A stretch of 63,999 nt of DNA, filler included, from Stramenopiles sp. TOSAG23-6 (Eukaryota), in NCBI GenBank assembly GCA_900128565.1. It is 14 parts of 14 records of this genome, joined end to end, with 100 filler letters (N's around TTAATTAATTAA, not from the genome) between each part and the next. Parts side by side here need not be neighbours in the genome. Positions count along the whole stretch, not along the records: positions 32,134 to 36,612 come from LT637156.1; 13 more parts are not named here. The stretch is one strand, 5' to 3'. The notes below the pieces were generated by a model that saw nothing but the letters and a program-made list of their open reading frames with translations, had not been told where the DNA came from and did no database searches. Shown piece after piece: positions 1-63,999 of the stretch. The translations under genes were made by a program, and so were the position numbers. The number at the start of each line of letters is the position of its first letter. Position 1 is the stretch's first letter.

Positions 1-103
1 AAAAAATATTTCAAAAAACAATTTTTTTACTTTGTTAGGTAAAAAAAAAAAAAAAAAAAAAAAAGTGAAAAATTCATACTAAACATTCATACTAAAAACG
101 TAC

Positions 104-1242
104 ACAGTACGACACAACCTTCAGACAAGCCTAATTTGTTACAAGGACCAGCACGGTAAGTCACACGGCGGAGGGCGTCATTTAAATCATCAGCGGATAT
201 AGAGTTACTGTTTCCATCATTCATAAGAAAGGCATCGGCAAAGTCATCATCACATTCAGTGAGACTTTCTACAAGTAAAATGTATTGTGAAAAAATATTT
301 TTTTTTTTTTTTTGGTAAAAAAAATTATTGAATTTTTGTTTTGTTTTGGAAAAATATTTCAAAAAAAAAAAATTGTTTGGTACAAAGTGTCCTGTGAAAA
401 AAAATATTTTTTAAATTTTGAAAACGTACGCTCTTGCTGATAGAGACTTTTCTAGGAGACTTTCAGAACCTTTAATATTTGAAAGAGAACGTCTGTTCAC
501 ACAAGATCCTAATTGATCACTCCATTCAATCAGTTCCATTGTTACTAAATCTACTATCGCACGAAAATTTGAACCTTCCCCGACTGGTAATTGAGTGACA
601 AGTGGGATGAAACCAAGTCTGTCACGCATGGTAGATACTGCCTGTATAGCGAAAAAAAAATTAAAAAAATCGTTAGGGACAAAATGTACAGTGAAAAAAA
701 AAATTACATTAACCCTAACCCTAATGAAAACGTACATGTTGCAGGTTCGCTCCTTCTCTATCTATCTTATTTACAAATATTACCCTAGGTATAAACTGGC
801 GCTTAGCTTGTCTCCACACTGTGAGTGTCTGTGCTTGAACACCAGCAACAGCGTCGATTATTGTTACTGCGCCATCCAATACGCGGAGAGACCTCTCAAC
901 TTCGTATGTAAAGTCAACATGACCAGGTGTATCAATTAAATTTATTTGGTGTTTTTTCCAGTCAAAACTAATCGCTGCGGAAGCAATGGTTATACCTCGC
1001 TCACGTTCTTGTGGCATAAAGTCGGTGACAGTATCACCATGATCAACATTGCCTGCAGTAATTACTGAACCGGAATAAAATAACATCCGCTCAGTTGTTG
1101 TCGTCTTTCCTGCATCTACGTGAGCTATTATACCAACATTTCGCACTTCTGAGGCCGGTGCACAAGTACTTATACCACGCTTGCACAAGATAAATTTATT
1201 GAAATGTCTACGCACAATTGAAAAAGAATACATAAATGCCAT
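104..1242 (-). CDS. GFM2: Mitochondrial elongation factor G2 / ribosome-releasing factor 2, 5' part (exons 1242-736, 641-430, 279-104; runs off contig)
   Basis: [30 protein letters not shown] and NKID G-domain motifs; N-terminal targeting-like peptide; spliced frame gives [15 protein letters not shown] and [12 protein letters not shown]. Confidence 0.85.
280..429 (-). mobile_element. Introner-family intron, GT-AT
   Basis: GTACGT...CACAATACAT; phase 2 (GC|T) restores the EF-G helix AR-A-LLVESL. Confidence 0.75.
642..735 (-). mobile_element. Introner-family intron, GT-AG, containing (TTAGGG)2
   Basis: GTACGT...CTAAC...TATACAG; phase 0. Confidence 0.8.
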
Positions 1243-1526
1243 CTACTTCACCTGAATTTGTGTTGCAAGTGTGTGTCACACAATATAGCCTTCGTACTAG
1301 TAGGACTTAGCTAGTAATATATCTATGTAGTAGGACTTTTGCTCAAGATGAACACACACACGCGTGTCAGTGCTGACTACGACTACTCAAAATTTGAAAT
1401 TTCATGAAACTGTCAGCTTGCTTGTTCGTGTTGTCAGTTATATAATATAGTATAGCTTATTTTGTACATTGTACGTATATTTTAGGTGCGAACAAAGAAA
1501 ACATCAAATAATACATCGATATAAAA

Positions 1527-3438
1527 ATGAGCTCGTCGATACGACAGGCAACTCCAGTTCTAGACATTGACGGGAAACAATCTTGGTTAATGGCACGTCG
1601 TTTTGCTTCTTCACCTAGGGAAAAACGAAACGGACATAAATCATTTTTACCTGTAGGCCTGGATGATTGGTTTAACTCACCTCGAAGTATGCCAGCATCA
1701 ATAGTAAACACTGAAATAGGTCCCGAAACAAGAATTTGTTATGCATCATATCGTGTACTATCTATCCCCAAAATCAATACTGCGTCTAATACTTTCTCGA
1801 TAAATTTGCTTTTATTTATTCTCTGGGATGAACCAAAATTATATGGACAACTCAGTGAATCTGACTGCATTGATTGGAGTAAATATTGGTCACCAAACAT
1901 TACCATTGCAGACGTTAGAAGTTGTAATGCAGATTTTTTTACCACTTTACCACATACTAAACCGAAACTGATCAAATTTGAAGGATGGGATAATGTATGT
2001 TTTATTTTTTTTTTTACAAAAAAATCGAAGTTTTTTTTTTTTTGGTAAAAAAATTTTGTACCTAACAATTTTTTTTAGATTTTTTGAAATATTTTTCCAA
2101 AATACATGAAATGGTTTTACATGTGCAAAAGTTAAACTGTTTAGTTGGAAATAAGTTTAATTTGATTAACTTTCCATTTGATGTTCAAGTTCTTGACGTA
2201 GGTTTTCTTTATGAATTTTTTACCTATTCCTTTTTTTTTTCGTACGAAATTTTGTACCTAACAAATTAAAAAAAAAATAAAAAAAAAAAAAAATATTTTT
2301 TCACAATACAGATTACCTTACGACCAAAAGAGAACGCCACTTCGGTATTAATTCGGTCAATGCCTCAGCAATATTCAACATTTTTTACATGCATTAATCA
2401 ATATGTAAATGATGGGAATCCAGAATGGGAAATTAGAAAACCACATATTAGAGAAGGCTTTGATAGCTGGACTTTAAACAGGACATGTACTTTTTCATTA
2501 TGAATTTCATTTTTTTTTAAATTTTTTTTTCGTACGAAATTTTGTACCTAACAAATTTTGAATTTTTTTTAAATATTTTTTTACAATACATATTCGACGT
2601 TAAGTCTTATAATACCAGTACGAAGGTACACATCCTTCTATTTTTACAAAGTTTTCTTTCCAGCCTTTTTTATTAATGCATTTTCGTTGACTTCATTTGC
2701 CATTGTTGGAAATCAAAATCATGTACTTTTTCATTATCAATTTCAAATTTATTTTTTTTTAATACGAAATTTTGTACCTAACAAAAAAAAAAAATTTTGA
2801 AATATTTTTTCACAATATATGTCCACGAGAGATTACATGTAATTCTGACAGTTTTGTTATCCCTCATTGCTTTTAAATTAGTGACTATTTCGTGGGCACC
2901 TCACGTGTCGTATCTCACAGCCATGGTACGTTTTATTTTTTTTCAAGTTTTTGTCTAAATTTGTTTTTCGTACTTAATTTCGTACCTAACAAATTGTACA
3001 AAAAAAATATTTTTTCACCATGCATGATAAATATTTATTTTGTGGTTTTGGATATCAAGCTTTATTAGCTACATTTGTATGCATTCAAGCAGCAGCAAGT
3101 GGAGATGATGATGATGATGAGGTGTATGATCTTATAGGGGCTCTCACATTTTCTATAAGTTATGCTGTTTTCCACTGTATTTTATTATTTTGGTGGTACC
3201 TTCGGCATCGTGAAACTTGTACTTTTTCTAACCCTAGCCCTACGAAATTTTCATTCCAAAAAAAAAAAGTTTTAAACTTTTTTTATACAACATTTGGTAC
3301 CTAAACGCTACTAACGATTATTTTTTTTTTAATATTTTCCACTGTACATTGCACGCGCTTTCAATTTCTGATGATAAATGGAAATTATTCAAAAAAGAGA
3401 ATTCTAGAAGTTTTTCTCTTGGTGAAAAAAGTAAATGA
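1527..3438 (+). CDS. Pentameric ligand-gated ion channel subunit, Cys-less/Pro-loop type; 7 exons (1527-1994, 2108-2197, 2312-2486, 2592-2722, 2821-2925, 3026-3218, 3350-3438)
   Basis: YWSPNI, LINFPFDVQ, pre-M1 RRYTSFY, M2 ERLHVILTVLLSLIAF and PHVSYLTAMDKY motifs; one open frame after removing six family introns. Confidence 0.85.
1995..2107 (+). mobile_element. Introner-family intron, GT-AT
   Basis: AT|GTATGT...AAAATACAT|; phase 0; AT duplicated. Confidence 0.8.
2198..2311 (+). mobile_element. Introner-family intron, GT-AG
   Basis: GTAGGT...CACAATACAG; same internal motifs, AG in the same register as the AT of other copies. Confidence 0.85.
2487..2591 (+). mobile_element. Introner-family intron, GT-AT
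   Basis: Phase 1 (T|AT) gives YSTLSLIIPVRR. Confidence 0.8.
2723..2820 (+). mobile_element. Introner-family intron, GT-AT
   Basis: GTACTT...CACAATATAT; phase 0 into M2. Confidence 0.8.
2926..3025 (+). mobile_element. Introner-family intron, GT-AT
   Basis: Restores conserved YLTAM|DKY. Confidence 0.85.
3219..3349 (+). mobile_element. Introner-family intron, GT-AT
   Basis: GTACTT...CTGTACAT; phase 1; open frame to TGA at 3438. Confidence 0.65.
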
Positions 3439-3637
3439 CTTAAATAAAAATAATCTTTAAACTTATTACATTTACTACATTAAAAAATAAATATAAAACA
3501 TCAATGAATTCTTGATCTATATTTAAATATATATTTAAATATATATTTGAAACCATACAAAAACATATTATATATATGGATAATTAGTGAAATATTATCA
3601 TATTAATTAAAAAATATATGAAAAGGGTAACCATTAC

Positions 3638-3723
3638 ATGTATTGTAAAAAAAAAAAAAATCGAAATTTGTTAGGTACAAAATTTCGTACGAAAAAAAAT
3701 TGAAATTCATAATGAAAACGTAC
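3638..3723 (-). mobile_element. Introner-family copy downstream of the stop codon (putative 3' UTR intron), GT-AT
   Basis: Full consensus GTACGT...CGTACGAAATTTTGTACCTAAC...TACAATACAT; no frame to validate. Confidence 0.65.
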
Positions 3724-3737
3724 ACTAGACACGAAAC

Positions 3738-3875
3738 TTATTTATTTTATCTTGGAGAAACATTTTGAGTCTTATACACTACACTACACTACAAGAACAA
3801 AAAACAAAAATTATTTATTTTTTCTTGGAGAAACATTTTGAGTCTTACACACTACACTACAAGAACAAAAAACAA
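3738..3875. repeat. Imperfect tandem duplication (~70 bp unit) of the gene 3' end
   Basis: TCTTGGAGAAACATTTTGAGTCTTA...CTACAAGAACAAAAAACAA occurs twice. Confidence 0.8.
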
Positions 3876-4451
3876 TAAGAAAAACTAATGCACCAATTAT
3901 AAACTCTGGAAGTATGATTTTTGTAAAAAACAGACCAAAATCCATTGCTGACGTTATCCACATTGAACTATGCGTAATACTATTAAATCTGTCACAAGTA
4001 GATACATCGAATTTATGACTATTCAATTTTGTTCGCTCGTCAAAAGATACAGCGTTGGTTTGAATAATTTCCCAAGGCTGAATTTTGGGTAGTATAGATA
4101 AAAAAAATCCATTTATGGTCCTTCGAAGATCGTTGCGTGGCCAATGCGCATTACCGCGATACAAACCTACATATATTGTGAAAACAAAAAACAATTTTGT
4201 ACAATTTGTTAGATACGAAATTTTCTATTAAAAAAATCTTTTAGGTTTAGGTACAAAATTTCGTACGAAAAAAAAATAAAACCTACATATTCTGCGCTCC
4301 AACCATCTCCTTGAATGTTTACAAAATGCTCATTCGTGTCTTTATCATTAAGCATTACTTTACACAACATAGCTTCCAGAGATTCCTGACTCAAGTTTCT
4401 TAAAATCGGATTATGCAAATGAAGATTCAATGAAACTTTCGCGCCATCTTC
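3811..4451 (-). CDS. Hypothetical protein, 3' part, with C-terminal TM helix (exons 4451-4287, 4170-3811)
   Basis: Open frame across a family intron; hydrophobic FIIGALVFLIVFCSCSVVC. Confidence 0.6.
4171..4286 (-). mobile_element. Introner-family intron, GT-AT
   Basis: Phase 0; 12-bp direct repeat ATATGTAGGTTT spans both junctions. Confidence 0.75.
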
Positions 4452-4505
4452 ATGTATTTTGGAAAAATATTTCAAAAAAAATCTAAAAAAATTTGTTAGG
4501 TACAN

Positions 4506-4604
4506 NNNNNNNNNNNNNNNNNNNNNNNNNNNNNNNNNNNNNNNNNNNTTAATTAATTAANNNNNNNNNNNNNNNNNNNNNNNNNNNNNNNNNNNNNNNN
4601 NNNN
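4506..4604. other. Artificial contig spacer (N-TTAATTAATTAA-N); also at 9103, 13695, 18282, 22868, 27452, 32034, 36613, 41188, 45762, 50336, 54910, 59483
   Basis: Same ~100-nt spacer with stops in all six frames; contig lengths fall monotonically. Confidence 0.97.
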
Positions 4605-4641
4605 AAATAAATTAGATCGAAGTAAGAGAAAAAATATTAAA

Positions 4642-5820
4642 ATGATAGAAACTACATCAAAACTTTCGACTGAAGTTGGTCGGGTGCAACAAAATAGGCA
4701 ACAAGACGTGCCTCCACATTTACAGAAACAGATTAAACTGAGGAAGCAAATGGCACAAAATATAAACGAAAAGAGAGAAATGCAAGAAAAACTTCGGATG
4801 CAGCAACGCCAGCAAAGGCAACACCAATCAAAAAAGAAGGCTGGTGTATATAATGAAGAAGGTGGGGGTGCTGCAGGTGCAGCATTAAATACTCATATTG
4901 GTATAGTTTCTACACCAACTTCTTTTCAACGCGAGCAAGGTGTGTCGCCAAGCCTTTCACCCCAAGCTCGAAATCGAAGATTGAAAGTGAGACATCAACG
5001 CATGAAGGAGCAACATCAAGGTGAGGAAAAGTCTACAACGACAAAAACACATGTAAAAAATACAGCCATTCCGGCAGTTCAAAATGAATTAAGCTATGAG
5101 GATGACGATGCAAGCTTTGTTTCGGAGTTTTGGGCTGGGGTCGAAGAACATGCATCATCTTGGATACCTGCTGAGAATATTAATGATGAAGTATCTTCTG
5201 ATAACTTTTCACCTATAGGTCAACTAAGTGAAGCATTACCAAGGAATGTCGCATCAGAAAATATACAAGGTGAAGGACATAAAACGACTGCCAAGCGTCT
5301 GTTACGTGGCGATGAAAATAATATTCCTCATAACCATACGAATAATATATTACCACAGGAATGGTTGGAAGATTCTGCGGTTCCCATTTCGATTCCAGGT
5401 TTAGGACTAGGCAGAGGTCCTGACACTCCTTTACCAGGTCAGAATTACCAGGATGCTAATACTGGAAGTAATAGAGCTCGTTTTGCAGCTGGAGAGTCAA
5501 ATATGAAACCCCAAGAAACAAGGCTTGGTCATCTAGAATTTTTGAAAGAACTTCGTGATGAGGGTCGAATTAATGANNNNNNNNNNNNNNNNNNNNNNNN
5601 NNNNNNNNNNNNNNNNNNNNNNNNNNNNNNNNNNNNNNNNNNNNNNNNNNNNNNNNNNNNNNNNNNNNNNNNNNNNNNNNNNNNNNNNNNNNNNNNNNNN
5701 NNNNGGTCTATGTGCTTTTCTCCAGGGGAAGGAATATCCTCAGGCCCTTCACCAGAAACATCAAATACGGAAGATAGTCCGGTGATGTTTCAAGTAGTTC
5801 AAAATCCAAATGATAAGTAA
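4642..5820 (+). CDS. Hypothetical Q-rich coiled-coil/disordered protein (possibly 5'-partial, internal gap)
   Basis: Long ORF; no recognisable domain. Confidence 0.55.
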   Translation: MIETTSKLSTEVGRVQQNRQQDVPPHLQKQIKLRKQMAQNINEKREMQEKLRMQQRQQRQHQSKKKAGVYNEEGGGAAGAALNTHIGIVSTPTSFQREQGVSPSLSPQARNRRLKVRHQRMKEQHQGEEKSTTTKTHVKNTAIPAVQNELSYEDDDASFVSEFWAGVEEHASSWIPAENINDEVSSDNFSPIGQLSEALPRNVASENIQGEGHKTTAKRLLRGDENNIPHNHTNNILPQEWLEDSAVPISIPGLGLGRGPDTPLPGQNYQDANTGSNRARFAAGESNMKPQETRLGHLEFLKELRDEGRINXXXXXXXXXXXXXXXXXXXXXXXXXXXXXXXXXXXXXXXXXXXXSMCFSPGEGISSGPSPETSNTEDSPVMFQVVQNPNDK

Positions 5821-5920
5821 TATATATTTTGATTAAACAAAGAATAAACGCTTTTATAACAAACAAAAATATTAATTCAACATTGTACGAATTATATATG
5901 GTGTTGTATGACTAATATAT

Positions 5921-7764
5921 TTAATCAATGTCTTCGTCCTCTTCTTCATTTCGTTTATCTTTTGGGTCTTTCTCTGAGGCCGATCTTATAGCTTCAGCAA
6001 CTCTCTCCTGCTCTCGTCGAGACTCTTCATTAGACATTTGTGTGCCCGGTACCCCCGGTGTTGTTTGTCGTGATTGTGAACTATCACCTCTCACTTGATT
6101 AGCCATCTGATTAAATTAGATAAAAAATTGAAATGAAAACGTACACGCCCCTCATTTGACTAGCAATTTGCATTATATTTGGATTGGCCATCGCTTGTTG
6201 TATCATTGTATTTAAATTATTCGATCCTAACATCGATTCAAAGTTATTTAAATTATTCGATCCTAACATCGATTCAAAGTTTGATTGCGTTTGACTGTTG
6301 CTGCTTCTCGAATGAATCCCACCTTCTGTATGATCCCTTGAAAATTGTGTTGGGGTTGATTTGGCTTGTTCTTTCATATCATTTGTACATGATTGAATAG
6401 CATTTTCAATTACTTGCCTCAATCGTTTAATTAACATGTATTGGGAAAAATATTTCAAAAATTTGAAATTTGTTAGGTACAGAATTTCTTACAAAAAAAA
6501 TGAAAAATCATGATAAAACGTACAAATTTTCTTGATCTCCCAGAGGTAAAACTAAAAAGTGCTCTTTTTTACCTTCATCATTAATATTATATTGATCGCG
6601 AAATCCAAACGCCTTCACAGCATTGATGCCACCAGGTAACTTTCCTAAATTCTTTTGAAATAATTTATTTGAAACTCTTATTTTTCGATATTTTGGATTT
6701 GTTGGATTTGCAATAACATTATCTCCGAATTTTCTGATAGTTTTTAATGCCAAGAGAAACGTATTATTATATTTATTATTAGTAACCTTGCAATGCGTCT
6801 TCAGAGTTCTAATTGCATTAATAAGACTTGAAAGTCCTGATTTGATTTGAGTATTCTTTGCACTTTGAGTTGCATCACGGGAAGAGCTAGGGTTAGGGTT
6901 GGTGACATAAGTTGGTATTACAGCATTACCAGTCATATTAGCGTCCAATTTCTTTACTATTTTAGCCACATCATTCAAAAATGTAGAGTGACTACTTTTA
7001 CAAGTTTCATGTCGAATTTTATACTGGGATAGTAAACAACCCCAACTCTCAGGCGCCCCGGAAGATATGACACTAATACCATACTTATTAGGGTTAGGGT
7101 TCTCTGTAGACACATTATTAATATCTAGAGGTGGGTTGATCGGATATTCTTGTAAAGTATCGAATGATGTTTTAGCATGTAAAACAAAAAGTACAACATT
7201 CGAATCAGGATATAAAATTTGTAACTCACTTTGAAGATCATAGACCTGTTGCTGTTCACTTTCGCACCAGATGAGAATCAATAGAGATGGAGGAGACAAC
7301 GACAATAGGCCATGCAATCGCTTAACTTGAGATTCGTGAATTCTTTTTTGCTTTTCTAGTAGATTGAATTGTTTTGTTTCTTCTTCAAATTTAATACGGT
7401 TTTCAGCTTCTTGTATCTCTAACATGGCTTGATGCGCTATTTCCCACTTTTGCTTCACTAATTTCAATAATGATTCAGATGTCTCTTCGAGTTCACGATA
7501 TTCCTCAACTAACTGAAGAACTTTTTTTATCATTTTTGGACCGTACACAGCCTTATCTGAATGTGATTCTGTTGCACGCGCTTGGAATTTTTCCACTGTT
7601 TTTTTCAATTCCATCATGGTTGTCCTATTCAAGTTCAACTCATCCAATAATACTCGTAAAGCGGAAGCATCACCTTCTTTGGAAGATTGTAAACGGATTT
7701 CTAGCTCTTTATACTTTGTTTCACATTCTAAAAGAGAAGCTGATGTCGATTTAAACAACGACAT
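5921..7764 (-). CDS. PUB-domain protein with N-terminal coiled coil and STI1-like C-terminus (exons 7764-6524, 6435-6147, probably 6106-5921)
   Basis: NVIANPTNPKYRKIRVSNKLFQ...GF PUB motif; MIQQAMANPNIMQIASQM STI1-like motif. Confidence 0.75.
6436..6523 (-). mobile_element. Introner-family intron, GT-AT
   Basis: Phase 2 (TT|G). Confidence 0.75.
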
Positions 7765-8040
7765 TTTGTACAAAGCTATGCGCTTTTGATTATCGAAGTG
7801 ACTCCACGTCAGGAGCTATAGAGTAAATATTCTCTTGATATAAAAAAACCTACCTTTATATAATATCGGGGAGAATATTGATTGTCGAGACACTGGTCAG
7901 TCAAACACGATGAGCTCGAGCTCGAGCTCAGCTGAGCGTAATCTTGAAGACGTAGAAAAATTCAACTTTTCGGTTTTCTTTTCGTTCAATTTCAAATCAA
8001 TACATTTATTTTTATAATCTCATTAAATTTTTTGAGTTGT

Positions 8041-9102
8041 TCATTCTATTTTCTTACTTCTAACACGTAACTCAACAATACTATGAGCATCCCCAGCAGA
8101 GATATTTGATACTTCCACAACATTCCTTCTCTCTTCTCCACCAATAAAAAATGTAACTTCACTGGGATGTATTTTGGAAAAATATTTGAAAAAAAAATCG
8201 TTAGGTACAATATTTCGTACGAAAAAACAATTCGAATTTGAAAAAAAATAAAACATACAGTATCGACACTTTTGTGTTTCATATGTTGAATAATTCCTAA
8301 TCGCGAGTGCTCTGCATTTCCCCAAGAAAATACCTTTGAATGACTTAGAGGATTTAGCCATATCGCTGGTAATATTTTTTCTATTTTGTTTATATTATCT
8401 CCCTCTTCTGAACAGACTTCTTGAATTATTTTTTGCACTTTAGAACTAGAAACTTTTGGTCCTGTATTTATTTTATACCCTTGTTCAGTATCATTGGGCA
8501 ATTTTGAGACCGCAATAGCATGACAGTTATGAGTAGCGACTGATTGGATCTTTGGAAAACGAATATCACCTACATAAATAGGCTCAAATCCGTAATTTCG
8601 AAATTCGTTTATCATCATAAATTTTCTGACTTGAATTGGCTTGAAAAAGTTTCGTTCACAAAACATGTTTATTCCGCATACTCCAAACACATTAGATCCC
8701 CAAGACCAAAGAGAACCATCTGATAAAACAGCTAATGAATGGCGCAGACCTGTTGCAACGCAAGCAACTGTATTTTTGGTTTTAGTTGGAGGATCGTTTT
8801 TTGTTTCAACTTGACCATTGTCATCAATTGTACCATCACGCTTTTTTTCTCTAACTTTGCTTTTTGAGTCAAGTTTTTCATAAAGCCGAAAAAGTATTTC
8901 CCTTTCTCTTTCAGAATTAACTGCCCAAAATATATTTTTTTGTATTTGAATTGGATACGATTTCCATTTAGCTTTGTTTTTTGACTTTTGTTCAGCATTG
9001 TTTTTTGACTTTTGTTCTCTTTGTGCTCCTAGTAAATGAACCCATTTTTTACAAAAGTCTTGAGCTCTCACCCAAACTAAACTTTCTTTGGATCCCTCTT
9101 TC
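8041..9102 (-). CDS. RCC1-repeat protein, 3' part (exons <9102-8259, 8166-8041)
   Basis: VATGLRHSLAVLSDGSLWSWGSN, FSWGNAEHSRLG, ISAGDAHS. Confidence 0.8.
8167..8258 (-). mobile_element. Introner-family intron, GT-AT
   Basis: Joins SVDT|PSEV...ISAGDAHS and completes an RCC1 blade. Confidence 0.8.
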
Positions 9103-9254
9103 NNNNNNNNNNNNNNNNNNNNNNNNNNNNNNNNNNNNNNNNNNNNTTAATTAATTAANNNNNNNNNNNNNNNNNNNNNNNNNNNNNNNNNNNNNNNNNN
9201 NNTACGAAATTTTGTACCTAACGATTTTTTTTGAAATATTTTTCCAAAATACAT

Positions 9255-10213
9255 GTGTGTCGATAGAAGAAAAACTTTTAAAGGCAGAAAAAGAGTTAAA
9301 ATTAAAAGATAAAGTTTTGGAAACAATGGAAGAGCAATTGAGCGATTCCAGGAAATTAACAGCAGGTCTTGAATCTGAAAATAGAATCTTAGCATCATTA
9401 AAAGCCGCACATCCTAATGCGCAAATGTCAGATACTACTATTACGAAATCAACAAATGCAAAAGAAAGTAACACAGATATTGGAAAAGATAATGATCATG
9501 TAGCCAATTTATTTGATAAGATTGGAGGCGTCAAAGAACAAAAAGGAGATTCAAAATTAACGAATACTAAAATTTCTCGAGAGATCTTTGTTAAAAATAC
9601 TCCCAAAATGTGTACAAATAATAGTAATGAAAGTAGCATGTCAAAAATTCTGCGTAGCCAACGAGATCGATTACGTAACCGTGTTTTAGAATTAGAAGCT
9701 TCTAGAGATAACGAAATTGCAAAAGGTCGTGTGAGGGATGCAAAACTAGAACGAATAAGATGTGAAAATAATCGTCTTTTAGAAAAAATAAACTTTCTTC
9801 ATTCGTACAAATCAACGAGTCAGTATGGAAAGAAAGATTCTATGTCTTCTTTTTTGACATATGATACTGAAATAGGGATGCATGTATGGTTTCATTATTG
9901 ATTTCAAAATTGATTTCATTTTTTTTTCATAGTAAATTCTGTACCTAACAAATTATCAAACTTTTTAACATATTTTTTCACAATACATGAGAAAATGTAC
10001 GCTGATTATACAAATCCGTTCACTCGGTTTAAAAGAAAGCATCAGCAACTTCAATATAGGAAACTCTCCGCGATTGAAAGATTTTCTCTTGAAGTACATC
10101 TTTTAGTATTCGTCACGCTATTTCGTTGTAGTGGTGTTCGCGCTTCTTCATACCACACAAATCAATATACGGGTAATGGTGTTCGATTTACTTCTAGTAT
10201 AAATCATGGTTAA
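9255..10213 (+). CDS. Golgin CASP/Coy1 (CASP_C domain), 3' part (exons 9255-9883, 9989-10213)
   Basis: SQRDRLRNRVLELE, NNRLLEKINFLHSY, YxxYTNPF and HLLVF match the CASP C-terminus. Confidence 0.8.
9884..9988 (+). mobile_element. Introner-family intron, GT-AT
   Basis: CAT|GTATGG...TACAT|; phase 0. Confidence 0.8.
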
Positions 10214-10278
10214 TAAATTACACATTTTAATGTAAAAAAATCGTAGTTAAACGGTACATTTTTTATTTTTTTTTTTAT

Positions 10279-11187
10279 TTATCGCTTATTAATGTGCCCA
10301 AAAAACTCTGCTCTCAACTCAGCTCCCTCTGCACCCTTGAAAGATCCGCACATGGCGCGAGTGATAGTTACACTTCCGGGTTTTGTAACCCCCCGCATTA
10401 CCATGCACATATGGGATGCTTCAATCATAACAGCAACACCTTCAGCGTCAACAAGTTGGTACACAGCATCAGCAATTTGTGCCGACAAACGTTCTTGTAT
10501 TTGCAATCTACGAGCAAAAACTTCAGACAATCGAGCTAATTTACTCAATCCAATAACTTTACCACCTTTTCGTGGGATGTATCCAATATGAACATGTCCA
10601 AAAAAAGGAAGCATATGATGCTCGCAAGTTGAGTGAAGTGTTATATCTTTAACCACCACCATACCTCGTTCACATGTTGATGCAACTGCACTAGGGTTTG
10701 AATCCTCTACATCAAAAAGAGCATCCGCAACTATATCTTTTGGTGTTTGGGTATATCCCTTATTGCATTCTAGTAATGCCTTAACCACGCGGCTAGGGGT
10801 TTTTCTAAGACCTGGGCGATCAGGATCTTCACCAATACACTCTATCAGGGTTCGAACAGCCTTCTCCATCTTGCCGGTTTTATCTGATAAAGAACTAGTC
10901 TGAGAGTTTCCTTCTGTTGAGGACGGGAGAGATAATGTATTATATTCATATTTTGCATTTGAACTATCAGAATCAGGCGAATAATTGCTCAGTGAACCAC
11001 TATCTTCCGCTAAATTAGGTAAACCAACACCGATATTTGGTGACGAGAGACTGACAGTAATCGGAACTTTTTCTTCGCAACATTCACAGTCTATTGAAGT
11101 TGATTCACCCATATTATAGTAGGTTTGCTCCTTAGGTAATCTAGTGTTTTTTTCTTTTGAAATTCGTCGTCGCTTAGTTGCCGACAT
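10279..11187 (-). CDS. GCH1: GTP cyclohydrolase I
   Basis: [49 protein letters not shown]; intronless. Confidence 0.95.
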
Positions 11188-11412
11188 TTGCTGGAATAAT
11201 CAGTAAATTGTATCGTTCAATTTGACTGATATATTTTATAAACTGCTACCTAGGCTAGCAAAGGTTTCAAGATAAAAAAAAAATTCCAATTCATGGAACA
11301 AAACTGCTCACTTATCATTTTTTTTTTTCGGTTACAAACAAACACAAGTAAAGTTTATGTCTCACTTTCAGATCTCTTTTAACACATCTTATCCATATTC
11401 TTTAGGTAAAGC

Positions 11413-13694
11413 ATGTATTCCCGCGCAGAGCGAGTAAAAAAGTTCCGACTCGACTGTGGCGATGGCCTGGTATGGAAAGGTGGATCATGGCATCCAGGTA
11501 ATGAATATCTTAAACAGTTAACAGTAAAAAATCTCTCAACAAAAGTCCAAAGTATTCGGTACAAATTGCCATCTACAAAGTTCTTCTCCATGGAGTTTCC
11601 AAAAACGATAACTTTGAGCCCTGGAATGTTTATGACCCTAAATATCACCTTTCGTCCGATACAATATGATGTATATGATGATTTTGTTGAGTTTGAAACG
11701 AAAAATGGAACATTTAAAGTAGGCATCAAAGCGACTCTAGCTCGTCTAGATGTCACTTGCACTGAGTCACTTGATTTTGGAATTTGTCCAGTTAATGAGA
11801 TACATACCCAGTGGTTCGACTTCAATAACTCTGGTCAAGTTCCCGTAACATTCAATTGGGATTTTAAAAAACCTTTTGAGATTATACCAGCTAAAGGAAA
11901 AATAGAAGCTGGAAAGGTGCGTAAAATGCTAGTAAAATTTTCACCAATGGAAGCAAAAGTGTGGAAAAGCAAATGTGTCTGTAACATAAATGAAGGGAAG
12001 CAATACCGTATCGTTGGTGTTATTGGAACTGGAAAGTACCCTTTTATTCAATTTGAAAAAAAAAGTATCGAATTTGGTGATGTTCTTGTCGGCTGTAAAA
12101 AAGATTTATGTACAAAAAAAGTGGTTCTACGTAACTTCTCGGAAGTGTATGCGACATATAAGCTGAAGCACCTAGAAATTGATAGACCTGCTGCTTTTTC
12201 TATTAAACCTGCCGAAGGTCGCATTGAGCCACATTCATCAACTACACTCACTATTAAGTACACGTCGGTTACAAGTGGACTTTATGTATCTGATAACTTT
12301 TCGATGATTACCCCTGGGGGAAATTGTCCTCAACTGAATTGCTCTGGAAAAGGAAAGAGCCCAGATATTTTCATACGTAAAAGGGTTCCTGGTGCTAGTG
12401 ATACAAATACTCAGCTAAATAATAGAAACTGCTCACTAAATTTTGGTGACACCAAAGTTAATAGTGTTTCTTCGCAGATTTTATATTTAAAGAACAATAG
12501 TAATTGTGATGCTGAATTCCAATTTGTCGCTAAAGAGAATGGTCTTTTTTCATTTGATAGAATATGTACGTTCTTCATCAGAAATTTCAAATTTTTTTAC
12601 GTAATTTGTCTNNNNNNNNNNNNNNNNNNNNNNNNNNNNNNNNNNNNNNNNNNNNNNNNNTTTTATTCAATACGTTTTTCATCAGAAATTTCAAATGTAT
12701 CTTTTTTTTCATAGAAAATCTAAAACATTCGTACCTAACGATTTTTAAATTTTTGGAATATTTTTTTATGATACATCTGGAACAATTCCACCTTTCATTG
12801 AAGTGTTTGTTCGTATTACATTTTCTCCAAATGTAGCAGGAAATTTTTATCGCCGAATTTATTGTTTATTTCAAAATGCAGCTCCAAAGTTCATAGATTG
12901 CATTGGAACGGCATTTGATGAATCGAACAGACCTGCTCCATTGTATCAGAGACACATTGATAGATTCCGCAGACGAAGACAACTTGGCTTTAGTAAGATG
13001 TACGTTTCCATCATGAATTTCAATTTCTATTTTTTCATACGAAATTTTGTACCTAACGATTTTTTTCTTTCTGAAATATTTTTTCAAAATACATGTCACC
13101 TGATCAAATTGAGGAACTTATGGAGTCTTCAAATTCTTCAAAGTTGGCACTAGCAGAGAGAGAAGTCATACCAAAAGGTTCATGTCGTTCGGGAGAGTCT
13201 ACTAAATCTGAGGTGTACCACACCAGAGATTTTTTTGTACCTTCAAATGATAAAAAACGCTTGGAGATTACAGTTGCTCAAGATGAAATTAATTTTGGTG
13301 CCTGTTCACGAAACTCTGGGATGGTAAAAAAGACAGCCCGAATTACTAATCACACAAGTGCAAAAGTAGTATGCCAGTGGGTAATGCCATGTAGTCAAGA
13401 CGGTGATGATACGATAGATTTTGGTGTAATTCCGTCAGTGTCGGATATTGGTCCGAATCAAACAGTGACTTTCCAAATATGCTTTCGACCTTCACAGGAT
13501 AATTTTTATTATTGTCAAGAACTAGAAGCGTTTTGTTATTTCAAAACGCAACGTAATTTTCGTCTCGTTACAGAGGAATCGTTCACTCCGCCTTGGCATA
13601 TACCTGTCCGAGTGATTGGTCACACATTTTCTGGTACGACACAATTTTTACCAAGTTTTAAATTAGAATTGAAGAATAACCGAATTACATTTCC
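11413..13694 (+). CDS. CFAP65: Cilia- and flagella-associated protein 65 (CCDC108), 5' part (exons 11413-12565, 12777-12999, 13095->13694)
   Basis: Tandem ASH/Ig-like repeats; W.PG.EY.K.L..KN, YRRI.CL and FRLV....F.PPW patterns. Confidence 0.8.
12566..12776 (+). mobile_element. Introner-family intron, GT-AT (contains N gap)
   Basis: Phase 1 (T|CT) gives FDRISGTIPP. Confidence 0.7.
13000..13094 (+). mobile_element. Introner-family intron, GT-AT
   Basis: Phase 2 (AT|G); ATGT at both junctions. Confidence 0.8.
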
Positions 13695-13849
13695 NNNNNN
13701 NNNNNNNNNNNNNNNNNNNNNNNNNNNNNNNNNNNNNNTTAATTAATTAANNNNNNNNNNNNNNNNNNNNNNNNNNNNNNNNNNNNNNNNNNNNTTTGTA
13801 CCTAACAAATTTAAGTGTTTTTTTTTTGAAATATTTTTCCAAAATACAT

Positions 13850-14123
13850 TGATTCAAATCTCTCAGTTCGAAAGTTAATTTCTACCTCAAAGAGTTTGAA
13901 TTTGGTTGAACATTTAGGAGTTTCATACCCATCAACATTTCCTGCTTCTTGTCCTTTATTACGTCGCGATGGTTTCGTATCATCAGCTAGACATGATGGA
14001 ATTATTAATTTATCAGTCACTGAGGAAATGATAAAGGAAGCGAATTGTGCAAGTTGGGATGAAACAACACAGTGCCACGTGTCAGATCATCGTCCTGTCC
14101 TTGCACTTTTAAAAATCGTATGA
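13850..14123 (+). CDS. Endonuclease/exonuclease/phosphatase-family protein, last exon
   Basis: STFPA..P..R.D and SDHRPV motifs; preceded by a family intron 3' end. Confidence 0.7.
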
Positions 14124-14411
14124 GGTATCTACTGGTACTACGTACGTATTGAATTTGAACCACAAGGGTTGTCAATGGCATTTATTCAATTTTATTACAA
14201 AATTTCAAAATAAAATTAAATTCTATTTGAATAAATCTAAATCGAAATCTCAGAATTTTTCAATGGTCAATTTCGTGTCATAACAGCACAACTTCCTACT
14301 TCACCAAGTATAGCTTTGGACTAAAAAAAATAGTTCCATAAAATAGTTCCATAAAATAGTATACATTATATATCGACACACCATTAAATTTACTCTTTGG
14401 GTATTTGTATA

Positions 14412-15842
14412 ATGACATCTTCATCTACCACTACGACAACTGTTGTAGAAGCTGCTCTACGCCGTCGTCTGAAACGTGTCTCCTGGCAGACTTGGTTTCG
14501 TCGATCTTTTACAATTAGAAATATTTTTTTCTTTGTATTTACTTTCGTAATTCCCTCTGCTATTGCAGTCTCATGGATTTNTATTTGGTCTGAAGAATGG
14601 TATGGAACAAATATCAAAGAATTTGATCGNTGTTGGAATATGCTGCATGGATCAGATAACGACCNAGACGTTGAGACTTCTATGGAATGTTTTGCAGCAC
14701 GTCACTTAAATATTCATTCCCCTGAAGCAGAAATTCCTTTGAAACTTACAGGACGACTAAAGCTTATCCATGATGTTGAGCAGTTGGATTATCTAAATAA
14801 ACGTGGAATGCTCAAACCCATGTTTTCCCCATCCATTACTGTGTATATGAAACTTATACAGAGAATAGAGAAGGGCAAGGCTCCAGCCTCTTTTCCTGTG
14901 AACACAACTCCAAGTGAAGTGGACCCAATCCTCTGGAAGTCTATATTTTCTAAATCNGTTTTTATGAGTCCATCTTCTGCAAAATTACCTCACCCAATGA
15001 TAAATCCATACATGAATTCTACAATTATTCAAAACGGATATGCAAAAAACTCACTTGGAACAAGTCATATTACTGANAACAAACATACAACGCATCCTGT
15101 CAATTCNGTAGCAGCTCAATTATGCCNCGATCAAGATGGTTTTGCGGTAGTTGATAATTTTCTTACGAATGAAGCATTAACACATATGCGTAAATATTTA
15201 NAAGAATCGACGATATGGTATCATATGCATCATGCGGGTGAATATCTAGAAGCAAGNCTTGATGATGGACTTGCTTCGCCAATCTTGGCCCAACTTTCAA
15301 ATGAGATCCGANGAGCTTTTCCAAAGATTTTGTCTCGACATAAATTAACACAAGCGTTTGCAAGAAAGTATGACAACAGCAATGGAGTATCGGGTCCATC
15401 TGCAAAGCCAGGACATGGTGCNAGGTTACGTGCAGAGGTAGGAGCTGTCGTTGTACGAATTTGGTTGACTCAAGACANCGCNTTGTTNGTACCAAATTTG
15501 TTACCTAAAGATATAAACTTTAATAATGATACCAATGATGAGACAAGACAATCATCGAGTGGTCTTTTACTATTTAATAGAGAAGTCTCTTCTGATTGGA
15601 CTGCTGATATGTATACAAATAATTCATACTTGAATGTNAGAAATGATCATGTCCNCCACTCTAGCGTAATGAAAATTCCCTATAAAGCAAATCGTTTGAT
15701 AATGTTTAATGCTAATCTTTTACACAAAACAGAAAGAAAACTTCATTTTCGTGTTGGATATTCAAATAGGCGTATTGGTTTAACATTGGTATACGGAAGA
15801 CATTGTAGCGAAAATCTACTTAATAAAGGTAGAAACATTTAG
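14412..15842 (+). CDS. Membrane-anchored 2OG-Fe(II) oxygenase-like protein
   Basis: N-terminal TM; VVDNFL, KYD, PYKANRLIMFNANLLHKT, GYSNRRIGLT. Confidence 0.6.
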   Translation: MTSSSTTTTTVVEAALRRRLKRVSWQTWFRRSFTIRNIFFFVFTFVIPSAIAVSWIXIWSEEWYGTNIKEFDXCWNMLHGSDNDXDVETSMECFAARHLNIHSPEAEIPLKLTGRLKLIHDVEQLDYLNKRGMLKPMFSPSITVYMKLIQRIEKGKAPASFPVNTTPSEVDPILWKSIFSKXVFMSPSSAKLPHPMINPYMNSTIIQNGYAKNSLGTSHITXNKHTTHPVNXVAAQLCXDQDGFAVVDNFLTNEALTHMRKYLXESTIWYHMHHAGEYLEAXLDDGLASPILAQLSNEIRXAFPKILSRHKLTQAFARKYDNSNGVSGPSAKPGHGXRLRAEVGAVVVRIWLTQDXXLXVPNLLPKDINFNNDTNDETRQSSSGLLLFNREVSSDWTADMYTNNSYLNXRNDHVXHSSVMKIPYKANRLIMFNANLLHKTERKLHFRVGYSNRRIGLTLVYGRHCSENLLNKGRNI

Positions 15843-15910
15843 ATTTGAATGTCGTATGTATCCCCAAAAAAATAAAAAAATNAAAAAATAAAAACTTGAA
15901 AATATTTGTA

Positions 15911-17147
15911 TTAAAAAAAGAAGTTAAACCTTCTCAATAATAAAAATACAATGGCAAGAAATATAAAAAATGCTAANAATAAGAGCACATCATTAACAAA
16001 GTCATTTTCACTCCGTGGATTAATTTGTGAGGCAGTATTATTTGGTACAGAAGAAACTATAGGATTAATTGAAGGGCCACCCATTCCAAGATGACTCCCT
16101 TGCATTGTGGGGAAAGGCACTTGATTACCTGGAGAAACAAAGGGATTTTGAGCAGATGGTACATTAGAAAATATTCCAGACAAACTACTCGCTCCACCAG
16201 ATCCTACAGTTTTATCAATTCTTAATTTACAATTTTGGGCTCTAGGGTTAGGGTTAGGGTTCACATGTTCAGGATTTGGATGTAGATGATTTAGATGATT
16301 GTGTGTTTTCTGCTCAATGCCATGGGTGTGATTTGTAACCAATCTATGTCTAATAGAACTAGAGTTGGGGTTGTTTTCTATTCTATTGCATTTTTCACCT
16401 GTATCAGAAAATGNTTGCACAACGTTGTTAGGGTTAGGGTTGGATAATTTGTGAATATGTAATTTTTTAGGTTGGAGAAGCTTCTGAGCCTCCCGAATAT
16501 CCGCTGTTTTCAAGATAGGAGTCGTTTCGAGCCACATTTTTACATGTATTGTGAAAAAGAGTTTTGAAAATTTTAAATTCGTCTACAACATTTGACTCCA
16601 AAAAAGAAAAATGTTTAGGTACGAAATTTTGTACGAAAAAAAATAAATGTAAAAATTCATCATAAAAAAAACGTACATGATCTTGATATACTTTAGGAAT
16701 ATATTTTGACTTTTCTGGAGACTTGCGAGAAATACGAGCAGCTCGTTTGCGTTCCTTTTTTGACCAATCAAGAGAACCTACGGCCCCTTCGGGTGGTGTT
16801 GGTAGGAAACTTATCAGAGCTTCTAGAATTGTTCGAATACCCCACGCAGGTTGCCAAGATTCAGGATGATGAGCAGAAAGACTCAGACATATTTTTTGGC
16901 GTACTTCAAAGCGTCCATTAGGTGTTAGTAACATAATATTTGGGGGTTTAAAAGGATACTCGGCTGGAAGAATAATACGACCGTGGTAGATTCCACCCTC
17001 AAACTCTGTGTCGGGTGCGCCTCTGATAGTGAAGTACCACTGGCGCATATCATCCTCCAAGGGCAACGCAGTATATAAAACACTCTTTGCGGCGCGCACN
17101 TCCCTCAGATCTGCGTGAATGCGTCGCATCATATTAGAAGATGACAT
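15911..17147 (-). CDS. UBE2J1: ER ubiquitin-conjugating enzyme Ubc6/UBE2J1 (exons 17147-16677, 16543-15911)
   Basis: YPFKPP, TPNGRF, KICLSLSAHHPESWQPAW; C-terminal tail anchor. Confidence 0.9.
16544..16676 (-). mobile_element. Introner-family intron, GT-AT
   Basis: CAT|GTA at both junctions; phase 0; connects the E2 domain to the TM-anchor frame. Confidence 0.8.
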
Positions 17148-17535
17148 AATTACTACACTACAATATCTCGTGTCCAGGATGTAATACTTTTCTGTTTCTA
17201 TTGCCTCATAATAGAATATAAATAGACTTCATNACAAAAAGGTAAAAGTTTGTTCATTCAATCTAAATCTCTAAAAAAATGCCTTCAAAAAATGAAAATG
17301 CAAAAATCAAAATGCGAGTGAAAAAATTAGGGTTAGGGTTTGGGCTTTGAAGAAGAAAAATTTTAAATTTTGAAATTNTTTCGTNGTTCAATCTCTCCCT
17401 CTCTCTGCTCTGCTCTCTCACACACAAAGAAAAGCTTTAGATACGTCAATAATACTTTCAGTATCGTACGACAAATGAAAAGGTCAGCATTGTGATACGA
17501 TCCATATTATTAGATTTATTAAAAGCGCTTAGGAA

Positions 17536-18191
17536 ATGTCATTTGAAGTTCCATTGTCAAGTGTTGCTTGCGGTTCGGCACACACTTTACTTCTGGCGCA
17601 TAATGGTTCAAGCATTTATGCTTTCGGGGAAGGACGCTATGGTCAACTTGGAAACGATANTTCTGATGATCCTAACACGGTCAAGTTAGTGAGCAAAGAC
17701 AAAACAAATGATAAAAAATTATCTTGGGCTAACTTCACTGCAAATCACGTTGCTTGTGGTTCAAATCATTCAGCCTTAGTCACGGAAGAGGGATATTTGT
17801 ACACATGGGGGCGACACAATAAGGGTCAATTGGGAAATATTGATTTATGGGGAACAAATGCTTTTGTTAATACAAAAATTGAATTGAGATCGTGCACGAC
17901 CCCGTGTATTGTGAATAGTTTTCTGAGAATGGATTCCATTATCAGATACGTCGATTGTGGTTGTGATTTTACAATGGCACTGGTACGTTTTCAACTTACA
18001 TCTAAAATTATTTTATTTTTTCAAAAGAAAAACTTACCTAACAAATTTCAAACGTAAAACAAAGATATTGTATTACAATACTTGACGAACATGGTTTTCT
18101 CTATAGCTGGGGTTTAGGAAGTTATGGTAATTTAGGGCATGGAGATACTTTAGACCGTAAAGAGCCAACGGCTGTGAAGGACATACAATGT
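17536..18191 (+). CDS. RCC1-repeat protein, 5' part (exons 17536-17982, 18084-18191)
   Basis: Repeated VACGxxH/YxWG/GQLG blades. Confidence 0.85.
17983..18083 (+). mobile_element. Introner-family intron, GT-TT
   Basis: Restores FTMAL|DEHGFLYSWG; the nearest upstream AG (18064) is out of frame. Confidence 0.8.
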
Positions 18192-18437
18192 GTACGTTTT
18201 ATTTTTTTTTGTTTTCGAAAAAAAAAAAATCGATTTTTTTTTTCGTACGAAATTTTGTACCTAACAATTTTTTTAGAATTTNNNNNNNNNNNNNNNNNNN
18301 NNNNNNNNNNNNNNNNNNNNNNNNNTTAATTAATTAANNNNNNNNNNNNNNNNNNNNNNNNNNNNNNNNNNNNNNNNNNNNTTTCGTACGAAATTTTGTA
18401 CCTAACGTTTTTTTTCAAATATTTTTCCAAAATACAT

Positions 18438-19397
18438 GCTTGGCAAGCAAGAGACGAATTAAGTGAGGGTAAAATGTATGCCAATACGCTTTCCTCTGGT
18501 TTAGATGATTACCCTAGATCATCTCATCCTGATTCTCAAGAACGTCATGTGGATCTTTATTCATGGATTGCATGTGGTTCCAGAATCATGGCTAGGGTTG
18601 CCAAAATTATTGAGTATAAAGAGAAAGAAATTTATTATTTAAAGCTTGAAAAAAAACTAATCGATAATTTAGATTTTCTTCATTGGGATGAAAAAAGTAA
18701 TTCATACGCTGATTTTGGATTACATATAAATGGTCAAGTTAGAGATTGGCCCATTGCAAGATGTGCTGATATGAAACAACGTAAAATTGTGGAACGCCCC
18801 GCCTTGAGTGATGATCCAGAATCTGTTTGTGTGCCACCTTTAAAGTATTATGGTCTTTCAAGAGAAGAGTCTGGAAAAGTGAAAAATATGTCAGTATATG
18901 GAACGAATGATGTCAATAATAATCCAATTTTGCAATTTGTACCCAGATATGGTTACGTTTCAATTTTCCCTCTCATTTTACGTGTTATCCCTCCTGACTC
19001 TCCACGTCTTCTTGTTGTAATGAAAATGCTACGTAATGAGAAACATCTATGGACACCGTGGGGTTTGCGTTCTCTGTCTAAACATGATACATTTTATGGC
19101 AAGTCCAATGCACCAGGAGATGATCCATACTGGAGAGGGCCTATTTGGTACAATATAAATTATTTAGCATTATCAGGTCTTTATTATTATGCGAATACAG
19201 ACGGGCCATTCCAAACGAAAGCAAACGAGATTTATCACGAACTTAGGGAAAATGTTATAATGAATATTTTTGGAGAATGGAAACGAACGGGGTTCTTCTG
19301 GGAGCAATATAATGATGAAACAGGTGAAGGACAAAAAGCGCATCCATTTACTGGTTGGACTGCCACAGTTGTTAACATTATGGGGGAGTTGTATTGA
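18438..19397 (+). CDS. MOGS: Mannosyl-oligosaccharide glucosidase I (GH63), last exon
   Basis: TLSSGLDDYPR, HVDL, YWRGPIW, WEQY, PFTGWT. Confidence 0.92.
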   Translation, partial: AWQARDELSEGKMYANTLSSGLDDYPRSSHPDSQERHVDLYSWIACGSRIMARVAKIIEYKEKEIYYLKLEKKLIDNLDFLHWDEKSNSYADFGLHINGQVRDWPIARCADMKQRKIVERPALSDDPESVCVPPLKYYGLSREESGKVKNMSVYGTNDVNNNPILQFVPRYGYVSIFPLILRVIPPDSPRLLVVMKMLRNEKHLWTPWGLRSLSKHDTFYGKSNAPGDDPYWRGPIWYNINYLALSGLYYYANTDGPFQTKANEIYHELRENVIMNIFGEWKRTGFFWEQYNDETGEGQKAHPFTGWTATVVNIMGELY

Positions 19398-19585
19398 AAT
19401 GTTTATAAATCATGTACTTTTCATACAAAGTCATTTTTCCTATAACTACAGTGGTGAAAAACTATGATTAAGTACACGCAACACTGAGATATCGTTTTTA
19501 TTTTACTCTTCTCATTTCTACAAAAAAAATCTTATAAATTTTTCATAATAATACTGAAATTTCATATGGTTGTTTCCCCCATTAT

Positions 19586-20998
19586 TCACGCCCACCCTTT
19601 ATCGATCATCTCTTGTTCCTGCTTTAACCTTTTCTGCGTTAACTGTTGTTCCTCCATGAAATTTTTGGCAAAACTCGTCATCTGTTCAATAAATTTCGGG
19701 TTCTCCCACAATGCAACTAGACTAAAACCTCCAGCAGTTGGTGCAGCACCGACAGGTGTAGTAGGAGCTACAGCATCAGCTAGACCAAAACCTCCAGCAG
19801 CTGGTGTACCAAAACCTCCAGCAGCTGGTGCACCAAAACTTCCAGCAGCTGGTGCACCAAAACCTCCAGCAGCTGGTGCACCAAAACCTCCAGCAGCTGG
19901 TACTGGTTCACCAAAACCTCCAGTAGCTGGTGTACCAAAACCTCCAGCACCAAAACCTCCCGTTGCTGGCGCATGGCCAACAGGTACAGCAGTAGGCACA
20001 ACATGTACAGTAGCAGGGATTAGTGATCCAGGCAATGCTGAAGCAACACGTGTACGTGATTGTGTTGCAACAACAGGTTCAATATATCTGTCAATCACGC
20101 GATTAATTGCATCAAAATCAAGCCATTTCCTTTGAGATGCTTTCCACACCAATCCTGTTTGCGCCAATAAATCAAGTAATCTCGCACCGGTTTCTCTAAA
20201 CTCCTCACCATACCCACTTACCCAATCGTCAACGATGAAATTCTTTAACCTGGCAATATTATTTTCGTCTTCCTCAAAAACCGCCTTTGAAAGTTCGGTT
20301 GGCAAGCTAATGGAATTTCTAGAATTATTCACAGTCAGAATTCTCATTATAATCTGAGCTATGGACCATTTGTCGAATGAACCATCTGATGTTCTCGTTA
20401 ATCTCTCAGGTGGACAATACTCTTCTGTTATTATAACAGGGTATTGGCCAAACAAGGTAGCAGCTCCAAAATCTGCGATATCAAGCGAACCATCATCATT
20501 GACGAATAAGTTTTCAGGTTTGATATCGTTGTGCGATATTCTTTTTTGTTCAATTTCTTTCAAACCATCTTCAACATTCGAAAGGCTCTTCACCAATCGA
20601 AGCATTTCAATTCCAAATACTTTTTTATCGGGCTCTGTCGGAAATTTTTTAAAGTACTTATTCCTCACAAACAAATACTTTTCCAAAAAGTCCTTTTTCT
20701 TATAATATTTAAGTTTAATAGATAAAGTGCTGTCGTCCTTTTGCAAAATTCGGATAACATGAGGACAATCGCGAACCTTTTCCAACATTCCACTTTCCGT
20801 TTCGAAGTCATCCCGACGATTAAAGACTTTCCAGCAACTATCCGTATCACAATAAAGGTTTGCCTGGCCACTAGCTACTTCTAATCGGTTGAATCCTGGA
20901 AGGTTGATTTGAGGAACACTGCGCAGCGCCGCCTTTGAAAAAATGCAGTGTAGCATGAAAAATATAGCCATGCTTTTAGGAAACAAAAACATCCTCAT
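19586..20998 (-). CDS. Divergent Ser/Thr protein kinase with signal-peptide-like N-terminus and C-terminal GGFG repeats
   Basis: HNDIKPEN, DFG, PPE, DKWS; the upstream ATG at 21127 is out of frame in the second copy. Confidence 0.8.
   Translation of the reverse strand: MRMFLFPKSMAIFFMLHCIFSKAALRSVPQINLPGFNRLEVASGQANLYCDTDSCWKVFNRRDDFETESGMLEKVRDCPHVIRILQKDDSTLSIKLKYYKKKDFLEKYLFVRNKYFKKFPTEPDKKVFGIEMLRLVKSLSNVEDGLKEIEQKRISHNDIKPENLFVNDDGSLDIADFGAATLFGQYPVIITEEYCPPERLTRTSDGSFDKWSIAQIIMRILTVNNSRNSISLPTELSKAVFEEDENNIARLKNFIVDDWVSGYGEEFRETGARLLDLLAQTGLVWKASQRKWLDFDAINRVIDRYIEPVVATQSRTRVASALPGSLIPATVHVVPTAVPVGHAPATGGFGAGGFGTPATGGFGEPVPAAGGFGAPAAGGFGAPAAGSFGAPAAGGFGTPAAGGFGLADAVAPTTPVGAAPTAGGFSLVALWENPKFIEQMTSFAKNFMEEQQLTQKRLKQEQEMIDKGWA
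19726..19968 (-). repeat. 24-bp coding tandem repeat (GGFGAPAA)n
   Basis: CCAAAACCTCCAGCAGCTGGTGCA units on the + strand. Confidence 0.9.
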
Positions 20999-21300
20999 CT
21001 TAATGATCTGAGATTGAAATGAAAATTTAAGCACGACTATTTTTAAAGGGTAGCGAAAATTCTGCTTCTTTGCGTCTTCGTTTGGATTCGTTTGGATTCG
21101 TTTGGATTTTGGAAAGGCGCTGTTCATTTACCATTTCCGGGTAACTTCAAATATCCAAAAACTCCAAAAAAAACAGATTGTAATCGGGGCCGTGGTCGGT
21201 ACGTTAAATACGTGACGAAAATGACACTGGCACATAAAAAAGTCTTTTGGTGCCAGAGTGCATATCTACAGATGCAATCTACAGTTATCATAATCTAGTG

Positions 21301-22796
21301 ATGGGTAATTCTCCTAGCTCTAAATCTTCCCGATCGACTGTTAGATCTCTTTCTTGCTCTAGTCCCATAGAAAAGAATGCTTCAAATTTCCCAGAACTTG
21401 TTGAGATGAAGTCACCTCGCAGGCAATCCGTTCATGCTGGTTTAGAAAATCCTCTTGGACATAATAACTGCTTTCTGAATGTGTGTATACAAGCAATGTG
21501 GCATTTAGATGCATTTCGTGATGCAATTTTACGTTCAGAGCATTCTCTGATTGATAAATCGCTTGAAGGATCTGCTTCTGCTTCGTCTGACCCTAATAAT
21601 ACCTTGTTATATAAAATCCACCAACTGTTTAGACGATATGCGTCTACAGGATCATACAGTGGACCTTTAAAGTCTAGTGATATTCGCATAACATTGGCTA
21701 GTTTATACGGGAGCCAAAACCGTTTCCAACTAGGTCAAATTGACGATGCAACAGAGGCCTTTGATTGTATTTTAAAGTGTATACATGCTAATCACATTTC
21801 CGATAAACCAGGATTACAAAATGCCTTGGCGAAAATTTCCGTAGATGGTCAACTTGATGTTAGTCGTAGTATAGATATTCCATGCGAAGAAGGTATGAGT
21901 CGCGGTTGTGTCGCTTGCTCTGTGTTTGGATATGATTCGTTTGATAAAAGTGTCTGTGGTACCTGTGGTATTACTTCTGAGCCTATCATTTGCCGAGAAT
22001 TAGTTTACCTTGTATATGCCCATGAACTTTCTGCTGTGATATATGAACAAAGATCTACAAAGGAGACACCTGAACTATCTAAATTACTCAGGCAAATAGT
22101 ATGCACGTTTTCATCATTATTTTTTTACAAAAACGTTTTTTCGTAGTAAATTTTGTATCTAACGAATTATTTGACGAAAAAAAATATTTTTTATAAGACA
22201 GTGAGAGCCCATCCACCAAAATCATGTCCATCCAAAAATGAGGATAAAAATGTATCACAATCTGAGATATCTTTAAATGATTCTAATAGCCCAGATTGTA
22301 AAACAGCAAACAAAACTAAAAATATATCATGTGAAGGTAAGGCGAATACGGATCGTCCGTTTTCAAAATTAAATTTCGAATTTATTTGTTTTTTCGTACG
22401 AAATTCCGTACCTAACGAATGTTTTTAAGAAAAAAAATATTTTTCACAATATATGTTGGTGTGTTTCTTTACCAAAAGTTTTTGTTCTTAGCCTCGTATG
22501 GTCATCAGATAGATCATCAAAAGTAGAAATAGAGTGTGCTTTAGACGTAATGTCTCAACAGCTGTAAGTTGTCCACTTTAATTTCAATTTGGTTTTCGTA
22601 CGAAATTTCATACCTAACAAGTTGTTTTTCTAAAAAACATATTTTTCACAATACTTGAAACTTCGTGAAGTTTTTCAATGCCCCCAAGTTGAATTAAACA
22701 AAGAGGCGCAAAATTCTATCTATAGTTTTTCTGGTATGATTTGTTATTATGGTAAGCATTATGTTGCATTTTTCATCAGTCGTGCTCAAAAAACAT
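21301..22796 (+). CDS. USP53/USP54-like ubiquitin C-terminal hydrolase, 5' part (exons 21301-22102, 22202-22354, 22455-22563, 22657-22796)
   Basis: GLENPLGHNNCFLN Cys box, DATEAF, LSLVW, YYGKHY His box; MGNS N-terminus. Confidence 0.85.
22103..22201 (+). mobile_element. Introner-family intron, GC-AG
   Basis: GCACGT donor; phase 1 fits AAGACAG|TG. Confidence 0.6.
22355..22454 (+). mobile_element. Introner-family intron, GT-AT
   Basis: GTCCGT...CACAATATAT; gives DRWCVSLPKVFVLSLVW. Confidence 0.75.
22564..22656 (+). mobile_element. Introner-family intron, GT-TT
   Basis: GTAAGT...CACAATACTT; phase 2 (CT|G). Confidence 0.75.
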
Positions 22797-23178
22797 GTAT
22801 TTTTTCATCATTCACTCTTAAAAAAATATTTTCTTTTTTTTTGAGTAATTAACGAATTTCGAATTTGNNNNNNNNNNNNNNNNNNNNNNNNNNNNNNNNN
22901 NNNNNNNNNNNTTAATTAATTAANNNNNNNNNNNNNNNNNNNNNNNNNNNNNNNNNNNNNNNNNNNNCTCTCTCTAAAATTATTATGATTTGAGATTTCG
23001 ATTTTTCAATTGCACACATTATATGATATGATATAGGTTTCATATTACATTTGCGTTTCACAGTATATAAAACATCACCACATGGCATCAAGGAACCTCT
23101 TTGAACCTCTTTGAACCTCTTTATAACACTAAATTTTTCGGTGTCCACATATTAGTGTGAGTAATTAATTGCACAACC

Positions 23179-24133
23179 ATGTTATATGACTTTAGTCTAT
23201 TTTGGGTAACCTCGTTTGTTCGTTCTGCTAGGACAGGAAAGGATAAAGAAACAAGCCATCTTCCAGCAGAGCTTTCAAGCCCCGAAGTAATGAAAAAGGT
23301 TCAGTGTCTTTGGGATACTGAGTTGTTACGTTCTAAAAAAAAAGGTCGCAAACCTTCTTTGCTTTATGTTTTATACCTAGTCGGACGAGGAAATCTATGT
23401 TTTGGTAGCACGTTTGGTATTATCCAGGGTTTACTAAGTGTTGTGGCACGGCCTCTTTTGCTGCGAAAACTGGTTTACTGTATAGAGGATACTGATATTG
23501 ATGATTCATTTCTTTATTTTCTCGTTGCTTTGATTGGCGCAGAACTTTTTCTTGTATTTCATTTGTTCACATGAAATATTACGATAATGTTTGCTTTCAA
23601 AAGGACATTGTTGTTTCATTTTAAAAATAATTGACATATTGCAAAAACAATTTGAGGGTATTTTTTCTATGCTTAGCCGTCACTCTATATTAGATCATTT
23701 TAGTTGTACCTTTGTAACGATGACTTCTTGCTTAATACAGCAGAAAAGTATGTATGTTTTGAATCCTAACGGCAACACTAACTTCAACAACATTTTACAT
23801 TTTTTTTTTCGTACGGAATGTTGTACCTAACGATTTTTTTGAAAAATATTTTTTCACAATTCATGCGATTATCAAAAGATTCAACAAAGCTTCAAGAAAG
23901 TGGACTCCTGGGTAATGATATTATGCGTTGCGTAGAAGATTTCAAATATTTAGCTCTAATACCTACTTGTCTTTCTGCTTTCATTGGTGGTATCTTTATG
24001 CTCATTTGGCTTGTTGGGATTTCAGGAATTGTTGGCTTTTCTGCGTCTATTATAGTACTCCTCATGAATTGGCGATTGGGCTACTTAACTACATCTGTAG
24101 AAGAAAAGACTCTTGCTGCAGCGGACGAAAGAT
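23179..24133 (+). CDS. ABCC/MRP-type ABC transporter, N-terminal TMD fragment (exons 23179-23553, ~23651-23751, 23865-24133)
   Basis: RPLLLRKLV, QKSMRLS, GNDIMR and AADER ABCC TMD1 patterns; breaks at the next intron. Confidence 0.7.
23752..23864 (+). mobile_element. Introner-family intron, GT-AT
   Basis: Phase 2; KSM|RLS. Confidence 0.75.
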
Positions 24134-24224
24134 GTACGTCATATTTTTTTTCAAATTTGATTTTTTTTTCGTACGAAATTTTGTACCTAACGATTTATTT
24201 TTGAAATATTTTTCCAAAATACAT
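24134..24224 (+). mobile_element. Introner-family copy at an out-of-phase (chimeric) junction
   Basis: Near-consensus copy; donor is phase 1 but the downstream ORF needs phase 2. Confidence 0.75.
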
Positions 24225-27180
24225 GAATAACGGCAAAAGCAATCTAAATGTTCAGTCTGGAATGAAGAGTAAATCTGGGGATACTATATTGGCTACTGGA
24301 GACGACACAGTCCAAAGTTTGAAAGTTAAACTTCAAACAACACAAACGCACATGCTTGAAGCTTGTGATGATTTACAGCGAACTGAGAGAATGCTCGAGT
24401 TACAGACTCGAATTAATAAAGAACTAGAAACAGAAATATCTGAATTAAAGTCACTCAACAGTAGTTCTCCAAGTCATCTTAAAGAGATGCTTGCCAAAGT
24501 TCAGTTGGAGTTGCAAGATAAAAACAAGAAGCTGAATGATTTACTTTCTAATGGTGGAACTTTTAACTCTCAGCATGTACAGAGTACAAATTCTAATGAA
24601 ATGGTTAGAAGTAAGGTATCTAACGACACAGTGATACAATCTGATATAAATGATAAAATATCCAGGGCTCATTTTGGTTTAAATGAGGGAATGGTTGCAA
24701 TGGGAGAAACTGTTTTGGAAATATGGGTGAAGCACGCTCGTTTAGACCCTGGAATGGTAAATCATAATTCTTCTACATTTTGTATGATTGATTTTTACGA
24801 CTTTGAATCACAAACAACACCAGTGGTTGCAGGAATTCGACCAGACTTTAACTTTGCAGCAACTTATCGAATTCGTGTTGATGATTTCTTATTAGTTCAT
24901 CTCTGTCGCCCTGAAGGAGTTGTACACGTAGAACTAAATCTTGTAGAATATACAGACTTTGAGCAACTTGCAGTAGCAGAATTACCGTTGTTCGCATTAC
25001 TATCACAAGCACGGAATCCAGTAGTATGTGTAGATTGTCCACTCCGACGGGAAAGCGATGGTTTAATATTGGGTACGTTATTCATTGAAGCTCGTCTTGC
25101 TTCACCATTAAATGTCACTTGGCAAACATTTCTCGATGAACATCCAAAAGAAGCAAAACGTGTAAATGATGAATTAGCTCTATATAATGAACATGGAAGT
25201 GGTGCTAAAGGATCCGTTCATACAGGCGTCGGTACTTCTTCTGTAGAAGCACATCATTACAAACACCTTACTTCTAATGTACAACCCACAACGGTGACGA
25301 ATCATATAGAAGTATCTGTAAAGGCGTGCTCTGGTTTATATAAGGGAAGGAACAATGCACCGTCGCCATATGTGCATTATCACATGCAAGGACACGGTGA
25401 TACAATGACTAATGTAGTATCAGCTGCTTTTTCACCGACATTTAATCATAAACGAGCGTTTGCAATCTTAGTCGATAAAGAAAAGATAAATGCAATTAGA
25501 GGTCAGAGAATGCTCTTTACGGTGTTCGATGATAGTGATCATAATATTGCCTCAAGTGGAGTTGTTGGCACTGCTGTAGTCCCTTTGAAACGATTGGCAA
25601 ATGGGGATGAAATCAGAGGTCGTTTTGATATTACTGACTCGGATGGACAAGAAGGAGGCATTCTCGAAGTTGTGATAAAATGGAGAGATGAGTTGAAACT
25701 CCCAGACAAAGTTATGGTTTCAAAGAATGTTTCTTTTGAAACTTCAAAAACAGTTTCAAAAACAACATTTGATCCAAATCATCATAAATGCCCTATGAAT
25801 ATGACTTCGCTTTCCTCGGTAATGGATAAATTCAGCGTATATCCTAAAATATCAACATCAGATGGAAAAGAATCCATAATAAATATTTCCCCTATTAATT
25901 ACGTGTCATTTGTACAATGGGCATCTCCCAAACCTTCCATATTGGAGGCACAAAAGTTTTTACGATTGAAAGCTATTGAATTCAATGGAACGTCAATTGA
26001 TGAAAATACAGCAATGAAAATGTTTAGAGATACATTAGAAGTACAAAGTGAATCAAAAGATGAAAATGAGTCATCTGAAAACATTTCTACTGACGGAATT
26101 CAAATTGTTTTGGACAAATTAAAGTGGTCAGCAAATGCTAGAGTTTTGAATGCTTTAAGTATGCCAATAAAAGATGGTGGCTGTGGTGGAAATATAAATC
26201 GTATTGTTGAACTAATGAATTGCCCTACGAATGAAAGTGAACGAAAACTGGAAGAATCTATTCATGTTCATTCTCAAGTTTTAAGTAATAGTGGTATAAG
26301 CATATTCGACCATTTTAATGATTTGGATTCTGCTAATCTGAGTGATAGTTCAATTCCATCAAATAAATTCGTGCAAGCTCTGGTAAGTTTAGGATTTATA
26401 GCATCAAACGATGCAGAGAAATATTTCAAACAGAATAATATTCAATCGGATGGTACAAAGAGTACATTCGTCCCTCTTGAAGTTGATATTCTTGACACGA
26501 AACAAGAAACAACTTTTGAAAAAGAGAAAAAGATCTTTGAGGCATTAAACAATAGTGAAACTGAAATGGCTGAAAATACAAAAAAATCTACTACGGAAAA
26601 TATTGCCATGGAAAATGTTGCTGGTGGTGATGATGCCCACAACAACAGCAACAATGAAACTAACGTTGCGGAAGATGTTGCTATAAATGAAGCCAACAGC
26701 AACGATGATAAAACCGTAGAAAATGTGGAATTTTTAGTAGGTCAGGTTGTTGAAGCAAACTACGATAATCAAGATGAGTGGTTTCCAGGTGTCATCAAGG
26801 CAATACACAAAAACGACGATGACATAACATATGACGTCGCATATGACGATGGAGATTTCGAAGAGAAGCTTTCAAATTCAAGAATTCGTATTGTGGAAAG
26901 CAATGATACTAAAATTTATGGCGAAAAACACGTAAACGCAGCAGTTATTATACAATCACACCAAAGAGGATACTTAGCTAGAACTTCAAACTCACAGGAA
27001 AATGTTGCGAATTCATTCAAATTAGGTGATGCGATTGATGCAAATTATGATAATAATGGTGAATATTTTAGTGGAACGATTGCAAAAGTACATGAAGACA
27101 ACACATATGATATTGACTATGACGATGGCGATAAAGAAAGTAGTGTCAGTGCTTCGCTCATACGTACTCGTAGTGTGTGA
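24225..27180 (+). CDS. RPGRIP1L: RPGRIP1L/Fantom-like transition-zone protein, 3' part (coiled coil, two C2 domains, Tudor-like, IQ, Tudor-like)
   Basis: TFCMIDFYDFESQTTP (C2-C2_1), PSPYVHY/FTVFDD C2, VEANY..EWFPGVI..YDVAYDDGD, IQSHQRGYLAR. Confidence 0.75.
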
Positions 27181-27221
27181 GCATTTTTATACAACTAAAA
27201 TTTTATAATATATATGCTACT

Positions 27222-27451
27222 TTAATTTATATGTCTATGATTATTTTTTTCTATTAAATTTTGCACTCTCTTGGTAATACTTCCCCTGGAACGCTTTCGA
27301 TACTGTGCTGTGTCTTTTTCATTACGGACATATCCCAATGGACAAGACTCCGCACCAGAAGCCCAATATCTTCTATTTAAAACTATTAGATACACTGCAT
27401 ACAATAGTAACACCAGAGACCCAAAATTGACGGTGAGAATAAAGTACTTTG
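27222..27451 (-). CDS. 3' fragment of a membrane protein
   Basis: Open frame from the contig edge with a hydrophobic helix. Confidence 0.4.
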
Positions 27452-27610
27452 NNNNNNNNNNNNNNNNNNNNNNNNNNNNNNNNNNNNNNNNNNNNTTAAT
27501 TAATTAANNNNNNNNNNNNNNNNNNNNNNNNNNNNNNNNNNNNNNNNNNNNAAAACCAAAAAAAAAAAAAAAATCATACAAAAAATTCAAATTTAAAAAA
27601 TAAAATATAC

Positions 27611-28712
27611 ATTCTTTAGGTAAAAAAAGACGACCACAAAACGTCTTTGCAGATCGTCCTGTCAATGATATAATTGAACAATTTTGTGTATTTTCTAATA
27701 CAGCAGAATTCCAAAATATTCGAGAATCTCCAGTTTGAAGCTCAGATATATTATGAAACATATTTTTTTTTTTTAATTTTTTTTTTGTTAGGTACAAAAT
27801 TTCGTATGAAAAAAAAAAAATAAAAAAAAATAAAAAAAATAAAAACATACAGGATATACTTAACACTCCATCATTTTCATCATTTTCATTTTCATTAGTG
27901 TTTCCTGGTAAATCCAAACGCAATGTGTATATAAATGTACCTGGTACATCTGATAACCATTCATCTGGTAGATTGTCCAATACACAATTTTCAATATCAA
28001 ATAATTTTGATTGTTTTGTAGAATTTTTCAATTCTTCATTGAAAGTGACGGAAAATAAAAATGAAACTTTTTCAATATATTTTTGTGTTTTTTCTGTATT
28101 TTTTTGTGTTTTTTCTGTATTTTCTGTATTTTCAATCATTAACTGTATTGAATTATTTTGTTCCTGAATATTTGGATTTGTAATAAGTTCACCCATGTCA
28201 ACTAATCCAGTTGTTAGACAACCCAATGAGGAGTGTAAAACACGAATTTTTACATATTTTTTACATAAGTTTGTAATTGTGTTTACATCCAATGAAAAAT
28301 CATGAGATTGTAATGAAATATCGTTTTTTGTTTCATTTGTAGACGAAGATAAAGAAGATAATGAAGATGCAGGTATTGGCGTTAACGAAGATGTAAGAAA
28401 TTGTGTACAAGCTTCTAGGTTGGAATCCACAAATTCTATATGCATTGAATAATGATGTTGTTCATCTTGTGATACTACGTTTTCTTCATTTTGTGATAAT
28501 ACGTTTTCTTCATCTTGTGCTTCTGCAACATCCATTGTACTATTTTCAGTTATAGTCGCTTCGTTTGTTTCTTTGACGTCATTTAATGTTTCATTGTTTT
28601 CATTCTTTTGTTGAGTTTCATTTTGTTCTTCAACATCCATCTCAACAAGATTATTCATTTCTTTCTCAACTAATTCAATATTTGAAACACATATTGTAAA
28701 AGAACCTGACAT
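27611..28712 (-). CDS. Hypothetical acidic protein, 5' part (exons 28712-27851, 27745-27611)
   Basis: Long ORF with two family introns; no confident domain. Confidence 0.55.
27746..27850 (-). mobile_element. Introner-family intron, GT-AT (3n, stop-free)
   Basis: Phase 1 (T|CT). Confidence 0.7.
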
Positions 28713-29076
28713 ATTATTTCAAATACCCTGTATTACTTTGTCTTTTTTTTTTTTTTTGTAAGGAAATGCTTTGGTTTCTTTGTAGAGATTGAAGTAAAAA
28801 AATGTTTCTTGTTGTTTTTGTGGAGGAAAAAAAAAAAAGAAAAGAAAAAAAGACGTTACACTTTAAAAATGCACGAAATATCACAAGATTTTTTTTTTAT
28901 TTCTGTTATGACGTCATCAGTCAGTCCTTTTCAAGTTCAATAAGTTCAACAACAGAAAAAAAAAAACACAATCAATTCAACTCTTTCTCAGGTATATTCT
29001 CTCTTTCTCTCTTTTGAAATCACTTTTTGCGCTCTCCATTTACATACACTTGTTATATCGATCATTGTAAATTACC

Positions 29077-32033
29077 ATGGGTGTTCATGTGACTCGTCGT
29101 ACATCACGGGAAAGACAAGTAGTTATGTTATCATCAAAAGGATATTTCACTTCCCCTCAATTACATGTCGAAGGTAAACATAGTATTTGTCTTCTCATCG
29201 AACACGTTGGAACATGGACACTTCGTCCAAGTGAAATTAAATTGTGTAAAGACTTGGAAAATAAACTATCTCGTAAAGTATCTGGAAATGCATTGGATAA
29301 GACACGTATATCATCTGAGGACTTAATACTTGTACCTCTACCGAACAAATTAATTGGTTGTTCTAATTTATGTGGTCTACAATCACCGACTCGATTAATT
29401 CAATGGGTAAAGGAGAAACAATCTCCAAAGAATAAAATTAGTCTACTAGATCATACTCGACTCGGTAATGATCCATTACAATGGAGTGAACAACAAAAAC
29501 AATGGTTATCAAAACATATTATCTGGACTCGATATAATGAACGTGTGACAAATAGTCATGATGAAAAAGAAAATGGGCATATTTATCTTGGTTTACTTGA
29601 TGGTACACAACAAAATTGGGAATTACCTAATAATGAATTAGAAGAATGGAGTAAAGCAGAAGAGGATGTCCAACATTCAATATCTTGTGTATTTTGTCAA
29701 AATAATGAAATGAAACAAAAACAAAATTGTATACATGAAAATAATAATGAAATGAAACAAAAACAAAATTGTATTACTTATTATGTACACGTCATACGTT
29801 GGAGTAACCCTAACCCTACTTCTCTTGATAATTGTACCGATGATGAATTATTTTATCAAAAATATGGAAAAAAAAGTCTTCAAAATCAAAAAAATAAGAA
29901 AAATAGTATTAAAAAATTACGTGGAAAAGCGCGTTTTTGTGATGACGTCATTTATAGAGGCGGTCCAACCATTCGAAAATATGCAATTAAAAAAATACAA
30001 AATGATATTCAAACACTGTCAAATGTGTTACATAACCATGATTGTACTATTAATACTCAAAATATACAAAATAATAATATTCAAAATATTCAAAATATTC
30101 AAAATATACAAAATATACAAAATAATAATATTCAAAATATACAAAATATACAAAATATACAAAATAATAATACTCAAAATGAGTTAAATGCATTACAACA
30201 ATTGGCAATAACAATTAAAAATTGTCCAAATACTATAAATATTTGTACAAATTTGAATAATGAATTATGTATACAATCGTGTTATATCATTGATGATGTA
30301 ACAACAATATTATCAAATGATGTATGTTTTATTTATTTTTTTTTTTTTCGGTAAAAAAAAAAAAATTCGAATTTTTTTTTCATAGGAAATTTTGTACCTA
30401 ACAAATTTTTTTTTAAGAAAATTTTGAAATATTTTTCCAAAATACATATTTGCTTTTTACACAAAAGTAGACTTGAAATTTATATAAATGAAAATTGTGT
30501 AAATAAAAACAAAATTATTCAGTGGATGGACGCCCATAATACAACACGAAATCCTGAACAATCGACAACACGAAATCGTACAAATATCAAAAATATCAAA
30601 AATATCAAAAATATCAAAAATATCAAACATCGAAATGAAATAACACAAAAAACACAAAAAACACAAAAAACACAAAAAACACAAAAAACACAAAAACAAA
30701 ATCTAGAATGCACTATACCATTACCTAGTAATGTGAAAAATATTTTATGTAATGAAAAATTTGACCCTATATTTCGTCAAGCATGTTTGTTTTTATCATC
30801 ACGAATTTCATTTTTTTTTTTCATACGATTTTTTCATAGTAAAAAAAAAAAAAAAAAAAAATTTACTATTTGAAATTTGAAATTTTTTTTTTTTTTCGTA
30901 GAAAATTTGTACCTAACAAATTTTTTTTTTACTATTTGAAATATGTTGTACAAAATAGTAACAGAATATAGTTATATCATCGATTGTGAAGGTCCATCTT
31001 TTGAAACACGAAATCACAATCAAATTAGTTCATGGTTAAAACAATATCGATTTAATTCAACTATAAATTCACGTATATATAATCAACATAATCGTTATAA
31101 CACAGTGTTAGCAACATTAGGTGATGTATGTTTTTATATGAATGTCTAATTTAAATTCTTTTTCATACGAAATTTCGTACCTAACAAATTTTTTTTTGAT
31201 TTTTTTTTTGAAATTTCTAATTTAAATTTTTTTTCATACGAAATTTCGTACCTAACAAATTTTTTTAGATTTTTTTTTTTTGAAATATTTCTTCACTTTA
31301 TATGCCATACTTGATCTTATCGTTGCAATTCTTTTGCCATCACGAAATCTTGCAGAATTAAGAGCTAAATTAGTAGAAAATGATTCTTTACGTTTAGTTG
31401 TTAATGCAACTAATTTATCTGATATTTGTATTAATTCACCATTTGAACATGATAAAGCCTCACTTCAACATAGAGATGGAAAACGTGTATTTTTTTTTTA
31501 ATGAATTTTTTTTTTTTTTTTTTTTTAATAAATTTTTTTTTTTTTTTTTTTTTAAATTTTTTTTTTTTTTTTNNNNNNNNNNNNNNNNNNNNNNNNNNNN
31601 NNNNNNNNNNNNNNNNNNNNNNNNNNNNNNNNNNNNNNNNNNNNNNNNNNNNNNNNNNNNNNNNNNNNNNNNNNNNNNNNNNNNNNNNNNNNNTGCTGGT
31701 TGTTGTACTGATATCAATTTGAATCAACCTAATTATGTTTGTGGTGGTATTTCGTGTTTTTATAGTCCTGAACAGTTTTGTAGAAATTCTGGGTTTCAAA
31801 TTGTTTTTGATTTCGTGTTTTGGTCATTTCAACAGACTGGACAAAAAGGTATTGAACCCTATTCCACCTTTCATAATATAGTAAACCCTAACCCTAATTC
31901 AGACAAATCAAAATATTTTGAAAATTTTAATATGTTGATACATTCAGACAAATCAAAACTTCATCAAAATAGGCAATGTGAAAATAATTGTAAAAAAATA
32001 TCCATTCAATATTTAAAAAAAATTGGAAAAATG
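29077..32033 (+). CDS. Low-complexity protein with RNase III-like domain (exons 29077-30321, 30448-~30784, ~30959-31125, 31304-31486, then gap)
   Basis: Spliced LATLGD|AILDLIVA...LRAKLVENDSL...K resembles the RNase III signature region. Confidence 0.6.
30322..30447 (+). mobile_element. Introner-family intron, GT-AT
   Basis: Phase 0; AT duplicated. Confidence 0.75.
30785..30958 (+). mobile_element. Introner-family intron, boundaries ambiguous (GT-AG, or GC 30781 to TA 30960)
   Basis: TTTGTACCTAAC present; both boundary pairs keep frame. Confidence 0.5.
31126..31303 (+). mobile_element. Introner-family intron, GT-AT, with duplicated branch module
   Basis: Splits the LGD|AIL motif; CATACGAAATTTCGTACCTAAC occurs twice. 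Confidence 0.8.
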
Positions 32034-32215
32034 NNNNNNNNNNNNNNNNNNNNNNNNNNNNNNNNNNNNNNNNNNNNTTAATTAATTAANNNNNNNNNNN
32101 NNNNNNNNNNNNNNNNNNNNNNNNNNNNNNNNNAATAAATTTTGAAATAAATGATAAAAACATGAAAAAAAAAATTAAATTGAAAAAAATAATTTGATGT
32201 AAATGATACACATAC

Positions 32216-33687
32216 ATAGTAATTGGTAAAATCAACATTAGTGTCCAAAACTGCTCTTGGGTAGGTATAGCCCACCAATACGCTTCGATCCATAAAAACG
32301 TAGTGAGAAAAACACAACTTGACCCTTCATAACTTCTTGTATACAAATATTGTACAAAATATTTCAAAAATTGGAAATTTGTTAGGTACAAAATTTTTTG
32401 AAAAAAATAAAAATTTGAATTGAAAAAAACATTACATTTGAAATTAACGTACAATTTTGATGATGTACAAGATCGTGTCGCGTACTTATGTTTTCCTGTA
32501 TAGATTCCTACAGGTTCTGCGAGCCCATCTCCGACACCTGCATGTATAGTGAAGAATATTATGTGTAGTGAAAAATACGTTATACACGAAATACACGAAA
32601 TTTGTTACCAAAAAAAAAATTGAAATTCATTAAGAAAACGTACAACCAAAACAAAAATCATGACAAGTTTTTGCTGATCGATTCCAAGACTGGAAAATAG
32701 CCAGTTGAAAAATACAATCATGCACAAACCTGGTAAAATATTTCCACCAATGATCCATAATAAGACATTGGGTCGATCTTCCGGACGATCTAAAGAATTA
32801 AACATCCACAAGTACTGTAAAAAAATATTTCAAACATTTGAAATGTTTTGTTAGGTACAAAATTTCGTACCAAAAAAAAATATTTCAAAAATTTAACATT
32901 GAACAATATATTTGAATTGAAGGATGAAAATGTACATAAAAGGTGAGAAATTCTCTCGAAGTGGTTTTATCAAAACAAGGAAGCCTAGAAGAGTAAAAAA
33001 ATCTCCCCAGACTAGATGTAACTGAGGATATCCTGTAGCAATATTGGTCTTTACCAACAATGGCACTGCATAAGCAGCAAAATGTTGAAATTTTCGAGTA
33101 TAATTGACCTTGAACCACGACGCTTTGCTTGTTAGAATGTATCCATGTTCATCTACGTCACAATAACATCTGCACAAAGCACCACCACAGAGTGATACAA
33201 AACATATTATGAATAATTTAATGCCGTTTGTCTTCCAGAATTGAATATTATGCAAAAGGTGAGGTTCATAAATTGTAGTCACGCCAAGTAAAACTAAGAA
33301 AAATACAATCATAAACACAAGAAATGTAAGATCAAATGTTGTCTTCCAATCTTCACTATACTGTCGTCCTTCCTGTGCCATTTCTCCAGACTCGATTATA
33401 CGAGGACCACTACTCACTTCTATTATACGGGTTGCATGCTCAGGTATATCCCCATGGTCATCTGTGGGCACGGTACTACTAGCTTTACGTCTATCGTCCA
33501 TTTCTCCAAGTTTTGGCAAAGGCCAGAAGCCGCAAAAGTTTCGCCAACACAAAATTAAAAAAAACAAACCCAAAGGTACAGCTACAAAAGCTATCTGCTC
33601 TTCCTGTGAAAGCTGATGAGGCCATTTCGCGTGACTCTTAAAATCATCGTGGACGCTTTTCATAGCATTCTTCAAAATTCCTCCCAT
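32216..33687 (-). CDS. CTP-dependent polyprenol/phytol/diacylglycerol kinase-like membrane protein, 5' part (exons 33687-32936, 32809-32644, 32541-32453, 32344-32216)
   Basis: TRKFQHF, GVGDGLAEPVG, RSYEGS motifs; multiple TMs. Confidence 0.75.
32345..32452 (-). mobile_element. Introner-family intron, GT-TT
   Basis: Phase 2 (TT|G); TT duplicated. Confidence 0.75.
32542..32643 (-). mobile_element. Introner-family intron, GT-AT (degenerate branch module)
   Basis: FVLV|AGVGDGLAE; the downstream CAG is out of phase. Confidence 0.7.
32810..32935 (-). mobile_element. Introner-family intron, GT-TT
   Basis: Ends ...TTACAGTACTT; the CAG 5 nt upstream is out of phase. Confidence 0.75.
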
Positions 33688-34136
33688 GGTAATAATAGAA
33701 GTAATTAGTATTGAATAATACTTTGATGACAATGCAAGCAGGTATTTACAGAATTTGCTGTACGATATCTAGGAGAAAGAAATTTATTGTTAATGCTTAT
33801 AAAAAAATCCTTTATCTTTGCTCTCTTCATATATCCTCGACAACAAAAAATCTCAAACCACCAACAGTGTCCACGATTTTTTTTGACATTTTTTTTTCGG
33901 ATTTAAATATTTGCTATTTTTTTACCTTCTAAAGTTTCAGTTTCGGTATCTTTTGCGGTACCGTACCCACGAAGATTTTTTTTCTAACGGTACAAATATA
34001 GTGAAGTAATTGTTCTGTGTAAAGGAAACAATTGTTTAATAGCAAGGGCTACAAAAATTTCCGTGTGAATTGACGAGTACATTTTAACCGTGTGAATTGA
34101 CGAGGGCATTTATATTCTACAGCAGCAAACTTCAGC

Positions 34137-34846
34137 ATGACAAAACTTATTACATTCCTTATCACGTTATTGGTACTTGGAAAATGCGAAGGAAAATACG
34201 ATAAAGGTGAGTATTTGGATTGTACTGCCGATATCGAATGTAAAGTCGAACTATACTGTAATAAATTTCCTGCCGTAGGGGGTGAAAGCTATTGTGCCAA
34301 ATCCTGTACGGAAGGTGGTAGCTGTTCTTCTACGGCATATTGTGATGTAGGTAAATGCGCAGCTAAAAAACAAACTGGGGGTATTTGCTCTAAATCAGAA
34401 GAATGTTCCACAGGTTTGAAATGTATCTTCTCCGAGTGTGGTTACGGTAAATCATTTGGGGAATACTGCTATTCAACAAATGACTGTGTCGCAAATTTGG
34501 TATGTAACAACTACAAGTGTGATTCCTCCTACTCCAATGGTGGTGACTACGGTCCTTACTACGGTGATGATTCTGGATCTACGTTCGAAAAAAACAAAGT
34601 ATTGTTTGTGGTGTTGATTGTGGTGGGGATTGTTTTTGTATTAGGTGGTACAGCTGTTGTCGTTTATTACCAGAGAAAACATCAATTAGCACAGCATAAT
34701 AATCCAAATTTTCGAAATGGCCATCCACCACCAGTACCAAACGGAATACCAGTTGTCGCCAGTGTAGTGAGTAACCCTCTAGGAGACAACAAAACACGAA
34801 TGCCAGTGGTCAAGACTGTTGCACATGCACATACAATCAACAATAA
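34137..34846 (+). CDS. Type I membrane protein with Cys-rich ectodomain repeats (3' end in gap)
   Basis: Signal peptide, G..C....EC..GL.C....C repeats, one TM. Confidence 0.7.
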
Positions 34847-35471
34847 NNNNNNNNNNNNNNNNNNNNNNNNNNNNNNNNNNNNNCCCTGTTACACAGGTTA
34901 TCCCAACTGCACCTGTGTATCCTACTTCGCATACTGTGTAGTATTTTGTATATGTTTCTATTTCACATGTTTTCGTGTACACCAAAATATAAAAGATGTT
35001 TGGTATTTTTACTCTTCATGATTTTGTAAAGCTCTTGAGTTCCGTTGTATGTAGAACACATTCTGCATTTGGTATATTACTGATTTTAGAAAACAGGTTA
35101 CATCTTCATTTGTTGTTTCATCAATTGCAACAGTTAATGTTGTTCAAGAAGGATGGATAAGGAAAACGCTTGAAGACACTCTTGTTTTTTCTCCATCGAT
35201 TTTGCATTTTTCAAAAATTTTACCACGATTCGAGATCGAGATCAGATGAATTCGAATTAATATGTGATAGAGTCATTTATAGCTATACGCAGTGTATTAT
35301 GCAGCTATGCTGAGTACCCAACTACCTACTAGCAGGCAAGCTAACTAGAGCCTGTGTAGGTACTGTAGACCTTACATTAACTAGAATACACGTAGTGTAG
35401 AAACGACTAAGTTTTGCGGTGGACTGCAAGTATTGATACTACCAATAGCGATAGGAATATTCAATTTTCTT

Positions 35472-36612
35472 ATGAAAAATCCTGAGGAATTATCTGACTC
35501 TGTAAAGTCAGCTCTCGGTAAAGATGACATCACTGCTCTAGAGAAAACAATAGTTGAAGTTTCTCTTCAAGCTCATAGCAGTGATTTCAGTAAAAGGTTC
35601 ATAAGTCACTGGGGCATTCAGCGTTTAATGCAAGTAAGTTTGAGGTATCCAGAAAACGTTCAGCTCACTGACGCTGTTGACAACATCTGTTCAACTTTGA
35701 AAGAAAAGTCGAAAAAGGGAGNNNNNNNNNNNNNNNNNNNNNNNNNNATGATAAGCGACTTCGGCTCCAAAGTCATGAATAGCCAAGAGCTGTCAGTTAG
35801 CATTAGTAGAATACTTCAGCCGAATTGGGAAAGTAACTTAAATGGCCAAGATTTCAACTTGTTTATAGAGAAATTACAATACTTTGCCGGAACGGATACA
35901 AATCAAAGAAATAATACTTTTAATATTCAAGGAAATATTGAACGTGATCCCGATAGTTTATTAATTAAAGTCACACAACTCTCAAGATCCTTTCGTGTAG
36001 GACATGAAATTCCTTCAATGATATTTCCATCATCTATTATGTTGTCAAGACTTTTGTATAATCTTCCAGATTCCACATTAAATGGTAAAAATATTAAAAA
36101 TGATGAATTCACAATGATACATAAAAATAAAGAATTTCAAGAAAAAATTGAAGAAAAACGACAAAAACGTGAAGAATTTCAAGAAAAAATTGAAGAAAAA
36201 CGACAAAAACGNNNNNNNNNNNNNNNNNNNNNNNNNNNNNNNNNNNNNNNNNNNNNNNNNNNNNNNNNNNNNNNNNNNNNNNNNNNNNNNNNNNNNNNNN
36301 NNNNNNNNNNNNNNNNNNNNNNNNNNNNNNNNNNNNNNNNATGTAAATGATATAAATGATGTAAATGATTTAAATGATTTAAATGATGTAAATGATGTAA
36401 ATGATGTAAATGATTTAAATGATGTAAATGATTCAAATGGTTTAAATGATTTAAATGGTTTAAATGACCAAACAAATACAGCAATGACTACAGCTCAAGT
36501 CAATTCTAGTCATCAACATCAACATACTATAGAAAATCTACAAAATACAACAAAAACTGACAACATTATAAAAAAAATTATAATGAAAAACCTATATAGG
36601 ATAGAGTTGCAC
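35472..36612 (+). CDS. Hypothetical protein with gaps and low-complexity repeats, possibly lysine-methyltransferase-like
   Basis: IFPSSIMLSRLL resembles the VWP.S..L motif; weak. Confidence 0.4.
36341..36467 (+). repeat. 9-bp tandem repeat (GATGTAAAT/GATTTAAAT)n
   Basis: Directly visible. Confidence 0.9.
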
Positions 36613-36806
36613 NNNNNNNNNNNNNNNNNNNNNNNNNNNNNNNNNNNNNNNNNNNNTTAATTAATTAANNNNNNNNNNNNNNNNNNNNNNNNNNNNNNNN
36701 NNNNNNNNNNNNTTTTGGAAAAATATTTCAAAAAAAATCGTTAGGTACAAAATTTCGTACGAAAAAAATAATTTTGATTTTTTCTAAAAAAAAAAATAAA
36801 ACATAC

Positions 36807-38023
36807 ATTAGAATCAGATATTTTACGTTTTTCACGTGAAGTGTCGTTTAGCCAGCGTAAAGCTTCATTGCGTGTATATTCTAACGAAGAATCGTCTAGA
36901 TTATAAACTGTGAAAAAATATTATATTTAATTTTTTGTTAGATACAAATTGTTTTTTGTTTTTGAAAAAAAAAATGAAAAAATTTTAAATTTTGAACGCA
37001 TACACTACTCATGATATTACTACTACTACTACTACTACTTGTTGCTGAATTTCTCGATTTTGGAGTTTGAGATGTTTCGTGGGATATATCTACTTTTTTT
37101 TTATGTATTTTATTATGTTTTGTAACTTGCTTGACCCACGAGTGTTCTAATAATCTGGTTGCTGTGAGACGAAATGTCGGCTCTTTTTGAAAGCATTCCT
37201 GTAAAAAATCTTGACACAAATCTGAAATTCCGTTTGGCATTGGAGGGTATTCATCTTGAACAATTCGGTATAATGCACGCATTGGTGCTAAATCAAAATA
37301 AGGGGGCTTTCCTGTAAGTAGCTCAATTAAAGTACAACCGAGACTCCAGATGTCGCATGAAGTCGTCAAACCTGACATCTGAACAATTTCTGGTGCCATC
37401 CAAAAAGGAGTGCCAACAACGTCAAGGTCATTTGATATCATATCCTTCGAACTCTTTGGATTATTATGCGAGGTATTTACTATACCACTAGTATCTTGGC
37501 CGATACTTTTTCTCAAAGAACCCTTTGATTTAGCGTCTCCGAGACTTGAAGCAACACCAAAATCGGCTAGTTTGACCACACCACTTTTTGTCGTCAAAAT
37601 GTTGGCTCCTTTTATATCTCTGTGGATCACACCTTGACTGTGTAAATATTCTAAACCTCTCATGACTTGTGTAATATACACCACAGCAAGTGTTTCCGTA
37701 AATGTACCAAATTGTTTGACAATGTCTGCTAGGGAACCGTTTTCGGCAAATTCAAGTATAATGTTTAAATGAGTTGGAGTCCGTACTGTACCGCGATACT
37801 CGACAATATTGGCGTGACTTAAATTTTTAAGTAAGTCGATTTCGCTCTCAGCACAAGCAAGCGAATCTGCTGATAAACCAGTGAGTGGAATTCGCTTAAT
37901 TGCACAAGCTTCTTTCGTTGTTGGATTTATACCCTTATAAACCATGCCAAATCCACCACGTCCTATACGTTCACCAACCTCCCAAGCACCAACGCGTGCA
38001 TCCATTGAAATTGCGTCGTCCAT
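36807..38023 (-). CDS. Cdc15/Cdc7/MAP3K-epsilon-like STE kinase, 5' part (exons 38023-37004, 36902-36807)
   Basis: GRGGFG, EFAENGSL, HRDIKGANILTTK, GTPFWMAPE, ALYRIVQD. Confidence 0.88.
36903..37003 (-). mobile_element. Introner-family intron, GT-AT
   Basis: Ends CACAGTTTAT; the CAG is out of phase and the AT end keeps frame. Confidence 0.65.
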
Positions 38024-38495
38024 GAGTATCTACTGTAAAATTCTAAATTTGGCAGTTTAAAATGATACAGTAGCGAACGATACTAAGTCTTGCAACAGAA
38101 AAAAATCGTGAAGAAGAGAAGAATTTTCAGAACAGAAGACCACAGACCAGGTCCTGAGAAGACCACTGCTACCAGAGTGTGATTAAAAGTTTGATGTTTG
38201 ACTTCGGACTTCTGGACGACTTTAGTTTACTTGAGCGTGATTATTTCGTGTCGCTCTGAATCGATGTTCCTGCGGTTCAGCTCTATTCTGGCTTTGGTAC
38301 GAATTTTTGTACTTAAAAATGATGATGCGTTGATTTTACCGGTTCTCCGTTCGAACTTCGAAGCGTGATATCAGTAAGTGTGGAAACACAAAGGGGAGAA
38401 ACTCAACAAGACATTCTTCGCGATTATTTAGTATTTGTTGCTTTATTATTACTTACACATTTTAATAATATCCAGTGGCTGTCTCATTATACGAA

Positions 38496-40376
38496 ATGAC
38501 AAATTTACCTGATCCTGTGATCAAACCAGAAGATCTTCCGAAAGGAAATGAAGACGTTCCTCCTCTTCAAAATTCGGAGGAGACAGAGAAGAATATTTCG
38601 CGGGAGTTTTTGGAATCGCTTTCAAAACGAGAACGGAACACGTTCCCTCTATTAGGTGTCGGGCAAGAAATTAAAGGAGAGCTTAATGATGAGGTTCTTG
38701 ATTTTTTGTTCGCTAACGGAAATCCAGGCCCAGTTTTGTCAGCAGATGTGTTGGATGTGGTTCTCGTTCTCCAGAAGTCCTATATCCGTAACGTGGCGAT
38801 AAAGAGTGGTATTAAAAAACTCAAAAATGTTTTAACGACGCTTAAAAATAGATATGCGGGTCGTCGTGGTTCATATAACAGAAATGATATGCTAGTGAAG
38901 CGAAAAGCAGAGAACTCTTTAGCATGTCTCTACGAAGGTAAATTCCCAGATGAAAAGGAGCAGCCTAATCTTCTTTCGTGCGAACAAGTTCTTAAGTTAT
39001 CTTCCTGTGGCCAAGATATTCCTGTATTCTCAACATTTATTGATAAGAATGTAATAAGAATTGAAGAAACCATAAATGTTTTTGACGATGTAGGAAGTTT
39101 ACAGAAGAAGGAGAGTGAGGTAAATTGGCAAAACACCAATGTTGCCAAGAACTCTAACTCTCGTGCCAAGGATTCCAAGATTCCTGTCATGGTTAAGGCC
39201 ACCGAGGCAAATCCTGCGCTTGTCGGAGTTCAGCAACAAAATCATATGAATATTAATATTACAGATTTGCGTGATCCTCCTGCAAGAAACGCTACCCAAA
39301 CTGTGGATGGGTCGTGGTTACCGAATATGCAAGCACCACCTGCATCAATACCACCTGCACGTCCTTCTAAACGTGGTGGTGTTCGATGGAATAAAGTTGA
39401 GGATGAAAAGCTTCGTCTATCTATTGTTGATTATGGTGTAAAACATTGGAAGAATGATGGTAAAGGTTCTGAAGATGGATCTAAGGCGACTACGCTGAAG
39501 GACGCAGAAGCTATCGCATTCGAAGGAATGAAAAACATTCGTGAAATGGGAAAACGTTGCGGAGCTATCAAATGGTCAATTATTGCGCAGCACCTTCCAG
39601 GTCGTAGTGGAAAGCAATGTCGTGAAAGGTGGATGAATCATCTGGATCCTACTTTGAGCAAAGGAAAGTTCACCGAAGCCGAAGACACCATTATCATTTC
39701 TGAGCAAAGACTTCGAGGTAATCGTTGGAGCGAAATAGTCAAGGCACTCCCAGGAAGATCCGAAAATGCTATTAAAAACAGATGGAATGCAATTGTCCGG
39801 AAGCACAACAACGATCATCAGAACAAACAAAAAACTAAAGCTCAGGCGCTTCCTAACCCCCGAAGTTCTAAATTTATCAATAAGTATGTTCCTCCACCTC
39901 AATTCTCCAGTTTCAAGCCGATGCAAGGATTCAATCCTATGGCTCCTCAAAATTTTAATGCGTTGACACAACCACCAAATTTTAGTAATTTAGCCGCTCA
40001 AAACTTTAATACTCAAAATTTTAATCCTCAAAGCTTTAATGCTGCACTGAGTCAGAACTATGCTGCTATGAACCAAAATTATAATTTATTAAATGCGTCC
40101 TTGGTTCAACAACAAGCTTTAGCTTTGAAGAATATAAATGCTGCAAATACTCAGAATGCTCAGACTCATTGGGGTGGAACAGGAATGCATTATTATCCTA
40201 AAGCTGCTGAAAAGGTGAATAAAAAGCGTAAAGTTGCTGGGTCAGCTACTGCTGCTCTGTCTGATAGTCAGAAGAGATCTTTGCTTCTCATTCACGGTGC
40301 TGAAAATAATAACGCAGCTGCTGGAGGAACTTCTGTTTTGATGCCTCGTGGTGTGAGAGGAAATTTGCAGTCTTAA
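38496..40376 (+). CDS. R2R3-type Myb transcription factor
   Basis: GRSGKQCRERWMNHLDP, GNRWSEIVKALPGRSENAIKNRWN; intronless. Confidence 0.88.
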   Translation: MTNLPDPVIKPEDLPKGNEDVPPLQNSEETEKNISREFLESLSKRERNTFPLLGVGQEIKGELNDEVLDFLFANGNPGPVLSADVLDVVLVLQKSYIRNVAIKSGIKKLKNVLTTLKNRYAGRRGSYNRNDMLVKRKAENSLACLYEGKFPDEKEQPNLLSCEQVLKLSSCGQDIPVFSTFIDKNVIRIEETINVFDDVGSLQKKESEVNWQNTNVAKNSNSRAKDSKIPVMVKATEANPALVGVQQQNHMNINITDLRDPPARNATQTVDGSWLPNMQAPPASIPPARPSKRGGVRWNKVEDEKLRLSIVDYGVKHWKNDGKGSEDGSKATTLKDAEAIAFEGMKNIREMGKRCGAIKWSIIAQHLPGRSGKQCRERWMNHLDPTLSKGKFTEAEDTIIISEQRLRGNRWSEIVKALPGRSENAIKNRWNAIVRKHNNDHQNKQKTKAQALPNPRSSKFINKYVPPPQFSSFKPMQGFNPMAPQNFNALTQPPNFSNLAAQNFNTQNFNPQSFNAALSQNYAAMNQNYNLLNASLVQQQALALKNINAANTQNAQTHWGGTGMHYYPKAAEKVNKKRKVAGSATAALSDSQKRSLLLIHGAENNNAAAGGTSVLMPRGVRGNLQS

Positions 40377-40653
40377 ATTCAACACAGACTCTACCTAACC
40401 ACAGATATAAGATTTAAGATTTACTATTCACATAAAATTTAATGGTGTTGAATTTAATTTTTTAAATATTTTAATAATTATTATAGGATACCCGGTAACT
40501 AGGAAATTTCTCACAGTTATTTTGCAGGCACAGGCGGTCTTTTTTACAGTTGAACTTTGTTTTTCTGATTTATTCTGTATCAAAGAAAAAGAATGAAATC
40601 ATTATGCTATCCCTTTTAAGATATTTCATATTTCTGTAAAATATACAAAATAA

Positions 40654-41107
40654 ATGTCTAGTATTACCAATACATCAACATTTAGTAGTGAAAAGAAAAG
40701 TATGAAACAAGGAATCAGCCGTCGTCGTTCGAGCAGCATCGCTCCGGATTCTTTCACTGTTGAAACAATTATCCTCACTATAGTACTCAGTTTATTCTAC
40801 ATATTCATTCAGATAGCTCTTCCAATATATCAATTCAGTAATGATCAGTGTAATGCCACTTTGAATGCTAAAAATATTCCTTACACTGCACCTACTGCTT
40901 GTGTTAGTCGCACTAGCTACAAAGATGGTAGTGCTTTTGGTTTCAGTGATTTTCTGTCAAACGATCACAAAATAGGTATTGAAGATGTAGCTGAAGCCTT
41001 AATGAAATGGCCCTTACACATAAAAGCACCAGATGATATGGCGCGTATGGGTAGCAAAGCAGCTCATAAATTGGAAAGATTCAAAAATCGTTTTGCTCTA
41101 CGAGGTG
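40654..41107 (+). CDS. Membrane-anchored hypothetical protein, first exon
   Basis: TM helix; followed by a family intron at 41108. Confidence 0.55.
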
Positions 41108-41287
41108 GTATGTTTTTTTTTTTTTTAATTTCGAATTTTTTTTTTATAGTAAATTTTGTACCTAACGATTTTTTTTGAAATATTTTTNNNNNNNNNNNNN
41201 NNNNNNNNNNNNNNNNNNNNNNNNNNNNNNNTTAATTAATTAANNNNNNNNNNNNNNNNNNNNNNNNNNNNNNNNNNNNNNNNNNNN

Positions 41288-41756
41288 TTGCCTTTATTGC
41301 CATACCAAGAGAACCATCCGCAAATGTCACCGACAAAAGCTGCTTTGGGTTTTCTTTAATTTGTGCCCTCGCTTGAACTAATCTATTTCGTCCGGCAATC
41401 CCAATATGTCGACGGAATGTCATTTCATAGGGAACATTTCCTTTAGTTAACTTTGACAATGACTTCATGATAACCTCGGGAGGGAAGTTTTCCACACTTT
41501 TATCGTTAATTCTGAGAAGGTCGTCGCATTTTAAAACTCCCTGTCTTTGAAGTTGACCCATTGGTTTTATGCGTGAAACCCAGGTACCACCACCTTCAGA
41601 TGATGGACAAGCCGCAATAGCCGCACCTAATGACTCAGCAGGATTACAAATTACAGTGAAACACTTTTGAGTTTCGTTTTCAGACTTTTCGACCGGTACT
41701 TTTGTTCCAAGTCCAATCTTTCCGTTGGAAGTTGCTGGTGCTCTGGCAAAACTCAT
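41288..41756 (-). CDS. PDZ-domain protein, 5' fragment
   Basis: SLGAAI...VSRIKP.G...GVLKCDDLLRIND; second PDZ starts at GSLGM. Confidence 0.75.
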
Positions 41757-42100
41757 TTTAACGCGAAGCTAATCTACAAATAAAAAGTAGTATTATATTA
41801 ATGAAAACGTTTACTAAACATTTATGTGCTCTGGTATACAAACATTGTACATGTTTCGATAGTTTTATGAAGTTTTGCTGGTTGTCTATATGAACTTTTT
41901 TTTGGGTATGCGGTCCACTTGGGCACTACTGCCGCTACTGCTCTTCAAAACAGTTACTAGCCCTAACCCTAATTAATCGTAATCGAAGAGTCAGTCAAGT
42001 GCTACGTATTCCTTACTATTCCCATTTACGGTACGCATACTCAGTAAAACTATACTTATTACGAGCACTACATTGCCATATTGTTAGATTGAGAGCCACA

Positions 42101-44309
42101 ATGCCAAAACGTGGTACTAAAAGAAAGAAAGAATTAGACCCTGCAGTTGAGTTGCACCGCAGCCTTCGGAGAGAGCTATGTAATGCTTCAAAGTTTAGTA
42201 ATGCCGAAGCAGCTATTGCAGTTTTTGAGCGTGCCAGTGCTGAAAATATCAAGCTTGATACTTCCATGTACCAAATGATATTGAATGTAATAACCAAATC
42301 ATACAGCGATGCCATTGAATCTAGTACCGAACCTGTTAAGACATCTGAAGAACTTGAAAATTTATTCGAAAAGAGGCGAACCCAAGCCTTAGCTGTGTGG
42401 AGGCACATGGAAAAACGGTCTATGACTGGACCCCCCGAGGCTTGTTTTTACGCCCTCATTAAGTTAATGGCATTGAGTGGCACTGTTATTGGATTTGACG
42501 AATCCCTTAAATATCTGGTTGAAATGGAGTCAGGTATTTGTTCAGATCCTACTTCTATCCCAGAAAAGCAACATAGATTTGCCCATCCAGCTCGACTTCG
42601 TACTCTCACTCCTATGATTGAAGCTTTAAGCATGCTTGTGCAAAACAGAGACTCTGCAAAAGACGAAGCCTTATCTCTATACACTCGTTTCAGTACACTT
42701 GATCTTGATCCGTCTGAAAGTGTGTTCTATTCGATGTTGAAGATTTGCTGTGAACTTTCGGATAAAGAAGATAAATCTCCGATTTTTGACGGTGTAAAAC
42801 AAGGAAGCATTGGCTGTCTTGGTCACGGTGTACTTTTAGATATGAAAGAAATAGTCGCTACTCCGAGTGCTAAGACGTGTAATATTATTTTTCGTTGGTT
42901 TAAGACGGTAGCTGCAAAATATGGAAGTTTTCAGGCTATGGCGCGTGCTGATGCTTCCTGTGCTAGTGCTGGAAGTACTGCAATGGCAAATGCGACGTCA
43001 ACAAAATCTGATACTTTAGATGATTCTTTTGTCAAAGGTGACTCACACAAATGGATAGTTTGTGAAACGAGTGTAGATACCAAAGGAATATGTGCAACTA
43101 CAAATGCTCAACTTGAATTAGTACAATTATCCTCTGCTGAATTAATCGCCTTACGTAATCAAGTTGATGGTCTTGTATGTGTACGTTTTTTTCCTAAAAC
43201 CNTTTTTTTTTTTTTTTTNTACCAAATTTTGTACCTAACATTTTTTTTACAAAAAAAAAAAAAATTTTCCAAAATACATACTTCTGAAGAACGTACTAAA
43301 CAATATAAAAGCTTTCTTGAATTTTGTAAGAAAAATGGCCCATATGACATTTGTGTTGATGGTGCAAATGTTGGCTATCATCATCAATCACAAACTAAAA
43401 TCCGTAATGGTGCTGGGTATGCATATGACCAAGTTGAACTTGTTTGTCGACATTATGAATCCTTAGGGAAAAAAGTTCTTGTATGTTTTCACTAAAACCC
43501 TAACCCTTAACAAATAATTTCAATTTTGTTTTTTTGGTTCTTGTTTGTTTTCAGTAAAACCCTAACCCTTAACAAATAATTTCAATTTTTTTTTTTTGGT
43601 AGAAAATTTCGTACCTAACGAATTTCAAACTTGTACACATATTTTACTACAATACTTCTCGTATTACACAAAAAATATTTTAAATCTCGGGGTGGACGAC
43701 CACCTATGGTTCCTTCAACTCTGAAAACAAGTTGGAATGTATGTTTTATTTTTTTTTTAAACAAAAAAATCGATTTTTTTTTTTGGTTTTCGTACGAAAT
43801 TTTGTACCTAACGATTTTTTTTTTTAATATTTTTCTAAAATACATGAACGTAAAATACTGTATACTCTTCAACCGCATAATAATGATGACTGGTATTGGT
43901 TAGCTGCAGCTGTTCGCGGATCGGTTAATGCGACTGTAATTAGTAATGATCAGATGAGAGATCATGTACGTTTTCATGATGAATTTCATTTTTTTTTTTT
44001 TTTTTGGTTTTCATACGAAATTCTGTACCTAACGATTTTTTTTCTACAATATGTTTCACAATATATCACTTTGGGATGTTACGCCCTCGACATTTCTTAA
44101 AGTGGAAAGCTGCGCATTGTACTAACTATGATTTTACACTTAATGAATATGGTGCTAAGGCTCCAATACTAAAGGAACCCGGTACCTTTTCTATCCATAT
44201 GCAACGAAATATTACCAATGATACAAGTGGGAAAAACAAAATTGAAGTTTGGCACATTCCTGTCGCAGAAACTCCAGGGAAGTGGTATTGTATCTATCGG
44301 AAAATTTGA
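42101..44309 (+). CDS. PRORP: Protein-only RNase P (PPR-like + NYN); exons 42101-43180, 43280-43480, 43658-43738, 43846-43965, 44067-44309
   Basis: RLRTLTP, VDGANVG, NDDWYWL, SNDQMRDH|HF, WHIP motifs; basic NLS-like N-terminus. Confidence 0.9.
43181..43279 (+). mobile_element. Introner-family intron, GT-AT (3n, stop-free; alternative donor at 43175)
   Basis: Consensus motifs; phase 0. Confidence 0.75.
43481..43657 (+). mobile_element. Introner-family intron, GT-TT, with internal duplication and telomeric motif
   Basis: CTT|GT...CTT|; KKVL|LVLH. Confidence 0.8.
43739..43845 (+). mobile_element. Introner-family intron, GT-AT
   Basis: SWN|ERKILYT leads into NDDWYW. Confidence 0.85.
43966..44066 (+). 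mobile_element. Introner-family intron, GT-AT
   Basis: Restores MRDH|HFGML. Confidence 0.85.
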
Positions 44310-44665
44310 CTTTTATTTATACCTCTATATCTTATATAAATCTGAATTAACTATTACTATCAACTACAAGTAGTATGTGATCTGAGATCAATCTGAATGT
44401 TTTCATTGTACTCAAAAAACTTTTCTTCTCTTTATAATTGAATAATAACCCTAACCCTATAAGCTATCGGCGATATTTTGCAGGTCAAACACGTGTCAGA
44501 TCGAGATCGATCAACTTTTTACTCTCGCGAGTCGCGAGAAGGTCATGTGTTCCTTATAGTAGCTCAGCTTATTATAGTATAAAAAGCGAGCAACTGTATT
44601 TCAAAAACTTGTGGTTTACCTTTTTTCATTGCCTGTATAGATCTCAAAATCTCAATATCCTCAAT

Positions 44666-45529
44666 ATGTCTGTTGGAGTTTACATTCGCCGTCCAGTATA
44701 TTTTCAATCCTTCATCAAACAGTTACCAATCTTTGGAAACGCCACATTTAGTACTTCAACTACACGAGATATCACTTTATACCAGTATAAAATATGTCCT
44801 TTCTGTAATAAAGTAAAGTCTCTCCTAGACTATGCTAGTGTACCATACCAAACAGTTGAAGTAGATCCTCTGAGTAAAGGTGAATTAAAGTTCTCAAAGG
44901 ACTATAAAAAGGTTCCGATTGCCCGTATTGGGAACGAAATTGTTACCGAATCTGGTACAATTATGAAAAAAATCATTGAAAGTGAAGCACTCCAAGAGAA
45001 AATGTCTACGACTTCTTCCGATTTTTTGAGTCCCAGTGCACACAAGTGGGCCGAATGGGCTGATAAAGAACTTGCTGTCCTGCTCTATCCTAATTTAGTG
45101 CGTAGTTTAAGTGAATCTCGTGATGCACTTAAGTATGTATATTCTGTACCAAACTTCACTTTAACCCAGAAGATTTTGAGTCATAATATAGGAAGTTTTG
45201 CAATGTGGCTTGCTAGTGGGAAGTTGAAAAAAAAGTATGGCATTGTTGATGAGCGACGCTCGTTATATGATGCCTTAGATATCTGGGAAAAGTCAGCCCT
45301 CCAAAATAAACAGTTTGCAGGTGGCGACTTACCAAATTTAGGCGATGTTGCAGTATTTGGAGTCATTCGATCATTAGAAGGTTTATCCCTTCATACAGAG
45401 TTATTACAGAGCTCAAAGCGAACAGAATTGTCTAATTGGTATACTGAAATGAAGAGTAAAGTAGGGAAATCTATGGAAAATGTTATTGAGAATCCAACAG
45501 TGACAACCGAAATATCTGAAAATAAATGA
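44666..45529 (+). CDS. PTGES2: Microsomal prostaglandin E synthase 2-like (glutaredoxin/GST fold)
   Basis: LYQYKICPFCNKVK, YKKVPI, PNLGDVAVFG. Confidence 0.9.
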   Translation: MSVGVYIRRPVYFQSFIKQLPIFGNATFSTSTTRDITLYQYKICPFCNKVKSLLDYASVPYQTVEVDPLSKGELKFSKDYKKVPIARIGNEIVTESGTIMKKIIESEALQEKMSTTSSDFLSPSAHKWAEWADKELAVLLYPNLVRSLSESRDALKYVYSVPNFTLTQKILSHNIGSFAMWLASGKLKKKYGIVDERRSLYDALDIWEKSALQNKQFAGGDLPNLGDVAVFGVIRSLEGLSLHTELLQSSKRTELSNWYTEMKSKVGKSMENVIENPTVTTEISENK

Positions 45530-45861
45530 TGAAAAAAAATTTGTAGTTTCTCTATATATTTTCGCAACAAGTCGATAACATTATTATTTCAATGGTGTTT
45601 TCAAAAACATTTTATTTCATGTAATTTTAATTTTTCAATATGTGCAAGTTATATACACGCTGCGTATTATATTGTACGCCTTAGATACAGATTAGTTGAA
45701 TTAATCAGTAAATTTATAATTTTTTTTTCATATGAGAACATCAGATCCAGAACTGCCGCTCNNNNNNNNNNNNNNNNNNNNNNNNNNNNNNNNNNNNNNN
45801 NNNNNTTAATTAATTAANNNNNNNNNNNNNNNNNNNNNNNNNNNNNNNNNNNNNNNNNNNN

Positions 45862-46330
45862 TTGCCTTTATTGCCATACCAAGAGAACCATCCGCAAATG
45901 TCACCGACAAAAGCTGCTTTGGGTTTTCTTTAATTTGTGCCCTCGCTTGAACTAATCTATTTCGTCCGGCAATCCCAATATGTCGACGGAATGTCATTTC
46001 ATAGGGAACATTTCCTTTAGTTAACTTTGACAATGACTTCATGATAACCTCGGGAGGGAAGTTTTCCACACTTTTATCGTTAATTCTGAGAAGGTCGTCG
46101 CATTTTAAAACTCCCTGTCTTTGAAGTTGACCCATTGGTTTTATGCGTGAAACCCAGGTACCACCACCTTCAGATGATGGACAAGCCGCAATAGCCGCAC
46201 CTAATGACTCAGCAGGATTACAAATTACAGTGAAACACTTTTGAGTTTCGTTTTCAGACTTTTCGACCGGTACTTTTGTTCCAAGTCCAATCTTTCCGTT
46301 GGAAGTTGCTGGTGCTCTGGCAAAACTCAT
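45862..46330 (-). CDS. PDZ-domain protein fragment (redundant contig copy 2)
   Basis: Same as 41288-41756. Confidence 0.75.
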
Positions 46331-46674
46331 TTTAACGCGAAGCTAATCTACAAATAAAAAGTAGTATTATATTAATGAAAACGTTTACTAAACATTTATG
46401 TGCTCTGGTATACAAACATTGTACATGTTTCGATAGTTTTATGAAGTTTTGCTGGTTGTCTATATGAACTTTTTTTTGGGTATGCGGTCCACTTGGGCAC
46501 TACTGCCGCTACTGCTCTTCAAAACAGTTACTAGCCCTAACCCTAATTAATCGTAATCGAAGAGTCAGTCAAGTGCTACGTATTCCTTACTATTCCCATT
46601 TACGGTACGCATACTCAGTAAAACTATACTTATTACGAGCACTACATTGCCATATTGTTAGATTGAGAGCCACA

Positions 46675-48883
46675 ATGCCAAAACGTGGTACTAAAAGAAA
46701 GAAAGAATTAGACCCTGCAGTTGAGTTGCACCGCAGCCTTCGGAGAGAGCTATGTAATGCTTCAAAGTTTAGTAATGCCGAAGCAGCTATTGCAGTTTTT
46801 GAGCGTGCCAGTGCTGAAAATATCAAGCTTGATACTTCCATGTACCAAATGATATTGAATGTAATAACCAAATCATACAGCGATGCCATTGAATCTAGTA
46901 CCGAACCTGTTAAGACATCTGAAGAACTTGAAAATTTATTCGAAAAGAGGCGAACCCAAGCCTTAGCTGTGTGGAGGCACATGGAAAAACGGTCTATGAC
47001 TGGACCCCCCGAGGCTTGTTTTTACGCCCTCATTAAGTTAATGGCATTGAGTGGCACTGTTATTGGATTTGACGAATCCCTTAAATATCTGGTTGAAATG
47101 GAGTCAGGTATTTGTTCAGATCCTACTTCTATCCCAGAAAAGCAACATAGATTTGCCCATCCAGCTCGACTTCGTACTCTCACTCCTATGATTGAAGCTT
47201 TAAGCATGCTTGTGCAAAACAGAGACTCTGCAAAAGACGAAGCCTTATCTCTATACACTCGTTTCAGTACACTTGATCTTGATCCGTCTGAAAGTGTGTT
47301 CTATTCGATGTTGAAGATTTGCTGTGAACTTTCGGATAAAGAAGATAAATCTCCGATTTTTGACGGTGTAAAACAAGGAAGCATTGGCTGTCTTGGTCAC
47401 GGTGTACTTTTAGATATGAAAGAAATAGTCGCTACTCCGAGTGCTAAGACGTGTAATATTATTTTTCGTTGGTTTAAGACGGTAGCTGCAAAATATGGAA
47501 GTTTTCAGGCTATGGCGCGTGCTGATGCTTCCTGTGCTAGTGCTGGAAGTACTGCAATGGCAAATGCGACGTCAACAAAATCTGATACTTTAGATGATTC
47601 TTTTGTCAAAGGTGACTCACACAAATGGATAGTTTGTGAAACGAGTGTAGATACCAAAGGAATATGTGCAACTACAAATGCTCAACTTGAATTAGTACAA
47701 TTATCCTCTGCTGAATTAATCGCCTTACGTAATCAAGTTGATGGTCTTGTATGTGTACGTTTTTTTCCTAAAACCTTTTTTTTTTTTTTTTTNTACCAAA
47801 TTTTGTACCTAACATTTTTTTTACAAAAAAAAAAAAAATTTTCCAAAATACATACTTCTGAAGAACGTACTAAACAATATAAAAGCTTTCTTGAATTTTG
47901 TAAGAAAAATGGCCCATATGACATTTGTGTTGATGGTGCAAATGTTGGCTATCATCATCAATCACAAACTAAAATCCGTAATGGTGCTGGGTATGCATAT
48001 GACCAAGTTGAACTTGTTTGTCGACATTATGAATCCTTAGGGAAAAAAGTTCTTGTATGTTTTCACTAAAACCCTAACCCTTAACAAATAATTTCAATTT
48101 TGTTTTTTTGGTTCTTGTTTGTTTTCAGTAAAACCCTAACCCTTAACAAATAATTTCAATTTTTTTTTTTTGGTAGAAAATTTCGTACCTAACGAATTTC
48201 AAACTTGTACACATATTTTACTACAATACTTCTCGTATTACACAAAAAATATTTTAAATCTCGGGGTGGACGACCACCTATGGTTCCTTCAACTCTGAAA
48301 ACAAGTTGGAATGTATGTTTTATTTTTTTTTTAAACAAAAAAATCGATTTTTTTTTTTGGTTTTCGTACGAAATTTTGTACCTAACGATTTTTTTTTTTA
48401 ATATTTTTCTAAAATACATGAACGTAAAATACTGTATACTCTTCAACCGCATAATAATGATGACTGGTATTGGTTAGCTGCAGCTGTTCGCGGATCGGTT
48501 AATGCGACTGTAATTAGTAATGATCAGATGAGAGATCATGTACGTTTTCATGATGAATTTCATTTTTTTTTTTTTTTTTGGTTTTCATACGAAATTCTGT
48601 ACCTAACGATTTTTTTTCTACAATATGTTTCACAATATATCACTTTGGGATGTTACGCCCTCGACATTTCTTAAAGTGGAAAGCTGCGCATTGTACTAAC
48701 TATGATTTTACACTTAATGAATATGGTGCTAAGGCTCCAATACTAAAGGAACCCGGTACCTTTTCTATCCATATGCAACGAAATATTACCAATGATACAA
48801 GTGGGAAAAACAAAATTGAAGTTTGGCACATTCCTGTCGCAGAAACTCCAGGGAAGTGGTATTGTATCTATCGGAAAATTTGA
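46675..48883 (+). CDS. PRORP: Protein-only RNase P (copy 2)
   Basis: Same as copy 1, offset 4574. Confidence 0.9.
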
Positions 48884-49239
48884 CTTTTATTTATACCTCT
48901 ATATCTTATATAAATCTGAATTAACTATTACTATCAACTACAAGTAGTATGTGATCTGAGATCAATCTGAATGTTTTCATTGTACTCAAAAAACTTTTCT
49001 TCTCTTTATAATTGAATAATAACCCTAACCCTATAAGCTATCGGCGATATTTTGCAGGTCAAACACGTGTCAGATCGAGATCGATCAACTTTTTACTCTC
49101 GCGAGTCGCGAGAAGGTCATGTGTTCCTTATAGTAGCTCAGCTTATTATAGTATAAAAAGCGAGCAACTGTATTTCAAAAACTTGTGGTTTACCTTTTTT
49201 CATTGCCTGTATAGATCTCAAAATCTCAATATCCTCAAT

Positions 49240-50103
49240 ATGTCTGTTGGAGTTTACATTCGCCGTCCAGTATATTTTCAATCCTTCATCAAACAGTTAC
49301 CAATCTTTGGAAACGCCACATTTAGTACTTCAACTACACGAGATATCACTTTATACCAGTATAAAATATGTCCTTTCTGTAATAAAGTAAAGTCTCTCCT
49401 AGACTATGCTAGTGTACCATACCAAACAGTTGAAGTAGATCCTCTGAGTAAAGGTGAATTAAAGTTCTCAAAGGACTATAAAAAGGTTCCGATTGCCCGT
49501 ATTGGGAACGAAATTGTTACCGAATCTGGTACAATTATGAAAAAAATCATTGAAAGTGAAGCACTCCAAGAGAAAATGTCTACGACTTCTTCCGATTTTT
49601 TGAGTCCCAGTGCACACAAGTGGGCCGAATGGGCTGATAAAGAACTTGCTGTCCTGCTCTATCCTAATTTAGTGCGTAGTTTAAGTGAATCTCGTGATGC
49701 ACTTAAGTATGTATATTCTGTACCAAACTTCACTTTAACCCAGAAGATTTTGAGTCATAATATAGGAAGTTTTGCAATGTGGCTTGCTAGTGGGAAGTTG
49801 AAAAAAAAGTATGGCATTGTTGATGAGCGACGCTCGTTATATGATGCCTTAGATATCTGGGAAAAGTCAGCCCTCCAAAATAAACAGTTTGCAGGTGGCG
49901 ACTTACCAAATTTAGGCGATGTTGCAGTATTTGGAGTCATTCGATCATTAGAAGGTTTATCCCTTCATACAGAGTTATTACAGAGCTCAAAGCGAACAGA
50001 ATTGTCTAATTGGTATACTGAAATGAAGAGTAAAGTAGGGAAATCTATGGAAAATGTTATTGAGAATCCAACAGTGACAACCGAAATATCTGAAAATAAA
50101 TGA
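49240..50103 (+). CDS. PTGES2: mPGES-2-like (copy 2)
   Basis: Same as copy 1. Confidence 0.9.
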   Translation: MSVGVYIRRPVYFQSFIKQLPIFGNATFSTSTTRDITLYQYKICPFCNKVKSLLDYASVPYQTVEVDPLSKGELKFSKDYKKVPIARIGNEIVTESGTIMKKIIESEALQEKMSTTSSDFLSPSAHKWAEWADKELAVLLYPNLVRSLSESRDALKYVYSVPNFTLTQKILSHNIGSFAMWLASGKLKKKYGIVDERRSLYDALDIWEKSALQNKQFAGGDLPNLGDVAVFGVIRSLEGLSLHTELLQSSKRTELSNWYTEMKSKVGKSMENVIENPTVTTEISENK

Positions 50104-50435
50104 TGAAAAAAAATTTGTAGTTTCTCTATATATTTTCGCAACAAGTCGATAACATTATTATTTCAATGGTGTTTTCAAAAACATTTTATTTCATGTAATT
50201 TTAATTTTTCAATATGTGCAAGTTATATACACGCTGCGTATTATATTGTACGCCTTAGATACAGATTAGTTGAATTAATCAGTAAATTTATAATTTTTTT
50301 TTCATATGAGAACATCAGATCCAGAACTGCCGCTCNNNNNNNNNNNNNNNNNNNNNNNNNNNNNNNNNNNNNNNNNNNNTTAATTAATTAANNNNNNNNN
50401 NNNNNNNNNNNNNNNNNNNNNNNNNNNNNNNNNNN

Positions 50436-50904
50436 TTGCCTTTATTGCCATACCAAGAGAACCATCCGCAAATGTCACCGACAAAAGCTGCTTTGGGTTT
50501 TCTTTAATTTGTGCCCTCGCTTGAACTAATCTATTTCGTCCGGCAATCCCAATATGTCGACGGAATGTCATTTCATAGGGAACATTTCCTTTAGTTAACT
50601 TTGACAATGACTTCATGATAACCTCGGGAGGGAAGTTTTCCACACTTTTATCGTTAATTCTGAGAAGGTCGTCGCATTTTAAAACTCCCTGTCTTTGAAG
50701 TTGACCCATTGGTTTTATGCGTGAAACCCAGGTACCACCACCTTCAGATGATGGACAAGCCGCAATAGCCGCACCTAATGACTCAGCAGGATTACAAATT
50801 ACAGTGAAACACTTTTGAGTTTCGTTTTCAGACTTTTCGACCGGTACTTTTGTTCCAAGTCCAATCTTTCCGTTGGAAGTTGCTGGTGCTCTGGCAAAAC
50901 TCAT
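50436..50904 (-). CDS. PDZ-domain protein fragment (copy 3)
   Basis: Same as copy 1. Confidence 0.75.
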
Positions 50905-51248
50905 TTTAACGCGAAGCTAATCTACAAATAAAAAGTAGTATTATATTAATGAAAACGTTTACTAAACATTTATGTGCTCTGGTATACAAACATTGTACAT
51001 GTTTCGATAGTTTTATGAAGTTTTGCTGGTTGTCTATATGAACTTTTTTTTGGGTATGCGGTCCACTTGGGCACTACTGCCGCTACTGCTCTTCAAAACA
51101 GTTACTAGCCCTAACCCTAATTAATCGTAATCGAAGAGTCAGTCAAGTGCTACGTATTCCTTACTATTCCCATTTACGGTACGCATACTCAGTAAAACTA
51201 TACTTATTACGAGCACTACATTGCCATATTGTTAGATTGAGAGCCACA

Positions 51249-53457
51249 ATGCCAAAACGTGGTACTAAAAGAAAGAAAGAATTAGACCCTGCAGTTGAGT
51301 TGCACCGCAGCCTTCGGAGAGAGCTATGTAATGCTTCAAAGTTTAGTAATGCCGAAGCAGCTATTGCAGTTTTTGAGCGTGCCAGTGCTGAAAATATCAA
51401 GCTTGATACTTCCATGTACCAAATGATATTGAATGTAATAACCAAATCATACAGCGATGCCATTGAATCTAGTACCGAACCTGTTAAGACATCTGAAGAA
51501 CTTGAAAATTTATTCGAAAAGAGGCGAACCCAAGCCTTAGCTGTGTGGAGGCACATGGAAAAACGGTCTATGACTGGACCCCCCGAGGCTTGTTTTTACG
51601 CCCTCATTAAGTTAATGGCATTGAGTGGCACTGTTATTGGATTTGACGAATCCCTTAAATATCTGGTTGAAATGGAGTCAGGTATTTGTTCAGATCCTAC
51701 TTCTATCCCAGAAAAGCAACATAGATTTGCCCATCCAGCTCGACTTCGTACTCTCACTCCTATGATTGAAGCTTTAAGCATGCTTGTGCAAAACAGAGAC
51801 TCTGCAAAAGACGAAGCCTTATCTCTATACACTCGTTTCAGTACACTTGATCTTGATCCGTCTGAAAGTGTGTTCTATTCGATGTTGAAGATTTGCTGTG
51901 AACTTTCGGATAAAGAAGATAAATCTCCGATTTTTGACGGTGTAAAACAAGGAAGCATTGGCTGTCTTGGTCACGGTGTACTTTTAGATATGAAAGAAAT
52001 AGTCGCTACTCCGAGTGCTAAGACGTGTAATATTATTTTTCGTTGGTTTAAGACGGTAGCTGCAAAATATGGAAGTTTTCAGGCTATGGCGCGTGCTGAT
52101 GCTTCCTGTGCTAGTGCTGGAAGTACTGCAATGGCAAATGCGACGTCAACAAAATCTGATACTTTAGATGATTCTTTTGTCAAAGGTGACTCACACAAAT
52201 GGATAGTTTGTGAAACGAGTGTAGATACCAAAGGAATATGTGCAACTACAAATGCTCAACTTGAATTAGTACAATTATCCTCTGCTGAATTAATCGCCTT
52301 ACGTAATCAAGTTGATGGTCTTGTATGTGTACGTTTTTTTCCTAAAACCTTTTTTTTTTTTTTTTTNTACCAAATTTTGTACCTAACATTTTTTTTACAA
52401 AAAAAAAAAAAATTTTCCAAAATACATACTTCTGAAGAACGTACTAAACAATATAAAAGCTTTCTTGAATTTTGTAAGAAAAATGGCCCATATGACATTT
52501 GTGTTGATGGTGCAAATGTTGGCTATCATCATCAATCACAAACTAAAATCCGTAATGGTGCTGGGTATGCATATGACCAAGTTGAACTTGTTTGTCGACA
52601 TTATGAATCCTTAGGGAAAAAAGTTCTTGTATGTTTTCACTAAAACCCTAACCCTTAACAAATAATTTCAATTTTGTTTTTTTGGTTCTTGTTTGTTTTC
52701 AGTAAAACCCTAACCCTTAACAAATAATTTCAATTTTTTTTTTTTGGTAGAAAATTTCGTACCTAACGAATTTCAAACTTGTACACATATTTTACTACAA
52801 TACTTCTCGTATTACACAAAAAATATTTTAAATCTCGGGGTGGACGACCACCTATGGTTCCTTCAACTCTGAAAACAAGTTGGAATGTATGTTTTATTTT
52901 TTTTTTAAACAAAAAAATCGATTTTTTTTTTTGGTTTTCGTACGAAATTTTGTACCTAACGATTTTTTTTTTTAATATTTTTCTAAAATACATGAACGTA
53001 AAATACTGTATACTCTTCAACCGCATAATAATGATGACTGGTATTGGTTAGCTGCAGCTGTTCGCGGATCGGTTAATGCGACTGTAATTAGTAATGATCA
53101 GATGAGAGATCATGTACGTTTTCATGATGAATTTCATTTTTTTTTTTTTTTTTGGTTTTCATACGAAATTCTGTACCTAACGATTTTTTTTCTACAATAT
53201 GTTTCACAATATATCACTTTGGGATGTTACGCCCTCGACATTTCTTAAAGTGGAAAGCTGCGCATTGTACTAACTATGATTTTACACTTAATGAATATGG
53301 TGCTAAGGCTCCAATACTAAAGGAACCCGGTACCTTTTCTATCCATATGCAACGAAATATTACCAATGATACAAGTGGGAAAAACAAAATTGAAGTTTGG
53401 CACATTCCTGTCGCAGAAACTCCAGGGAAGTGGTATTGTATCTATCGGAAAATTTGA
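51249..53457 (+). CDS. PRORP: Protein-only RNase P (copy 3)
   Basis: Same as copy 1, offset 9148. Confidence 0.9.
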
Positions 53458-53813
53458 CTTTTATTTATACCTCTATATCTTATATAAATCTGAATTAACT
53501 ATTACTATCAACTACAAGTAGTATGTGATCTGAGATCAATCTGAATGTTTTCATTGTACTCAAAAAACTTTTCTTCTCTTTATAATTGAATAATAACCCT
53601 AACCCTATAAGCTATCGGCGATATTTTGCAGGTCAAACACGTGTCAGATCGAGATCGATCAACTTTTTACTCTCGCGAGTCGCGAGAAGGTCATGTGTTC
53701 CTTATAGTAGCTCAGCTTATTATAGTATAAAAAGCGAGCAACTGTATTTCAAAAACTTGTGGTTTACCTTTTTTCATTGCCTGTATAGATCTCAAAATCT
53801 CAATATCCTCAAT

Positions 53814-54677
53814 ATGTCTGTTGGAGTTTACATTCGCCGTCCAGTATATTTTCAATCCTTCATCAAACAGTTACCAATCTTTGGAAACGCCACATTTAGT
53901 ACTTCAACTACACGAGATATCACTTTATACCAGTATAAAATATGTCCTTTCTGTAATAAAGTAAAGTCTCTCCTAGACTATGCTAGTGTACCATACCAAA
54001 CAGTTGAAGTAGATCCTCTGAGTAAAGGTGAATTAAAGTTCTCAAAGGACTATAAAAAGGTTCCGATTGCCCGTATTGGGAACGAAATTGTTACCGAATC
54101 TGGTACAATTATGAAAAAAATCATTGAAAGTGAAGCACTCCAAGAGAAAATGTCTACGACTTCTTCCGATTTTTTGAGTCCCAGTGCACACAAGTGGGCC
54201 GAATGGGCTGATAAAGAACTTGCTGTCCTGCTCTATCCTAATTTAGTGCGTAGTTTAAGTGAATCTCGTGATGCACTTAAGTATGTATATTCTGTACCAA
54301 ACTTCACTTTAACCCAGAAGATTTTGAGTCATAATATAGGAAGTTTTGCAATGTGGCTTGCTAGTGGGAAGTTGAAAAAAAAGTATGGCATTGTTGATGA
54401 GCGACGCTCGTTATATGATGCCTTAGATATCTGGGAAAAGTCAGCCCTCCAAAATAAACAGTTTGCAGGTGGCGACTTACCAAATTTAGGCGATGTTGCA
54501 GTATTTGGAGTCATTCGATCATTAGAAGGTTTATCCCTTCATACAGAGTTATTACAGAGCTCAAAGCGAACAGAATTGTCTAATTGGTATACTGAAATGA
54601 AGAGTAAAGTAGGGAAATCTATGGAAAATGTTATTGAGAATCCAACAGTGACAACCGAAATATCTGAAAATAAATGA
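53814..54677 (+). CDS. PTGES2: mPGES-2-like (copy 3)
   Basis: Same as copy 1. Confidence 0.9.
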   Translation: MSVGVYIRRPVYFQSFIKQLPIFGNATFSTSTTRDITLYQYKICPFCNKVKSLLDYASVPYQTVEVDPLSKGELKFSKDYKKVPIARIGNEIVTESGTIMKKIIESEALQEKMSTTSSDFLSPSAHKWAEWADKELAVLLYPNLVRSLSESRDALKYVYSVPNFTLTQKILSHNIGSFAMWLASGKLKKKYGIVDERRSLYDALDIWEKSALQNKQFAGGDLPNLGDVAVFGVIRSLEGLSLHTELLQSSKRTELSNWYTEMKSKVGKSMENVIENPTVTTEISENK

Positions 54678-55065
54678 TGAAAAAAAATTTGTAGTTTCTC
54701 TATATATTTTCGCAACAAGTCGATAACATTATTATTTCAATGGTGTTTTCAAAAACATTTTATTTCATGTAATTTTAATTTTTCAATATGTGCAAGTTAT
54801 ATACACGCTGCGTATTATATTGTACGCCTTAGATACAGATTAGTTGAATTAATCAGTAAATTTATAATTTTTTTTTCATATGAGAACATCAGATCCAGAA
54901 CTGCCGCTCNNNNNNNNNNNNNNNNNNNNNNNNNNNNNNNNNNNNNNNNNNNNTTAATTAATTAANNNNNNNNNNNNNNNNNNNNNNNNNNNNNNNNNNN
55001 NNNNNNNNNTTTCGTACGAAATTTTGTACCTAACGTTTTTTTTCAAATATTTTTCCAAAATACAT

Positions 55066-56025
55066 GCTTGGCAAGCAAGAGACGAATTAAGTGAGGGTAA
55101 AATGTATGCCAATACGCTTTCCTCTGGTTTAGATGATTACCCTAGATCATCTCATCCTGATTCTCAAGAACGTCATGTGGATCTTTATTCATGGATTGCA
55201 TGTGGTTCCAGAATCATGGCTAGGGTTGCCAAAATTATTGAGTATAAAGAGAAAGAAATTTATTATTTAAAGCTTGAAAAAAAACTAATCGATAATTTAG
55301 ATTTTCTTCATTGGGATGAAAAAAGTAATTCATACGCTGATTTTGGATTACATATAAATGGTCAAGTTAGAGATTGGCCCATTGCAAGATGTGCTGATAT
55401 GAAACAACGTAAAATTGTGGAACGCCCCGCCTTGAGTGATGATCCAGAATCTGTTTGTGTGCCACCTTTAAAGTATTATGGTCTTTCAAGAGAAGAGTCT
55501 GGAAAAGTGAAAAATATGTCAGTATATGGAACGAATGATGTCAATAATAATCCAATTTTGCAATTTGTACCCAGATATGGTTACGTTTCAATTTTCCCTC
55601 TCATTTTACGTGTNATCCCTCCTGACTCTCCACGTCTTCTTGTTGTAATGAAAATGCTACGTAATGAGAAACATCTATGGACACCGTGGGGTTTGCGTTC
55701 TCTGTCTAAACATGATACATTTTATGGCAAGTCCAATGCACCAGGAGATGATCCATACTGGAGAGGGCCTATTTGGTACAATATAAATTATTTAGCATTA
55801 TCAGGTCTTTATTATTATGCGAATACAGACGGGCCATTCCAAACGAAAGCAAACGAGATTTATCACGAACTTAGGGAAAATGTTATAATGAATATTTTTG
55901 GAGAATGGAAACGAACNGGGTTCTTCTGGGAGCAATATAATGATGAAACAGGTGAAGGACAAAAAGCGCATCCATTTACTGGTTGGACTGCCACAGTTGT
56001 TAACATTATGGGGGAGTTGTATTGA
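55066..56025 (+). CDS. MOGS: Glucosidase I last exon (variant copy)
   Basis: Same as 18438-19397. Confidence 0.92.
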   Translation, partial: AWQARDELSEGKMYANTLSSGLDDYPRSSHPDSQERHVDLYSWIACGSRIMARVAKIIEYKEKEIYYLKLEKKLIDNLDFLHWDEKSNSYADFGLHINGQVRDWPIARCADMKQRKIVERPALSDDPESVCVPPLKYYGLSREESGKVKNMSVYGTNDVNNNPILQFVPRYGYVSIFPLILRXIPPDSPRLLVVMKMLRNEKHLWTPWGLRSLSKHDTFYGKSNAPGDDPYWRGPIWYNINYLALSGLYYYANTDGPFQTKANEIYHELRENVIMNIFGEWKRXGFFWEQYNDETGEGQKAHPFTGWTATVVNIMGELY

Positions 56026-56213
56026 AATGTTTATAAATCATGTACTTTTCATACAAAGTCATTTTTCCTATAACTACANTGGTNAAAAACTATGATTAAG
56101 TACACGCAACACTGAGATATCGTTTTTATTTTACTCTTCTCATTTCTACAAAAAAAATCTTATAAATTTTTCATAATAATACTGAAATTTCATATGGTTG
56201 TTTCCCCCATTAT

Positions 56214-57626
56214 TCACGCCCACCCTTTATCGATCATCTCTTGTTCCTGCTTTAACCTTTTCTGCGTTAACTGTTGTTCCTCCATGAAATTTTTGGCAAA
56301 ACTCGTCATCTGTTCAATAAATTTCGGGTTCTCCCACAATGCAACTAGACTAAAACCTCCAGCAGTTGGTGCAGCACCGACAGGTGTAGTAGGAGCTACA
56401 GCATCAGCTAGACCAAAACCTCCAGCAGCTGGTGTACCAAAACCTCCAGCAGCTGGTGCACCAAAACTTCCAGCAGCTGGTGCACCAAAACCTCCAGCAG
56501 CTGGTGCACCAAAACCTCCAGCAGCTGGTNCTGGTTCACCAAAACCTCCAGTAGCTGGTGNACCAAAACCTCCAGCACCAAAACCTCCCGTTGCTGGCGC
56601 ATGGCCAACAGGTACAGCAGTAGGCACAACATGTACAGTAGCAGGGATTAGTGATCCAGGCAATGCTGAAGCAACACGTGTACGTGATTGTGTTGCAACA
56701 ACAGGTTCAATATATCTGTCAATCACGCGATTAATTGCATCAAAATCAAGCCATTTCCTTTGAGNTGCNTTCCACACCAATCCTGTTTGCGCCAATAAAT
56801 CAAGTAATCTCGCACCGGTTTCTCTAAACTCCTCACCATACCCACTTACCCAATCGTCAACGATGAAATTCTTTAACCTGGCAATATTATTTTCGTCTTC
56901 CTCAAAAACCGCCTTTGAAAGTTCGGTTGGCAAGCTAATGGAATTTCTAGAATTATTCACAGTCAGAATTCTCATTATAATCTGAGCTATGGACCATTTG
57001 TCGAATGAACCATCTGATGTTCTCGTTAATCTCTCAGGTGGACAATACTCTTCTGTTATTATAACAGGGTATTGGCCAAACAAGGTAGCAGCTCCAAAAT
57101 CTGCGATATCAAGCGAACCATCATCATTGACGAATAAGTTTTCAGGTTTGATATCGTTGTGCGATATTCTTTTTTGTTCAATTTCTTTCAAACCATCTTC
57201 AACATTCGAAAGGCTCTTCACCAATCGAAGCATTTCAATTCCAAATACTTTTTTATCGGGCTCTGTCGGAAATTTTTTAAAGTACTTATTCCTCACAAAC
57301 AAATACTTTTCCAAAAAGTCCTTTTTCTTATAATATTTAAGTTTAATAGATAAAGTGCTGTCGTCCTTTTGCAAAATTCGGATAACATGAGGACAATCGC
57401 GAACCTTTTCCAACATTCCACTTTCCGTTTCGAAGTCATCCCGACGATTAAAGACTTTCCAGCAACTATCCGTATCACAATAAAGGTTTGCCTGGCCACT
57501 AGCTACTTCTAATCGGTTGAATCCTGGAAGGTTGATTTGAGGAACACTGCGCAGCGCCGCCTTTGAAAAAATGCAGTGTAGCATGAAAAATATAGCCATG
57601 CTTTTAGGAAACAAAAACATCCTCAT
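56214..57626 (-). CDS. Kinase with GGFG repeats (variant copy)
   Basis: Same as 19586-20998. Confidence 0.8.
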   Translation of the reverse strand: MRMFLFPKSMAIFFMLHCIFSKAALRSVPQINLPGFNRLEVASGQANLYCDTDSCWKVFNRRDDFETESGMLEKVRDCPHVIRILQKDDSTLSIKLKYYKKKDFLEKYLFVRNKYFKKFPTEPDKKVFGIEMLRLVKSLSNVEDGLKEIEQKRISHNDIKPENLFVNDDGSLDIADFGAATLFGQYPVIITEEYCPPERLTRTSDGSFDKWSIAQIIMRILTVNNSRNSISLPTELSKAVFEEDENNIARLKNFIVDDWVSGYGEEFRETGARLLDLLAQTGLVWXAXQRKWLDFDAINRVIDRYIEPVVATQSRTRVASALPGSLIPATVHVVPTAVPVGHAPATGGFGAGGFGXPATGGFGEPXPAAGGFGAPAAGGFGAPAAGSFGAPAAGGFGTPAAGGFGLADAVAPTTPVGAAPTAGGFSLVALWENPKFIEQMTSFAKNFMEEQQLTQKRLKQEQEMIDKGWA

Positions 57627-57915
57627 CTTAATGATCTGAGATTGAAATGAAAATTTAAGCAAGACTATTTTTAAAGGGTAGCGAAAATTCTGCAACTCTT
57701 CTTTGCGTCTTCGTTTGGATTCGTTTGGATTCGTTTGGATTTAGGCGCTGTTCATCTGCCATTTCCGGGTAACTTCAAATATCCAAAAAAGACAGATTGT
57801 CCGGCCGTGGTCGGTACGTTAAATACGTCACGAAAATGACACTGGCACATAAAAAAGTCTTTTGGTGCCAGAGTGCATATCTACAGATGCAATCTACAGT
57901 TATCATAATCTAGTG

Positions 57916-59411
57916 ATGGGTAATTCTCCTAGCTCTAAATCTTCCCGATCGACTGTTAGATCTCTTTCTTGCTCTAGTCCCATAGAAAAGAATGCTTCAA
58001 ATTTCCCAGAACTTGTTGAGATGAAGTCACCTCGCAGGCAATCCGTTCATGCTGGTTTAGAAAATCCTCTTGGACATAATAACTGCTTTCTGAATGTGTG
58101 TATACAAGCAATGTGGCATTTAGATGCATTTCGTGATGCAATTTTACGTTCAGAGCATTCTCTGATTGATAAATCGCTTGAAGGATCTGCTTCTGCTTCG
58201 TCTGACCCTAATAATACCTTGTTATATAAAATCCACCAACTGTTTAGACGATATGCGTCTACAGGATCATACAGTGGACCTTTAAAGTCTAGTGATATTC
58301 GCATAACATTGGCTAGTTTATACGGGAGCCAAAACCGTTTCCAACTAGGTCAAATTGACGATGCAACAGAGGCCTTTGATTGTATTTTAAAGTGTATACA
58401 TGCTAATCACATTTCCGATAAACCAGGATTACAAAATGCCTTGGCGAAAATTTCCGTAGATGGTCAACTTGATGTTAGTCGTAGTATAGATATTCCATGC
58501 GAAGAAGGTATGAGTCGCGGTTGTGTCGCTTGCTCTGTGTTTGGATATGATTCGTTTGATAAAAGTGTCTGTGGTACCTGTGGTATTACTTCTGAGCCTA
58601 TCATTTGCCGAGAATTAGTTTACCTTGTATATGCCCATGAACTTTCTGCTGTGATATATGAACAAAGATCTACAAAGGAGACACCTGAACTATCTAAATT
58701 ACTCAGGCAAATAGTATGCACGTTTTCATCATTATTTTTTTACAAAAACGTTTTTTCGTAGTAAATTTTGTATCTAACGAATTATTTGACGAAAAAAAAT
58801 ATTTTTTATAAGACAGTGAGAGCCCATCCACCAAAATCATGTCCATCCAAAAATGAGGATAAAAATGTATCACANTCTGAGATATCTTTAAATGATTCTA
58901 ATAGCCCAGATTGTAAAACAGCAAACAAAACTAAAAATATATCATGTGAAGGTAAGGCGAATACGGATCGTCCGTTTTCAAAATTAAATTTCGAATTTAT
59001 TTGTTTTTTCGTACGAAATTCCGTACCTAACGAATGTTTTTAAGAAAAAAAATATTTTTCACAATATATGTTGGTGTGTTTCTTTACCAAAAGTTTTTGT
59101 TCTTAGCCTCGTATGGTCATCAGATAGATCATCAAAAGTAGAAATAGAGTGTGCTTTAGACGTAATGTCTCAACAGCTGTAAGTTGTCCACTTTAATTTC
59201 AATTTGGTTTTCGTACGAAATTTCATACCTAACAAGTTGTTTTTCTAAAAAACATATTTTTCACAATACTTGAAACTTCGTGAAGTTTTTCAATGCCCCC
59301 AAGTTGAATTAAACAAAGAGGCGCAAAATTCTATCTATAGTTTTTCTGGTATGATTTGTTATTATGGTAAGCATTATGTTGCATTTTTCATCAGTCGTGC
59401 TCAAAAAACAT
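57916..59411 (+). CDS. USP53/54-like DUB, 5' part (variant copy)
   Basis: Same as 21301-22796. Confidence 0.85.
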
Positions 59412-59634
59412 GTATTTTTTCATCATTCACTCTTAAAAAAATATTTTCTTTTTTTTTGAGTAATTAACGAATTTCGAATTTGNNNNNNNNNNNNNNNNNN
59501 NNNNNNNNNNNNNNNNNNNNNNNNNNTTAATTAATTAANNNNNNNNNNNNNNNNNNNNNNNNNNNNNNNNNNNNNNNNNNNNTTGTACCTAACAAATTTT
59601 CAATTTTTTTTTGAAATATTTTTCCAAAATACAT

Positions 59635-59722
59635 GGGCGGGGGGTACAGTACTGATATTTTAGATAGTGTTGAAGCTCATGCAGATGTATTTGTCCAAGC
59701 TGCCGAGTCATTAGTACGATAG
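59635..59722 (+). CDS. Histone deacetylase-family protein, last exon
   Basis: GGGYS...VEAHADVF after a family intron 3' end. Confidence 0.65.
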
Positions 59723-59872
59723 AAACACTATTTGTAAGATTTTTTAGTAAAAATCTAAAAAATCTTTTTCAAAAATTTGACTTTTTCTTTATAAATGTAT
59801 GTTACATCAAAACTTTATACTAAACTTTTACGGTTAGGGTTAGGTTTCCTTATTATACTATACATTTCCTTA

Positions 59873-60520
59873 TTACGCAACATCCAATGTGTCTTCTACA
59901 AGCATACGCTTCACTGCTTGACCTTTCTCCTTCATTATTGTTTCTATATTTATTTTATCATCATCAAAAAAACCTTTATTATCTGCAATTAAATGCAAAT
60001 TGTCACATTTATCACACCTCACCAAAACTACTCCAGTCTCGTACGATTTTTTACTAATAACTTTTGTACTTACATGACCACAACCATTCTCTGAATTACC
60101 TTTGGGACCATGATAATCACACGTAAACTTAAGTACCATTTTTGGACCAGGCATTTTTACACCTTTAAGGCCAGCAAGGTCTATTCCCATTTTCTGTAGT
60201 TCCATGACCCGTTTTTTGACATCTTTCAAGACGGCTGCAAGTGTCTCATCTGTTTCATCTATATTTGTTTTTGATTTTTTTTCTACGTCTGCAGATTTTG
60301 TTTTGGATGGAGATCCACCAGTAGTTGACGAAGTTGTACAGTGACGTGTAGAGAATAATCGAATTGAGTCGTTATCATGAAAAACGGTAGACGTACACTG
60401 ATAACCTTGGAATCTATAATCTGTTCTACGTCCTAACAAACAAGGTGATCTATTGGTTCCACGAGATAGAGAGCGTATCATAGATGAACCATATCGAGAA
60501 TATCTGCTTAGTAGTGACAT
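59873..60520 (-). CDS. DNLZ: DNL zinc-finger protein (Zim17/Hep1), mitochondrial
   Basis: FTC...SYETGVVLVRCDKCDNLHLIADNKG; presequence. Confidence 0.9.
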   Translation of the reverse strand: MSLLSRYSRYGSSMIRSLSRGTNRSPCLLGRRTDYRFQGYQCTSTVFHDNDSIRLFSTRHCTTSSTTGGSPSKTKSADVEKKSKTNIDETDETLAAVLKDVKKRVMELQKMGIDLAGLKGVKMPGPKMVLKFTCDYHGPKGNSENGCGHVSTKVISKKSYETGVVLVRCDKCDNLHLIADNKGFFDDDKINIETIMKEKGQAVKRMLVEDTLDVA

Positions 60521-60732
60521 TCTTCAAAGCGTATTTCCTCTATATATATCGTTACTTTTGCGAATATTTAATGACTGCTAAGCTAGTACTACACCTGCTG
60601 TATACTGTATATACACTGACTGATACTCTTGTTTTCTGTCTACACAGACACGAGTGCACGAAATCTAAACAAAATCTCAAATCCCGAAAAGAATAATTTT
60701 TGAGTTAACTCAACTTTATCGAAAAAATTCAT

Positions 60733-62343
60733 TTATTTGTACATGTTTCTTATAACTCTAGTAATATCTTCAAATGGTATATTTTCTTGTTCACGACTTT
60801 TTAAGTTACGCAATGTCACTGATTTGTTTCTAACTTCATCTGAGCCAATTATTACCATTACATCTGCATTAACTCGCATCGCAGTTTTTAAATGTGTAGT
60901 AAATCGTTTGGATTCAAAACAATTCCACACAGAAAAATCATTAGGGTTAGGGTTAGAATGTATCACATTCTTTTCATGATTGGAGTTAGGGATTAATATA
61001 TTTCGAATATGCTGAGCTATTTGTAAGCTATATCTCTCAATTTTTTTTTTCTCTGTTGAATCATCATTCTTAGTACATATTGGAGCAATTGCGATTTGCA
61101 ATGGATCTTTTGGCAAACATTTTTTATCTAACATTAACTCAAGTCGTTCAATTCCAGCAGCCCAGCCAATTGATGGTAGTGGGATTGAAGATCCCATTTG
61201 TGAAGCCAAGGTATCATAGCGACCACCAGCAGCAACGGCAACAATGGAAGTATGTTTTGTTTCTTTCGAATTTTTCGTTTCTTTCGACGTTTTCAAATTT
61301 TTTGTTTCTTTTGAAATTCCATCAGTTGAATAATAATTAAGATCTGCCACAAACTCAAACGCAGTATGTCCATAGTAATCAAGGCCACGAACTAATGAAG
61401 GGTTTACACAAAATGAAACGTTCAAAGAATTCAATCCATTTTGGACTTCTTGAAAGCGACATTGAGCATCATCACTTAAATAGGAAGCCATTTGAGGAGC
61501 TTTCGATAGTACAGATTGATCACTAGGTATTTTTGAGTCTAAAATACGTAACACCTGGCCTGGTTTTGATTCTGATTGTTGTAATCGATTTTGACTCGTC
61601 GTTGAAAGCATGGAGAAATTCTCTGGAATTTCCAGGAATGAACGAAGAGCGTCTTCATATGCAACGCGACTTTCGATATCACCAAGAGAATTAATTTCTA
61701 AGCGAATGCCTCCATTTTCTATACCTTTACAAAGTTGAAATCCAAGGGAAGAAAGAAAATTGGCAGCCATTGTGATTACTTCCACATCAGCGAGAGCATG
61801 TGACTCTCCACAAAGTTCCACTCCAAATTGTCTAAATTGTCGATACCTTCCCTTCTGCGGTCTTTCCCTCCGAAACATTGGTCCACAATAATAGTATTTT
61901 TGAGGTAAGTCATGTGGTTGAATATGCTTAGAAGACAGTAATGCACGCATCACTCCTGCTGTATTTTCTGGTCGAAGTGTTAAACTCCTTTGGCGATGCG
62001 TGGGTCCATCAACAAAAGTGTACATCTCTTTGCTTACTATATCAGAATCATTACCGAGAGTACGATTGAATACATCTGTAAATTCAACTATAGGGGTTGA
62101 TATCTCTCGAAATCCATATGATGATGCAACCGCCTTTGCAGAATCCTCGATAAAACTTCGCTTCTGCATGTCAGACGGAAATACGTCGTGCATGCCACGT
62201 GGAGTTGAAAGTTTACCCTTTTTTTTATTGCTCAATGAGCAGAAGTATGCACAAGGTATTTTGGAATCGACAAAACAATACTTTTGTCGACAAATACGTG
62301 GAAGGAACGACCATACTGTGCGAATGGGTTGAAGGATATTCAT
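60733..62343 (-). CDS. hisS: Histidyl-tRNA synthetase, bacterial/mitochondrial type
   Basis: PRGMHD, LRPENTA, FRRERPQKGRYRQF, LVRGLDYY, GGRYD. Confidence 0.95.
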   Translation of the reverse strand: MNILQPIRTVWSFLPRICRQKYCFVDSKIPCAYFCSLSNKKKGKLSTPRGMHDVFPSDMQKRSFIEDSAKAVASSYGFREISTPIVEFTDVFNRTLGNDSDIVSKEMYTFVDGPTHRQRSLTLRPENTAGVMRALLSSKHIQPHDLPQKYYYCGPMFRRERPQKGRYRQFRQFGVELCGESHALADVEVITMAANFLSSLGFQLCKGIENGGIRLEINSLGDIESRVAYEDALRSFLEIPENFSMLSTTSQNRLQQSESKPGQVLRILDSKIPSDQSVLSKAPQMASYLSDDAQCRFQEVQNGLNSLNVSFCVNPSLVRGLDYYGHTAFEFVADLNYYSTDGISKETKNLKTSKETKNSKETKHTSIVAVAAGGRYDTLASQMGSSIPLPSIGWAAGIERLELMLDKKCLPKDPLQIAIAPICTKNDDSTEKKKIERYSLQIAQHIRNILIPNSNHEKNVIHSNPNPNDFSVWNCFESKRFTTHLKTAMRVNADVMVIIGSDEVRNKSVTLRNLKSREQENIPFEDITRVIRNMYK

Positions 62344-62850
62344 CCCTTTACTCTTTGATTATAATGAAACTTTAGTAACCATGGCCAATTGAATTTGACA
62401 TGCTTTTTTGAGAGCCTTTGACCCGTGGACATATGCTGAATTTCAAAACACGAAATGTTCCCAAATCGGGACCAAATCGGGCGTGTTACTTTGAATATAG
62501 AGTTAATAATTATAATGTAAAACATTGACAGTTTCAAGTGGAATATAATTTAGTTCTACAATCACTGGAATAATGACTTTATCAAAAAGACCACGACGAC
62601 GAGATATATTGATTTGAGTAAAAAATCGCTAAACAATCATCCGAAAATTATCGAAATATTCAACAAAAAACAAGTGTTTATTATTTTAAATGTCTCGAAT
62701 GAACAGCAAATTTCTCAATATATTAAGCATTTTCTTTGCCTTATTGTCATTGACCAAACACAAATGTTCCAAGTATGATTTTAATGTCTCTATAAGAATA
62801 GAAACCCAAGATGTTTTCATAATTATTGTGAAAAAGAGGTGTTTTCATAA

Positions 62851-63171
62851 TTATCGTGTAAAAGAAGCTCCAGGTTGAGGTGAATTAAATTCAACTGCGT
62901 CATTAGCAACACTTTCAGGTGATTTACAGCAACCAAGCATCATATTCATATTCTTACAAGCATCCAAACAACCCCAAGCACCTTTGCCATTCACATCAAC
63001 CCAAATACAGAAAGGTAGACCACATTTATGAGTAACCTCGGCATTTTCATCCTGACGTATTATTTCTGCTACTGTTTTTGTTCCTCTGCAGAAAACGTGC
63101 CCGGCAAGTGGTCAGGTTTTTACCACGTAAGTGTTTGTTTTGGTATTATCATTTGCGACAACATCAGCCAT
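62851..63171 (-). CDS. Small Cys-rich protein with in-frame TGA at codon 20 (selenoprotein candidate)
   Basis: MADVVANDNTKTNTYVVKT*PLAGHVFCRGTKTVAEIIRQDENAEVTHKCGLPFCIWVDVNGKGAWGCLDAC...FTR-TAA; absent from the ORF track. Confidence 0.5.
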
Positions 63172-63449
63172 AGTTTTTGAAATGTATTACGAAGATGTAT
63201 AGATGTATTCGATAAACTATCAAGTGCGAAACTAAAAATAGTATCCTAGCTAGTACTATCTATATGAATATATTTTGAAATTTGGATTTGGCGGCAAAAG
63301 CGGCAAACCCGACAAACAACGACAAGACAACATTTTTGAGCGTTTCATTTTTTATGATTCATTTTTGACCGTCACCCGAACTAGCAAAGGAGGATACTTT
63401 GCTATATATATAAATAGCTAAAAAGTGAAGTTTCAATAGAATAAATCTA

Positions 63450-63989
63450 ATGCATTCCGACACACACTCAAAGGTACAACATTCAAAAACACCAGTGAGG
63501 GTAGAAAACTATCCTTTAGGTCAATGTTCAATAGATCCCATCCCTCAGTATTTGAACCCTACTCCAAAAAGAATAACCAACGAGTTACACCGACGAGAAA
63601 AAATCAAGTATAGTCCAACTCGTACTTTGACCTCTTCAGTTGTTTCATCAACACCTTCAAATGACACAGATTGGCAAATAGAAGCTGATAAAAGAGCATG
63701 GGTATCCAAAATGCGCATGCAACGTCCTTTATATACGACAGACCGTTTTCCTTCCGAAAACGATAAGTGGCTCAAAACTATTGGAGGCTGGGGAGATGGA
63801 AGTGATACCATGTACAACCCTAAAAATGATACAGTTTCTGAGAAAAGTACACGAATGGGTGGTAATCCAGCTGCATCTCTCCGATCTAATTACAAACGAT
63901 TTCCTGATTTAATGCAAGATTTTCCAATGTCTGTTGGGCAAGGTTCATATTTTAAATCTGGACCAGGTACGTTTTATATGAATTTCTAA
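63450..63989 (+). CDS. Hypothetical protein
   Basis: 179-aa ATG-initiated ORF, divergent from the TGA-containing ORF. Confidence 0.55.
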   Translation: MHSDTHSKVQHSKTPVRVENYPLGQCSIDPIPQYLNPTPKRITNELHRREKIKYSPTRTLTSSVVSSTPSNDTDWQIEADKRAWVSKMRMQRPLYTTDRFPSENDKWLKTIGGWGDGSDTMYNPKNDTVSEKSTRMGGNPAASLRSNYKRFPDLMQDFPMSVGQGSYFKSGPGTFYMNF

Positions 63990-63999
63990 TTTTTTTTTT

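Follow-up and report, generated by a model that had tools for sequence, protein, structure and literature searches.

Short multi-copy introns derived from mobile elements, termed introners, are known in a DNA-transposon-type form from Micromonas, Aureococcus and Chrysochromulina: the element carries its own donor, the acceptor comes from the target duplication, and removal restores the coding sequence. Introner families with a duplication but without an inverted repeat are also described (both in the accessible parts of bioRxiv 10.1101/2022.06.06.494994 and PMC11282704). In the tunicates Fritillaria borealis and F. pellucida, MITE-derived introns have non-canonical donors, the reported adaptation involves duplicated U2AF and m6A, and the U1 5′ ends lack strong complementarity (PMC13326754). 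In Entamoeba and Mastigamoeba the U1 5′ end has co-evolved with an atypical donor used genome-wide (bioRxiv 10.1101/2022.06.08.495308). Among transposons, the ISL2EU (PHIS) group duplicates a 2-bp AT within an A/AT/T target and has GG termini and inverted repeats of 6-259 bp; it was confined to animals in that survey (PMC4482050). These accounts, and the comparisons with them below, follow the accessible parts of the sources. For MAST-3 stramenopiles, a literature search returned no paper dealing with non-canonical introns or with U1, and the accessible parts of PMC5778133, 10.64898/2026.04.17.719054 and PMC12130899 mention neither; supplements of the introner surveys could list the family described here.

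The window, the whole stretch of 63,999 nucleotides that was analysed, belongs to Stramenopiles sp. TOSAG23-6. The organism probably belongs to the MAST-3 marine stramenopiles: two exons of its genome match, at 100% and 90% identity, proteins with source names containing 'MAST3'. The flagged element at 9884-9988 (plus strand) is a 105-nt, phase 0 family intron with GT..AT ends and of the subfamily B type, reading GTATGG ... CACAATACAT between exon ends ..GCAT and GAG. It splits one CASP_C gene, with profile matches on both flanking exons: positions 6-152 in the upstream exon (9203-9883, plus) and 182-215 in the downstream exon (9989-10213, plus). The donor CAT/GTATGGTT (9881-9891) begins with the exon AT at 9882-9883, the left copy of a 2-bp duplication. 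Further along the same strand lie a conserved box (9924-9949) ending in GTACCTAAC (9941-9949), with a putative branch A at 9948, and a 3′ box (9973-9988) ending in CACAATAC plus AT (9987-9988), the right copy of the duplication and presumed acceptor.

Curation left 31 unique complete copies of the family in the window, compared with 34 in the initial annotation. Raw counts are inflated because near-exact 4.5-kb blocks are repeated: two blocks within 45862-54909 equal the contig at 41288-45761 (99.98%), and a third at 55010-59482 is a second version of 18382-22867. These repeated blocks, set between N-linker-N joins, are assembly duplicates. Besides the flagged copy, GT..AT introns are found on the plus strand at 1995-2107, 2487-2591, 2723-2820, 2926-3025, 3219-3349, 12566-12776 (with an N gap, in a CFAP65-like gene), 13000-13094, 22355-22454 (second block copy at 58970), 23752-23864, 24134-24224, 30322-30447, 31126-31303 (branch box duplicated), 43181-43279 (repeats at 47755 and 52329), and 43739-43845 and 43966-44066 (two further repeats each). 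On the minus strand they lie at 280-429 in an EF-G2 gene, 4171-4286 in a 12-nt direct repeat, 6436-6523, 8167-8258 (at most 96% identical to copies on other contigs), 16544-16676 and 27746-27850; another minus-strand GT..AT copy, at 3638-3723, lies outside an ORF and probably in a 3′ UTR. GT..TT introns occur at 17983-18083 (plus), 22564-22656 (plus, second copy at 59179), 32345-32452 (minus, exon end TT), 32810-32935 (minus) and 43481-43657 (plus, exon end TT, two further repeats), and GT..AG introns at 642-735 (minus, in EF-G2), 2198-2311 (plus) and 30785-30958 (plus).

The family extends across the genome. Our sample, the de-duplicated window plus 82 assembly loci (764,016 bases, biased to long contigs), contains 397 branch-box matches, which gave 208 complete calls and 192 unique copies. 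At least 30 open codons flank 169 of the 192 copies on both sides (88%), compared with 18-26% in the other two frames. The density of 0.447 boxes per kb corresponds to about 9,400 copies per assembly, duplicated contigs included, with none in a reversed-sequence control. Copies are nearly all sense within genes, the longer ORF being on the same strand in 243 of 267. They are about 100 bp long and share the core GTAYGTTTT...AATAC; genome-wide BLAST matches, of up to 96% identity, start and stop at intron borders in unrelated genes, and linkage among bases +4, +10, −11 and −8 defines two subfamilies (5′ versus 3′ end, P down to 2e-13). Similarity bounded by intron borders and linked subfamilies therefore indicate descent from master copies rather than convergence. 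Donors are GT in 163 of 177 copies. Nine of the 177 start with AT instead (AT..AT, and one AT..AC), including the first urocanase intron of locus L009; such A+1 copies are expected if the usual contact between the first and last G of an intron is relaxed. Starts in GG and GA that repeat the first bases of the next exon were seen at loci L119 and L130. The 169 copies end in AT (139), TT (12), GT (8), AC (4), AG (4), AA (1) or GA (1).

As in DNA-type introners, the element is multi-copy, has its own donor, gains its acceptor through the target duplication and leaves the coding sequence restored. The published examples co-opt an AG and duplicate 3, 4 or 8 bp, whereas here the duplication is 2 bp and mostly AT, with GT, TT, AC and GA ends as well. 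The family shares AT duplication with ISL2EU (AT at both exon and intron end in 96 of 157 copies) but differs in target, C/AT/G rather than A/AT/T, and in termini, GT..AC rather than GG. Because of this mismatch and the shortness of its inverted repeat, the family is filed as an introner family and not as a MITE. The initial annotation had read inverted ends, ATGTA/TACAT, as the mark of a MITE-like transposon inserted at AT-like targets. These letters are present, yet once the AT, which is its own complement, is set aside, the inverted repeat proper to the element shrinks to GTA/TAC, or to GTAT/ATAC where +4 is T (44% of copies). At 3-4 bp it falls short of the terminal inverted repeat of at least 6 nt used in the accessible part of bioRxiv 10.1101/2022.06.06.494994, and it provides no evidence for a transposon; what stands is a repeated element gained as introns.

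The same annotation had suggested that the ends pair in RNA, with covariation as a check. We reject this pairing: shuffled sequences fold as well as the flagged copy (fold z = +0.86), the ends are paired in the MFE structure of only 43 of 157 copies, and pairs of 5′ and 3′ end positions show no covariation except +3/−5 (P 0.004, three copies). The proposed search for longer elements with these termini and a transposase ORF was equally negative among seven DDE matches (two Pfam families: five DDE_Tnp_4, two DDE_3), 10 orphan donors and 16 orphan acceptors. Several candidate drivers were considered and dropped. A Harbinger-type transposon on C2432 (L105 502-3610; also on C2433, C2439 and C2440) has intact ORFs, 28-bp inverted repeats and TAA flanks, and its ends are GGCC, not those of the family; its transposase gene is followed by a decayed family branch box. 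No family ends were seen at the DDE_Tnp_4 gene on C4153, and no repeats at the DDE_3 gene on C2340. An IS630/Tc1-like element on C304 (L119 823-4957) has its own 113-bp inverted repeats of 99% identity, and the acceptor-like motif 100 nt outside is not its end; it also contains a second long ORF followed by a family-like AT..AC intron, and is a possible vehicle for the family. Replitrons and ISL2EU, compared by published description, did not match. We lean slightly towards cut-and-paste of DNA by a transposase as the mode of spread.

The 2-bp duplication can be examined at the paired exon and intron ends. Within the window, exon and intron end in the same two bases in 16 of the 31 unique copies (14 AT, 2 TT), the very split given by the initial annotation for 34 copies, and 26 of the 31 have T at exon −1 (29 of 34 there). 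Since both ends favour AT, matches were tested by permutation, which gave 90.7 expected against 117 observed in 169 copies. A set of 158 copies, obtained by excluding 11 doubtful calls (two miscalls and nine weak acceptors), has 112 matches against 86.8 ± 2.8, and the highest value among 20,000 permutations was 100. Of the 26 introns with an end other than AT, 15 mirror the exon, against 1.5 expected. Ends called blind to the terminal dinucleotides behave alike: 90 of 115 match (74.8 expected), as do 8 of 16 non-AT ends (0.7 expected). Position −3 does not covary between exon and intron ends, and a 3-bp duplication is rejected. The match decays with age: 46 of 52 copies are mirrored in the youngest third, that is, among the copies most alike to others, versus 65 of 105 in the rest. 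Exon −2 A is least frequent where it is the wobble base (26 of 41 versus 75 of 91, p 0.026). Intron phases at AT (47:24:31) agree with random use of coding AT (44.6:25.8:31.6, p 0.88), and the target flanks are symmetric, with C favoured before and G after, A avoided at −3 and T at +1.

The claimed duplication is thus locus-specific and real, though not universal. It is absent in 46 of 157 copies. Among the 61 exons not ending in AT (169-copy set), 16 are mirrored and 38 precede an intron that still ends in AT; a non-AT exon end with an AT intron end is seen in 35 of 157 copies, 10 of them two changes away. A further 19 copies gave 13 matches against 13.3 expected, with little power since 18 of them end in AT. 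Some duplications are on the donor side: the first two intron bases recur in the next exon in 18 of 46 non-mirrored copies versus 12 of 111 mirrored ones (p 0.15 in the blind set), donor-side matches number 13 against 9.1 expected (P 0.005), with donors GG, GA and AT recurring at the start of the next exon, and in two copies the intron start and the next exon have 8 bases in common. Empty alleles were found neither in the assembly for window positions 1-13700 nor in the sample. Duplication at birth is the best reading of the mirrored ends, and a fixed classical duplication is one of several ways to obtain it.

The donor-side matches bear on the main rival, in which the same family spreads by junction homology. 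An excised or circular copy, carrying the junction palindrome TACATGTA, would integrate at CATG-like sites through recombination, break repair or reverse splicing into an R-loop, and either end could take up target bases. A fixed one-sided duplication does not predict matches at the donor. Junction homology would also suit the strict sense orientation (243 of 267), a target consensus that resembles the end-to-end junction, the many copies without duplication, an inverted repeat too short to use and the failure to find a matching transposase among the two DDE families searched; spliceosome-driven transposition has been proposed elsewhere (accessible part of PMC10996645). Against it, the duplication on the left side measures exactly 2 bp and prevails among young copies, and plain reverse splicing would give no target-derived intron ends. 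We consider this rival unlikely, though it deserves to be taken seriously beside insertion with a 2-bp duplication.

Where the 3′ cut falls can be judged from reading frames and homologues. In 109 of the 165 non-AG copies there is no in-frame AG from −6 to +30; the intron can be slid to GT..AG in one of the 165, and to AT..AC in 80. For the EF-G2 intron 429-280, AT is the best-scoring acceptor against a profile of 119 homologues, ahead by 17 bits of the nearest in-frame AG, which the public gene model uses at the cost of five residues. Both tested junctions in urocanase are best at AT, at near-invariant residues, and shift 0 is best in seven of eight paralogue-testable junctions. The Myb motif GKQCRERW (RERW) fixes the GT register. 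Judged by their homologues, EF-G2 and urocanase require the AT acceptor. The initial annotation's statement that excision of the element plus one copy restores the coding sequence agrees with these two genes and with the 88% of open frames. Public gene models P0001 and P0121 force AG or shifted sites, and conserved residues are lost in EF-G2 and urocanase. The flagged copy itself is a special case: it has an in-frame AG 3 nt downstream (9990-9991), a feature of just 4 of the 165 non-AG copies. One search returned no CASP homologues and another seven, distant and weak, for which acceptors 9988 (AT) and 9991 (the in-frame AG) score within 2 bits of each other; either may be the one used in this copy.

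RNA contigs were aligned to window positions 1-4504. One skips the GT..AG copy at 2198-2311 exactly and continues into the GT..AT copy at 2487-2591. A second skips 116 nt at 4171-4286, where the junction also reads GT..AG after a 4-base slide, and no unambiguous junction at an AT acceptor is present among these contigs. The contigs stem from runs with a small match share (0.05-0.08), and most aligned pieces derive from other repeat copies, which makes habitat and RNA depth uninformative. It might be supposed, then, that the major spliceosome does not remove introns at AT at all: that cryptic AGs, an AT-AC register, the minor spliceosome or a non-spliceosomal route operate, or that many copies are retained. 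The contigs, which prove splicing of a GT..AG copy only and leave one AT copy unspliced, would fit this, as would the 80 of 165 copies that slide to AT..AC and the 9 of 177 that start with AT. We nevertheless regard it as improbable, because 109 of 165 copies offer no in-frame AG, AG use would delete conserved residues of EF-G2 and urocanase, shifted registers break the Myb RERW, and the donors fit U1 and U6, with U12 not found in this incomplete genome.

Removal by the major spliceosome is consistent with the snRNAs. The only U1 found (G000:C1146:349-508, E 9e-13) lies between U2 and U4; it scores 54.1 bits against an Rfam gathering cut-off of 69.5, with diverged loops I and II. The U5, U2, U1 and U4 genes stand head to tail in a 640-bp cluster (L001 9-645, on C1146), with U6 separate (C3740). 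The U1 5′ end is AAACGUACAUG, which differs from the Rfam consensus AUACUUACCUG at three positions. These face exon −1, intron +4 and intron +7, where the family has T (86%), C or T (92%) and T (98%), and all three departures complement the family donor CAT/GTACGTTT, the exon −1 T included (C9 to A). Over 158 donors this U1 would form 9.2 Watson-Crick pairs on average at −9.4 kcal/mol, compared with 7.0 and −2.2 kcal/mol for the consensus letters; the flagged donor, CAT/GTATGGTT, would form 9 Watson-Crick pairs and one G-U. On paper, U1 has changed to complement the family donor, and this complementarity is new here.

The likeness to Entamoeba and Mastigamoeba is that the U1 5′ end is altered to complement the dominant donor. 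There the changes face intron positions, whereas here one of three faces exon −1, the donor belongs to a mobile element and acceptors are non-AG. Because the variant U1 complements the exon −1 T, the exon AT is, by sequence complementarity, insertion footprint and splice signal at once. The initial annotation, which traced this T to insertion, missed what is probably its other cause, namely a U1 whose altered 5′ end would pair with that base. U1 could on paper also pair with the acceptor CAT (84-94% at −3 to −1); pairing of U1 at the acceptor has a precedent in S. pombe.

A changed U1 would by itself account for exon CAT and donor, and raises the alternative that old introns came, by convergence or through homogenising gene conversion, to carry signals set by a U1 already changed, with mirroring a product of splicing selection. 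The non-mirrored class at N/GT sites resembling proto-splice sites also suits it. We find it very improbable in view of the whole-length similarity and linked subfamilies, the phases that fit random insertion, locus-specific mirroring beyond what one U1 sequence could produce, and four candidate GT-AG introns of ordinary look that coexist without the family body, a number not above controls (4 and 7). The four, at L072 7702-7569 (minus), L045 5735-5635 (minus), L069 681-743 and L074 8626-8527 (minus), one of them in a JAB/BRCC36-like gene, are candidates for surviving old introns.

A U1 with a canonical 5′ end was not found in the assembly: seven exact 11-mer matches (10 for the control) include no U1. 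The U1 5′ 20-mer hit three loci in a metagenome scan, none an snRNA. The variant U1 pairs poorly with three of the four candidate canonical donors; given this poor fit, the score below cut-off and the diverged loops, the genome may hold another U1 that the assembly lacks. Compensatory changes were sought in U2, U5 loop 1, the U6 ACAGAGA and the Prp8 segment around LTNAQRSGLNQIPNRRF, and all are canonical. As in major-type introns, the donors are complementary to U1 and U6, and most copies have a branch site CTAAC, with its putative branch A, able to pair with the U2 GUAGUA; the 3′ AG of that type occurs in 4 of 169. No U12 was matched in this incomplete genome, nor did the control match anywhere, and the family donor GTAYGTTT is unlike RTATCCTT, the U12-type donor motif. 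With regard to U2AF, duplicated and diverged in Fritillaria, one U2AF65-like gene was found in the incomplete genome, and 15 zf-CCCH matches include no U2AF35-like finger. As in Fritillaria, YAY precedes the donor and stands at the acceptor, 3′ AT is common, a few candidate canonical introns are left and the minor spliceosome was not found. Unlike in those animals, where donors are mostly non-GT, donors here stay GT (163 of 177) and U1 is complementary.

The whole is best explained, we think with fair though far from full confidence, by an introner with a 2-bp duplication that the major spliceosome removes with a matched U1. A non-coding mobile element of about 100 bp would insert mostly at coding C-AT-G, duplicating two target bases. 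Donor, branch box and U-rich tract would come with the element, whereas the acceptor would be the two duplicated bases, most often AT, so that excising the element together with one copy gives back the original mRNA. Over time the copy in the exon would drift while the one in the intron tends towards AT, and only sense insertions in genes would persist. U1, through its three substitutions, would pair with T at exon −1 and with Y at +4 and T at +7 of the intron. Cleavage at the 3′ end would fall two bases past AATAC, the dinucleotide itself being nearly disregarded and the strong branch box used. We infer the actual pairing of U1, the order of events and the manner of acceptor choice. More tentatively, the code as a whole may have moved from AG/GT...AG/G to AT/GT...AT/G: U1 would now read the exon AT footprint and the element start, U2AF35-type AG recognition would be lost, the AATAC box would set the 3′ cut, the element would supply nearly all introns, and AT, GT, TT, AC and GA acceptors and A+1 donors would all be spliced.

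The significance of the family rests more on the U1 match and the non-AG code than on the transposon signature. Few features of eukaryotic splicing are as conserved as the U1 5′ end and the 3′ AG, and here both appear shifted to fit a mobile element, a rare view of the splicing machinery adapting to an invader. This would be a second route of adaptation beside the tunicate one, by change of U1 and not by U2AF duplication. The genome allows direct tests of whether exon ends resemble intron ends (proto-splice sites) through insertion footprints or through selection, and of whether spliceosomes adapt to transposon-made introns. In practical terms, public gene models of the organism mis-splice these genes and lose conserved residues.

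A few further observations concern gene models and assembly. Among 58 family introns of length 3n, 14 are free of in-frame stops (for example, L034 684-782), and gene finders would take them for coding sequence. A few donorless branch boxes next to opposite-strand ORFs (L040, L073, L007, L012 and others) are probably decayed copies in 3′ UTRs. Contig breaks often fall inside family copies, and some family introns (window 43481-43657 and 642-735) contain telomere-like CCCTAA/TTAGGG units.

What the first reader, a model, noticed from the sequence alone, without database searches (positions are those of the whole stretch)
32345..32935. GT-TT subclass and apparent skipping of adjacent CAGs
Seen: five introns end TT (18083, 22656, 32345, 32810, 43657). 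At 32810 (TTACAGTACTT|) and 36903 (CACAGTTTAT|) a CAG lies 5 nt upstream of the in-frame junction but is out of phase. At 32542 a CAG just downstream is also out of phase. Inference: the 3' site is set by position relative to the AAATATTTT...TAC motif or by end-pairing, not by scanning to the first AG after the branch point.
Basis: partly seen in the sequence, partly recalled or inferred. Interest (0 to 1): 0.75.

Follow-up and report, generated by a model that had tools for sequence, protein, structure and literature searches.

The report
Introns ending TT, ignoring nearby AG
In a marine protist, three introns of one gene are cut out at TT or AT instead of the near-universal AG, passing over ordinary-looking AG sites a few bases away, which points to a splicing machine that finds the intron end by a different rule.

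Summary
Confirmed, now with RNA. Contigs of one polyA run remove 126, 102 and 108 nt from the gene at 33687-32134 (the third on a 12-base overhang only). The sole GT-starting readings are GT-TT, GT-AT and GT-TT; neither neighbouring CAG is used. Homologous proteins agree.

GT-TT is not a separate mechanism. These are copies of one ~100-nt intron family that mostly ends AT (89 of 120 GT-AT). Its last two bases often repeat the upstream exon's end, like a transposon's target duplication (15 of 23 non-AT ends; 1.5 expected). The cut follows the intron's own tail, not the branch point; end-pairing has little support.

The genome's only U1 found carries three changes that fit these donors. Prp8 has unusual RNase H substitutions. 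Ordinary GT-AG introns persist in Rab genes.

The scan had already noted this family, the duplication and the AG skipping on other DNA of this genome. I add RNA support for the TT ends and the unused CAGs, plus the U1 and Prp8 leads. Closest known case: Fritillaria tunicates. Nine literature searches found no report for this lineage.

The parts
32134..33687 (-). Host gene: membrane protein whose relatives are labelled dolichol kinase by some sources; exons 33687-32936, 32809-32644, 32541-32453, 32344-32216; last exon lies off the contig
   Evidence: RNA cover in X1-X4
32810..32935 (-). Intron A, GT..TT, 126 nt; exon ends AT, so here the intron end does not repeat the exon end
   Evidence: RNA skip of 126 nt (registers); gives F-M-W, with M in all 12 independent homologs aligned
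32815..32817 (-). Unused CAG after a T run, 5 nt before the end of intron A
   Evidence: would give 121 nt and a stop; not seen in RNA
32850..32857 (-). Branch-type motif TACCTAAC of intron A
   Evidence: sequence; use as branch point inferred
32542..32643 (-). Intron B, GT..AT, 102 nt, degenerate branch motif near 32586-32579; exon ends TT
   Evidence: RNA skip of 102 nt; gives V-A-G-V-G-D-G as in homologs
32538..32540 (-). Unused CAG, the first AG after the branch motif of intron B, 4 nt into the exon
32345..32452 (-). Intron C, GT..TT, 108 nt; exon ends TT (perfect 2-base repeat); branch motif 32388-32381; first AG lies 9 nt into the exon and is not used
   Evidence: 12-base RNA overhang; length fits homologs
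32134..32215 (-). Start of a probable fourth intron (AT|GTATGT), cut by the contig end
   Evidence: homology stops here; sequence
36903..37003 (-). GT..AT intron in a protein kinase gene, CAG at 36910-36908 out of frame
   Evidence: frame only
17983..18083 (+). GT..TT intron in an RCC1-repeat gene; exon ends CTG (Leu; CTT is synonymous); AAG 19 nt upstream unused
22564..22656 (+). GT..TT intron; junction codon CTG (Leu; TTG is synonymous)
43481..43657 (+). GT..TT intron, 177 nt with an internal duplication; exon ends TT

Best explanation
The flagged introns are copies of a short, transposon-like intron family that spread through the genes of this protist. The element (GTAY...TAY) brings the donor, branch motif and a conserved tail; the last two intron bases come mostly from a 2-base duplication of the insertion site, usually AT, sometimes TT, GT, CT, AG or AC. 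The major spliceosome removes them. Step 1 is ordinary, with a U1 altered to pair with CAT|GTACGTTT. In step 2 the site is placed by the tail (T run, then CAMAATAY, then two bases), not by a search for AG, and the active site accepts ends that are AT or one letter away. SHOWN: exact removal at three junctions, CAGs unused there, end/exon coupling, U1 sequence, absence of these introns in orthologs. INFERRED: transposon origin, spliceosomal removal, a protein that reads the tail, a role for the Prp8 changes.
For: RNA joints. Homology at the three focal junctions and at a second CAG-skipping intron, where the two exons match profile positions 1-63 and 64-106 (L108). 120 of 128 frame-confident joins in frame with the last two bases unscored; 89 of 120 repeat the exon end against 65 expected; non-AT ends 15 of 23 against 1.5. 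5' and 3' variants are linked across unrelated genes (50/7 versus 23/41, Fisher p 3.5e-9). Orthologs on genomic-looking contigs L077, L078, L094 lack introns at A, B and C; most of the 42 Ras-family matches are unbroken. U1 fits the family donors better than the consensus U1 in 137 of 138. U2, U5, U6 recognition motifs standard. Prp8 E1795D, K1801R and KGM1866-1868 to PFL (human numbering) are shared by 0 of 108, 1 of 108 and 0 of 27 relatives covering those sites.
Against: 35 of 138 introns do not repeat the exon end, and these are not enriched for synonymous changes (7 against 5.6); two of the three RNA-shown introns (A, B) are among the mismatches. Terminal inverted repeats are only 3-4 bases. 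No transposase or empty-site polymorphism was looked for. No tail-reading protein was identified; U2AF1 was not found among 15 zinc-finger matches. Four of six ordinary Rab donors fit the consensus U1 clearly better than the U1 found. The PFL change lies about 15 bases from ambiguous bases in the assembly. RNA support is one run, contigs only.
Confidence: 0.7

Rival explanations
1. No transposon: ordinary gained introns whose long shared motifs are kept by selection as extended splicing signals, the exon/intron repeat arising another way (repair with microhomology, or tuning after insertion).
For: A quarter of introns lack the repeat without a synonymous bias; no two of 138 introns are identical after collapsing runs; inverted ends are short.
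Against: Linked 5' and 3' variants; TT, GT, CT and AG ends track the exon end; old Rab introns lack the motifs yet are evidently spliced.
Confidence: 0.15
2. End-pairing: the intron folds so that GUA pairs with UAC and this fixes the cut, as proposed for euglenid nonconventional introns.
For: The ends GTA..TAC are complementary; the tail is partly paired at positions -26 to -19 and -14 to -6 (mean pairing about 0.5).
Against: G+1 with base -3 paired at probability over 0.5 in 27 of 138, median 0.075; donors fit U1 and U6 and a branch motif is conserved, which argues for the donor being bound by snRNAs.
Confidence: 0.08
3. The true intron is shifted two bases (xx..AC, mostly AT-AC), so GT-TT and GT-AT are misreadings.
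For: For introns with a perfect repeat (intron C, most AT ones) mRNA cannot tell the registers apart; base -3 is C in 81%.
Against: At A and B the RNA joints exclude the shifted register and homology gives M not L, V not D; one further case would create a stop (L197); U1 and U6 fit GT as +1.
Confidence: 0.03
4. The minor (U12) spliceosome removes them, as for the non-canonical introns of Physarum.
For: U12-type introns tolerate GT-AT and AT-AT ends (10.1101/2020.10.12.336362, passages); AT-AT introns occur here (4 of 120).
Against: Donor is GTAYGT, not RTATCYTT; branch motif lies 31-53 nt from the end, not 9-12; U1 matches; no U6atac match (incomplete genome; U11 and U12 not searched genome-wide).
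Confidence: 0.04

Closest known systems
Non-canonical U2-type introns of Fritillaria borealis and F. pellucida (PMC13326754: abstract, sections 4, 21 and first part of 26 read)
   Same: 3' AT is the commonest end (34% and 44% there); YAY triplet at the 3' end and often before the donor; few canonical introns kept; core snRNA motifs conserved; MITE origin with target duplication (PMC11282704, passages).
   Different: There the 5' end is mostly AG and diverse and the U1 5' end is strictly unchanged; here GT is kept (96% G), one stereotyped family dominates and U1 is changed to fit. U2AF duplication was shown there; not found or excluded here.
Introners of Micromonas and other algae (PMC11282704, passages)
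   Same: Short repeated introns; element supplies the donor, target duplication supplies the acceptor.
   Different: There the duplicated site must give AG; here it is 2 bases and mostly AT, so the spliceosome had to accept a non-AG end.
Amoebophrya non-canonical introns and introners (PMC7789003, passages)
   Same: Marine protist, majority non-canonical introns, direct repeats at the borders, missed by standard gene finders.
   Different: There 8-20 nt inverted repeats, no clear terminal signature and U1 not found; here a strong consensus, a branch motif and a matching U1.
Coevolved U1 of Entamoeba and Mastigamoeba (10.1101/2022.06.08.495308: abstract and section 16 read)
   Same: U1 5' end altered to complement an atypical donor.
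   Different: There the change concerns the donor only as far as I read; here it includes the base pairing with exon -1 (T), the same base that ends the intron.

Membership tests
U2-type spliceosomal intron | 5' GT with pairing to U1 and to the U6 ACAGAGA box | tested here: met
U2-type spliceosomal intron | Branch motif complementary to U2 GUAGUA | tested here: met
   TACCTAAC, one extra C against a standard U2; the scan was anchored on this motif, so its frequency is not independent
U2-type spliceosomal intron | 3' YAG end | tested here: not met
   RNA joints end TT, AT, TT; AG ends 4 of 120
U2-type spliceosomal intron | Lariat formation, dependence on the spliceosome | not testable with these tools
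   needs lariat reads or knockdown
Introner (transposon-derived intron family) | Many similar introns in unrelated genes | tested here: met
   234 called in 0.96 Mb of partly overlapping, partly selected DNA; linked subtypes
Introner (transposon-derived intron family) | Target-site duplication | tested here: met
   2-base repeat in 103 of 138; 35 exceptions unexplained
Introner (transposon-derived intron family) | Terminal inverted repeats | tested here: inconclusive
   only GTA(T)..(A)TAC, 3-4 bases (logos)
Introner (transposon-derived intron family) | Lineage-specific positions | tested here: met
   one gene only: L077, L078 lack A, B, C; L094 has an ordinary intron elsewhere
Introner (transposon-derived intron family) | Cognate transposase or presence/absence polymorphism | not tested
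   no search made
U12-type intron | RTATCYTT donor, branch 9-12 nt from the end, U6atac present | tested here: not met
   absence of U6atac is weak in an incomplete genome
Fritillaria-type non-canonical system | Duplicated, divergent U2AF subunits | tested here: inconclusive
   no U2AF1 among 15 matches, no U2AF2 over the cut-off; a U2AF2-like protein with two RRM1-type domains has same-layout relatives elsewhere
Euglenid-type nonconventional intron | Stable pairing of the two intron ends | tested here: not met
   27 of 138

The most novel reading that the evidence does not exclude
A major spliceosome re-tuned around one invading element: U1 rewritten to pair with the element plus its AT target site, Prp8 changed in the RNase H hairpin that clamps the 3' site, and a sequence-reading factor that places the cut a fixed distance from the intron's tail, so that G+1 docks against U-1 and even UU is accepted, while the same cell still splices old GT-AG introns. 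It would be a natural suppressor of the AG rule, portable to yeast.
Probability: 0.3. Interest if true: 0.9.

Novelty: new variant of a known kind. Interest (0 to 1): 0.72.

Why it matters
The yeast P-complex structure explains the AG rule by two non-Watson-Crick pairs, G-1 with G+1 and A-2 with the branch A (10.1101/212811, passages). GT-AT introns drop the first; GT-TT introns drop both, yet are removed exactly and in preference to a textbook U-run-CAG five bases away. That separates 'where the site is' from 'what letters end it' and names candidate compensations (U1, Prp8) that can be tested in yeast. In practice, gene finders that force GT-AG corrupt this organism's genes: the public model P0006 of the focal gene departs from all homologs at each of the three junctions.

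Tried and rejected
Transcript-derived proteins of the same species: none among 174 hits for exon 1 (120 listed) or 15 hits for exon 2; P0001 reads into intron A and P0006 is a forced model. Metagenome scan: 22 relatives, none of this species, none with the branch motif. Codon bias did not point to a highly expressed intron-bearing gene; the window's EF-type gene looks like an EF-G, not EF-2. A modified U2 pairing fully with TACCTAAC: rejected, U2 is standard. Prp8 alpha-finger: identical to human but for two residues; the residues matching yeast Gln1594, Gly1597, Leu1598 and Arg1604 are kept. The tandem-RRM1 U2AF2-like gene (L176) as the tail reader: not specific. A fifth snRNA after U4: no Rfam match. 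Exon drift as the cause of mismatched repeats: rejected. Reverse-transcriptase template switching: unlikely, shared letters at the joints are 2-5 and the joints restore a conserved protein. Two automatic calls (L108 1595-1513, L183 9663-9585) were dropped from the 138 set; they are still inside the counts (without them GT-TT 7, non-AT repeats 14 of 21). Literature searches (plus 99 for mechanism) found no description of these introns in marine stramenopiles; the library lacks most subscription papers, and supplements were not read.

Full report
Setting. The window is a string of ~4.5-kb contigs from an AT-rich eukaryote (G000, 21.1 Mb, 6236 contigs, completeness not given). All 11 RNA holders are marine metatranscriptomes. 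Named homologs of the focal protein are mostly oomycetes and brown algae, and a public gene model of this same gene (P0006) carries a MAST label, so I infer an uncultured marine stramenopile.

Observation. The finding covers three introns of one minus-strand gene: A 32935-32810 (GT..TT), B 32643-32542 (GT..AT), C 32452-32345 (GT..TT). Removing them gives a protein that aligns without gaps at the junctions to 12 independent homologs, the closest (P0023) reading PFMWMFNSLDRPEDRP, VLVAGVGDG and KYTRSYEGS. The CAG 5 nt before the end of A and the CAG 4 nt after B both give stops. P0006, which appears to force AG ends, departs from the homologs at all three junctions.

RNA. Four runs were laid on 32134-34846. 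In X1 a 557-nt contig (depth 5.7, 53 letters on the short side) skips 126 nt and a 178-nt contig (depth 2.6) skips 102 nt; the latter's 12 loose letters occur once in the window, at 32330-32341, implying a 108-nt skip. The registers allowed are listed: none ends in AG, and only one per intron starts with GT. A two-base shift (AT-AC for A) is excluded at A and B but not at C. Limits: one run, one contig per joint, none in X2-X4, and contigs drop rare forms, so minor CAG use is not excluded.

The family. In 0.96 Mb of fetched DNA (partly overlapping, partly selected) 394 branch-motif sites gave 234 called introns, with the last two bases left unscored. Of 128 unselected calls whose flanking frames were clear from codon use, 120 join in frame. 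Termini: GT-AT 89, GT-TT 8, GT-GT 6, AT-AT 4, GT-AG 3, GT-AC 3, GA-AT 2, GC-AT 2, one each GT-CT, AT-TT, GC-AG; two of the TT calls were later dropped. In randomly fetched DNA TT ends are 3 of 68 confident calls, 7 of 117 of all calls.

What GT-TT is. The last two intron bases repeat the last two exon bases in 89 of 120 (65 expected) and in 15 of 23 non-AT ends (1.5 expected; none of 20,000 shuffles reached either); base -3 shows no clear coupling (47 against 41, p 0.06). Among 23 introns picked for a TT end, 19 follow an exon ending TT, against 3 of 97 AT-ended ones. With linked 5' and 3' subtypes and absence from orthologs, this reads as a transposon-like element GTAY..TAY with a 2-base target duplication. 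Against it: 35 of 138 lack the repeat, not by synonymous drift. Those nearly always end AT, and no called end is two letters from AT although exon ends such as TC, GG and TG occur. I infer that ends are tuned towards AT, so the letters still matter.

AG skipping. Of 47 frame-confident introns with an AG between branch motif and end, the motif end is in frame in 44 and the first AG in 14. 30 of 138 pass over a YAG; 19 such sites lie under 20 nt from the branch A, where distance alone may exclude them (inference), and 11 lie further. A second gene confirms CAG skipping by homology (L108). AG is still a working acceptor: six motif-free GT-AG introns restore four Rab proteins, two of which also hold a family intron. 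So the preference is set by the intron. The end lies 14-16 nt after AAATAT in 100 of 105 and 9-12 nt after the last T run in 128 of 135, but 31-53 nt after the branch A. The end was called from this tail, so the spacing is partly circular and may be inherited; frame, homology and RNA are the independent checks. Folding gives little support for end-pairing.

Machinery. U2, U5, U6 and U4 are standard in their recognition motifs. The only U1 found (two identical copies, 54 bits, under the 69.5 cut-off, E 9e-13) begins AAACGUACAUGG against the Rfam consensus AUACUUACCUGG; its complement CATGTACGTTT is the family's donor consensus, exon bases included (mean 9.5 against 7.0 pairs, better in 137 of 138). 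Expression is not shown, and most old Rab donors fit the consensus U1 better, so a second U1 may be missing from the assembly. Prp8 keeps the alpha-finger that contacts the 3' site but has E1795D, K1801R and KGM to PFL in the RNase H domain, rare or absent among 150 relatives. That the first two lie in the beta-hairpin is recalled; that hairpin mutations suppress A-2 defects is from 10.1101/212811 (passages). No close relative was available as a control, so this is a lead. U2AF1 was not found and U6atac gave no match; neither shows absence.

Mechanism, most likely. Ordinary U2-type first step with an adapted U1; second step with the site placed by the tail, Y-3 in the usual Prp8 pocket, A-2 paired to the branch A where present, and a relaxed +1/-1 contact. 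Only the outcome is shown.

Comparison and novelty. It works like the Fritillaria system and like introners that borrow their acceptor from the target duplication (PMC13326754, PMC11282704). It differs in keeping GT, in one stereotyped family and in the altered U1, which recalls Entamoeba (10.1101/2022.06.08.495308). Two papers on single-cell genomes of marine protists, searched by term, do not mention splice sites (PMC5778133; 10.64898/2026.04.17.719054). Henriet 2019 and Huff 2016 I know only through citing papers and recall. Earlier notes of this scan describe the same family on other DNA; I had seen the repeat before opening them, took the Fritillaria paper from them, and treat them as unchecked. 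Verdict: real, RNA-supported, a new variant of a known kind; interest 0.72.

Noticed in passing
L004:9-645 (G000:C1146; copy on C6122): U5, U2, U1 and U4 genes lie head to tail on one strand with only 2, 23 and 5 bases between them, suggesting one transcription unit or internal promoters; U6 is elsewhere.
   Followed up: partly
window 32846-32882: In run X4 (non-polyA RNA library) most of the 267 laid records cover only the element core, summed depth 5585-7810 against under 6 on exons: stable excised introns, pre-mRNA or DNA.
   Followed up: no
L055:892-802, L067:8961-9046, L035:1077-967, L012:1090-987, L151:1517-1426: Family introns that start AT or GA and end AT, in frame; the 5' end is also relaxed. 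No RNA check.
   Followed up: partly
L155:1915-1764: An ordinary GT-AG intron of a Rab gene holds a fragment resembling the element's branch region.
   Followed up: no
window 41288-54909; 18382-22867 and 55010-59482: One contig occurs three times and another twice, near-identical: assembly redundancy that inflates genome-wide counts.
   Followed up: partly
window 31126-31303, 43481-43657; L069:534-364: Family introns with internal tandem duplication of the branch or donor-side segment.
   Followed up: no
L094:661-814: A relative's ortholog has an ordinary GT-AG intron with a GTACGT donor, so the +4 C donor, and perhaps part of the U1 change, may predate the AT-ending family.
   Followed up: no
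L176:664-2628: U2AF2-like gene with two RRM1-type domains and no RRM2-type domain; same layout in P0121 and P0122.
   Followed up: partly
window 34130-34846: Cysteine-rich membrane protein gene with a divergent copy (10 differences, 3-base insertion) in X4.
   Followed up: no
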